Of a DNA stretch of 64,000 nt, positions 1 through 64,000 are shown piece after piece. The DNA is from Eledone cirrhosa. Its lineage: Eukaryota. The number at the start of each line of letters is the position of its first letter. The stretch's first letter is position 1. The stretch covers positions 350,858,001-350,922,000 of the forward strand of contig OZ024740.1 in NCBI GenBank assembly GCA_964016885.1. The letters are read 5' to 3'. Made by a program: the position numbers and the translations under genes. The notes beneath the pieces were generated by a model. It worked only from the letters and a program-made list of their open reading frames with translations, was not told the DNA's origin and searched no databases.

Positions 1-19
1 GTTAGATTTTGGTGCATAC

Positions 20-112
20 CTTTGCCCTTCATCCTTACGGGGTCGATAAAATAAAATACCAGTAATGTACTGTAATAATTGCTGGCCTTGTGCCAAAAGT
101 AGAAACAATTAT
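20..112 (+). mobile_element. 3' fragment of tRNA-derived Nin/Deu-core SINE
   Basis: Core ctttgcccttcatccttacggggtcgataaaataaaataccagt and 3' end gctggccttgtgccaaaagtagaaacaattatt match the full copies at 44571 and 60646. Confidence 0.85.
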
Positions 113-1153
113 TTCTGTTGTAAATTTATCTTCAATCTTAAGTAGTGGAGGCTTTAATTGTCCGATGAATCTGTATTACGTAAGATAAACTTCATTCAAA
201 GTGGCCACTGGATCAGGTTTAATACTCTATTAATCTCTGGTATGGTACTGAGTTGTCATTTTTGCGTTTGTCAATACTAACTTGTATATATTCATCCAGA
301 TAAAGTGACTAAGTTAAAATTTCGAAGTCACTGCGATTTTTATACTTACAAAATAAATTTCTACACTCTACATACTAGTGTTGAGTGCTGATTCAGTTAA
401 TGCTTGGACGTTTTAAACAAGACGTGTGTTTTAAACACAAATTCTTATTTATACATATACGAATAAATGTTAAGAGAGGTTTGTGTAAATACATAATTAA
501 TTTATTGTATATTGAGCAATAAATTTAACTATGTAAATACACACACATGAATTAACGTGTATTTATGTATGAGAGTGCATAAACATAAATATAAATTTAT
601 ATCTACTACTTGAAGTATCGAGTACTTCATTGAGTTCGTGAATACCATAGTTCCTACGAACAAGCACATCCTAAAAAGTATGTATACATACAGACACACT
701 TATAGACACACATATTCACAAACACTCTCTGATCAACATACACACAAACACACATGTATAATGTGTATACCTCCTTGTATCAACATCTGTGTGCGATTGT
801 GTGTGTATGCATGTTTGAGATTGATCATGTGTGAGTGCCTATGTAACACAAATGTCACAAGACGTGGTACCATCTTCTGATTAGTGCCAGATCAAATCAA
901 ATAAAAGTCGTTGCATGTCATTTTGTAATAGTTTGTATTAAAAAAGAAATCAGTGAAGTGACAAACGATATTTAGTGATTAAACATTTAATGGTACGATA
1001 ACCGACTTTTTCGATCTGGTACACCTCCTAAGCTACACACACCTTTAATACTAAGCTATCGGCGATGCCATAAACTTGGCTATTACACACAGGTTAATTG
1101 GCATATATATACATATAGAAGCACAAGCACACACACACACACATATATATATA

Positions 1154-1350
1154 ATATAATTGTTTCTACATTTGGCACAAGGCCAGAAATTACCCAGTGC
1201 ATTACTGGTACTTTATTTTATCGACCCCGTAAGGATGAAAGGCAAAGTTAACCTCGACGGGATTTGAACCCAGACCGTAAAGGGACATACATAACTATGC
1301 TGGAACACATGGCGTGCGACCGTCTACCGATACTGCCAATCCACCGCCCT
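1154..1350 (-). mobile_element. Full-length tRNA-derived Nin/Deu-core SINE
   Basis: Reverse complement starts agggcggtggattggcagtatcggtag (A-box-like) and has a ggttcaaatccc B box, the same core and the same 3' end as the other copies. Confidence 0.9.
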
Positions 1351-1637
1351 TATGTTTATGAATAAACATTTTGAAAGCCTTCAGCTATGAATTTTGGAAA
1401 CAGATGTCGTAGCACCATCTAGCGGATTCCAGAAGAAGCAAGGGTAAGTAACTATCGACAACGATTATCGTTTCTGACTCTGGTCGTCATCAAGACAGTG
1501 TTCCTCTGCTGGAACTGAATATAGAAAACATATAGTTTTGACACCTATTTATATGAGTTGATTAGCCTCATTTGCATATAGAGTTGTCGGTCGACGTGGT
1601 CGGAAAATAGAATTAAAGTGTTTATTCATAAACATAC
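1351..1637 (-). mobile_element. Probable Penelope-like pseudo-LTR remnant with 18-bp inverted ends
   Basis: tatgtttatgaataaaca at the left end is the reverse complement of tgtttattcataaacata at the right end. Inside are a degenerate hammerhead motif and, upstream of it on the minus strand, atgcaaat and tataaatagg. Confidence 0.5.
1451..1499 (-). ncRNA. Degenerate type I hammerhead ribozyme motif
   Basis: Minus strand reads ACUGUC UUGAUGA c-GAC-caga-GUC-a GAAA Cgauaaucguu GUC / GAUAGU. Stem I is 6 bp; the core has C3U and stem II has a closing mismatch. Confidence 0.5.
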
Positions 1638-1708
1638 CTTATATGATTAGTTATACAAAATACTCATACTTATATGTATACAGCTATGTTGGAGTGAACA
1701 CATTAATT

Positions 1709-1890
<182 letters not shown>

Positions 1891-2012
1891 AATATTTATA
1901 TTTATATATGTTTGATACAACTAGAAATATAGAGGGTAGTACTAAGTACTAGCCGATTACCGGTATGACAAAAGGCTCAATGCAAAATTTTCAAGTGTTT
2001 TACAGAGCCGAG

Positions 2013-2463
<451 letters not shown>

Positions 2464-2647
2464 GTGTGTGTGTGTATACATTGTATGTATACATAGAAAC
2501 AAACAGATAAATAGATAAATAGATAAATAGATAAATAGATAAATAATTAAATAGATAGACAAACAGACAGAGATACAGATGCATTTCTTTATTTTATATA
2601 TATATTTCTTTATTTATTGTTCATTTATTACTTTATTTATTTATTTA

Positions 2648-2678
<31 letters not shown>

Positions 2679-2940
2679 TTTCTTTTTATTTGCCACCAGG
2701 GCATCAAAAGGTGGAACAAGTACAATGGGGGAGTTTACATAACAAGGCGTCCTCAATATGGAGGAGGCAATAACAAAATATAAAAATAAAATAAAATATA
2801 ACAAAATAAAATTTATAACAAAATCCTCAATAGAGAGGAGGCGCCTTGGAGGGTCGCACACACCCCCGAAAAAAAGTGTGCAACCCTTCTCCTCAGGAGC
2901 ACAGAGAGGGGGTCCTCCCTTGGTCTTTCATCTTCCTCAC

Positions 2941-5900
2941 CTATAGTCTGATGTAGAGTGAAGGCCCATTCACACGGGCCATTCTCGCCACTTTCACCCA
3001 TCTTTCATAAAAACGGCTGGGGTGCAGCACCTCTCTCTCCATCCTGATCCTTCTTCCGAAATGATATCGGAAGAAACGGACCAGTTGTTGGCCAGAGAGA
3101 AAGGTGTCTGACCTCAGTCCTTTCAGACGCGTCCACCATACAACCTCTTTCGCCATGGCTATTACGCACAGAAACACCGCCTCTCCATCGTTTTTGAAGA
3201 GGGGAGGCGGCTTGATCGTTACAATAGACTCGGTGGTTAACCGGATCGGTTCCACCCTTGACAGCAGTTGTTCGACATAGCCCCACAGATCGGCAATGCC
3301 CGAGAAGTGTACCAATGCCTGTGCAACGGTTTCCTCGTCACACACGCATCTGGGACAGATCTTTTTCGAAGGGTCCCTACCCGGGCGCCCGTGTCTGTAG
3401 AGCCTTTCTCGAAAGGGCAGAGCCCTTCTGTAGCACTGCCAGGACAGGGACCTCTGGAAGTTATCCATGTGTCCCGGGCTGAATGTCCTACCGAACAGGT
3501 TGGCCAGCTCGTCTTCCTCCATGCCTAGGGCTTCTCCAAGGGTGTCGTCGCACCTGCTAACCACCAGCCCTCTATAGAATGACGAGGTGGATTCTCCACT
3601 GATAGCCGGGTCCGCCTGCCAGAGAGCCGTGAGCGCCTAGGCACACTCGGTGTGCCAGGCGCCCAGTTTTCTCGGTCTTTGCTTGACCCAGGATTGCAGC
3701 TCGGTGAGTGAGACGAGTCTGGGAAAGGCTCGCCTCACAAACGGGGCCCACACCGGTTCACCGGTGAGGAATACCTGGAGGTGCCGTAGCCTTAATGCGT
3801 GTTTACGTATCATTAGCCACGGCATTCCCAGCCCTCCTTTCGAAGGGTGTTGACAGCAGATGGATCTCCTCACCATAGGAGCCCGCTTCTTCCAAAGGAA
3901 TTGGAAGAGTGCGCGCTCCATTTTGGCGAGTGTTTCCCTTGGGCAAGGCACAACGGTCAGGCGGTAGTAGATGACGGACGCTATATAAGTGTTCGTCACC
4001 TCCGCCCGACCTTTCAGGGACAGTTTGCACTCGGCCCACTTCTGGGTTAGTGCAAACACTCTGTTCGCTACCTCACCCCAGTCCTTCTCCACTTGGAGAT
4101 CTGGTCCGAACCAGACCCCGAGCAACTTCACCGGGCCCTCCGTCCAGCGCCCGACGACGCCATCGGAGGGAATCGATCTGCCCCTCCACGTGCCGAGTTG
4201 CAGACCGATCGACTTGTCCCGGTTCAGCTTAGCCCCTGTAAACCTTTCGTACTCTTCCAGTAAGGTGCCGATCGCCCCAATTTCCGAGGCCGTCGACACC
4301 ATTACTGTTACGTCGTCGGCATAGGCCGACACCGCTTTCCGCAATCCTGGTTCCAACGGGATGCCCTGCAACAACTCCAACTTCCGCAGCAGTGGCTCTA
4401 GAGTCATTACATACAGAAGGGAGGAGAGAGGGTACCCTTGTCGGATGGACCGCGCGATTTCGAACGGCTCCGAGAGGTAGCCGTTCACCTTGACCCTAGA
4501 GCAGATGCGGCTGCTGTGCATGGCATTGATCCAGCCCCTGAAAACGGGTCCGAAGCCTGCCGCCTCTAGCACCGCATCCAGGTAACCATGGTTGATCAGG
4601 GCCCCACCAAAGCTGGGTTCGTTCCCAACCCTCTCTATGATATATCGCATGAGGTGGAGGTTGTCGTGGATGGACCTGGACGGGATAGCACATGTCTACG
4701 CATCTCCCACCAGGTTGCCCACGACAAGCGCCAACCTTTTGCTAGCACCTTGGCCAAAATCTGTTACTCTGTATTTAGCAGAGTTATGGGCCTGAAATTA
4801 TTTATATCGTCCCCGTTGTTCTTGTCCTTCCTCACTAGCGTGACTACGCCCTTGGTCACATCACAGGGAATTCTCCCGTTCTGTTGCCAGTAGCAGTAGA
4901 CCGCCTCGAGGAGATCGGGGAACAAGTCCGGCATAGCTAGATATAGTTCGTATGGAAGACCAACGTGACCCGGGGATTTGCGTTTGCCGCATTGGCTCAG
5001 CACGTCCTCTATCTCAGCGGCTGAAATCGGCTCTTCGCAGGACTTCGCCTCCCTGTCCGAGAGACGCGGCAGGCCGTCGAGGTATGGACCGAAGTCCACT
5101 TCCCCAACCGGCTCCCCGCCCCTTCCGAACAATCTGGCAAAGTGCTTTTGAAAAGCCTCGCATATCTGCTTAGGTTCAAGGATCACCCGTCCATCCTGGT
5201 CTCGCAAAGACCGGATAGTGGATCTACTCCCTCTTTTGGCTTCTGTCACGCGGGCCCAGCTAACAGCTTTGGTCCCCTCGTTTCCCAGAGCACCTATTTT
5301 GCTTCGGACGATGCAGCCTTCGTGTTTCGCGTCGAAGAACTGGCCCAGGGCCGTTCTCGACGCTAGAACTCTTGCCACGTCGCCGCTTCTAATTGCCTCT
5401 TCTACACTATCTACCAACTCCCTTTCCTTCCTATTTCTATTTGAAGCTAACTCCTTACTAAATTCTATAGAGACTACTCTAATCTCTCTTTTGAGAGATC
5501 CCCACCACCTGCTGTTGACGATGGTGCCCGTCAACCGCTCCTTAACTAAAGTGCTAATCCGGTCCCTGTAAGCCTTACATGCCGGTAAGGACAAGTTGAG
5601 CTTCCAGTAACCGGGTCCCTGTCTATACGTTCTGTCAAGGTTGACCATGCAGGTCACTAACTTGTGGTCTGAATAGCCAACCATGCGCATTTTTGGACAA
5701 CTTAAAACGTCCTTATCCTTAATTCTAACTAAGAACCTATCTAGGTACGACCTAGATGATCCGCTACGATTTTCCCAAGTCCAGGTTGGCGCAGTCGGAA
5801 AATCTAGTCGATATCTATCGGCCAGGTCAAATCGACCGATTAACCCTTTGAGGCTATTACACCCCTCTCTATCGGGACAGGCCCCTACGTAGTCCCAGCG

Positions 5901-6344
5901 TGCATCTAGGATACCATTCCAGTCCCCCACTAATAGCAAGGAGCGGGACGTCCCTCGAAAAGTCTCCAGACGATAGAAGTAGTCCGGCCGCATTGACCCG
6001 AAAGGGCCGTAGGCGGCTACCAACCTAAACGCTCCGCCTTCACCACTGCCAAGGTCCAGAACCACTAGTCGACCCTCCGGGTTCAAATGTACCATCTGTG
6101 TTGCGAGACCCAGATGTTTTTGCAGCAGAAAGACAACCCCACCCCCACCTCCGGGCTGACAGAGAGATGCGTGCATCTCAAAGTCATCAAAGGTGGGGGC
6201 CAGCTGTCGCACGTTGCTGATCTGGGCTTCGCAAATAACCATCACATCTATACGTTGTGACCTGAGGTCATTTAGAAGCAATGCTTGCTTCCAAGTTGAG
6301 CCCAGGCCACGCGCATTTAAACAGCCTACTCTTAGCATTGCCAT
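2941..6344 (-). pseudogene. Tx1 ORF2 (AP endonuclease + reverse transcriptase + C-terminal Cys motif), disrupted
   Basis: Motifs LNARGL, GDWN, LDRFL, YSDH, KSPG..GLPYE, FRPITLLN, RQGYPLS, YADD, CPRC..ETV. Broken by stops at 4764 and 3637, a frameshift, and loss of LDQSKAFDRVD relative to copy 2. Confidence 0.92.
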
Positions 6345-6368
6345 GTTGGTGGTGAAGAGAAAAGGCAC

Positions 6369-8136
6369 TTACCTCTCTGCGTCCCGGGAATCGGGCTGCT
6401 CAATTTCCATGAGGGTGGGGGATGGGTTGTTGGGTGGTGGTTTGTGGAAGTGTAGGGGCATCGTGTGTTGTGTGGTTGGGGTGTTTGGAGTTGTGTAGGT
6501 GTTTGGGGAGGGGGTGGGGTAGTTTTTTAGGAGGACGCGGTTAATGGGCCCGTCGCAGGGGGGACCCACGTCCTCTTTAAAGTTGTTTTTTAAAGTTTTA
6601 TAAGTGTCCTGTGGGGCCTTAATCATTTTGAGGTGGGGGAAATCCCCTGCCTGGGTGAAGTTAGGCCCTTGGGTTTTTATTAAATTGTTGTTGTACACAA
6701 TGTTTAACAGTTTTTTGTTTCTTGTGTTTATGTATGTGTATGCATGTTTTTGTTTTTGTGTGGTGTTTTTTGTTTGCTGTTGTTGTGAGCTCTTTTTTGT
6801 TGGTGTCAGTGTTATGTTTTGGGAAGGGGTTGTTTTTGTTTGTGGGTCTGAAGTGTGTTTTCTTTTTTTTCTTTTGATTGTGTGGAAGTGCTCCTCCTCG
6901 TCTGACGACGAACTAGGGTCATCTTCCGCGTTGGAGGGGAGGGGTATATTTTCGGGTTGTGTTTGCGGTGCGGGTGTTTTGGAAATTGTTTTTTTTGAGT
7001 GGGGGGGATGGGTTGGACATTGTTTTGTTTTGGTTTGAGCTGTGGTTGTTATTTTTGTAGTGGTAGTTGTGGTGATTGTGTTGGTTGTGCAGTTGTTGGT
7101 GGTGTAGGCAGGATTGGGGTTTTCTTATTAAGTTGAGGACAGACAGCCCTCAGGTGACCACTGGTCCCACAGAGGTAACACGAGGGCCGCCTACCCTCAA
7201 CGGTAATGTTGATGAAAGTTTGATTATCCAGTATGACGCATTCAGGGATCTGGGTGATCCTTTCGGGCCTCATTTGAACTACATGTTCGCGGCTCGTTCC
7301 ACTGAAAACGTCACCCGATGCCTTTCCCATGGACACCAGCGTGTCATCATCCAGGTTCAGGAAACCTGTCAAAACCCACCATATGTCCATAATCGGCAGG
7401 ATGGTGTGGATTTTTAATTTTTTTGTCCATCTACCCATGTACGTAGGGTAGAAGGTGTATGCGGTGGATGTGATTGGTTTGATGGACAGTTTCACTGCTG
7501 TGTCCCTGTCCTTCATGAGAATGGATAGATTCCCGTAGAGTCTATCCTTCTGAATGAAGGTGATGTACTTCATGACGTCTTTTAAAACCAGCTCTATCTC
7601 ACTCTGTGATGGTTGAGCTGGTTTTTTGCTTTTATTTGAGATTGTCCTAAACATGACAGTGTTTAGGAGTCTCTGGCTTTTTAGTTCCGGGGGGGGGGGG
7701 ATCGTGAATGCACCATTTTCCCCGTACACTATATATTTTTCGCTTTGGTTATATCTACTGGCAGATAGTCGAGGATTTTCCTTGCCGTCTGTGCGAAGGA
7801 GACCTTTTCCTTGTTTGTGTTGCTGTTGTAGTTGGTGGTGTTGTTGTTATCATTGTTGTTGTTATCACAGTTATTGGTCTTGTTGTTGTTGTTATTGTTA
7901 TTGGCGTTGTTTTCGTCCGTAGTATTGTTGTTGTTGTTGTTGTTGTTGTTGCTGGTGCCGCTGGTTCTTTGGTTTGTTGTCATGGCAACGTCAAGTTGTT
8001 GGTCAGCAGGTGGAGAAAATCCTTCTTCTGGCTGACCTTTCTTTTTGACCTCTGCTACTGTGACAGTGGCAGGGGGAAGCTGTAAGCATATCTTCCCCTT
8101 TCCTCCTTCGAATTTTGGTGAAGAAGCTTCAGCCAT
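6369..8136 (-). pseudogene. Tx1 ORF1 (gag-like, zinc knuckle), frameshifted
   Basis: ORF pieces 7729-8136, 7049-7729 (CYLCGTSGHLRAVC) and 6369-6698; Asn/Pro/Thr-rich low-complexity tracts; ends ...SRDAER*. Confidence 0.85.
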
Positions 8137-8344
8137 TTTACAAAAAATGTTAACTTTTCAAAAAAAACTTTTGTTAACTATTTCGCCTAAAGGCGTAGAA
8201 TATTTTGAGAGAGTGACCAGATCAAAGTTTGACCTGGCAGTCCCTCTACAAAATGGTACAAAAATTAATGTTTACAGTCAAGAATTTCTATAGAAATTTA
8301 AGCAAAACTTACTCAGCAAGTTACACGCGTGTGTCCATCCCAGA

Positions 8345-8359
8345 GATAGATAGATAGAC

Positions 8360-8420
<61 letters not shown>
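8345..8420. repeat. (GATA)n microsatellite separating the tandem Tx1 copies
   Basis: Direct inspection. Confidence 0.95.
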
Positions 8421-8676
8421 TGTTTCTTTTATTTGCCACCAGGGCATCAAAAGTGGGACAAGTACAAAGGGGGGGGGGAGTTTACACAAAAAGGTGTCCT
8501 CAATAAGGAGGAGGCAATAACAATATATAAAAATAAAATAAAATATAACAAAAAATAAAATTTATAACAAAATCCTCAATAGAGAGGGGGTCGCACACAC
8601 CCCCGAAAAAAGTGTGCAACCCTTTTCCTCAGGAGCACAGAGAGGGGGTGCTCCCTCGTTCCTTCCTCTTTTCCAC

Positions 8677-11600
8677 CTACAGGCTTATGTGAAGAGAAGG
8701 CCCATTCACACGGGCCATTCTCGCCACTTTCACCCACCTTTCATAAAAACGACTGGGGTGGAGCACCTCTCTCTCCATCCTGATCCTTCTTCCGAAATGA
8801 TATCGGAAGAAACGGACCAGTTGTTGGCCAGAGAGAAAGGTGCCTGACCTCAGTCCTTTCAGACGCGTCCACCATACAACTTCTTTCACCATGGCTATTA
8901 CGCACAGAAACACCGCCTCTCCTTCATCTTTGAAGGGGGGAGGCGGCTTGATCATTACAATAGACTTGGTAGTCAACCGGATCGGTCCCACCCTTGACAG
9001 CAGTTGGTCGACATAGCCCCACAGATCGGCTACGCCCGAGCAGTGTACCAATGCGTGTGCAACGGTTTCCTCGTCGCACACGCATCTGGGACAGATCTTT
9101 TTGGCGGGGTCCCTACCCGGGCGCCCGTGTCTGTAGAGCTTTTCTCGGACGGGTAGAGCCCCTCGGTAGCACTGCCAGGCCAGGGACTTCTGGAAGTTGT
9201 CCATAGGTCCCGGGCTGAATGTCCTACCGAACAGGCTGGCCAGTTCGTCCTCCTCCATGTCTAGGGCTTCTCCAAGGGCGTCGTCGCACCTGCTGCGTAC
9301 CAGCCCTCTATAGAATGTTGCGGTGGAGTCTCCACTGATAACCGGATCCGCCTGCCAGAGGGCGGTGAGCGCCTGGGCACACTCAGTGTGCCAGGCACCC
9401 AGTTTTCTCGGTCTTTGCTTGACCCAGGATTGCAGCTCGGTGAGTGAGACGAGTCTGGGAAAGGTTCGTCTCACAAACGAGGCCCACACCGGTTGCCCGG
9501 TGAGGAATACGTAGAGGTGCCGTAGCCTTAATGCGTGTTTACGCATCATTAGCCACGGCATCCCCAGCCCTCCTTTCGAAGGGTGTTGACAGCAGATGGA
9601 TCTCCTCACCATAGGCGCCTGCCTCTTCCAAAGGAAGAGCGCGCGCTCCATCTTGGTGAGGGTTTCCCTTGGGCAGGGCACTACGGTCAGGCGGTAGTAG
9701 ACCTTTCAGGGATAGTTTGCAACTGGCCCACTTCTGGGTCAGTGCAAACACCCTGTTCGTAACCTCCGCCCAGTTCTTCTCCACCTGGAGGTCCGGTCCG
9801 AACCAGACCCCGAGCAACTTCACCGGGCCCTCCGTCCAGCGTCCGACGACGCCATCGGAGGGCATCGGTCTGCCCCTCCACGTGCGGAGTTGCAAACCGA
9901 TCGACTTGTCCCGGTTCAGCTTAGTCCCTGTGAACCTTTCTTACTCCTCCAGTAAGGTGCCGACCGCCTCGATTTCGGAGGCCGTCGACACCATTACTGC
10001 CACGTCATCGGCGTAGGCCGACACCGCTTTCCGCAATCCCGGTTCCAAAGGGATGCCCTACAACAACTCCAACTTCCGCAGTAGTGGCTCGAGAGTCAAT
10101 ACATACAGAAGGGAGGAGAGAGGGCACCCTTGTCGGATGGACCGCGCGATTTTGAACGGCTCCAAGAGGTAGCCGTTCACCTTGACCCTAGAGCAGATGC
10201 GGCTGCTGTGCATAGCAGTGATCCAGCTCCTGAAAACGAGTCCGAAGCCTGCCGCCGCCAGCACCGCATCCAGGTAACCATGGTCGACCCTATCGAACGC
10301 CTTAGATTGATCCAAGTTGATCAGAGCCCCACCAAAGCCGGGTTCGTTCCCAACCCTCTCTATGATGTATCGCATGAGGTGGAGGTTGTCATGGATGGAC
10401 CTGGACGGGATAGCGCATGTCTGCGCATCTCCCACCAGGTTGCCCACGACAAGCGCCAACCTCTTTGCTAGCACCTTGGCCAAAATCTGTAACTCTGTAT
10501 TTAGCAGAGTTATGGGCCTGAAGTTACTTATTTCGTCCCCCTTGTTCTCGTCCTTCCTCACTAGCGTGACTACGCCCTTGGTCACAGTACAGGGAATTCT
10601 CCCGTTCTGTTGCCAGTTGCAGTAGACCACCTCGAGGAGATCGGGGAACAAGTCCGGCATAGCTAGATATAATTCGTAAGGAAGACCATCGAGACCCGGT
10701 GATTTGCGTTTGCCGCATTGGCCCAGCACGTCCTCTATCTCAGCGGCCGAAATCGGCTCCTCGCAGGACTTCGCCTCCCTGTCCGAGAGATGCGGCAGGC
10801 CGTCGAGGTATGGACCGAAGTCCACATTCCCAACCGGCTCCCCGCCCCTCCCGAACAGTCGGGCAAAGTGCCTTTGAAAGGCCTCACACATCTGCTTAGG
10901 CTCAAGAATCGCCCGTCCATCCAAGTCTCGCAAAGACCGGATGGTGGATTTAGTTCCACTGTTGGGCTCTGTTACGCGGGCCCAGCTAACAGCTTTGGTC
11001 CCCTCGTTCCCTAGAGCACGTATTTTACTTTGGACAACGCAGCCTTCATGCTTCGCGTCGAAAAACTGGCTCAAAGCCGTTCTCGACGCTAGCACTCTGG
11101 CCACGTCGCCGCTTCTAATTGCCTCTTCTACTTTATCTATTAGCTCCCTTTCCTTCCTATTCCTATCCGCAGCTAGAACCTTACTAAATTCTATCGAGAC
11201 TACTCTAATCTCTCTCTTTAGAGATACCCACCACCTGCTGTTGACGATGGCTCCAGTCAACCGTTCCTTAACTAACGTACTAATCCGATCCCTGTAGGCT
11301 CTACTTGCCGGCAAGGACAAGTTGAGCTTCCAGTAACCGGGGCCCTGTCTATGCGTTCTATCAAGGTTGACCATGCAGGTCACCAACTTGTGGTCTGAGT
11401 AGCCAACCATGAGCATTTCTGGACAACTTAAAAAGTCCCTGTCCTTATTTCTAACTAAAAATCTATCTAGGTACGACCTAGATGATCCGCTGCGATTTGA
11501 CCAAGACCAGGTTGGCACCGTCGGAAAATCTAGTCGAAATCTATCGGCCAGGTCAAATCGGCCGAGTAACCCCTTGAGGCTGTTGCACCCCTCTCTATCG

Positions 11601-12070
11601 GGACATGCCCCTGCATAGTCCCAACGTGCATCCATGATACCATTCCAATCCCCCACTAAGAGCAGGGAACGGGACGTCCCTAGAAAAGACTCCAGGCGCT
11701 GGAAAAAGTCGGGCCGCTCTGTCCCAAAAGGGGCATATGCGGCTACCAGCCTAAAGGCTCTACCTTCACCACTGCCAAGGTCCAGCACCACCAGTCGACC
11801 CCCTGGGTCCAAGTGAACTATCTGTGTTGCAAGGCCCATATGTTTTTGCAGCTGAACGACAACCCCACCCCCACCTCCGGGCTGACAGAGAGATGCGTGC
11901 ATCTCAAAGTCGTCAAAGGTGGGGGCTAGCTGTCGCATGCTGCTGATCCGGGCCTCGCAGATAACCATCACATTTATAGATTGTGACCTGAGGTCATTTA
12001 GAAGCATTGCTTGCTTCCAAGACGAGCCCAGGCCACGCGCATTTAGACACCCTACTCTTAGCACAGCCAT
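8677..12070 (-). pseudogene. Tx1 ORF2 (APE + RT), disrupted
   Basis: 678-aa open stretch with APE motifs, LDQSKAFDRV and RQGCPLS; nonsense codon at 10058; deletion/frameshift near 9700; C-terminal CPRC...HALVHC. Confidence 0.92.
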
Positions 12071-12094
12071 GTTGGTGGCAAGGAGAAAAGGCAC

Positions 12095-13616
12095 TTACCT
12101 CTCTGCGTCCCGGGAAACGGGCCGCTCAATTTCCATGCTGGTTGGGGATGGGTTGTTGGGTGGGGTGGTGGTTTGTGGAAGTGAAGGGGCATCGGTGTGT
12201 TGTGGGGTTGGGGTGTTTGTGGTTGAGTGGGTGTCTGGGTGGGGTGGTGGGTGAAATTTTTTAGGAGGACTCGGTTGATTGGTTTGGCGCAGGGGGGGGG
12301 GGGGGCCCACGTCCTCCGTGAAATTTATTTTCAGTGTTTTGTACAAGTGTATTGGGACTTTTATCATTTTTAAATGAGGTAGTCCCACAGCAGTTTTAAA
12401 GTTAGGCCCTTCGGTTTGGACCGAAGGGTTTGCTGAAATTGTTTTCCGTAATTCTTTGTTGTCTGTGTTCATGTATGTATATTGTAAGGTCTTTTTTTGT
12501 GTAGCAGATAGTGTTGTGTGACAGGGAGGGGTGGTTTGTGTGTAGTTTGTGTTCTCTTGGGGGGGGGGGGGGGGGTTAAAGTTAACATGTGTGTCTGTGG
12601 TGCGTCTCCTCTTCTTTCTTTTTACTTGTTGGAAGGGATCTTTTTCGTCTTGCGACGAAAGGGGTTCGTCTTCCTTGTTGGGTGGGAGGGGTATGTTTTC
12701 TGGTAGTGTTTGCGGTGTGTGTGTTTTTGTATTTGTTTTGGGTGGGGAGGGATTGGGTGGGACGGTATTCTGTGTTATTTTTTCACGTGTTTGTTGTTGT
12801 TGTTGTTGTTGTTGTGGTGGTGGTGGTGGTGGTGGGGTTGTTGGTTTTTGTTGTTGTTGTTGTTGTGGTTGTTTTTGTTGTTGTTGTTGGGGCGAGTTGG
12901 TGTTGGTAGCAGTGTTTTTTTCTGTGTGAGCTGGGGACAGGCAGCCCTCAGGTGACCTCTATTGCCACAGAGGTAACAGGAGGGACGCCTACCCTCCACA
13001 ATAATGTTGAGGTGGGTACGGTCATCCAGCATGACGCGCTCAGGGATTTGGGCGATGCGTTCTGGCCTTATTTGGGTCAGAACTTCGATGCTCGTTCCAC
13101 CGAACGCGTCGCCGGATGCCTTCCCTATTGAAATGAGGTTGTCCTCGTCTAAATTGAGGAAGCCGGTTAGTAACCACCAGTAGTTTATGTTTGGGGTGAT
13201 GGTGGTTATCCATATCCTCTGGGTTTTTTTACCCATGTAGGTGGGGAAGAAGGTGTAGTGTGTGGACCGAATTGGCGACACAGAGTATTTTTTCGCCGCC
13301 AATTCGTCTTTCATCAATATGGATAAACTCCCATAGAGTTTATCCTTTTGTATAAAAGTGATGTCTCTCATCGCATCTTTCAAGACTAACTGAATTTCGG
13401 CTTGAGATGGTTGCGCTGGTTTTTTTGTTTTATTTAAAATTGTTCGGAATACGACAGTTCGTAATTCCGTCTGTTTTTTTAGTTCTGGAGGTGAATGTAT
13501 AGAAAACGAACCGTTTTCGCCAAAAGATACATATTTATTGGCTTTTTCCAGCATTTCTTTTGCTTTTGAAATATCTTCAAGCACATACGCGACTGATAAT
13601 TTAGCCGTTTGTGCAA
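12095..13616 (-). pseudogene. Tx1 ORF1 (5'-truncated, frameshifted)
   Basis: CYLCGNRGHLRAAC knuckle; homologous to copy 1 ORF1; ends ...SRDAER*. Confidence 0.85.
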
Positions 13617-13628
13617 ATAGATAGATAT

Positions 13629-13685
<57 letters not shown>

Positions 13686-13760
13686 CAGTTTTTGTGCTTC
13701 TTTTTTTAATAATATTAGACCATGGAATGTGACGAAGCTAGTTAGTGTCATTACTCTTGC

Positions 13761-14151
<391 letters not shown>

Positions 14152-15435
14152 ATTAGTTAAATGCAATGATGCTTAGAAATTCTACTTGACACATTGATCT
14201 GATTCCGCGGCAATGAAGTCGTTCACCTTTTAAGTATGTTAGCTGGTAGTTTGGAAATCGTTGCATTGCAGCATAGACTACATAATTGTGGCAGTGATGA
14301 CGTTCATAGTGACGATGCATAGTGATGGTGATTGTAACGATGATGTCAATGATGTTTATGGATGTAGGTGTAATGGTATGCTGGGAGAGAAATGTTATAA
14401 ATAGCTTCTCATCTGTAAATGACTAGCAACGAATAATTGCTAAATCATCGTCTTAATAACACATTCAATTTTAGTTTTATCATCTGGCAGCAAATGTGAA
14501 TGGAGCTTGCTGGTATTTTTTATTTTAATTTTATGGCAGGGAAAAATATTATTTTCCCTTTTATAACTGACTGTTGGTTGCTTCGGTAGACATATATAAA
14601 GAAAGAGAAACAGCTATAACTGCAAAGAAAGAAATATAGATATGATTCAGACGTACATATTTCGATAGTGAGGTTATTGACATCCAAACATATCGGAAGC
14701 TTTAAGCTTATCTATCAACAACAATCAGATGTATCTACGAAACAAGAAAATTCAGTTTTCTGTCAAATTAATTTTTAGTTCCTTGGAATTATCTCACCTT
14801 TTATTGTCAATAACTATTGCCGTTATGTTTCAGTTTTTATCCCCAATAAAATGTGAGTTTCAATTAATAAAGAATATTTTGCATACCTGATTAATTCATC
14901 ATTCTCATATCACATCTCCATACAATGTCATTAGCCTACTTGAGTTTTAAGCTCAAGTTTTGTAATCCTATTTCGATTCTCATTTGAAACAAATTCACTT
15001 CATATGGATTTTAAAACTTCTATGCCAGCCAATAAATGAGGCCTTACGTTCTCACATGCCTATTAGAAATAACAACCAAATTTCACTCAAATGGGATTAT
15101 GTGTATCTAAAAGGAAAATTCATATATGACAAATGTAATCAGATATATATTACGCCTGATAAAAGGTTTGACTTGTCATGTCTAGAATATCTGTAATCAG
15201 GTGCCAGTCCGATCATTGTTGATCTGGGGTTAAACTATAATAATTATAAGAAAACAAATTCGCCCTGGTCTGTTATCTGCCACATTTCCATCAAAATAGT
15301 CACGTAAAATAGGGATCGATTTAACTGAGGAAAGAAATTCACCCTCTTCTAAACACGCATGTATGATGGATAACTACAAAGAAAACGCATACATGGATAT
15401 ATAAATACACATAAAAATGTGTGCATGCATGTTTT

Positions 15436-15533
<98 letters not shown>

Positions 15534-15544
15534 ATAACAGATGG

Positions 15545-15790
15545 TTGAGAGCCTAATGGCGAGCAGTTTTGAGAGGCGGTTCGCCTGTCAGATACGGTCG
15601 AAAGTTTTGTTATGTCGAAGGCCTTAACATTGTTTTCACCAATTTTTTCAAGGGCAAGAGCCCATTCATGAGTGACATAAGAAAATAAATGTTCAGTAAA
15701 TCTGACTTTATGAAAGCCGTACTGATGATAATTAAAGGGAGAGAGATAAAAAGATTCAAGGTGCTGGAGAATTATTAATTGTGTCATTGT
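15545..15790 (-). pseudogene. Decayed LINE RT fragment (Jockey/CR1/L2-like)
   Basis: HQYGFHKVRFTEHLFSYVTHEWALALEKIGENNVKAFDITK resembles QYGFR..RST...W...DISKAFD. Confidence 0.65.
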
Positions 15791-16268
15791 TCATTGTTTT
15801 CGTTAATACCTTTAAGATATTGGATGAGTGCCAAGGATAACTGGAAAGGTCAGATGGATTAGTCCTCTTGGTAATGAGACCTATTGTCAGATATCAGCCT
15901 ATATCCTTGAACAGTTTTGTGAGAATAAATGTCTAGCTATAGATTATGTGACGGTGCAGTTGGGTGATGGGTGATAGTATTACTTATTACTGACAACAAT
16001 CCAGTATCAATTTTCTTGAATAAAGTAAATCCATTGACGTAGATATCGTCAATTATTAGATCAATATGGTGCTGCTCTAATTTATGATTGATATAAATGT
16101 AAGTACCTCTGTCAGGAGTCAATGAGAAACCAGTTTGGACATTGTAAAACATGGCTAATTTTGGAGCGATAATTTGATCTTGTTTTCTTGCAACACATTT
16201 TAATGCTGCACCCCGGGTTGCAAAGTAAAACATTATAAAGTTTGCCGGGTTCTTTTATGTGATAAAGC

Positions 16269-17215
16269 ATGTTCTGGGTTTGGATTATCAAAAGCGTGAT
16301 GTACGAAATGCGGCTACATAGGAGGAATATTGTTACAGTCTGGCTGGACTACAGGAAAACATTGGATTATGTTGCCCACTCTTGGATGATGGAGGCTCTG
16401 CGACTTGCTAAAGTCTCGATCAGATCTATAGAGAACCTATCTTCTTCCTGGGCTACTATCCAAAACTTAAAGAGAATGAGGTATCTATTTTCACTGATAA
16501 AATAGAATATCAGAGGGGTATATTTCAAGACGACAGTCTCTCTCTCTATGTTACTATTTATTCTGACATTAACACTCTTGTTCTTTCTGCTCAAAAAATG
16601 TGAAGAATACAAAATCGGCTCACATGTGAACAGGAATACAAACCTAACCCGCAACTTCTTTGTGGATGACCTGAAACTCTATGTCAAGAACAGAAATAGG
16701 ATGAAAAAAAAACTTGACATGGTTACGAATTTCTCGAAGGATATAGAAATGGGGTTTGGGCAAGATAAATGTTCATATATGATTGTAAAGCGAGAAAAAA
16801 CTACAAGCTAATCTAGCAAGAATGTTATCAATGGCATGTTTCACGATATCTGACGAGGACTTCTTCAGATATCTAGGGATAGATGAAAATGTAACCTATG
16901 GTGGTATTTGTAACAAGGAACGCGTAACCAGGGAATATTACACCCGTTTGAGAAACATATGATCATCCGAAATCTCTGCACATAATAAAACAGTGGCTCA
17001 CAATTTGTATGCTGTGCCTGACCTAAGACTAACATTCAGAATTGGCGATTGGACGATAGCTGAAATTTGAGCTATTGATGTTAAATCCCGAAAAATCCTA
17101 AACAACGTGGGAAATCTCCACATCAACAGTGATATAGACCGTCTCTACCTGAAATGTAAACGGAGGCAGACGCCTAACTTTTGTCTAGACAACATTTGAG
17201 TGCCGCATAATATCC
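16269..17215 (+). pseudogene. Decayed R4/Dong-like RT fragment
   Basis: WLDYRKTLDYVAHSW, RGIFQDDSLS, FFVDDLKLY, FGQDKC, YLG and DIDRLYL are collinear with the Dong-like ORFs in this window, with many lesions. Confidence 0.8.
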
Positions 17216-17294
17216 TTCCGATAACATCAACGAACCACTAAGCGTAGGAGCAAGTATGTCTACATGAGCAAGTATGTCTACATGAGACAGATGA

Positions 17295-17621
17295 AATAAT
17301 TGTTTCTACTTTAGGCACAAGGCCAGCAATTACCCAGTGCATCACTGGTACTTTATTTTATCGACCCCGTAAGGATGAAAGGCAAAGTCAACCTCGACGG
17401 GATTTGAACTCAGAACCTAAAGGACGGTAAAAGTTTATATAATAATTGCTTCTACTTTTGGCACAAGGCCAGCAATTATCCCAGTGCATTACTGGTAGTT
17501 TATTTTATCGACCCCGTAAGGATAAAAGGCAAAGTTAACCTCGACGGAATTTGAACTCAGACCTTAAATGGACGTAACTATGCTGGAAAGCATGGCGTCC
17601 GACCCTCTACCGATACTGCCA
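17295..17621 (-). mobile_element. Two tandem Nin/Deu-core SINE copies (17295-17427 partial; 17441-17621)
   Basis: Reverse-complement matches to the SINE at 44571. Confidence 0.88.
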
Positions 17622-17653
17622 CCAGAACATACATACATACGTACATACATACA

Positions 17654-18243
17654 TGGTGGCTGCCAACTCGTTTTCGAGTACGGCCACTACTTTATATTCA
17701 TGTAGGAGAACCCCTACCGATGCGCTGAACGACTGTGACTTTTTAGTCCGGCCAGCGACTTGAAACTCTGGTACAAACACTACACTTGTGACAATTACTG
17801 ACACATAGTGCTGGGACCATGGTACCATGTGAGGACAAGTGCAGAGAGATCTCCAGATATAAAGCAATGCCTGTGCCGTGAAGCTTTTATAGTGAGCTAA
17901 GGCACTGCACAAAGCCAGTCCCACTCTCTTAACCAAGATGATATTTACCAAAAAGAAGAACAAGTCAACATCATTGGATACCATCAGGGTTGCAGGTGTT
18001 ATATCAGAGTTTTCCTTCTCCTAGAATTCTGCCTTGACAAAGGCTAAGGGGTCATCTCTCCCGGTGATTTTGGATGTCCATTGACTCTTAAGAGCTCCTT
18101 TGCCCTTTGACAGGTTTTGTTTTTAGTCCTGCAGGATGTCCAAAGTCACCCTCCTCACCAAGAAACCTTGGTGGGGTTGCCAGTTTAGTCGCCAACGACC
18201 CGACCATGAGACAGGTTGTACTGGGATACATGTTACCAGTAGC
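17654..18243 (-). mobile_element. Short non-autonomous LINE-derived element (RTE-like 5'UTR) bounded by (TACA)n
   Basis: GC-richer island flanked on both sides by (TACA)n (17628-17653, 18244-18344). The minus strand carries ctaggagaaggaaaactctga, a motif I recall from invertebrate RTE-type 5'UTRs. Confidence 0.4.
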
Positions 18244-20866
18244 ACATACATACATACATACATACATACATACATACATACATACATACATACATACATA
18301 CATACATACATACATACATACATACATACATACATACATACATACGTTTTTGTTCATGCGAATGATTTCTCATTTTAGGTCTCGTGGACTTTTGGTTAAA
18401 TAGGAGCGCCGCTTTGAGAATAAATTATAATACTGATTATTACAGCCATAAGTAAATGTAAAAATATTAAATTTTATTTTTCGTATTATTCTTATTTCTT
18501 AATGTATATGTTATATTGAACATTTAATATCCAGGTGACATACTTTAATAATAAATTTTAGAATGTTGGAAGGTATTGTGTTTCCTTTGATTTCTTTTTT
18601 TTTGGAAAAGGTAGGTTATTCTTCATATTTTTCTTAATTTGTACCTGTATGACTTATTTTACTAGTGAACATTCATTTTCCATAGATTTTAAATAAGAAG
18701 GCATGCACAGTAGTGGAATTCTTCAATATACAAGGTATTTGAACAACATTTTATAAAATTCCTATATAATATGTAATTATGAAAATAAAATAAGATTTTT
18801 TAAAACTTCCAATAGCTATGAGGGTCCCCGAAAAGGGTCCATAAGTAAAAAACAAGGTTGAGAATTAAAGCAAGGAACCACGATTATACCACATTCACAC
18901 AGCCAATTCTCTAACTTTCTAACAGTGGTCTCGTAACTCAGCAACTTATCACAAGAACATGCTTGCTGTTCCATGTTTTGCGATTTTAAAAACAATTTAT
19001 TAGGACAATTATTAGTAACATTTCCTAACAGTACAAAAGATATATAACCCACCAAAAGCACTTGTGTGTTTTTAATGAGAATTTTCGAAAATTAAAAGGT
19101 CAGTTATTCCCACCACCAATATATCCTAAATGTTTTAATATACAAATGCTTTGGTTTCCAACTACTAATGTCTAATGAGCATATATATGTAATTCTTATA
19201 TATAATTCTGAATAAAATAACTCACATGAAGTGCATCTTAAAGACGTCTTTAAAAAGCAATTAATCAAAATGTTAGTAGCTCAGACGCAAGATAAATATA
19301 TTTGAAATGTAGCGTATAAACCTTTTTACAAAGTTATAATTATTTGGTAACTTACTAAAAATGTTCGTCTTATTGTTAAATGATGTAGTGTAATAATCAA
19401 GCACAGACGTAATCATAAACAGCTGTTTACCAACAAAGTTTATGTAGGGGAGTCGAGTGTGTACAACATGTAGAAAGCTGCGTTATATTCTCTAGTTTCT
19501 TCTGTTTAATTTTCAATTTTTTTCCTATTCCATTCCCTTTTTCGTTTTGCTTCATTTATATTGATCTAAAATTTAGCTAAATATGGGCACACATTTGCAG
19601 AGACGGGGTAAAGTCAATCGAGGCCAAGCATGCGAGGAGTGAGAGGGCATTCCCATCCGAGCGCTGTTATAAAGGGACGTCACATTTCCTTTGCCCTATC
19701 ATGCCTTTTAATTAAAGTAGCGCCCTCAAAGTGCCATTGTCATCTGATTGTTGATAACGCTAGTTACACAACTAATAGTTGACTTAATAAGCCCTGAGAA
19801 CAAATCTGATAACTATTGCAATGGCATTGGTGTGAGGAAGGATGAAACCGGCCTCGGCAGTATCTTTTATCGTGACTAAAAACATACAATGTTATAACAT
19901 GATTGCGATTCACCTTGCCTGAAACAAGGTGAAATTATAGTAAACAGAGATGACAATGAGAGTATGTTCTAAACTTTCTGAGTCTCAACTCTGAACTTAC
20001 TTCACTTAAGAAGTATCGGGAAGGACGCGAACATAAAATTACTGATTGGCAATCTGTATCTTAGCTGCATGGGTGTATGGGTGCACAGCGACGTCGTCCC
20101 TGTATTGGGGCTGCAAACATAAAAATGATGGCACCCAGCAGATTAAAATCTCGCCGCGCAATAGCTTTGAAAGATAAAATATTTTTGCTCAAAATTTCAA
20201 AAGTTCTAATCTATGTTTGGCTTAAATTAGAGGGACTACTGCCCATTCCCCATTTTCTGTTGTTTTTTTTTTCATTTTTTTCATTAGTCAGTCTTGAGAC
20301 TGGTAGGATGGAGAGAGGAAGGGATCATAAGGCTAGAAACTTAGACAAATGTTTCTATGGGCCAAGTGAATGTGTTAAACCTGGAAATAGATTTAGAGTA
20401 GTATTGAAGCAGACCAAAGAGACATTTTATCGCAGAACGGAAAAAAGCTGGAACAAATGAGTAAAAGATCTCATGTGATGCTCTAATAACTCGGCCATTG
20501 CACCATTTTAGTTTGGTACCTTATATTATAGACCTGGAAAAGAAGAAATTCAAAGTTAAAGTTAACATCGATGGGATTTGAATTCGAATTGCAGAGAGCA
20601 AATAACACAACAAATTCGCTTCTGTGGGGCTTTCTGCCAAATCAAAAGTAATATTGCTGACATGATGACTCTCTTTACTACTTCAATAAGAGTCTCCCCC
20701 TTTCGCTCGCTCTCTCTCTCTCTTGTCCCTATCATTTCTATTTTGAGGGGAAAACATTATCCTTTTTTTTCTATTTACTTTCTTTACTTTCTTTACTTTC
20801 AAGTTTATTTTTACTTTGTCCCTTTTTTCACATCTTTCCAAGCTTTTAAATACATCACCCCACTGA

Positions 20867-21035
<169 letters not shown>

Positions 21036-21396
21036 AAAACATGCACGCATATACAGATAAAATTCCCAACACATATACATACACGCATACAAACATTTCA
21101 TCTCTTCTCTCGTACTATGGTGGTAGGTATTTTTGAAAGCCTCGGAGGTAGTAAGTGCCATCGTTTGACCTTTGGGTACTTACCTATAGGGGATTAAATC
21201 TTTTGCAAGAACTCCCATTAAAATACCGATGAGAATACTTCATGTCTCCTTCAATTCGCACTTAGACTACACTGATTGCCATATGGAGCTTACAGATGGA
21301 AATGGTTTAGGAAAGTGTGGAGCCCACCCCTAGAGACATAAACCACTGAAGCTGTTGCATCGTCTATTTCTCATTCGTCTTCTTTTTTTTTTTTTT

Positions 21397-21461
21397 TCTT
21401 CTTCTTCTTCTTCTTCTTCTTCTTCTTCTTCTTCTTCTTCTTCTTCTTCTCAATATTATCA

Positions 21462-21505
<44 letters not shown>

Positions 21506-21517
21506 GTTATTGTTATT
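21397..21517. repeat. (CTT)n followed by (ATT)n (tail/target of the Dong-like array)
   Basis: Direct inspection. Confidence 0.93.
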
Positions 21518-24500
21518 CCTTGAATCTCAGTCATTGATGTTGGTTAACTGGAAAGTCCGTTGGATTGAATATCAAGCCACTACCTGCAGCCTCAGATATT
21601 CAGGACGTATCGGAGGGTTCTTGCTGTTCCAAGCAAGCATGCCTTTTGAAGCGTTCCAAAAAGCGTGAAGGGGCCGATTTTCTTTAACCATCCTTGGAAA
21701 CTTTTGGAGATAGTCCCCAGTGCGCCTATGACAATCGGGATCACTTTGACTTCATGGCAGTTCCAAATCCTTTTCACCTCCCACTTTAGGTCCTGGTATC
21801 GGTTAATTTTCTCCCTCTCCTTCTCTTGCACTCTCGTGTCGAACGGGCAGGCCACATCCACAATCAGGCACGATCTTTTTTCTTTGTCCACAACCACCAG
21901 GTCAGGTCTATTGTGTTCCAGTTTTTTGTCCGTCTGTATCCTAAAATCCCACAGCACCTTCACCTGATTGTTCTCCATCACCGCCTCTGGCCTATGCTCA
22001 TACCATTTCTCAGAATGTGGTAGATTGTTTACTTTGCACAGGTGCCAGTGGATCACCCTGCCCATCACATCGTGTCTCCAGCCCTTATAGTGGGTCTGGG
22101 CTAGGTGTTTACACTCGGACACAATGTGAGCCACAGTCTCCTCTCTCTCTCCACAGATCCTGCACAGTGGGCTGGCCTCCTCCTTGTAGATATGGTGCTT
22201 CAACCACTTCGTTTTGAGGGCCTGCTCCTGCGCAGCCATTAGCATTCCTTCTGTAGCCTTTTTGAGGTCTCCTCTTCTCAACCAGTTCCATGTCTGTGGA
22301 TCTCTAAATTCAGTTTTCTCAAAGAAGGTACTATGAAGGGTTTTTCCCTTAAGGCTGCTCTTCCTCCTTGATGTTATTTCCTCCCTGGACATCCCCTGGC
22401 CTACTGTCCCCTCCTTCAGTACAGCTCTGAGCATTGGCTCCTTACTATAGGTCACGTATTTGTATAGGTTGTTTTTCTCCATCTGAACACAGTCCTCTAT
22501 GCTGATAAGACCTCTTCCACCCTCAGATCTCCTTAGGTAGAGTCTATCGACATCACTCCTCTTGTGGAACATGTTGTAGATAGTCAATAGCTTCCTAGTC
22601 TTCCTATCCATTTCTTTCTGTTCAGCAACATTCCATCTCAGAATTCCCGCACTGTACCTAATAATAGACACAGCTCGGGAATTTACTGCGCTTATGGCAT
22701 TTTTGCTGTTCAGATGTGACTTCAATACGCTCCTTACTCTCCGAATGTATTCAGTTCTTAACAATTCCTTAAATTTTTTGTTCTTTATGCCATCAGCCTC
22801 CAGAACGCCCAAATACTTGTATCCTTCCTCAGAGTCAATTTCCTTTATCATCTCACCTGTTGGTATCTGGATCCCGTTACTTCTGCTCAACCTACCCCTC
22901 TTCATCACAATGACTCCACATTTACCAATACCAAACTGCATACATATATCACTGCTGAAAATACGGACAGTGTCAACAAGCACATCCAACTCCTTCTCAC
23001 TTTTCCCGAAGAGCTTAAGATCGTCCATGAAGAGGAGGTGATTGATGGTAAGCTCTCCCCTTCCCAACTTGTATCCTGCTCACACTTTTCGCAGCATAAT
23101 GGTCAAGGGCATCAGGGCAAGGACAAACAACAGAGGGGACAGGCTATCTCCCTGGAAGATACCTCTCTTGATCTTCACGCTTCCCAAGGATACTCCAGTT
23201 GATGTCAACTCTGTCTCCCAGGACCCCATACTCCTGCCTAGCAACTGTCTGATGTTATCCGCCACCCTGAAGATCTCCAGGCTTTTGGTGATCCAGGAAT
23301 GAGGCACCATGTCAAATGCCTTTCTGTAGTCTATCCATCCCATGGCAAGATCAGTGTGTCTCCTCCTGCAATTCCCCATTACCATCTTATCAATAAGCAA
23401 CTGGTCCTTTGTACCACGTGACTTCTTTCGGCATCCTTTCTGTTCGTCCGGTAACAAGTTGTTTGTGTGGAGATGATGGTAGATTTCCTCAGACACAATG
23501 CTCGTCAACAGTTTCCACATTACGGGCAGACATGTGATAGGTCTATAGTTGGTAGCATCATTACCCTTGATTCGGTCTTTCATTATCAGAACTGTGGTAC
23601 CTTTTGTCAACCACTCTGGCACCTCACCCGACACCAAGCAGTCATTGAACATGGCCGTCAGCTTCGGGTGGAGGGATGTTAGATGTTTAATCCAATACCC
23701 CTGCACACCATCTGGGCCTGGCGATTTCCAGTTGGTTAGTTTTTTGGCTTGTCCCTTAAGAGTTTCAACTGTGATACTCAAATCAGTCTGTTGCTGTGCC
23801 TGCTCACCGATCTCCCTCTGTACTGTCTCAATCCACCCTGCCTGGGCATTGTGTCTAACATCCTGCTCCCATATTCCTCTCCAGAATGTTTTAGTTTGCT
23901 CCGCCCCAGGGATCAAGTCGTTGCCTCTTTCTTTGCCCTCAAGCTGTCCAAACACCATCTTCTGGTTGTTGTCGAACATGCGGTTCTGTTTATACTGACT
24001 GACTCTGTTCTCGTATCGCCTTATTTTTGCACTCTTTGCTACAATGCGTTGCTTCAATTCCTCTATGATAATATTTAGCTTTTTACTCCTAGTTTTGTAT
24101 TTTATTTCCAGTCTATTTTTAGTGCCTATGTTTTTTAGTGTCCCAATCAGTAGTGACTCAAGCTTTCCTATGTCATTTCTCATTTCCCCGATTTGCCCAC
24201 TCAGTCGCTTCTTCCACCACGGCTCTGCTCTTTCTTGTCTGTTGTTTCCTCTCGCTTTTATACCAAGTAGTTTCCTCACCGTATTTGCTGTTGCTCTGAG
24301 GATATTGTTGCACTGGTGAAGGCTCCTCGCCTCAAGGTATGGGATGACTTTGTTTACCTTAGCTGTTGTTTCTTTTAACTTTATCCTGTCTACAAATCTT
24401 AGGTTCATAGGTCTCCCACTATCATTGTTCAATTCATCTACCACTAAATTTAGGATGTCAACCGAATCTTGTCCTAGCCCGTCAGCATTCATCTCCTCAG

Positions 24501-26050
24501 TGGCCGTATCTCTGTTCCAGGTATTATTTATCTCAGTACTCAGATCATTGTCTGCTTCGGGTGGTTCCTCCGTTCTCAGGACCTCCTCACCTTCATTTCC
24601 CACCGGCTCGCTTGTCTGGCATACTACACCCGCCATCTCCAAGCCATTCTCTCTGCTCAGTTCCTCCAGTTCCAGCTCGCTTATCCACCCATTAGTTCTT
24701 ATTACCCGAGCCTGCCCGGCCAATTTTTGTTCATCTAATTTAAATAAACCAATCTCGTTCCAGATGTTATGCATCCGTCTCCTGTAGCCCCTCTTCTTGG
24801 GGTTACTTTTCAGGTAGCATTGCATAACAGTTCTATTCAATTCTTTCGTCCAGTTGGTTCTGGCCCCTTTCCTTCTTCTCCTTCCTCCAACATCAGCAGT
24901 ATTTGGTTGACAGTCAGGTTCCTGCTGCTGAGCCAGGGGGCACCTGTTGGGTGAGAGTCTGTCACATGACGTTCTAGTCTCCATTTCACCGTTATTCGAA
25001 CTGTTTATGTTCGATATTTAAACACTCTTATCGAGGATTGGCGAATGTATGTTTACATAGCCATCTGTGGGTCCGCCATCCCACTTGGCCCTTGTGTGGC
25101 ATTATCACCACGCTGTATACGAACACACATAAACAACCAAACACACAGGCAGAAAGGGCCCCAGAAATGAATAAGCATAAGTTTCATTGTAATGTAGTGT
25201 TCGAATGTCTGACTTAGTTTTAGTTTTTTAAGTTTTACTTTTTCCCCCCTCTTCTCTGTCCGTCCGCCTGCTTCTCTCTTCATTCTTATTTTCTTTACGT
25301 TTTTGGGGTTTCTTTTTTTTTGTTTTTGTTTTTCTCTGTTTGTTTTTCTCGTTTTTTGCTGTTGTTGCTGTGCTGCTTTGGTTTTGTTGTTTGTTTTTTC
25401 TTTTTTCTTTTGGGTCTATCTATATATTTTGATGCCTTCCTCTTTGTTAGTAGTAGGAATTCTATAATGTGGGAGTAGCAGCCAGCAGGGAAGTGGGAGA
25501 CTGGCGGCGTTAGCGATACTGAGACAGTGGTGGTGGTGATGTCGATACCGAGGCAGTGGTGGCGGTGATGTGACCGTATTACTGTAGTGATGGTGCTGTA
25601 GCGGAGTCAAGGGGTGGTGGCGGCGGTGATGGGATAGTGGTGGTAATGATGGCCGTAGTGAGCGGTGGCGGTGAAGGTGAAAATGTGTCGTTATCTGGCT
25701 GTTGTGTTTAGTGTACACATATGATGGGGTGGGTGGTGTATCTAGTTTCTGGTGTTGGTGAGTTTAGCTGTCCTATATAGTGTAGCCAGAGGAGAGGAGG
25801 GGAGGGGTTCTTCTTCCATTTATAGCCATTTTTTTTTTGGATATACAGTGTACAATAAAAAGTTGAATATTTGAATATTTGAGCCTTATAACAATATATT
25901 TTGGGTCCGAATTTTTTGGGGCTCAAGCCGGGTGCTTTACGTAGCATTTGTGCTAAGAGTTTTTATTTCACAAATGGTTTAAATATGTTAAAAATTCAAA
26001 ACTTACGGGAGCGATTTCATGACCTCCGTCACCTCGTGCGTCTTCTTCCC
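21518..26050 (-). mobile_element. R4/Dong-like RLE non-LTR retrotransposon, family A copy 1 (longest 5' region)
   Basis: Single RT-RLE ORF with a ~1.07-kb 5' region; (TAA)n on both sides. Confidence 0.9.
21592..24984 (-). pseudogene. RT + CCHC + restriction-like endonuclease ORF (1130 codons, one in-frame TGA at 23080)
   Basis: KSPGPDG, YRPITCL, DYRKAFD, GIFQGDSLSP, FMDD, CRIC...H..SEC, RHD, RPDLVVVD...DVACP..K..Y. AGA>TGA relative to copy 2. Confidence 0.93.
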
Positions 26051-26053
26051 TTA

Positions 26054-26100
<47 letters not shown>

Positions 26101-26110
26101 GTTATTGTTA

Positions 26111-29100
26111 TTCCTTGAATCTCAGTCATTGATGTTGGTTAACTGGAAAGTCCGTTGGATTGAATATCAAGCCACTACCTGCAGCCTCAGATATTCAGGA
26201 CGTATCGGAGGGTTCTTGCTGTTCCAAGCAAGCATGCCTTTTGAAGCGTTCCAAAAAGCGTGAAGGGGCCGATTTTCTTTAACCATCCCTGGAAACCTTT
26301 GGAGATAGTCCCCAGTGCGCCTATGACAATCGGGATCACTTTGACTTCATGGCAGTTCCAAAAACATTTCACCTCCCACTTTAGGTCCTGGTATCGGTTA
26401 ATTTTCTCCCTCTCCTTCTCTTACACTCTCGTGTCGAACGGGCAGGCCACATCCACAATCAGGCACGATCTTTTTTCTTTGTCCACAACCACCAGGTCAG
26501 GTCTATTGTGTTCCAGTTTTTTGTCCGTCTGTATCCTAAAATCCCACAGCACCTTCACCTGACTGTTCTCCATCACCGCCTCTGGCCTATGCTCATACCA
26601 TTTCTCAGAATGTGGTAGATTGTTTACTTTGCACAGGTGCCAGTGGATCACCCTGCCCATCACATCGTGTCTCCAGCCCTTATAGTGGGTCTGGGCTAGG
26701 TGTTTACACTCGGACACAATGTGAGCCACTGTCTCCTCTCTCTCTCCACAGATCCTGCACAGTGGGCTAGCCTCCTCCTTGTAGATATGGTGCTTCAACC
26801 ACTTCGTTTTGAGGGCCTGCTCCTGCGCAGCCATTAGCATTCCTTCTGTAGCCTTTTTGAGGTCTCCTCTTCTCAACCAGTTCCATGTCTGTGGATCTCT
26901 AAATTCAGTTTTCTCAAAGAAGGTACTATGAAGGGATTTTCCCTTAAGGCTGCTCTTCCTCCTTGATGTTATTTCCTCCTTGGACATCCCCTGGCCTACT
27001 GTCCCCTCCTTCAGTACAGTTCTGAGCATTGGCTCCTTACTATAGGTCACGTATTTGTATAGGTTGTTTTTCTCCATCTGAACACAGTCCTCTATGCTGA
27101 TAAGACCTCTTCCACCCTCAGATCTCCTTAGGTAGAGTCTATCGACATCACTCCTCTTGTGGAACACGTTGTAGATAGTCAATAGCTTCCTAGTCTTCCT
27201 ATCCATTTCTTTTTGTTCAGCAACATTCCATCTCAGAATTCCCGCACTGTACCTAATAATAGACACAGCTCGGGAATTTACTGCGCTTATGGCATTTCTG
27301 CTGTTCAGATGTGACTTCAATACGCTCCTTACTCTCCGAATGTATTCAGTTTTTAACAATTCCTTCATTTTTTTGTTCTTTATGCCATCAGCCTCCAGAA
27401 CGCCCAAATACTTGTATCCTTCCTCAGAGTCAATTTCCTTTATCATCTCACCTGTTGGTATCTGGATCCCGTTACTTCTGCTCAACCTACCCCTCTTCAT
27501 CACAATGACTCCACATTTACCAATACCAAACTGCATACATATATCACTGCTGAAAATACGGACAGTGTCAACAAGCACATCCAACTCCTTCTCACTTTTC
27601 CCGAAGAGCTTAAGATCGTCCATGAAGAGGAGGTGATTGATGGTAAGCTCTCCCCTTCCCAACTTGTATCCTGCTCTCACTTTTCGCAGCATAATGGTCA
27701 AGGGCATCAGGACAAGGACAAACAACAGAGGGGACAGGCTATCTCCCTGGAAGATACCTCTCTTGATCTTCACGCTTCCCAAGGATACTCCAGTTGATGT
27801 CAACTCTGTCTCCCAGGACCCCATACTCCTGCCCAGCAACTGTCTGATGTTATCTGCCACCCTGAAGACCTCCAGGCTTTTGGTGATCCAGGAATGAGGC
27901 ACCATGTCAAATGCCTTTCTGTAGTCTATCCATCCCATGGCAAGATCAGTGTGTCTCCTCCTGCAATTCCCCATTACCATCTTATCAATAAGCAACTGGT
28001 CCTTTGTACCACGTGACTTCTTTCGGCATCCTTTCTGTTCGTCCGGTAACAAGTTGTTTGTGTGGAGGTGATGGTAGATTTCCTCAGACACAATGCTCGT
28101 CAACAGTTTCCACATTACGGGCAGACATGTGATAGGTCTATAGTTGGTAACATCATTACCCTTGATTCGGTCTTTCATTATCAGAACTGTGGTACCTTCT
28201 GTCAACCACTCTGGCACCTCACCCGACACCAAGCAGTCATTGAACATGGCCGTCAGCTTCGGGTGGAGGGATGTTAAATGTTTAATCCAATACCCCTGCA
28301 CACTATCTGGGCCTGGTGATTTCCAGTTGGTTAGTTTTTTGGCTTGCCCCTTAAGAGTTTCAACTGTGATACTCAAATCAGTCTGTTGTTGTGCCTTCTC
28401 ACCGATCTCCCTCTGTACTGTCTCAATCCACCCTGCCTGGGCATTGTGTCTAACATCCTGCTCCCATATTCCTCTCCAGAATGTTTTAGCTTGTTCCGCC
28501 CCAGGGATCAAGTCGTTGCCTCTTTCTTTCCCCTCAAGCTGTCCAAACAGCATCTTCTGGTTGTTGTCGAACATGCGGTTCTGTTTATACTGACTGACTC
28601 TGTTCTCGTATCGCCTGATTTTGGCACTCTTTGCTACAATGCGTTGCTTCAATTCCTCTATGATAATATTTAGCTTTTTACTCCTAGTTTTGTATTTTAT
28701 TTCCAGTCTATTTTTAGTGCCTATGTTTTTTAGTGTCCCATTCAGTAGTGACTCAAGCTTTCCTATGTCATTTCTCATTTCCCCGATTTGCCCACTCAGT
28801 CGCTTCTTCCACCACGGCTCTGCTCTTTCTTGTCTGTTGTTTCCTCTCGCTTCTATACCAAGTAGTTTCCTCACCGTATTTGCTGTTGCTTTGAGGATAT
28901 TGTTGCACTGGTGAAGACTCCTCGCCTCAAGGTATGGGATGACTTTGTTTACCTTAGCTGTTGTTTCTTTTAACTTTTTCCTGTCTACAAATCTTAGGTT
29001 CATAGGTCTCCCACTATCATTGTTCAATTCATCTACCACTAGATTTAGGATGTCAACCGAATCTTGTCCTAGCCCGTCAGCATTCATCTCCTCAGTGGCC

Positions 29101-30296
29101 GTATCTCTGTTCCAGGTATTATTTATCTCAGTATTCAGATCATTGTCTGCTTCGGGTGGTTCCTCCGTTCTCAGGACCTCCTCACCTTCATTTCCCACCG
29201 GCTCGCTTGTCTGGCATACTACACCCGCCATCTCCAAGCCATTCTCTCTGCTCAGTTCCTCCAGTTCCAGCTCGCTTATCCACCCATTAGTTCTTATTAC
29301 CCGAGCCTGCCCGGCCAATTTTTGTTCATCTAATTTAAATAAACCAATCTCGTTCCAGATGTTATGCATCCGTCTCCTGTAGCCCCTCTCCTTGGGGTTA
29401 CTTTTCAGGTAGCATTGCATAACAGTTCTATTCAATTCTTTCGTCCAGTTGGTTCTGGCCCCTTTCCTTCTTCTTCTTCCTCCAACATCAGCAGTATTTG
29501 GTTGACAGTCAGGTTCCTGCTGCTGAGCCAGGGGGCACCTGTTGGGTGAGAGTCTGTCACATGACGTTCTAGTCTCCATTTCACCGTTATTCGAACTGTT
29601 TATGTTCGATATTTAAACACTCTTATCGAGGATTGGCGAATGTATGTTTACATAGCCATCTGTGGATCCGCCATCCCACTTGGCCCTTGTGTGGCATTAT
29701 CACCACGCTGTATAAGAACACACATAAACAAACAAACACACGGGCAGAGAGGGCCCCAAAAATGAATAAGCATAAGTTTCATTGTAATGTAGTATTCGAA
29801 TGTCTGACTTAGTTTTTGTTTTTTAAGTTTTACTTTTTCACCCCTCTTCTCTGTCCATCCGCCTGCTTCTCTCTTCATTCTTATTTTCTTTACGTTTTTG
29901 GGGTTTCTTTTTTTGTTTTTGTTTTTCTCTGTTTGTTTTTCTCGTTTTTTGCTGTTGTTGCTGTGCTGCTTTGGTTTTGTTGTTTGTTTTTTCTTTTTTC
30001 TTTTGAGTCTATCTATATATTTTGATGCCTTCCTCTTTGTTAGTAGCAGGGATTCTATAATGTGGAAGTAGTAGCAGCCAGCAGGGAGAAGTGGGAGAGG
30101 GCGGCGTTGGCGATACTGAGACAGTGGTGGTGGTGATGTCGATACCGAGGCAGTGGTGGCGGTGATGCGACCGTATTACTGTAGTGATGGTGCTGTAGCG
30201 GTGGCAGCAGCAGTGAAGGAGTCAAGGGGTGGTGGCGGCGGTGATGGGATAGTGGTGGTAATGATGGCCGTAGTGAGCGGTGGCGGTGAAGGTGAA
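26111..30296 (-). mobile_element. R4/Dong-like family A copy 2 (truncated in 5' region)
   Basis: Near-identical to copy 1 at an offset of 4595 bp; (TAA)n on both sides. Confidence 0.9.
26187..29579 (-). pseudogene. RT-RLE ORF (1130 codons, one in-frame TAA at 26421)
   Basis: Open for 1052 aa, then CAA>TAA inside the endonuclease domain; the frame continues to ...YVLNI*. Confidence 0.93.
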
Positions 30297-30313
30297 TATT
30301 ATTATTATTATTA

Positions 30314-33300
30314 TTTGCATTTATCTTGCTTTATGTTTATACGAGTTATCACCAAGTCACAACCAGTGACCTCAAGAGACAACAAGGTCCGCCATGTTCA
30401 AGAAAGAACACACATATTCACACATGCATCCTTAGTGTTTAGACTTGTGATGTACTTATATTGACAGGATCTTCCTTAGTATATGGGCAGTTCCCATTAG
30501 TACTATATTTTGTATTTCTCCTATACGCGGGTTTCCTGGGATTTGCGATAAGTAGTCGTTAGACCCCTTAGGTATCATTCCCAGAGCGCCTACAACCACT
30601 GGTATTGTTTTAGTTCTCAATTTCCACATTTTTCCAATTTCTATCTCCAGGTCCTTATACTTGCTCAATTTTTCAAATGTTTTTATAGATACATTCTTGT
30701 CTATTGGAACAGACATATCAATTAGCAGGCATACCCTCCTTTGAAAGTCCTTCAATATTATATCAGGTCTATTTGCATCTATTTTTCGGTCTGTTTGGAT
30801 GCTAAAGTTCCACAAGATTGAGATGTGATCTTTTTCAAGTATGGGAGGTGGTTGATGCTCCCACCAATTCTTTTGATGGGGCAGGTCAAAATGCTTGCAC
30901 ATTATCCAATGTATGTATTGTGCAGCTCTGTCATGCCTGTTTAGGTATTCGGTTGGAGCTATAGGACTGCACATTGAAATTATATGGTCAATGGTCTCTG
31001 GTTGTTTTTTGCATACACGGCATAATGGGCTGCACCCATTTTTTATTATGTTGGCTTGGTAATTTTTTGTTGGCAGACACTGATCTTGTGCGGATATAAT
31101 CAGTCCTTCAGTCTCCGATTTCAGTCCAGAGGATGCCAACCACTGATGGGTTAAAGTTTTGTCAACATCAGGATTGTTAGCTCGCTCTGGGTATTTTCCA
31201 TACAGAGGCTTTTCTTGCCATTTCTTAGCCAGTTTCTGTAGCAGTTCTTTCTTTGCAGTTACTTTTACCTGCTTTGCTTTTTCTGTGTTTTCCATTTCAG
31301 CAGTAAATGGGACTTCTGAAATTTGTAGTCCATTACTGTATCTTTGTGCATCTTTTGTAATGGAATATGATCTTTTGGTGCTTTCGTGTTTCAAAACGAG
31401 TTTGATCATCCAATCATGTGATTCCCTTAGATATGTGGATAATCCAATTGTTGCAGTTTTCAACGCAATGTCTAACTGGATTAACCCACGTCCTCCTTCT
31501 TTCCTAAGGAGATATATTCTATCTATGTCTGCCTTAGGGTGATGCATTCTGTGCATGGTTAAGAATTTTCGGATTTTTGTATCGAGCCTACGGATCTCTG
31601 TGCTTGACCAGTTGATGACATTGTAACTGTAGGTTACTACTGGTATGGCAAGCGTGTTTATGGCATCGATCCTATTCCTTGCATTCAATTCCGTTCTTAA
31701 GATTGCTCTGACTCTGCGGTAACATTCCTTCCTTATCCTTTTCCTCATTGTCGAGTGCTTGATTCCGTCTCCTTCACAAACACCTAGATATTTGTAAGTT
31801 TGTTCTTGATCAAGCTCTCTTATCACGTTCCCCCGATCAAGATTAATGTCTGAACTCTTCAGCAGCTTTCCTCTGGTGAACGTTGCTTTGGCGCATTTAT
31901 CCAGTCCAAACTCCATTTTAATGTCATCACTGAACTGCTTCACAGTGGATAATAGCCCTTGCAATTGTTCATCATTTTTTGCAAATAGTTTCAGGTCATC
32001 CATGTAGAACAGGTGATTAATGGTTTTGTCATAGACTCTATATCCATGTTTTGTTTCATTGAGCATTTTACTTAATGGTATAAGTGCGATGCAGAATAAA
32101 AGCGGTGATAAAGAGTCACCCTGAAAAATTCCACAATTAATGTTAACTTCTCCAGCTTCCAGTGATTTTGTTTCACTATTCAAAAGGAGTGTCGTTCTCC
32201 ATGTCCTCATACTGAATGACAAAAACCTCCTGATAACGGGGGATATTTTGAAAATCTCTAAACATTTTTCAATCCAACTGTGTGGCAAACTATCAAATGC
32301 TTTTTTATAATCTATCCAAGCAATCGATAGATTTTTGTGTCTATTATGACAATCTTCCAGTATCATTTTGTTAACCAGAAGCTGATCCTTACAGCCATAT
32401 GAGCCTCGTTTACACCCTTTCTGCTCAATGGGAAATAGGTCATTTGTTATCAGGTGGTCATATGTGTATTCAGTTAGGACTGATGTTAAAATTTTATACA
32501 TTGTGGTCAAGCAGGTTATCGGTCTGTAACTTTTGGGATTGTTTGTCTCATCATTCTTCGGTAGCAGGAATGTAATGCCGTTAACTAGCCATGATGGTAT
32601 CTTTTCTGGCTCCTTAACTATTTCATTGTAAAGTTGGGCTAACAGCTCATGAGACTCTGTGAAGGCATTTATCCAAAAGTTTTGTATTTTGTCTTTTCCT
32701 GGGGATTTCCATTTGCTGGTTTTTCTTAGAGCCAAGCGCAGCTGTTCAACTGTTATATTTTCCCATGTTTGTTCTTCAAGGTGAGCTGTTTCTTTCATTT
32801 GTCTGTCTATCCATGGGGCATGTATGTTATGAACTTTTTCTTCGGCCCAGATCTTTTCCCAGAATTCTTGCACTTCCTCCTTGGGTGGTATTGATTTAGC
32901 AGTTATTGTTGACTTACCAATTTTTCTGTAGAAGTTTCTTTGGTTGTTTTTGAACATATTATTGTCCTTATAGAATCTAGATCGTTTTTCAAAGCGCCTT
33001 ATACGAGCAGCTTTGGCCGACACTTTTTGCTTGATTGTTTCTATCAGCATGTCTATGTCACATGTTGATCTTATACTGTACTTTTTTTTCAATTTTCTAA
33101 GTTTAGTTTGTTTAACATGTTCACCTACTTTATAGTTTGTTAAAATTTCTATGTCAGATCGGAGAAGGTTTATTTGGCGATTGATGTTATCTTGCCAAGT
33201 AGATTTCTTGTGGGAATTCCTTTGTTTTTTCATCTTCACTCCACATAAGTGAGTGGTGACTTTAGCCGATGCATAATAGAGATGATTTAAGTCAGTAATG

Positions 33301-34217
33301 CTTAGTTTGTTTGTGATGATAATGTTTTTGAGAATTATGTTAGTCTTGTGTATTATCTTTTGGTTCTGTTTGGAGTTCTGGATCTTAGGGAGGGTGTCTC
33401 GTTCCCCCATGTCAGATTCTTTCATTTTCATCCATTCGATCATAATTTCATCCTTCAAGTTGGCAAGTTCATTCTCATTCATTTCTTTATCATTTACGAT
33501 CTCATTATTTTCATTTGGAGTTTCATCCTGAGCATGCACTCCCTTCACTTTTTCGCTCCTTTCTTTAATTTGTTCTGTTGCCAGTGATTCCGCCCCAACT
33601 CTGGGATTCGAAGTGTTACAGTTTACCTCGTTTTCACTGACACATGCTTCATTTTCCCTTCGCTGACTTTGTGCTACTAGCTTGATCTGATCAATTTCTA
33701 TATCAGTTAGTAACTTTTTTCTTACAATATTTCTTCGTATATTGGCTAGTTTGTTACTGTCAATATAGCCTCTGTTTTCGGGATGTTTCTTTTTCCAGTT
33801 GATATATGTTTGCTCTGTATTCGATTTATTTGATGGGTAGTACATGGCAGTGTAGAAAGCCTCAAGGACTTCTTTATTATCTTCCCTTGACCATTTTTCT
33901 CTCTTTTTCTTTGGATTTCTTGGTGGTGAGCATGGAGGGCCAACAGTAGGAGTATTCCGGTTATGGGAGGTCTCCAGCTCCGAAGTGATGGGAAGGTTTG
34001 AACCATTAGCTGATTTTTCGACCCCAGTCTGGTTCCTCTCTGAGGGACGCGGCCCCTTTTTACCCGGGTGACGGCCGATCCGGTATGAGATTTCATCATT
34101 AGACATCTACTTTATTTTGTCGCGTTTTATCCTTATCCGCCAAGGGGTAATCTTTTCGTGTTACCACTTCTAGAACGAGTGTCAACCAAGACTAGAGGGG
34201 TCGTTCTCCCCTAGAGA
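30314..34217 (-). mobile_element. R4/Dong-like RLE retrotransposon, family B, apparently complete
   Basis: ~110-nt 5'UTR, intact ORF and ~140-nt 3'UTR; (TAA)n on both sides. Confidence 0.9.
30456..34106 (-). CDS. Intact 1216-aa reverse transcriptase / zinc knuckle / restriction-like endonuclease polyprotein
   Basis: YRPITCL, DYKKAFD, GIFQGDSLSP, FYMDD, YKYLG, CRVCKKQPETIDHIISMC, RHD, RPDIILKD...IDMSVP...K..KY. Confidence 0.95.
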   Translation of the reverse strand: MSNDEISYRIGRHPGKKGPRPSERNQTGVEKSANGSNLPITSELETSHNRNTPTVGPPCSPPRNPKKKREKWSREDNKEVLEAFYTAMYYPSNKSNTEQTYINWKKKHPENRGYIDSNKLANIRRNIVRKKLLTDIEIDQIKLVAQSQRRENEACVSENEVNCNTSNPRVGAESLATEQIKERSEKVKGVHAQDETPNENNEIVNDKEMNENELANLKDEIMIEWMKMKESDMGERDTLPKIQNSKQNQKIIHKTNIILKNIIITNKLSITDLNHLYYASAKVTTHLCGVKMKKQRNSHKKSTWQDNINRQINLLRSDIEILTNYKVGEHVKQTKLRKLKKKYSIRSTCDIDMLIETIKQKVSAKAARIRRFEKRSRFYKDNNMFKNNQRNFYRKIGKSTITAKSIPPKEEVQEFWEKIWAEEKVHNIHAPWIDRQMKETAHLEEQTWENITVEQLRLALRKTSKWKSPGKDKIQNFWINAFTESHELLAQLYNEIVKEPEKIPSWLVNGITFLLPKNDETNNPKSYRPITCLTTMYKILTSVLTEYTYDHLITNDLFPIEQKGCKRGSYGCKDQLLVNKMILEDCHNRHKNLSIAWIDYKKAFDSLPHSWIEKCLEIFKISPVIRRFLSFSMRTWRTTLLLNSETKSLEAGEVNINCGIFQGDSLSPLLFCIALIPLSKMLNETKHGYRVYDKTINHLFYMDDLKLFAKNDEQLQGLLSTVKQFSDDIKMEFGLDKCAKATFTRGKLLKSSDINLDRGNVIRELDQEQTYKYLGVCEGDGIKHSTMRKRIRKECYRRVRAILRTELNARNRIDAINTLAIPVVTYSYNVINWSSTEIRRLDTKIRKFLTMHRMHHPKADIDRIYLLRKEGGRGLIQLDIALKTATIGLSTYLRESHDWMIKLVLKHESTKRSYSITKDAQRYSNGLQISEVPFTAEMENTEKAKQVKVTAKKELLQKLAKKWQEKPLYGKYPERANNPDVDKTLTHQWLASSGLKSETEGLIISAQDQCLPTKNYQANIIKNGCSPLCRVCKKQPETIDHIISMCSPIAPTEYLNRHDRAAQYIHWIMCKHFDLPHQKNWWEHQPPPILEKDHISILWNFSIQTDRKIDANRPDIILKDFQRRVCLLIDMSVPIDKNVSIKTFEKLSKYKDLEIEIGKMWKLRTKTIPVVVGALGMIPKGSNDYLSQIPGNPRIGEIQNIVLMGTAHILRKILSI

Positions 34218-34242
34218 ATTATTATTATTATTATTATTATTA

Positions 34243-34908
34243 TTCCTTGAATCTCAGTCATTGATGTTAGTTAACTGGAAAGTCCGTTGGAATGAATATC
34301 AAGCCACTACCTGCAGCCTCATATATTCAGGACGTATCGGAGGGTTCTTGCTGTTCCCAGCAAGCATGCCTTTTGAAGCGTTCCAAAAAGCGTAAAGGGG
34401 CCGATTTTCTTTAACCATCCCTGGAAACTTTTGGAGATAGTCCCCAGTGCGCCCATGACAATCGGGATCACTTTGACTTCATGGCAGTTCCAAATCCTTT
34501 TTACCTCCCACTTTAAGTCCTGGTATCGGTTAATTTTCTCCCTCACCTTCTCTTGCACTCTCGTGTCGAATGGGCAGGCCACATCCACAATCAGACACGA
34601 TCTTTTTTCTTTGTCCAAAACTTATGCTCATACCATTTCTCAGAATGTGGTAAATTGTTTACTTTGCACAGGTGCCAGTGGATCACCCTGCCCATCACAT
34701 CCTGTCTCCAGCCCTTATAGTGGGTCTGGGCTAGGTGTTTACACTCGGATAAAATGTGAGCCACAGTATCCTCTCTCTCTCCACAGATCCTGCACAGTGG
34801 GCTAGCCTCCTCCTTGTAAATATGGTGTTTCAACCACTTCGTTTTGAGGGCCTGCTCCTGCGCAGCCATTAACATTCCTTCTGTAGCCTTTTTAAGGTCT
34901 CCTCCTCT
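34243..34908 (-). mobile_element. 5'-truncated Dong-like family A copy with internal deletion near 34620
   Basis: Matches the family A 3' end; (ATT)n flanks. Confidence 0.9.
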
Positions 34909-34928
34909 TATTATTATTATTATTACAG

Positions 34929-34947
34929 TTGCATTTATCTTGCTTTA
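34929..34947 (-). mobile_element. ~19-bp extreme 3' remnant of Dong-like family B
   Basis: ttgcatttatcttgcttta is identical to 30314-30332 and lies within (ATT)n. Confidence 0.65.
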
Positions 34948-34980
34948 TTATTATTATTATTATTATTATTGTTATTGTTA

Positions 34981-36533
34981 TTCCTTGAATCTCAGTCATT
35001 GATGTTGGTTAACTGGAAAGTCCGTTGGATTGAATATCAAGCCACTACCTGCAGCCTCAGATATTCAGGACGTATCGGAGGGTTCTTGCTGTTCCAAGCA
35101 AGCATGCCTTTTGAAGCGTTCCAAAACGCGTGAAGGGGCCGATTTTCTTTAACCATCCCTGGAAACTTTTGGAGATAATCCCCAGTGCGCCTATGACAAT
35201 CGGGATCACTTTGACTTCATGGCAGTTCCAAATCCTTTTCACCTCCCACTTTAGGTCCTGGTATCGGTTAATTTTCTCCCTCTCCTTCTCTTGCACTCTC
35301 GTGTCGAACGGGCAGGCCACATCCACAATCAGGCACGATCTTTTTTCTTTGTCCACAACCACCAGGTCAGGTATATTGTGTTCCAGTTTTTTGTCCGTCT
35401 GTATCCTAAAATCCCACAGCACCTTCACCTGATTATTCTCCATCACCGCCTCTGGCCTATGCTCATACCATTTCTCAGAATGTGGTAGATTGTTTACTTT
35501 GCACAGGTGCCAGTGGATCACCCTGCCCATCACATCGTGTCTCCAGCCCTTATAGTGGGTCTGGGCTAGGTGTTTACACTCGGACACAATGTGAGCCACA
35601 GTCTCCTCTCTCTCTCCACTGATCCTGCACCTTGTAGATATGGTGCTTCAACCACTTCGTTTTGAGGGCCTGCTCCTGCGCAGCCATTAGCATTCCTTCT
35701 GTAGCCTTTTTGAGGTCTCCTCTTCTCAACCAGTTCCATGTCTGTGGATCTCTAAATTCAGTTTTCTCAAAGAAGGTACTATGAAGGGATTTTCCCTTAA
35801 GGCTGCTCTTCCTCCTTGATGTTATTTCCTCCCTGGACATCCCCTGGCCTACTGTCCCCTCCTTCAGTACAGCTCTGAGCATTGGCTCCTTACTATAGGT
35901 CACGTATTTGTATAGGTTGTTTTTCTCCATCTGAACACAGTCCTCTATGCTGATAAGACCTCTTCCACCCTCAGATCTCCTTAGGTAGAGTCTATCGACA
36001 TCACTCCTCTTGTGGAACATGTTGTAGATAGTCAATAGCTTCCTAGTCTTCCTATCCATTTCTTTTTGTTCAGCAACATTCCATCTCAGAATTCCCGCAC
36101 TGTACCTAATAATAGACACAGCTCGGGAATTTACAGCGCTTATGGCATTTCTGCTGTTCAGATGTGACTTCAATACGCTCCTTACTCTCCGAATGTATTC
36201 AGTTCTTAACAATTCCTTCATTTTTTTGTTCTTTATGCCATCAGCCTCCAGAACGCCCAAATACTTGTATCCTTCCTCAGAGTCAATTTCCTTTATCATC
36301 TCACCTGTTGGTATCTGGATCCCGTTACTTCTGCTCAACCTACCCCTCTTCATCACAATGACTCCACATTTACCAATACCAAACTGCATACATATATCAC
36401 TGCTGAAAATACGGACAGTGTCAACAAGCACATCCAACTCCTTCTCACTTTTCCCGTAGAGCTTAAGATCGTCCATGAAGAGGAGGTGATTGATGGTAAG
36501 CTCTCCCCTTCCCAACTTGTATCCTGCTCTCAC
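34981..36533 (-). mobile_element. 5'-truncated Dong-like family A copy
   Basis: Covers FMDD to the 3' end, with a small deletion/frameshift near 35625; (ATT)n at 36534-36600. Confidence 0.9.
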
Positions 36534-36600
<67 letters not shown>

Positions 36601-36601
<1 letters not shown>

Positions 36602-36790
36602 GATGGATTGGCAGTATAGGTAGAGGGTTGAAGGCCATGCTTTACAGCACAGTTACGTCCCTTTACGGACTGAGTTCAAATCCCGCCGAGGTTAACTTTG
36701 CTTTTCATCCTTACGGGGTCGATAAAATAAAGTACCAGTAATACACCGGGATAATTGCTGGCCTTGTGCCAAAAGTAGAAACAATTGTTA
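36601..36790 (+). mobile_element. Nin/Deu-core SINE with (ATT)n tail
   Basis: Matches the 44571 copy. Confidence 0.9.
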
Positions 36791-36822
36791 TTATTATTAT
36801 TATTATTATTATAATTATTATT

Positions 36823-39800
36823 GGCGACCTACGTTGGAAATCGTATCATCGTGAGTTCCGCAAAGTTTGTTGTTTTCATTTGTTTAAAATTGCCATTTAT
36901 GGAAAATTTTTGTTGTTAACTGTTTATAAGGTCACAAAATTTGCTTTCGGACAAGGACACTCAAAAAGATTGGGGCCTTGAGCCCAAAATTTAAACTTTT
37001 ATAATAATCAAACAAAAAATTTCTTTGAAAAATCATGGACGACTCACAGCCATCACCTTACTCACAAATTAACACCTCACACCGACACCACCATTGTAAA
37101 TTTTACTACGTTTGCAAACACTAAAAATATAAGCAGTAGCAATAATTTAAATTTGTCTCAGGCAGACATTCATTTCCCGCCATTACCAATGACTGCAGGT
37201 GTTGAAGCCGCCACCCCACCACCACCACAGCGACAACAGAAACAAAAGAAAAAAATAAATTATCTCGTGACATCGAAATGGATTCACCCAGAATGGACTC
37301 TTCCACACCGAACACAACTGACGCCACCACCACCACAACTGAAACTAAAAATAACAATAACAAAAATAACGGTAACAACAACAGCAACAACAACAATGAG
37401 AATAACAAAACCACCCTGTCTTTTGCCAAAGCAGCAAAAAACTGCGAAGAAATCCAGGTAACTCAGGAGGAATTAGATGAAGCCAAGAGAATGGTAAAGA
37501 AAGATGGGTACAGGAACAGCCCCCCCCCACGTAATAAAATGGAGCATCAGCGCTATGCACCGTGTCTTATCGGACGATTAACATAAAATCGCGCCGAGTG
37601 GAACGGGCATCAGAGTCCCAAATCCCAAAAGCTTTGGGACATGTGTGGGCAAAAAAAACCACAGCCGACGTGGGCAGAAATATGGAACCGTGGACGTGTT
37701 CTTTGGAATACCACAGGAGGCCAGAGAACACTCCATGGCCCCATTAAGAAGTGACGACTTCACACTCGTCCCAAGCTATTGAAATTCCCTGGCTAATGGC
37801 TGCCGTCCTCGCCGGCATCGAGGCCAAAACCAAGATAATCGACATAGCAAAAGAAAAGCAGAACTTGTCCGGATCTGGAATGGAGCTCCTGATCCAAGTG
37901 GACCAAAAAAGCATTGAGGAGATCCCAGAGGTAATACACCTCACTGACGGCAGCCACCTCACCGTAATCGTTGAGGGCAGAAGGCCTAGGTGTGACGTTT
38001 GTGGTGAAGGAACCCACCTAAGGGTTTTCTGCCCTCAGGCTAAAAGGTTGAGGCCACCTCTCTTACTCACCCCAGTGACTCAACCATCAACACCACCAGC
38101 AGCAGAAATAGCAGCAACAACTGTAGCAGCAACAACAGAAGCAACTGGAACAGCAACAACCCCAGCAACAGTAGTAAAACCACCACCACCACCACCCAAC
38201 GCGCCAGAACTAGCACCAGCGCCTACACCATCCACCACGCCACAACCAAAACCAACGCCTGTGGAGGATTTTCCACTCCCCGACCTATCGCAACTGAAAA
38301 CAGATTGTGACGACGAGGAGTGGAAAACGGAATCAGGAAAAAAGAAAAAAAGAAACAAGCCAAAAAAGAAAAAAATCCTCTTCCCTCCCCCTCCAAAAAC
38401 AAAATACAGAGGGAAACAAATAAACTATCAAACAAAAAAGTTAGGACAGCTATGCCACCATCCACACCAGCATCACCAACCCCATCACCACAAACACCAA
38501 CACCATCACCATCAATAACCCCAACACCACAAAAGTCACCAAAAAGCGAAACAGAAACAAACCCGCAACAAACGCAAACAAAACAACCAAAACGATACAC
38601 ACTACACAGCATTAAATTTGAACAAGCAATTATTACACTAAATCCAACACAACACCAGCATCACAGAAAAAGACTACACAACACCCCAAAAGTTCACACC
38701 ACCTCCACACATAAAGAATCACTCGCATCACAATGAAAACGTACACGACACTAAAACAAAAATTCCTCAAAGATATCGGAGACTTCCGACAAGCACCCTC
38801 CAGGAGGATTTATAAGGACATCCTTCCGGAGGAGGCCACAAGCAGTGAAAAGGATGGAGAAACCATCCTTCCTCTACGAGAAGTAAGGTAAGTGGTCTTT
38901 CCCATCTTTTCCACTCCATTTCAACATGACCTCACTCAGAATAGGCAGCATAAATGCGAGTGGCTTGGGGTCGTCATGGAAGCAGGGCCACCTGCTCAAC
39001 GACCTCAGGTCACTAAACATAGATATAGAGGCCATCAGCGAGACCAGAATCTCCGAAGCACGGGCCTTTGCACCGATCTTCGGCGGCTACGATGTGTACG
39101 CATATCCCAGTCGTCCTGGATCGGGGGCAGGAGTTGCTGTGCTTTTTCGGAGGTTTGGATCTCGCCATACGGGCCATCTTCCTGGACCAGAAGGTAAGTT
39201 GGTGGTGCTGGACGTGACCAGCGGAGACGGGCAAGCTTTCAAGCTAGTGGCTGTCTATGCCCCGACAGGAGCAGGGCGGCCTGATTTCTTCCGGCGACTA
39301 GAGACCTTTCTTGGAACGTCCCGCCCTTTAGTGTTAGTGGGCGACTGGAAGGGGATCTTAAATGCACGCTGGGACTGTGTGGGATTAGCGGATAAGGGAG
39401 GAGGGTGAAAGAGCCTACCAACCTGCTCAGGCGTTTAGAACTGTCTGACAGGTACCGATTGGATTTCCCGAATGTGCCAATGTGGACTTGGACAAACCGC
39501 ATAGGGTCATCCAGATCATATCTAGATAGAGTATTTTGTGGGGAAATAGCTAGATCTAGCATAGGCTGTCCACAATTCAAGATAGTCAGCTACACGGGAC
39601 ACAAATTCGTGATCTGTGTGCTTGACTTAGATAGGCTTCATAGACGAGGACCAAGCTACTGGAAGTTAAATGCGTCCTTACCAGCGCGCAAGGCCTACAG
39701 AGACTGGATTAGCGAACTAGTTAAGCGGGCGTTGACGGGTCCATCGTCAAAAACAAGTGGTGGTTTGATCTGAAAAGAGCGATTAGAATAGAGTCCATTA

Positions 39801-40025
39801 GGTTTAGTAAGGCTTTAGCAATAGAGAAAAATAGAGCAGAGGGAGAACTAGTTAGAAAATTAGACGAGGCGCTTAGCAAAGGCATCGCGACCGACGTACT
39901 TGCGGCGAAATTGACCCGTGACAAATTCTTCAATGCAAAGCACGAAGGCTGCGTTGTCAGAGCCAGGGTGCGTGCTCTCAGACACGGAGGAACGAAAGCC
40001 GTTCAATGGGCCTGAGTGACGGGTC
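36823..40025 (+). mobile_element. Tx1/L1-clade copy 3: 5'UTR, ORF1 (~37278-38891) and APE part of ORF2 (38926-~40020), 3'-truncated
   Basis: VIVEGRRPRCDVCGEGTHLRVFC knuckle; ORF1 ends ...PLREVR*; MTSLRIGSINASGLGSSWKQ and GDWK/YLDRV motifs; frameshifted. Confidence 0.88.
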
Positions 40026-43000
40026 GAAAGGCTCCACTGCTGCCGACGCCGGGTCGAGGACCACAACCAACACCAGCACTGGCAAAACCACCAACAACAA
40101 CACCAATAGAAAGACCACCACCAACATTGACCACACAGGGGGGAAACGAGGAAAGCTGTCAAATTCACCCCCCTAAATACACACACCAATAAAACCATAA
40201 ACATACATACAGACACACTGACAGACACAGATCCTCTCATCTACCAGTAAGGAAGATAAAGGAAAACCAAAATCCCCCAAAATACAAAAAAAGGAAACAC
40301 AAAAAAAAAAACTCAACAAAGCACAAAATCACCCACAATAAAAAACGCAGACACCACCCACGCAAACATCTCTCCAATAACACCAACATCAACACCATCA
40401 TCACCATCACCAGAATTCCTTCAAACGCAAAAACGACCTAAACAGACGCAAGAACAAATATACATACAAACATCTGAAACCACAGACACCGCACTCACAA
40501 CAAACACAGATACAACCGAAACAACACTACCAAAACCATCACCACCACAGCCACGCAAACAAATAAAATCACACCAACAAAACATACAAAGCTTTGTGCT
40601 CGTCAGGAGGGCCAACAAGGATCTGATGGCCCTCGTAGCACGAAGTGAAAATATACAAAAAGAGGGGGACATTTTTAAATCGAGCACATTTCGCGTGCCG
40701 GAAGATTTGGTTCTGGTGCGAATGTCGATCGATATATTCAAAGAAATACGAGACAGCTTTCCTCGGGACGTGGGAACCCCGTACGTAAAACCCACTTCAA
40801 GACTTTTAAAGGGGTTCCCAAAAGAAACCCCACTATGGAGGTCGAACAACCCGACTTCACAAGAGCCCGGAAGGTAAGTAAACCTTCCTCTCTCTCTTTT
40901 TAACCTGCCAACATGGCCGTATTAAGAGTAGGATGTTTAAATGTTCGAGGCCTGGGATCGTCCTGGAAGCAGGGTCACCTGCTCAACGACCTCAGGTCTA
41001 TAGAAATGGATGTAATTGTCGTCAGCGAGACCAGGATTTCCGACACGCGCGCACTAGCCCCCATTTTCGACGACTATCAGATCTTTGCATCTGTTAGCCG
41101 GCCGGGAATGGGAGGCGGGGTGGCAGTGCTGTTTAGGAAAGGCCTGGATCTCGAGGTAAGGTCGATCTTCCGGGACCCGGACGGGAAGTTGGTGGTCCTG
41201 GACGTGAACAATAATGAAGGTGGTGCCTTTAGACTGGTGGCCGTCTATGCTCCTACTGGGGCAGGACGGCCGGACTTCTTTAGACGCCTGGAAGCCTTTA
41301 CTGTTAGCGGGGGACTGGAACGGCATCTTAGACGCACGCTGGGACTGTGTGGGAGTATCCGATAGGAGCGGGGGGTGCAAAAGCCTCAAGAATATGATCA
41401 GCCAGTTCCAACTGACTGACAGGTACCGACTAGATTTCCCTAATGCGCCAGTGTGGACCTGGACTAACCGCATAGGGTCATCTAGATCGTATATAGACAG
41501 GATATTCATTAGGAAAATAGACAGAAATAGTGTAAGCTGTCCACGTTTTGAAACGGTCGCCTATTCAGATCACAAGTCTGTGATCTGTATGGTCGACCTA
41601 GATAAGACGCGTAGGTTAGGACCTGGTTACTGGAAGCTAAACATGTCATTTCCGGCACGTAAGGCTTACAGGGACCAGGTCAACAATTTAGTTAAGAACA
41701 AGTTGACAGGGGGAGTCGTCAACAATAGATGGTGGGGGGCTCTCAAAAGATAGATTAGAGTAATGTCGATAGAGTTTAGCAAAGAAGTAGCGTTAGAGAA
41801 AAATAGAGTTGGTAGATAAGTTAGACGAGGATATTGGTAGTGGCATTGCAACTGACGTGCTAGCGGCGAGAATGGCATTAGACCATTTCTTCAAGCGAAA
41901 CACGAAGGTTGCATTGTCAGAGCTAAGGCGCGTGCTCTGAGAAACGAGGGAACCAAAGCTGTTCGATGGGCCCGCGTGGAAGAGGCACAGCGTGGTAATA
42001 AAACCACGATTCGGTCTTTGACGGACAGAGACGGGCACGAGCTGAGCGATTCCAAGAGGATGTGTGAGGCCTGTCGACAACATTTTGCTCGGTCATTCGG
42101 GGGAAGTGGCGGGTCAGAGATGGTAGCGGACTTCAGTCCCTACCTCGATGGCTTGCCGCAACTCTCGACGGCTGACGCTGGGCGCTGCAAAAGGCCAATT
42201 ACTTCAACCGAGATTCAGGATGCCCTTGTCGGATGCATGAGGCGCAAGTCATCCGGTTTGGATGGTCTGCCTTACGAGCTTTACGTAAATATGCCAGACT
42301 TATTCTCCAATCTCCTCGAAGCCCTCTACTGCAACTGGCAGCAAAACGGGAGTATTCCCAGTTCTGTGAGCCGGGGCGTAGTGACGCTGCTAAGGAAAGA
42401 CGAGAACAAGAGGGACACATACAATTTCAGGCCCATAACTCTGCTCAACACAGAGTTTAAGATTTTGGCCAGGGTGTTAGCGAAGAGGTTGGCGCTTGTC
42501 GTCGGGGATTTGGTTGGGGAAGCGCAAACTTGCGCAATCCCAACCAGATCCATACACGACAACCTCCACCTAATGCGATACATCATAGAGAGGGTAGGGT
42601 GTAAACCTGGCTTCGGTGGGGCTCTGATCAATTTAGATCAATCGAAAGCATTCGATAAGGTCGACCATCGATACCTGGAGGCTGTCCTCAAGGCGGCTGG
42701 CTTCGGCCCCGTCTTCAGAAGCTGGATCGCTGCAATGCACAGCGGCACCTGCTCGATGGTCAACATTAATGGCCACCTCTCGGAACCGTTTCATGTCTCC
42801 CGATCGGTCCGCCAAGGGTGCCCTCTCTCCTCCCTTCTGTACGTATTGACTCTCGAGCCTTTACTGCGGAAGCTGGAGCTATTGCAGGACAACCCGCTCG
42901 AACCGGGACGCGGAAAGGCTGTGTCGGCTTATGCGGACGACATCACCGTGATGGTGTCGGACACCTCAGATATCGAGGTGGTCGGCAACTTATTGGAGGA

Positions 43001-44550
43001 ATATGAAAGGTTGACGGGAGCAAAACTTAACCCGGAAAAGTCAGTGGGCTTGCAACTCGGCACCTGGAGAGGCAAGTCCATGCCGTACAACACCGTCGTT
43101 AGGCGCTGGACGGACGGACCGGTAAAGTTGCTAGGGGTTTGGTTCGGGCCAGACCTCCAGGTGGATAAGAATTGGGACGAGGTGACGGACAGGGTAGCCA
43201 GTCTCACCCAGAAATGGGGTGGGATGAAGCTATCACTGAAAGGTCGGGGGGAAGTGGCGAACGCGTACATCGCGTCCGTCATATACTACCGTCTGACCGT
43301 TCGCGCCTCGCCATCCTGGATCAACTCCTCTTCAAATTCTTATGGAGGGGTCGGGTTCCGCTGGTGAGGCGGTCATCTGCTGCCAGCACCCTCTACGTGG
43401 AGGGCTGGGAATGACGTGGCTAATGATGCGCAGGCACGCGCTGAGGCTGCGGCATCTCCAGATATTCTGCCTAAATGGTGAACAGGTGTGTCGCCGTTTG
43501 TCAGACGGGCCTTTCCCCAGCTCGTTTCTTTGACTAAACTGCAGTCCTGGGTCAAGAAGAGACCGAGACTGGGTGACTGGCATCTGGAATGTTGCCAGGC
43601 ACTCACTGCCCTCTACCAGGCGGGCAATGCGGTCAGTGGAACTTCCACTCTCGAGTTCTTTAGAGGATTAGTGGTGGGGAAATGCGACGACGCACTCGGA
43701 GAGGCTCTGGGAGTCAACGAAGTCGAACTAACCAGTCTGTACCGGAGGACTTTCGAGCCGGGGACGATGGATAATTTCCAAAAATCCCTCGCTTGGCAGT
43801 GCTACTGGGGGGCACTGCTGGTTCGAGATAAACTCTACAGGTACGGAAGTGCTGTCAGACGGACCTACCCGAGATGCGCGCAGAGCGACGAAACCGTTCT
43901 ACACGCTCTCGTCCAGTGTCCGTGCATTACTGACTTGTGGAGTTATGTTGAACAGCTGTTGTCGCGTGTAGAACGGATCCGGCTATCGGCCGAGTCCATA
44001 GTGAAGATGGACCCGCCGCCTTCTTTTGGCCAGGAACTGCAGGCAATTTTCCTCTGTCTGGTTGCAGTAGCGAAAGAGGTTGTATGGTGGACGAGGTTGA
44101 AAGGACTGAAGACAGACACTTTTCTCTTCGCTCAATCCCTCATCAACTTTTTCAAGTTTCACTTGGAAAGGAAGGTGAGGGTGGAGAGAGAAGTGCTGCC
44201 CCCAGTACATTTGCTGAAAGGTGGGTGAATGTGGCGAGAATAGCCCGCGTGAGTGGGCCTACTCTGGTCATGCGGTAGGTAAATTTGAGGGGGAGATGGG
44301 TGCCCTTCCAGGCTGCTCTCGAAGCGTTGGGTCATTCAGGACTGGTGGGGTACCTGAGCGAACCCTAGGTGGTCATCCCCCCTATTGGGGAATTTTTTCT
44401 TGTAATTTTCTTGTTACTTTATTGCTACTTTATTATTGTTACTTTGTTATTGTTATTCATATTGTTTACTCGATTTTTTCTGTAAAACCCCACTGTCCCA
44501 GTCTTTTGTATTGTCCCCTATATGTCGGCCCTTGTGGCCAATAAATGAAA
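40026..44550 (+). mobile_element. Tx1/L1-clade copy 4: 3' half of ORF1 (to 40877), ORF2 and 3'UTR
   Basis: ORF1 ends ...SQEPGR*; the 3' end gtggccaataaatgaaa is followed by (ATT)n. Confidence 0.9.
40913..44278 (+). pseudogene. Tx1 ORF2 (APE + RT), several frameshifts and stops
   Basis: MAVLRVGCLNVRGL, GDWN, YSDH, LDQSKAFDKV, RQGCPLS, YADD; ends ...SGPTLVMR*(TAG). Confidence 0.92.
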
Positions 44551-44570
44551 TCATTATTATTATTATTATC

Positions 44571-44772
44571 AGGGCGGTGGATTGGCAGTATCGGTAGAGG
44601 GTCGGACGCCATGCTTTCCAGCATAGTTACGTCCCTTTATGATCTGAGTTCAAATCCCGCCGAGGTTGACTTTGCCTTTCATCCTTACGGGGTCGATAAA
44701 ATAAAGTACCAGTAATGCACTGGGTACTTGCTGGCCTTGTGCCTAAAGTAGAAACAATTATTATTATTATTA

Positions 44773-44802
<30 letters not shown>
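44571..44802 (+). mobile_element. Full-length tRNA-derived Nin/Deu-core SINE with (ATT)n tail
   Basis: A-box tggcagtatcgg, B-box gagttcaaatcc, core gactttgcctttcatccttacggggtcgataaaataaagtaccag. Confidence 0.92.
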
Positions 44803-44803
<1 letters not shown>

Positions 44804-46994
44804 CCCTCTTTCCCATTTTTACTTGCTTCTTGCCTTCTTAGTTTTTTCTCTTCTTCTTCTTCTTCTTCTTCTTCTTCTTCTTCTTCTTCTTCTTCTTCTT
44901 CTTCTTCTTCTTCTTCATAATCAGCACCCCCACCACTATCTTTTTTAATTACATTTACTTATATTTGTTTCTCTTTCATATTCTTCTGACTTTTCTTTCG
45001 TTATTTCTTTTCCTCTTTCTTAACTGACTGTTTGGACACACAACCAACCCCTTTTCTACCATATTTTCTTACTTTTCCTCTTTCTCTTTCTCTTGTCTTA
45101 ATAACCCCCCCCTCCCCTCCCCACACACACACACATTCTACTTTCTCTTCCACCTTCTACTTCTCCCTGATTACTTTCATCCGTCTTGCTTCTCTCAACA
45201 TATTCCTTTTTGCAACTTTATTTTCCTATATGACAACGATCTGTAGACGTTTCAGTTAAACTTAACCACATCATCCATATCACTATTTTAAGCAAACCTG
45301 CTACGGTATTGAGCTCTGGCCTCTCTCCTTGAGAGTTCTTCATTTCATACCCGACCTCCAGCTCTTCCTATTCCTATCTCCTCCCACATTTATATTCTCC
45401 TTATCTATTTACTGTGCATTTGTCTCTTCTTTGCTATTTTTTGTTATTCTACCCCACCTCTTCATTTTCTACTCTTCCACTTCATATTGTCATCCCTACC
45501 GTGTTGCCGTCAGTTTGTTTATTTGTTCTACTTTCTGCCCTTTTGTTGTTGTTATTGTTAAGTCCTAGGTAGGGCTGATTAATAAAACCTATGATCATTG
45601 ACGTTCCAACCACGGCAGTTCCATCTTTTTTAAAATACTGTATAGTGTATTTAGAAATATCTCATCTAATATACAGCTGTTATTACCTTTTAACTCCAGG
45701 TCAATCTTGATCCAGCAGAATATAATGAAATATGACCATGCAGTCATTTTTCCCCAAATACGATGAATTTCCCGTCGCTTTCAGCTATTCCTGTTTGTGA
45801 AATTAACGTGGTAGTAGCTGGTCATTCGACAGAAAGGAGTACACTTAACTCCTTTCTGTAGCTGAATCAGTGGTACAAAATGTGACATAGCCTGACCTCT
45901 GAAATAAAATCCTTAAAAGAGGAGGGATCGGAGAGAGAGACAGAAAGAGGGAGAGAGAGACAGAGAGGGGGAGAGAGAAAGAGGGGGATCGGTTCAGTAC
46001 TGGACTGATACTTTATCTTGAAAGGAATTAACCTCATAGCATATAGAGCCGGCAAGAATATCGTCAGGTATTATTCTAATCTATGTGTTAACAACTCTGC
46101 CAATACACAGTCTCTATCCAGGAAGAGTCATTAGTGTACCTAGAGATATGTGTCTGCTGTTTCTAGCATGCTAATGCATCGTGTAGAAAAACTGTCTTCT
46201 TGACATACTTATAAATGCATCAATCAATTTGTTTTTAATGTGCACATTATATAACAGCTTTCACACACACACACACACATATATATATATACACGTACGT
46301 GCACACACACGTACATACACGTATACACACACTCACATGTTGTTTGACCTCCGTCGATTCCGATGATGAGTGTTCGAGTTGTTTGAGCAAATGAACGGTG
46401 ACTGAGCATTCCAGTGTGCTAACATACACTCTGAAATAAGCCAAAAAACTTGAGTTAATTTTAAATGGCCTTTAAATTTAGGAGAGAAAATCCTAAACTC
46501 AATTATTGACATTTATCGAATCTTTAGACAAGGCAAAGGAGTGACAACTCAGAAAATTAAATTAAGTAAAATTAGAATTAGATATGGAATGAGGGGACTA
46601 ATACTAAAGTAATGTTATTTTGACAAGAACGGTGGCGTCTTCGGACATATTTCAATAGAACATAGACTTTGTGGCTGTTTGCCAAATCATGTAATGGATT
46701 ATCACTATATAGATGCACGAGAAATGTACATGAGTTTGCTCCACAACTATAAGTAATAACTGGATGGAAATTACCTAATACACCCTGCTCCGCATGAAAC
46801 ACAATACAGTCCTAACATATTTAATGTAGAAGCAAATATTTTCAATTAAAATTACTGTGGTAATGAACAGAGACGGAAATAAGCTCAGATACTTAAGTTA
46901 ATGACATTTGGTCATATAGAAAACAATCCGTTTTTAATGTGCAAGCAATAACATCTTTCATGTGCATGTTATTGTTGGATATTTTTTTCATAGT

Positions 46995-47108
46995 CTGAAG
47001 CAACGTGAAATATAGTGCCTTTCTCAAAGCCTAATGCACTGCCGGGAATGAAATTCACGACATTACGATTTTGAGCCGAGCACCATATCCATTAAACCAC
47101 GCACCTTC
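46995..47108 (-). mobile_element. Diverged tRNA-derived SINE head (second family)
   Basis: gaaggtgcgtggtttaatgg...gaatttcattcccggc resembles the 48565-48662 copy. Confidence 0.55.
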
Positions 47109-47116
47109 ACGTGCAT

Positions 47117-47198
<82 letters not shown>

Positions 47199-47202
<4 letters not shown>

Positions 47203-47361
47203 CCTGCCAACTCTCCCCCATCCGACGGGGTGATCTCCCTTGTGAATATGGGTATAGCTTTCATTATGTAAAATCTCCCCATTTTGCCTTATTTCTCCCC
47301 GTTTTAGGGCACCCTTTTTCATGGTACTCTCCGTTTGGGTCTTTAGAGATTGGCAGGTCTG
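47199..47361. mobile_element. MITE with 12-bp terminal inverted repeats
   Basis: cagacctgccaa ... ttggcaggtctg; 163 bp; no ORF. Confidence 0.75.
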
Positions 47362-48409
47362 GTATGTACACAAATACACACTTACTCAGAGAACATTATG
47401 TGCTTGATCTAGAATCTCATCTGATACTGTTTTAGGAAACATATATTGTTTCAGTCTTCACTTCAAAAAAAGTATTGAAAGTCTGGAGAAACATTCTATC
47501 CAACATCTTGAAATTCTGTCTGATATACTTAAATGTATGTTGCAAAATAAGTTAATCAAAGATCAAAGTGAAATCAAATTACACTTGATTGATTTATACG
47601 ATGTTTTGAGAGCATCAAACAACTTGTTGGAATAGTCACTTCCTTCATATAGATGTACTTATCTAGTTTCGCTGCTATGCTATTCATTTAGTATTTTGCA
47701 TAATTCGACTGAGTATGTTCCACAATAAGCATTTGAATTAATCTCTTTTTCTCGGAACAGCTACTGTCTGCATATAGCCGCATTTTTCTAGTTTTCCCGT
47801 TACGCTATTCATTTCGTATTTTGCATAAATTGCTGTTTCTATTTTCTATAATAGGTATTCAAAGTAATCTCGTTTGTAAATCGACTGTTAGATTTTTACT
47901 GTTCCAAGCAGCCATTGTTTTCGAGCCAACAGGCTTCTACATGAGAAACATTAAACATTATGGTTGTCAACGTGATTAATAGTAATGCTGCAGCCGCAAC
48001 TGCTGGTATTGTTTGTTAAGTAAATATTTTAGGGACACGTCGGCAACTGGTCACATTTATTAATGGCTATGAAATTTTGTAATGCAGGAAGACAGCTGAT
48101 ATAGATATTGACAAAATATCTATATAGCATTAGATAATGTACAAATCTCATTCGTTTCTTTTTTTAGTCGATTGGACATATTTGGATCGAAGCCAATTGT
48201 CTAGATCTGTTGATTGGAGTAAAAATCAATAAGCATCACCCTTATTGAGTCGCTAAAAAATTACAATATCTCTTTTTTTTTTCTCATCTACACTATCGTT
48301 CTAATAAAATGATTACTATTGAGAAATGCATGCGCACACACAATCACGTCCACACTATTATATATATATACGCACAATTATATGTATATACGTATATATA
48401 TATATATAC

Positions 48410-48443
<34 letters not shown>

Positions 48444-48564
48444 GTCAGTCGATCGACTTTTGTCAAATCGGACCGAGGAAACAATGTTTCCATTGGTCTT
48501 TCCAATTGCTACTACTATCTATCGGTCGCAACTCCAGGTAGAAGAAGCAACATGAAATAAAGAT

Positions 48565-48662
48565 TCTTGCTCCGGGACATAACGCATCGCCGGGCCCCGG
48601 AATAGAACTCACAACCTCACGATTGCGAATCCAATCCTGTAACCACTCAGCCACGTGCCTTC
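48565..48662 (-). mobile_element. tRNA-derived SINE head (second family)
   Basis: gaaggcacgtggctgagtggtta (A box) ... gagttctattcc (B-box-like) ... gttatgtcccggagcaaga. Confidence 0.65.
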
Positions 48663-48678
48663 ACACACACACACACAG

Positions 48679-48711
<33 letters not shown>

Positions 48712-48720
48712 AATACACAC

Positions 48721-48774
<54 letters not shown>

Positions 48775-49046
48775 ATCTAGGGCGGGTAAAATTCCCGAGA
48801 TCCATGGACGAGTTCTCTCCAGCGGTCTCTGTCCCTCATTATCGCTGCCATGTCCTGTGTCTCCAACAGACCAGTGTCTGTCCTTAGCGCATCAACATAC
48901 GTTAACTTGGTCTTCCTCTTCCAGTGTGTCCATGTAGGGGCTCCCACAGGAGCACTGAGTGCAAGGTCATATACATATATATCATATGCGATGACTTCTA
49001 CATAGCTAGAAGTATTTCATTTATATCAAATCATCAAGGAAGTTAA

Positions 49047-49077
<31 letters not shown>

Positions 49078-50756
49078 CATATATATATACACACACACAT
49101 ATATATATATATATAAACGTATAAATTTACAAACGTAGGAAACTTACTCATTTCGTATAGTAGAATTAATTTTGTCTAAACTGACGCTCCCTTTCTTTGT
49201 TACTGAGTTTCTTCTCGTTTTCGCTTTTCATACCAACAAAACAGGAAAAACGGAAAAGAGAAACACGAGTACTTCAGAGGGAAGTTTCGCTTTTAGAATG
49301 ATTTGCTTTTAAACATAGCTGTTTTTAGTTAACATTTTTTATCTTGTTAACGCTAACTTGACTGTTGTTTTTCATTTGGATGGCGTACCTGAACTATTTA
49401 TTATCTAAACAATTCTATATTCATATGCTGTCTAAAGCATAATATTGTGCATTTACTTAGTTGTTGTTTTTTGTTGGTAAATATGGTGGAGGTAGTGCGT
49501 CGCTAATATAATCATACGAATGTGTAACATGTCCCCCGGTTTGTCTCATGTACATACCGTAAATACCTTTTAAATCGTATAATATTAGTCAGCCATTAAT
49601 ATTATGTGATCTACTATGCTACGAAAACGTTTACTCGTTAATTCTTCAGCAAAATACAGAAAGTCAAAACGTTGTTGATAAACACGAATACGCGAAATGT
49701 ATCTGCATTCTCTCTCACTGCCGATGGAAAACATAATGTGAATCATCTACTAATATTATTTTTCGTTTACTAGCTATTTAAATAAATTCAGCTTTCAGAT
49801 GTCTAGTAGCGGCACACTGTATAGGAGAGTCAATATGAAGTATATCGCCGATGTTCTCTCTATATATTCTCTAATTGAAGTACATTCTTTTGTCGGATCT
49901 TATCAGCAATGTGCACACTTAAACCAAAACTTATCTAACAGCGTTTTTTATTTTTTTTCTCTTTGTTTTTTAGAATCGCATATTTTGTTTCTTGATATCT
50001 CCTGCTTCAAAATTCGTATTTCAGTTTTGCAAAAATGAAAAATGTCAATATTACATATGAATTTAATCTATTGCAAATTATTCTTTTATTTTTCTACTGT
50101 CGCCTGGAACATTTTTCTGACATTTAGAGAAACTTTAGAATTTTCTCCGTTCACCTCTGCCCCTTCCACCCCCTCTCACTCTCCTGTTCTCTCTTTCTCT
50201 CTCTCTATCTCTCTCTTTCTCTTTCTATCAAGCTATCTATCATACAGAAATAATTATTCATTTTTCTTTTCTTGCCGTATCATTTTATATGTGTATGTGT
50301 GGAAGGTGTGTGTATGTATGTGTGTCTGTGATTGTGTGTGTGTGTACGCGTGTGTATGTATGTGTGTGTGTGTCTCTGTGTGTGTATGAATAGAGAACAC
50401 ATTTGTATTCATAAATTAAAAACACAACTGTGTTAAAGTTAGATCTTTTATAAAGATTTTTCAAATGTAACAGTTCATATATTTGATTTTTGAACAATAG
50501 CGTCCTTAAATCCAGAAGTCAATTAACACAGACGTTTATAAGCCGCATTCCCAGAATAAAAACTATTGTATCAGAGGCGTATTATTCGAATGTTTAGCAA
50601 TAGTTGCAAAGAACGGTGAGTGAAATCTTCAACACCGAATTTTCAAAGAAATTTACCAAAAGGTTTGGTAGTGTTCATAGTTTGTACCTTTGTTTTCAGT
50701 GTTCGTTTATAGTTTGTTTGTCTTTTTTTAGTAAAGATTCCATCTATCTAGCTATC

Positions 50757-50841
<85 letters not shown>

Positions 50842-50855
50842 CCGACTTTTCCACC

Positions 50856-51121
50856 CAGTACTCTAGTCTGTTCTGGTCCACCTGGTTGCTTACCACACTT
50901 CCTTTGTTATATGTATATATAAATATAAATATATAAAACGAAGGAAGTCTGGTAAGGAACCAGATGGACCATAACGCACCAGAGTACTCAATATTTAGGG
51001 TAGTAGAGTGGGTAATAGGAAAATGTTTAACCCCGACGGCAGAGCTCAAGCCGTTTCCACGGCTATTTCCAGAAATATCCGTCGAAACGGCTTGAGCTCT
51101 GCCGTCGGGGTTAAACATTTT
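50856..51121. repeat. Fold-back repeat family in (TA)n: inverted repeat 50856-50988 and hairpin 51020-51121
   Basis: Arms are reverse complements; same family as 57959-58015 and 58887-59081. Confidence 0.85.
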
Positions 51122-51122
51122 G

Positions 51123-51183
<61 letters not shown>

Positions 51184-51214
51184 TATTAATAAAATAGATG
51201 TTCTTTTGATCAAT

Positions 51215-51273
51215 TACATTTTATTATACATATTTCGGATGTACAACAGTACGTCCTCATCAGACAAAATATA
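51215..51273 (-). ncRNA. Type I hammerhead ribozyme (mirror copy)
   Basis: Reverse complement of 51379-51437. Confidence 0.8.
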
Positions 51274-51378
51274 ATGATACATGACATACCCTGAGATGTA
51301 AAATGGTTAAGATTTAATCAAGGTACTACCTTGATTAAATCTTAACCATTTAACATCTCAGGGTATGTCATGTATCAT

Positions 51379-51437
51379 TATATTTTGTCTGATGAGGACG
51401 TACTGTTGTACATCCGAAATATGTATAATAAAATGTA
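51379..51437 (+). ncRNA. Type I minimal hammerhead ribozyme
   Basis: UAUAUUUUGU CUGAUGA GGAcGUAC-uguu-GUACaUCC GAAA U-augu-AUA / AUAAAAUGUA. Stem I is 10 bp, the core is intact, and cleavage is predicted after 51427. Confidence 0.82.
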
Positions 51438-51572
51438 ATTGATCAAAAGAACATCTATTTTATTAATACTTATATTAATAACTCCTGAAAATTATTTTCC
51501 GTTGAGTGCTTCAAATCTACTGTAAAAATCATTTTTTCACATAATCATCGAATATTGTTTAACAATTTAATA

Positions 51573-51609
<37 letters not shown>

Positions 51610-52620
51610 GAATGTATATATAGTGTATTTTGCAATACACTGTATGCTTAATAAAAAGCATTTTGAAGACCTTATGCTATTGTTTTAGAGTAGTGACAGA
51701 CTCACTTACTTTAATTTCAGCAAACAGGGGGAGATAAAGCTGGCAAGGCCTTGTTTCTGCATTTATTGATGCTTATCAAAGCCAACTACTCATCCCGTTT
51801 GCTGTGAACCTGGATGTTTTGGTTCTTATAGAATTCTAGTAAATAATCAGGAACTGATTATACAGAGCGGTTGCCGGTCAAGCAGAAATTAAAAATTAGA
51901 ATTGTTGCTCTGAAATAGCTATATATATATGAATGTATATATAGTGTATTTTGCAATACACTGTATGCTTAATAAAAAGCATTTTGAAGATCTTATGCTA
52001 TTATTTTAGAGTAGTAACAGACTCACTTACTTTAATTTCAGCAAACAGGGGGAGATAAAGCTGACAAGGCCTTGTTTCTGCATTTATTGATGCTTATCAA
52101 AGCCAACTACTCCTCCCGTTTGCTGAGAACCTGGATGTTTTGGTTATTATAGAATTCTAGTAAATAATCAGGAACTGATTATACAGAGCGGTTGCCGGCA
52201 TAAGGTCTTCAAAATGCTTTTTATTAAGCATACAGTGTATTGCAAAATACACTATATATACATTCATATATATATAGCTATTTCAGAGCAACAATTCTAA
52301 TTTTTAATTTCTGCTTGACTGGCAACCGCTCTGTATAATCAGTTTCTGATTATTTACTAGAATTCTATAAGAACCAAAACATCCAGGTTCACAGCAAACG
52401 GGATGAGTAGTTGGCTTTGATAAGCATCAATAAATGCAGAAACAAGGTCTTGTCAGCTTTATCTCCCCCTGTTTGCTGAAATTAAAGTAAGTGAGTCTGT
52501 CACTACTCTAAAACAATAGCATAAGATCTTCAAAATGCTTTTTATTAAGCATACAGTGTATTGCAAAATACACTATATATACATTCATATATATATAGCT
52601 ATTTCAGAGCAACAATTCTA
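51610..52620. repeat. 321-bp unit in tandem (51610-52198) followed by an inverted tandem run (52199-52620)
   Basis: Units start at 51610 and 51931; orientation flips at ~52198; (TA)n flanks. Confidence 0.92.
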
Positions 52621-52647
52621 ATATATATATATACATATATATATATA

Positions 52648-53467
52648 CACGGGGTGTGTCAAAAACGTAACACGATTTAGTGTGTTGTGTGAGCTATAAC
52701 TCGGGTAGGGATTAGCAGATTGCGTCACCGTGTGAAGTAATATCACGAGCGTATATAACTGCTCTCCGCAACCATTGCATGTTTTTTCATGTGATTTTGT
52801 TTACAGCTCCTCAATAACCCGTTGAGCGATAGTCACATAGCAACGAACCAACCTGAAATATTTCTTGTCCAGATTGAAACACTCGGAATACTGCAGCAAG
52901 TGTACAGGGAGTGTGACGATGTCGCACTCTCGGATTTTCGATTAGTACAAAATATTAAAGAAGGTCACGAGGACGTGGAAGATAACCCCAGGAGCAAAAG
53001 GCCTTTCACGAGCAGGACTGCGACCAGCGTTGAGCACGGGAGGCACATGGCGAGTGGTGATCGTCGATTGACTTTCCAACTCATCACCTGTGAGCTAGCA
53101 TGAACTGCGACATTTGGAAGGACAACTTGTTGCTGCGTCACCAGGGTTGTGCGCCGGCTCACAACGTCCTCAGCATATTGTAGTTCTTGGCCGTGAAGAA
53201 CATCGCCATTCTGGAGCAACCTCCGTACTCACCCGACCTGACTGCATGTAATTCTTTCCTTTTCATCAAGCTCAAAAGGTCATCAGAATGACACCTTTTT
53301 GCCGTACATGGAGAATCCTTCTAGGCGTGCATGTCAGGATCGCAGAGAAGGATAACAAAATTCGTTAGACAAGAGGGTGATTATTTCAATGGGTAGTTTG
53401 TAAGTTCGTACTTTGGATTTTAAATACTTTTTGCGACCCAGTCCTGTCTCTTTCCTGATGCACCTTG
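52648..53467 (+). mobile_element. Decayed, internally deleted mariner element
   Basis: TA-flanked imperfect TIRs (cacggggtgtgtcaaaaa / tttcctgatgcaccttg); IKEGHEDVEDNPRSKRP HTH-like segment; PPYSPDL at ~53220. Confidence 0.85.
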
Positions 53468-53483
53468 TATATATATATATTTA

Positions 53484-54207
53484 TATAATTATAAGTTTGA
53501 AGAACAGTGAGATAAAATTTACCTAATTTTTCTTCTTAGTGCGTAGAAATTAACCAGATCAATAATCAATTAACCGGAGCTAAGTTTCAAATGTAAGTTT
53601 GAAGAAGTAATAGATAAATGTTACCAATATTCCTCTAGTCCCCACTGTCGACAGTTTCGCTTGTACTTTGTAGGTAATCCTTGTACTTAATGCCTAATCA
53701 TTGCATTATCCAAGAGGCACCAATCTGAGGAGAGATTTTTTGCAAAGGTAACCTTTACACATATATGTATCTATGCTTATATTTAAATACATAAGTTTGT
53801 TTTAACTCCCTTACGGTTGAGTAAATTTAGGTAGTAACTAACTGATTCTTCTAGCAATGAACTTACTGGCCATCTGTGTACCCTTCACAACACTTCCGTC
53901 TTGATCGCTAGCCACGTCATAATATTCACCCCCTTCAAATTCGTTACTGGCGGTCTTGAATGAAGGAGTCTCTTGATAAGCTTGGAGCCTCGTGGATAAT
54001 GCAACGTTTAGACATTTCCACAAAGTGCAAGTGAAACTGTCGACATTCGGGACTAGAGGAATCTTGGTAACATTTATCTATTATTTCTTCAAATTTACAT
54101 TTTAAACTTAGCTCCGTTTAAATAATTATTTATCTGGTTAATTTCTCCAGACTAAGAAGAAAAATTAGGTAAATTTTATCTGACTGTTCTTCAAACTTAT
54201 AATTATA
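53484..54207. repeat. Diverged inverted repeat (~188-bp arms, ~350-bp spacer), probable Penelope pLTR fold-back
   Basis: 53484-53671 versus 54020-54207. Confidence 0.88.
53966..54048 (+). ncRNA. Variant (U3-A8) type I hammerhead ribozyme motif
   Basis: GAGUCUC UUGAUAA GCUUG...GUGGA...UCCAC...CAAGU GAAA CUGUC / GACAUUC; 6 of 7 stem I positions pair. Confidence 0.6.
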
Positions 54208-54310
54208 ATATAACTATGATTAATAATTATTTATTTAATTCATTCATTAAGCCACACCGTTGAAGGTAGCCTACACTCTATGCTTAGGTTTAAATCTATG
54301 TGTTCCTTAT

Positions 54311-54404
<94 letters not shown>

Positions 54405-54406
<2 letters not shown>

Positions 54407-55020
54407 GAGACATACATGTTCAACGACTAAAGGATAAAACGTGAAAGTGTTTTACCATAATTGTCCACTATTAACCCCAGAATATCGAAATATTTCGCCC
54501 CCAGATACCTTCCTATATGTAGATCAAACAGCAAAGTTGAAAAAATGTCTTGAAAAATAACATCATCAAAAGTAAAAGAGAGCCCAAAACATTAAAAGAT
54601 ACATCACTCAGGCACAAACCCATGAAGCAATAATCAACCCAACTTTTACAAAATGCGGAAGATCAAACTGTGCGACTTGCTTATAATTAATTGAATGAAC
54701 AGATGTTGAAATTTAAAGATGGACAAACCTTCATAGTAAATGAAAAGTTTATCTGCAAGGCTGAGAATTTAATCAATGTCATAACATATTGTAAATGTCT
54801 TGAATATTTCATTGGACAGAATGGATCGTCTTTACGCACAAAGGATGACCACACGCAGCCAACAAATCCTTAATGAAAAAAACAGACAAAACCTCTTACA
54901 ATACGTGCAGAAATAAACGTACCTAACTCTACAATACCCCCTTTCTACAAATGTTCAGATTCAATAACGGAACACCATAGAATCAACAAGGAAAGGACAT
55001 TTATTAACAAAGATAAGCCA
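54405..55020 (+). pseudogene. Penelope-like element remnant (linker Cys motif + GIY-YIG endonuclease)
   Basis: KCGRSNCATC followed by FICKAENLINVITYCKCLEYFIGQNGSSLRTK matches the PLE pattern C..C...F.C...N.IY.I.C..C...YIGQT...LR.R. Confidence 0.8.
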
Positions 55021-55196
55021 TATAATTTTCATTCATTAGTTATATAATTGTTTCTACGTTTGGCACAAGGCCAGTATTACCCAGAGCATTACCGGTACTT
55101 TATTTTATGAACTAAAGACATAAATGGAAAACTTGGTTAATTCTAAATATAAGCTGCCCATATCTTATGTAAGCACATTTATGTGTGTACAACCCA

Positions 55197-55241
<45 letters not shown>

Positions 55242-56469
55242 GTACACATACTACAAGAAAGAAAGAATTCAAAGACAAGACAAAAAATATTTTAAAATGA
55301 ACGATTAGAAAAATTGACAATTTCATTAAGGATCTCTTCAAATTATCAAATTTTAGTAGAAGTTCGAGAAAAATTTGTTTGCACAGCAGTAAACCTCAAC
55401 CTCACTCACACCCACACACTCTCACGCCATGGAACAACTTAATATTATCCATATTTGTATTTTTATTTCCTATTATTTCCATTTTTATTTTTATTTTTTA
55501 ATTTCTAATATTATTGATCCAGTAACCAGAACAAACCATATGATTTTCGAAAACTCTTATTAAATAGAATATTGAACTTTGACTCAATGAAATCAACCCA
55601 CTGAAAGAAACTCCGTGACATTTATCTTTATTTGTATTTTTATATTCATGTGACGATAACAAATTCTAGAATTTTCTATGACCAACATTTAGTTGAAATG
55701 TTATCGTTCGAAATCTACTACCACTACTAAAACCACACAAAATACATGACAGTATATATAAGGAGGCGCATCAGATAAAGAATACCATATATTTAATAGT
55801 TGGCTAAATATGAGAACTGAAATTGTTAAAATAAATAAATTATTATTTGGAAAGGTCTTCATGATCAATTGAAACTGGTAAAACTTAAATGTACCAAATA
55901 TAGAAATATTTGTTTTGTCTAATTAAAGAATAAGAAACACTTTATATACAGTTTCATGCATTTTACCTTTTACTCTCTCCTCTCTCTCCCCCCCCCTCTC
56001 TCTCTCTCTTGATATATATATATATATACATATGCATGTATGTATATATGGACATTTTTAACGAAAATACGGAAATCCTGAAAATAATTAAAAGAATTCA
56101 TTAACATTGCCTTCTATGAACACCATTTTTACTACTTTGAAGTCACTTTTCATGTTTTATAATAGTCAAAAAGCCATTAAAAATGTTGATAAACAGTTGA
56201 AGCAATTACATATTTCACATCAAGTGAACCTCGACTTATGATTCTATATTTCGCGATAAAATTTTGTTGATAAAATTTTCATAAAAATGTAAAAATATTA
56301 ATATTAATAAAATAAATCAAGACAAATATTAATGCATGATTAAAATTGATTAATTTTCTTTAAAGTGATTTTTGAAAATCTTAACGTTAAACAGCTTTTA
56401 TAAGAGGAATTCTTATTTTTCTGTGATACGTGTATGTTATAGTAATAATGGATTTTGTTTTTTTATAAA

Positions 56470-56722
56470 TTAATATTTCTAATTTAGGCACAAGGCCAGT
56501 ATCTTTTGGGGAAAAATCAATTATATCGATTCTGGTGCTTGGAAGTTACTATATTTTATCGACCATTTACGTTCCGATTTCAAATACCACCGAGATTAGC
56601 TTTGCCTTTTATTCTAATGGTGTGGATAAAACAAAGTACCAGTAATGCATTGGGTTCGATTTAATCAACTTTTCCTTCCTTCTCCCTACAAAAATTTGTT
56701 GGCCTTGTGTCTAAATCAAAAA
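56470..56722. mobile_element. Two diverged Nin/Deu-core SINE fragments in opposite orientation
   Basis: ggcacaaggccag...ttttatcgacc on minus, then ctttgccttt...aaagtaccagtaatgcattggg...ggccttgtgtctaaa on plus. Confidence 0.65.
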
Positions 56723-57703
56723 CCATATTTTATCGATCCACGAAGTTGGTTTCGATGGGACTTGATTTCAGCACGTAATAAATAGTTGTCAGTAATTCTG
56801 CCATTTACTAATGGTGATGGAATGGACAATCGTCTGTTTCAATTATGAGTGTTCTACTCGTTCGGCCTACTTCATTAATCTGCTTGTCAAATTAATGTTC
56901 AGGTACCTAAGTATTCCATCCTTACATGTACTCATAAGGTAATTCTCAAGGGGTTCTCCAGCGTGGACAACTTTGGCCTTTTGAATTACATTTACAGCTC
57001 ATCCGACAAGCTTCTAAGCAGTTTTCTGCTTCTCAATTTCGCTTGGAGAGTCTCGAGACTGTGATATATATAAGGTGCTTAGTATGCCAAACAGTGAGAT
57101 TGAACACGGGGCATTATTATTTCAAAGCGAGCATCTTAACCATTCGGCCATGCTCCGCTCGCCAGTCTCTAACAGTGAAACATAGATACCATAACAGTAA
57201 TATTGAGAACAAGAGGAGGAGGAATATATTGACGAGGATGATGAACTCTAAAAGACATGATGGCATCTGTGCTAATTATGTTTATATTTTACTTTCGTTT
57301 TTCTCATCTCATTTTTGCAACTTTTTCATTTACTTAATCTCATAGACAAGACAGTTTGAATAAGAGCACACTTCACCATAAACGTGAAGATAGCACAATT
57401 TCGTACATATTCATCAAAATAAACAGGAAAATACATCTTATATGTACATATATCCATATATACAAGTTATACACACCACACCATGTTCGTTTACTTGTTT
57501 GTGTTCTTTATCTTCCATATTGATTGAGCCTAATATCAAAAGTATTAAGACTTAGTAGATATAAATCTAATAAACTAAATGAAAAATATATTGAATCATG
57601 TCTTAGTGGATGTGTCTCCTATATACATATGTGATTACGTATCTATTTATGCATGTATATATATGCAGTCAGAAACACATACATGCACTCCCACGCATCC
57701 CAT

Positions 57704-57771
<68 letters not shown>

Positions 57772-57798
57772 ACATATATATATATATATATATATGTG

Positions 57799-57830
<32 letters not shown>

Positions 57831-57864
57831 CATATATATATGTATATATATATATATATGTATG

Positions 57865-57958
<94 letters not shown>

Positions 57959-58200
57959 GGAACGAGTAGGACCCCGACGGCTGAGCTCAAGCCATTTCGA
58001 CGGCTAATTCTGGACTAAATAAACATTTTTATCCTGGTATTTGAATAGCCGAGCTATATATATATATATATATAAGATATCCGATATCTATATTGCTTTA
58101 TTGTACTACAATAAAACTCACCTCCTACATTATATATATATATATAGCATATATATAGCATATATATATATATATATGTGTGTATATATATATATGTATA

Positions 58201-58290
<90 letters not shown>
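57704..58290. repeat. Compound (CA)n/(TA)n microsatellite region with a half-hairpin insert at 57959-58015
   Basis: Direct inspection. Confidence 0.9.
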
Positions 58291-58291
<1 letters not shown>

Positions 58292-58775
58292 GCATACATA
58301 CACACATTAATATATGTGCACTCATGTATAACTATTTCTGCCTCCGGAGGATTAATATTAAGAATTTACAATTTTTTTTACAGATTCTCACCGTTTCAGA
58401 GATTAATTGGTTGTGTAGCTTGCATGTATAAAATTTCTTATATTATGCATTTGTTTATGTATATATATTTTTTATTGTTTTCTTTATTTTTAAAGAACTT
58501 CAGATATTTTCACTACTTAAGCTTATTTTATTTTGTTATAAACAACTGCATAGCTGGCTGATCATCCATTCATGATAAAGCCGATCTTTGAAGAAGAAGC
58601 AAATGAATTCTTTCAAACTAGTGCGCGAAATAAAATTTTTAAATATCTAACTAAAGTGCTTTGCTGGGGAAGAACATAAATGGCTCAATATTAAATTGAT
58701 TAACAGGCTTTACAGTTTCTTGTTACATCAAACACACACACACACACTCACACACACACACACACACACGCACAC

Positions 58776-59120
<345 letters not shown>

Positions 59121-60645
59121 TATATCGCAGCGCATGAACACACCATTCTTTATATTAATTTTAGCCCCTCAGCACTTCGTAAAAGTCCAAGACGTTTAGT
59201 CAAACACGATTAGTGTTGACATTTAAAAGCTGTGATTCAGCTAATTTAAAACAGTAACAGTTTTCACGGTCTTCTTACTTAATCGCGTAAAGCAACTACC
59301 CGGTATCTAGGAGATATAGGGTTTGTATCTTCATAGTGGTTGATGGCAACTTTCTTTTCCGTCTTTGATGGTCTTCAACCTATTTTATAGCATTTCCGTG
59401 CATTAGCACACCTTCTTTATATTAATATATATGTGTGTAAGTGATTATAATGGGATATTCCACTATTACTTTTGATAGGTGAGAAATGCTCAATGCAGGC
59501 TAAATGTCCTCAGCATGTTAGGAATTTAAAACAAACGAAATACTCTTCCAAAGGTTAAAACTCTTTCTGATGGGGACAGTGAGAGTAGCAGAACATAAAT
59601 ATATAAAATGAAGAGAGTCAAGTTTACCAAATTAAATCCATTTTTTAATATCTACGTTCGTTTCTATACAGGCGATAACGGTACATGCATATATGAACAA
59701 CAAGTCAATGGGAAAGAATTAATTAACAATTATTTACACAAAACACAATACCGCATATCATCAAGAATTATTAAAAGGGATTGAATTTAACCAAATACAG
59801 TATCAAATGTTGGACATAAGCAAGCACATAAAGAAGAACGCAAGCGAAGCAGGGTGGAAGTACAAAGTTGTAAAGGAGTATGTTTTTATGTTGAAGTAAT
59901 CATATCTACTTATATATATAACCAGCAATTTCTCTGTCTGTCCGACAGTGGAAACACGTGCGTAGAGAGAGAGTGAGAGTGAAAGAAAGAGACAGACTAC
60001 GAGAGGGGGATAGCGGGAGGGAGAGAGGGGATGAGAGTGAATAGACGCTAAAACACGTGCTACAGAAATATTACCTTCCCCTTCCTTTCTCCACTTTGGT
60101 ACTACCAAGAGAAAAACTGTCGCTATAGTTACCTTCCCCTCTCCACTGACTTTCATCACTGAGGCCGAGGGAATCGCTGGTTGCTATAGAGACACCTTGC
60201 ACAAGCCAGAAGTAACCAGTTCGAGGCGGTTCTGACTTGACACCATGCAAGGACCATTTGAAGAAGGCTGCCATTGAATTTGTGGTTTGAAGAAGGTTGC
60301 CATTGAATTTCTGGTTGTTGCTGCTGATAATAAGGACCATTTGAAGAAGGTTGCCATTGAATCTCCTTATAATATATAACCAGTAATTTCTCTGTCTGTC
60401 TGTCCGACAGTGGAAACACGTGCGCGCGTGGTTACTATCTCTCTCTCTCTCCAGCTATCCCTCTCTTTTAGTCTGTCTGTTTCTCTCACTCTCACTCTTT
60501 CTCTTTGTAACACACTAACATTCCTCCCCTCTATCGCTGTGACGAATGGGGAGATGGAGGTAGAGGAGGAGGAGAGAATCACTTCGTCACTTCACCTCTG
60601 CCTTTCTTTCTCTCCCCTCTCGCTCCCTCATTATGTACAGACATT

Positions 60646-60837
60646 AGGGCGGTGGATTGGCAGAATCTGTAGAGTCGGACACCATGCTTCATAGCATGGA
60701 GTTACGTCCCTTTACGGTCTGAGTTCAAATACCGCCGAGGTTAACTTTGCCTTTCATCCTCACGGGGTCGATAAAATAAAGTACCAGTAATGTACTGGGT
60801 CATTGCTGGCCTTGTGCCAAAAGTAGAAACAATTATT
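60646..60837 (+). mobile_element. Full-length Nin/Deu-core SINE
   Basis: Matches the 44571 copy. Confidence 0.92.
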
Positions 60838-60954
60838 AGAAACATTGCTTCATTTTTACATATCTAAGCATTAGTAAAATAACTAATAATTTCAAAAGTA
60901 ATTTTTCAATTCCAATTGTTATGAACAGCAAAACATTAATAATAATTTTGTTCT

Positions 60955-61113
60955 AAGAAATATATATACATTTCTGTGTGTGTAATATATATATATACAC
61001 ACAGAAATATATATACATTTTTTCTGTGTGTGTAATATATATATATATACACACACAGAAATATATATATATATATATACACACAGAAATATATATACAT
61101 TTCTGTGTGTGTA

Positions 61114-61148
<35 letters not shown>

Positions 61149-61205
61149 GAAATATATATACATTTCTGTGTGTGTAATATATATATATACACACACAGAA
61201 ATATA
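60955..61205. repeat. ~50-bp minisatellite with an internal palindrome
   Basis: acacacagaaat-atatatac-atttctgtgtgt-gtaatatat units. Confidence 0.85.
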
Positions 61206-61974
61206 TGAGCATTTCTCTGTTTGTCTGTCTGTCTGTCTTTCCCTAAAACTCAAATGTAGGTGCTACAGAAATATTACCTTCCCTTTCCTTTCTCCACTTT
61301 GGTACTACCAAGAGAAACACTGTCGCTTTAGAAACATTACCTTCCCCTCTCCACTGACTTTGGTCACTGAGGCCGAGGGAATCGCTGGTTGCTATAGAGA
61401 CACCTTGCACAAGCCAGAAGTAACCAGTTCGAGGCGGTTCTGACTTGACACCATGCCAAGTCTACTTATAATATATAATGGGCATTTCTCTGTTTGTTTG
61501 TCTGTCTGTCCCTCTGTAAAAAATGCCCAGGAAACAAATAGACGCGGTTTCAAATCTCTATGCTTTTTAAATTCATTACATTAATCTTTATTTATACGTT
61601 TCGCTTTTCGAGTGTTTCGACTTACGAGTGTTTCGGCTTACGAGTGTTTCGGCTTATCATTATATATAAACGTTTCTATTTCCATCGTTTTATCGTAAAC
61701 GTTTATATATGTCCATCGTTATATCATAACGTTTATGTATCATAACGTTTATATTTCCGTCACTAATCTCTTTTTCTCCTTTTTCGTTTTAACATATATT
61801 TATTTCAAAGATTTCACCGTATAGATAACATATATATTTATACATGCATAAAAGACACACCGAGAGACGGTGAACATGTGGTGCCGAAAACATTTCTCAT
61901 CCAAATCTCAACAATATCAGTATATACACTAGATTTGCTAACAGAAAACCGCCCACCGGGTCGTTTTCTGCTAG

Positions 61975-62958
61975 TCTATATATATAAAACAAAGGATGTC
62001 TGTCTGTGTAAATCCCTAAAATCCTAGAAGTACCCGACCGAATTTGTTCAAACTTTACACATGCGTTTCTTATATTTCCTGAAGTGCAATGCGCTAAAAA
62101 ACTCAACTTTTTCTGCCCTAGGCGAAAAACCGCATTTTTTAGGCATTTTTTAGGCGTAACTTAAAGATAATCCAGCCGATTTCCTCGAAATTTGCAGCAC
62201 ACATTAATTAGTCCCCTTGCATTGCTGTGGACAAAGGAAAATTCCGATTACATTAATGGTTTCAAGGAAATTTACGAATTAGCATTGGGCATTACATGCC
62301 ATTTTCATTTTCAGTATAAACGCTACTTAAACATCGTATAATATTTCGTTAAAAATTTGCTTATTTAACAGAGGACACAACACTTACTTACCTTTAAGCA
62401 AAACCATTTTTGTGGGATTGAGGAAATGAGGAGGTCCTTAAAATTTTTGTCGGCGCCCTGTTGACGCTTCGTGCTTTCATCACGCACAAACCTGGGGCCT
62501 GTGTACGTTGCCGTAAAACTCACGTCTGTTCTACTTCTACTAAGACGCCTTTTGTTGCACCTCCACCGCAGTATGAACGCTCTGCGCAAGTACGCCGAAC
62601 AGCGGTTGTGCTAATTCCGCAGTGACCCCTTTTGTCGCACATAGTCATAACTGATGATAACTGTCCGGATGACTGGGTGCGAATGTATAAAACTCGAAAA
62701 GTACCTAACCGATTTTCTCCAAATGGAAGAAAAATCATACTCTAAGATTTAGTACGCTTAAAGAGTATCCAGCTGATTTTCATCAGATTTTGCACATGCA
62801 TGCAGATGTTTCACGATACGTGCCTGCTGGTGTTCTACGTTTCCAGTAGATGAACAATCATTCCCTGAGAATAAGGGAATTCAAAAAGTACACAGCTACA
62901 TTCCTCAATCTTTGCATGTGTGTTTCCTACCCCGTGCAACGCCGGGTCCAGCTGCTAG
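61975..62958 (+). mobile_element. Non-autonomous Helitron
   Basis: 5' TCtatatatataaaac..gtctgtctgt; 3' accccgtgcaacgccgggt..gCTAG|T. Confidence 0.8.
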
Positions 62959-62962
62959 TTAG

Positions 62963-63146
62963 TAATAATTGTTTCTACATTTAGCACAAGGCGAGCAATT
63001 TGAATGGAATGGTAAAGTACTTTATTTTATCGACCTCATAAGGATGAAAAGCAAAGCTAACCTCGGTTGGATTTGAACTCAGAACGTAAAGGGCCATAAC
63101 TAAATAATGCAAAGCATCTTATCCGACGCTCTACCGATTCTACCAT
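62963..63146 (-). mobile_element. Diverged Nin/Deu-core SINE
   Basis: Reverse-complement core and head. Confidence 0.8.
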
Positions 63147-63310
63147 TATTATTTTCTGTAATTGTTAGAAGAATGTTCATTGGTGGTAGTTAAATAATAT
63201 ACTTAGAGAGAAAAGTAAAAAGCATGAAGCGAAAATAATTCGGATGCCACAAAAGTAATTTGTTTTCACGTTAATGGATATGCAATATGTAGGAAAATAC
63301 TTATTATTAT

Positions 63311-63531
63311 TGGTAGATAGGCAGAATCGGTAGATCGTCGGACACCTTACTTCATGGCATAGTTTCCTCTCTTTACGTTCTGAGATCAAATCCCACCGAA
63401 GTTAACTATGCCTTTCATCATTACAAGGTCGATAAAATAAAGTACCAGTAATGCATTGGGGTCGATTTAATCGACATTCCCCTCCTCCCACATTGTTGAC
63501 CTTGTGCCTATACTACAAGTCATTATTATTA
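63311..63531 (+). mobile_element. Diverged Nin/Deu-core SINE
   Basis: ggcagaatcggtag head, core, and att tail. Confidence 0.8.
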
Positions 63532-63696
63532 ACAATTCCTGATGATATGCGGGTGTTATATGTATTGTGTTTTGTGTAAATAATTGTTAAATAACCGTTT
63601 CAGATTGACTTGCTGCTTGCATATGTAAGAATCATTATCACGAACATAGATATTTTAAAAAATGGATTTAATTTGATAACCTTGGTTCTATTCATT

Positions 63697-63731
<35 letters not shown>

Positions 63732-63732
<1 letters not shown>

Positions 63733-63961
63733 GAGGTGTCTCAGAAAACATCCAGGACTGATGTCGCAAAAGATTTATTTCAAACCCAAACTTCACACTA
63801 AGAGTTTTCTCCTTCAAAGTATTCCCCTTGGAGTCTAATGCACTTTTCCATCCTTTTCTGCCACGCTTGCATGCACTCCTGGAAGGATTATTCCGGGATC
63901 CTCCGCAGTTCCGTCGTCACAGCCTTTTAGATGTCGTCCACGTCTTCAAAACGGGTCCCCT
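63732..63961 (-). mobile_element. 3' end of a mariner element
   Basis: Minus-strand translation GTRFEDVDDI*KAVTTELRRIPE*SFQECMQAWQKRMEKCIRLQGEYFEG; TIR adjacent to TA. Confidence 0.85.
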
Positions 63962-64000
63962 CCATTTAATGGAAAGCCATCACTAATTCCAAGCCATACG

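Follow-up and report, generated by a model that had tools for sequence, protein, structure and literature searches.

The LINEs of the 64,000-nucleotide stretch of Eledone cirrhosa DNA analysed here (the window) carry a 5′ splice-donor motif, conserved throughout their lineage, where the structural gene, ORF1, ends. From its position and conservation, the motif may be used for splicing. In our judgement there is an even chance that it acts with an acceptor at or after the ORF2 stop, so that ORF2 is excised and an ORF1-only mRNA results, in the manner of copia gag. The original prediction was that ORF2 is laid out as an intron. This geometry, a donor at the ORF1 end with a possible acceptor at the ORF2 end, is a real lineage-wide trait and is supported by the independence of the donor from reading phase and by intron signatures in outgroup elements, whereas the accompanying argument for selection, which was based on the stop codon that follows the ORF2 TAG, fails.

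Organization of the element in the window

The features of copy A, together with the other copies in the window, are as follows.

8344..8420, minus strand: (TATC)n tract bordering the element on its 5′ side, doubling as the 3′ tail of copy B
6369..8136, minus strand: ORF1, with a weak zinc knuckle (about 595 aa in intact copies), frameshifted in copy A
6367..6375, minus strand: 5′ splice-donor motif GAG/GTAAGT, matching the U1-pairing consensus at 8 of 9 positions and overlapping the ORF1 stop
6345..6368, minus strand: inter-ORF spacer, 24 nt, pyrimidine-rich
2941..6344, minus strand: ORF2 (APE endonuclease, reverse transcriptase, C-terminal CCHC), with its ATG at 6344
2948..2950, minus strand: competing CAG, in ORF2 phase 2
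2941..2943, minus strand: ORF2 stop TAG, candidate 3′ splice acceptor
2937..2939, minus strand: TGA that would terminate the predicted spliced ORF1 of family A; sister subfamilies have TGG here, and the codon is not conserved
2691..2940, minus strand: 3′ UTR, the predicted second exon, starting G TGA and purine-rich, followed by hairpin-like repeats; in some subfamilies it can be weakly aligned with the stretch of the outgroup 3′ UTR that follows the acceptor
2685..2690, minus strand: AATAAA polyadenylation signal of copy A
2648..2676, minus strand: target microsatellite, a (TATC)n tract adjoining the 3′ end
8392..13545, minus strand: neighbouring sister copy B, 5′-truncated and 83% identical, with an identical donor at 12098
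37748..40021, plus strand: family D fragment, with donor AAG/GTAAGT at 38888
40860..44600 (approximate boundaries), plus strand: family C copy, presumably the one first credited with a TAA, with its donor at 40874

The letters first described are all present. On the minus strand, ORF1 of copy A ends GCA GAG AG/G TAA GT, with the donor GT at 6372-6371 and the stop TAA at 6371-6369, and ORF2 ends CTA TAG (2943-2941), followed by G (2940) and TGA (2939-2937). The caveat that a competing CAG lies upstream of the TAG was also correct (2950-2948); splicing at this CAG would close ORF1 as R-L-stop, using ORF2's own TAG. Copy A is a dead element, given its frameshifted ORF1 and the stops within ORF2 (near 4765, 4698 and 3638; the frame is further broken near 4737 by a frameshift and near 4592 by a deletion), and the proposal that its splicing would give an identical ORF1 protein is therefore moot.

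Conservation of the donor

GTAAGT is retained at 29 of the 30 best-matching ORF1-ORF2 junctions, and exact donor sites number 1,432 genome-wide. In a subfamily survey that excluded K1_L312, the motif was found in 20/20 operational subfamilies, and in 14/14 among those chosen independently of the donor, the chance of a comparable motif being 1.5% per 25-nt window. Variants among subfamilies are ordinary donor types (GTAAGT, GTGAGT, GTAGGT and GTAATT), and the donor is retained in all three reading phases (2, 1 and 0). In a 17-copy tree, which excluded F, Q and I because of internal deletions, donor positions -1, +1, +2, +5 and +6 underwent no change, whereas fourfold sites averaged 2.48 changes each (with columns anchored on the motif, P=0.0045 over three sites and 0.00014 over seven). 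Trees also indicate that the donor common to the families was inherited by descent; the families are thus not the independent replicates that they had been taken for.

Candidate acceptors

The donor is much better conserved than any acceptor. The acceptor signal is strong in families G and N and in the outgroups, and weak or displaced elsewhere. By our home-made and crude acceptor score, which is inflated by T-rich 3′ UTRs and hydrophobic C-termini, the terminal ORF2 TAG comes 38th among the 110 YAG sites of one family-A copy, owing to the CAG just upstream, and it is weak in A, A2, B, B2, J, H2 and I (ranks 18-40). Two internal ORF2 AGs equal it in conservation and pyrimidine content. Use of the TAG as acceptor would append 27-100 residues to ORF1 in B, B2, E, F, I, J, K2 and M. 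The D families have lost the terminal AG, and they share with their sister family I a new acceptor-like site, TTTTTACACGCAG, found at 11/11 D/I ends and 0/21 other clade-X ends. This later D/I site, ACACGCAG, is a candidate acceptor.

We propose that the probable partner of the ORF1-end donor is an acceptor located at the ORF2 stop or 3′ of it. It could be the TAG itself, an AG lying 7 nt upstream, or one further on in the 3′ UTR, the choice probably differing between subfamilies. ORF2 would then be removed as an intron, leaving an mRNA that encodes ORF1 alone, and the unspliced RNA would serve both for translation of ORF2 and as the template for retrotransposition. The purpose of such an arrangement would presumably be a surplus of the ORF1 packaging protein. 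With the donor in the last codons of ORF1, almost the entire ORF1 would fall in exon 1, and where precisely translation stops would make little difference.

Intron-like signals in outgroup LINEs

An outgroup LINE family from another organism, with 41% ORF2 identity, carries AAG/GTAAGT in wholly non-coding sequence after the ORF1 stop, its inter-ORF spacer being only 13 nt. This donor is present in 78/78 spacers examined, in 37 distinct contexts; in the single element scanned, no other site matches the donor consensus at 8 of 9 positions. The same family has a second donor at the end of ORF2 and an acceptor 239-263 nt further on, which ranks 1-2 of about 120 YAG sites in 8/8 copies scored (L419 excluded). 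A second outgroup family, represented by one copy, shows a 144-nt 3′-UTR intron signature, CAG/GTAAGT...TTAG/G, with an acceptor of rank 1/120. In one outgroup family the 3′ intron occurs without the ORF1-end donor, and 9/11 further outgroup loci show no donor match of 7 of 9 positions upstream of ORF2.

The outgroup lineages and the host families form one clade (SH-aLRT 100 in a quick, unfinished protein tree). In 12/12 host families the 3′ UTR scores higher against the outgroup post-acceptor segment than against the pre-acceptor segment, with z up to 5.4 (at most 1.6 for the pre-acceptor segment) and above 3 in 4 families; that of family A does not exceed shuffles (z=-0.1). In the two outgroup families with a textbook 3′-UTR intron signature, its acceptor appears to occupy the position of the studied element's ORF2 TAG. 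A broader reading is more tentative, with the balance tilting slightly against it: across a clade of animal Tx1-type LINEs, ORF2 would be an alternatively spliced intron, the ORF1-end donor and an ancestral ORF2-end donor would share one 3′ acceptor, and only unspliced RNA would be retrotransposed.

Search for spliced copies

Retrotransposition of a spliced RNA would produce something resembling HAL1 (half-L1), an element consisting of ORF1 only. In contrast to HAL1, no ORF1-only copy bearing the predicted exon-exon junction was found in the A-type, G, C or H families. Spliced retrocopies accounted for 0/27 deviant donor sites of family-A type, against 1,432 unspliced ones (about 1,460 copies of the donor), and for 0/1 in G, 0/4 in C and 0/23 in H. 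In contigs from three runs of unrecorded kind, the donor-acceptor joint was absent among the best 15 of 143 joints, as was a loose end at the donor among the best 18 of 50.

Failure to find spliced retrocopies in these families is also in keeping with a donor that binds U1 snRNP without productive splicing, for example to block premature polyadenylation or to regulate how the bicistronic RNA is exported or translated. Such a role would suit a donor whose conservation far exceeds that of any acceptor, the donor-like motifs at both ORF ends in the outgroup, and the family C end AG/GTAGGT (7 of 9), and U1 anti-termination has been demonstrated for EVD, according to parts of PMC5580714. It would even explain the stop after the TAG, as a donor-like GTRRG following ORF2 itself spells TGA, TAA or TAG at +2..+4. 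However, the outgroups keep strong non-coding acceptors, and AATAAA/ATTAAA is missing from ORF2 in 11/17 representatives and from up to 600 nt upstream in 8/17, so that there would often be little premature polyadenylation to suppress. We regard a purely U1-binding role as unlikely, though a serious candidate.

Lability of the stop after the ORF2 TAG

It had been argued that two families place different stop codons directly after the junction and that this reflects selection on the spliced product. We found no conserved stop directly after the junction; the post-TAG stop is evolutionarily labile. TAG-G-TGA is indeed common to 29/30 of the best-matching family 3′ ends, and exact family-A 3′ ends number 2,770 genome-wide. 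Yet sister subfamilies with the same donor lack the stop, which speaks against selection acting through different stops: TAG-G-TGG is found in 14/34 linked copies carrying that donor (41 donor matches less 7 without a linked 3′ end) and at 1,213 ends genome-wide. Copy B provides a counter-example within the window, with TAG-G-TGG at 8679-8673. Subfamilies B, B2, E, F, Q, I, J, K2 and M all lack a stop after TAG-G, an outcome that had been named at the outset as refuting the argument. The TAA credited to the second family (TAG-G-TAA, 44276-44282) is the product of a 7-nt deletion in a single copy, the sole one with that end in the window; the end of family C itself reads CTG TAG G TAG GTAA, with the donor in phase 1. 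An in-phase stop is present in 8 of 18 subfamilies against 5.9 by permutation (p=0.15; for a stop at +2..+4, p=0.15-0.22), D1 and D2 being left out for want of a terminal AG, and is not enriched. We also considered a rule by which the stop is matched to the donor phase; it seemed to hold without exception in the families examined first, yet 4/5 advance predictions failed, and its rescue through the upstream AG was post hoc and trivial, given that the AG of any AGN codon is in phase 2.

The post-TAG stop is fully accounted for if the signals are vestiges or by-products, with an Arg codon plus TAA giving AGGTAA and purine-rich sequence after the TAG giving stops, all passed on by common descent. 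A stop codon would permit the variation seen at +3/+4 among phase-2 families, and the 9/11 outgroup loci without a donor point the same way. Retention of the donor in phases 1 and 0, the invariant non-coding +5 G and +6 T, and the outgroup's non-coding donor would nevertheless go unexplained, and this reading, already weakened, is improbable. Least probable is splicing to other acceptors, either an internal ORF2 AG (nt 415 or 2807) or, by a very short intron, the fifth codon of ORF2, to give ORF1 fusions or truncated RNAs: both internal TAGs occur in 17/17 representatives with a mean of 12 pyrimidines in the upstream 16, but both simply head a set of 75 conserved AG columns and are explained by their codons (LLLVGDWN, FYRG), phase-1 and phase-2 families would acquire different fusion frames, an intron of 42 nt ending in an AAG acceptor is improbable, and the outgroup spacer is just 13 nt.

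Relation to known elements

LINEs need much more ORF1 than ORF2 protein, which is thought to be achieved by inefficient translation of ORF2 from one unspliced RNA. If this lineage maintains splice sites around ORF2, removal of ORF2 would offer a second route to the ORF1:ORF2 ratio, convergent with the gag strategy of copia. Such a LINE would have to sort spliced mRNA from template RNA and, with copies in the tens of thousands, may introduce strong donors into the introns of its host. We found no published description of ORF2-skipping splicing in a LINE among titles and abstract openings; most subscription journals and Repbase reports lie outside this coverage, and novelty is thus unproven.

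Copia elements provide the precedent for a gag-only spliced RNA, as far as the parts of PMC5580714 and PMC3735527 consulted go. By the same sources, Drosophila copia and the plant Ty1/copia elements EVD (shGAG) and BARE1 resemble the studied element in that their donor lies towards the 3′ end of the structural gene; they reserve a spliced subgenomic RNA for the structural protein and unspliced RNA as template, as we predict here, and their donor, which outweighs the acceptor, is also a U1 anti-termination site. In contrast, they are single-ORF LTR elements in which splicing is required for Gag alone and has been demonstrated, whereas the studied element is a non-LTR element with an ORF1 that has its own stop and with splicing that is only predicted. 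Splicing is regarded as harmful to LINEs, and human L1, the source of SpIREs, is likewise an L1-type element with conserved splice sites (PMC5860796, in part). Its donors lie in the 5′ UTR, its splicing is detrimental, and about 2% of inserts are spliced (131 of 6,609), from RNAs that retain ORF2, according to the same portion of that report; here the donor lies at the end of ORF1, and the spliced copies sought in A-type, G, C and H were not found.

Element class and target preference

The ORF2 domains (APE, RT and C-terminal CCHC) assign the element by sequence to the L1/Tx1-type LINEs; a narrower assignment to the Tx1 clade is putative, the protein tree having been drawn with unnamed homologues. 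ORF2 of an intact natural copy matches Pfam PF03372 and PF00078, with zf-RVT below the cut-off, and its closest solved relative is human L1 ORF2p (E=2.5e-48, versus 3e-19 for R2). ORF1 (595-677 aa) has a visible CX2CX4HX4C and matches Pfam zf-CCHC weakly (E=0.05-0.26). A scan of viral sequences yielded no relatives, and a metagenome scan yielded 5 distant loci, of which the one examined was uninformative. In an octopus genome, 13 L1-Tx1 families are recently active, and splicing is unmentioned in the part of PMC13282606 consulted.

TATC or ATT tracts follow the 3′ end in most copies inspected (by eye, without a control count), and TATC tracts on both flanks of copy A indicate a microsatellite target preference. 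Kibi and Koshi, microsatellite-targeting LINEs of the Tx1 clade, likewise have two ORFs, an APE-RT-CCHC ORF2 and insertion into simple repeats; splice signals go unmentioned in the portion of PMC4494074 that describes them. They differ in repeat target from the studied element, which uses TATC, and from families C, D and H, which use ATT.

Ends of the element and conservation of the donor

The LINE at window 2650-8345 (-), an L1/Tx1-type copy of family A, is full length but dead, and is flanked on both sides by (TATC)n tracts.

8136-6369 (-), ORF1
24 nt (-), inter-ORF spacer
6344-2941 (-), ORF2
250 nt (-), 3' UTR
2690 (-), polyadenylation signal AATAAA

ORF2 comprises APE, RT and C-terminal CCHC domains; human L1 ORF2p is its nearest solved structure, and its closest named homolog (67%) comes from Argonauta hians, pointing to a likely octopod host. 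The host genome measures 3.0 Gb, and a protein search gave 55,197 first-look candidates. The original prediction placed a splice donor, AG|GTAAGT, at the end of ORF1 (GT at 6372) and a candidate acceptor in TAG-G-TGA at the end of ORF2 (2943-2937), and the letters are exactly as it gave them. Both are family traits, each present in 29/30 copies, with exact genome-wide matches at 1,432 donor sites and 2,770 TAG-G-TGA-type family-A ends.

The donor is real. It was found in all 20 operational subfamilies that we defined from natural copies, 14 of which were picked from ORF2 sequence only, and it was intact in 35/40 unselected copies, the remainder being single-copy decay; the chance background for such a motif is 1.5% per 25 nt. 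In a 17-copy tree, five donor positions showed zero changes versus a mean of 2.48 per fourfold site (226 sites), giving P=0.0045 for three sites and P=0.00014 for seven, values qualified by the columns being motif-anchored and by +2..+4 forming a stop in phase-2 families. The donor is in phase 2 in 14 subfamilies, phase 1 in five (C, C2, H, H2, K1) and phase 0 in N. The original prediction thus points to a real architecture of splice signals that a clade of LINEs has conserved; among the papers listed in literature searches, no title or abstract opening described one.

The stop after the ORF2 TAG

The finding as first framed, an independent replicate of a selected post-acceptor stop, does not stand. 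The window's TAG-G-TAA, taken as the other instance, arose by a 7-nt loss in one copy, whose family reads CTG TAG G TAG GTAA. Forty donor sites were taken from the first 100 of the matches listed; the 34 copies with a linked 3' end share the donor and read G-TGA in 20 cases and G-TGG in 14. The adjoining copy B, nested with A in a 3' tree, reads G-TGG, an end with 1,213 exact matches genome-wide. Of the 18 families that have a terminal AG, 8 show a stop within two codons, versus 5.9 expected when phases were shuffled with relatedness ignored (p=0.15); the one-codon version gave 7 versus 5.3, and the four-codon version 10 versus 6.9 (p=0.06). ORF2 of D1 and D2 ends in TAA, and a sequence pattern covering these two together with H and I counted 5,844 ORF2 starts.

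In each of the five phase-1 families an in-phase stop follows within two codons. This resembled compensation, and predictions of a phase-matched stop were therefore written in advance for further families. Only K1 (5 copies) fitted. The prediction failed in J (5/5 copies phase 2), K2 (2 copies, one linked), M (donor reached in 11/20 loci, all phase 2) and N (4/4 copies phase 0), and the compensation rule was rejected.

Two subfamilies are recombinant: B2 (L199, L221) has an A-type 5' part and a B-type 3' UTR, and K2 (L338+L309) joins a diverged 5' part to a K1 3' part. At the ORF1-ORF2 junction of family N (L364-L367), ATA replaces the ORF2 ATG in 4/4 copies and ORF1 extends 12 codons beyond the donor; either ORF2 starts at a non-AUG codon or the subfamily is non-autonomous.

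What the donor may do

The most likely reading, to which we give about an even chance, is that the donor feeds a splice that would skip ORF2 and yield an mRNA with ORF1 alone, the acceptor choice and last few ORF1 residues drifting among subfamilies. Such an mRNA would resemble the spliced RNA of Drosophila copia, whose intron is about 3 kb long, and the shGAG RNAs of plants (PMC5580714). Second in likelihood, though doubtful, is that U1 binds the donor with no splicing, a U1 binding role being also shown for EVD (PMC5580714). It is unlikely that the donor is a vestige or chance, and its retention through three phases contradicts a by-product of an Arg-stop. Least probable is splicing from this donor to other acceptors.

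When candidate acceptors are ranked by a crude pyrimidine score, the terminal TAG comes 1-7 in G, N, C, C2, H and M and 8-40 in the remaining subfamilies; the competing upstream CAG, flagged in the original prediction, pulls it down to rank 38 of 110 in family A. In families D and I a new acceptor-like ACACGCAG lies about 160 nt further downstream (11/11 versus 0/21 other ends), a gain that represents one evolutionary event.

No spliced retrocopy was seen among A-type copies, in which 27/27 deviant donor sites were point changes or small indels in a search covering deviations other than those at +4/+5 only, and the predicted junction occurred in 0/28 deviants in G, C and H. At G000:C6:66720659, an H-type ORF1 end runs into ORF1 sequence of apparent D type; a microhomology switch, rather than splicing, probably joined the two. 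An RNA without ORF2 requires mobilisation in trans. For this reason, and because BARE keeps translated and packaged RNA separate (PMC3735527), the missing retrocopies weigh only moderately against splicing. Spliced inserts are ~2% for human L1, whose spliced RNAs retain ORF2 (PMC5860796), whereas the RNA predicted here would be ORF2-less.

Outgroup LINEs

A scan of prokaryote assemblies gave 56 outgroup loci, eukaryotic LINEs present as contaminants. In a family at 41% identity, ORF1 ends GAG TAA, followed by G|GTAAGT inside the non-coding spacer (78/78 spacers compared, 37 distinct contexts). A second donor-like site lies at its ORF2 end, and an acceptor 239-263 nt beyond ranks 1-2 of about 120 in 8/8 scored copies, its tract variable in sequence yet always pyrimidine. 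The AG is kept in 48/48 segments (overlapping loci included), and genomic copies are thus unspliced. The second family (L390, one copy) has ORFs coupled by TAATG, no ORF1-end donor, and a textbook 144-nt intron signature in its 3' UTR (about 4500-4640). Such GT-AG signatures occur in two families (L390, and L398 at about 8490-8735), are retained in genomic copies of both, and are the strongest sequence indication of splicing here.

Both outgroup families group with host families in a quick tree. Host 3' UTRs are more similar to the outgroup post-acceptor than pre-acceptor segment in 12/12 families (z above 3 in four; family A not clear), which suggests that the ORF2-terminal CTGTAG may occupy the place of an ancestral acceptor. 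A 7-of-9 donor precedes ORF2 in 2/11 other outgroup loci.

Outgroup LINEs adjoining a 5S rRNA gene (L444 4422-4534) or close to a U1 snRNA gene (L436 7238-7406) each carry a 7-of-9 donor-like site ahead of ORF2; RNA-gene-targeting Tx1 elements are likewise found beside RNA genes. Many tandem LINE arrays (L390-L428, L431, L441; contigs CAXXMW01...) sit in one bacterial MAG of a species-representative collection, which is host contamination, as in further MAGs. In the host, head-to-tail stacks at window 8344-8420 and many loci consist of copies inserted into one another's (TATC)n tails; families C, D, H and I terminate in (ATT)n rather than (TATC)n. Four further non-LTR elements at window 21592-36641 (-) combine RT motifs with those of a C-terminal restriction-like endonuclease and are R4/Dong-like by eye; one has an open 1216-aa frame at 30456-34106 (-).
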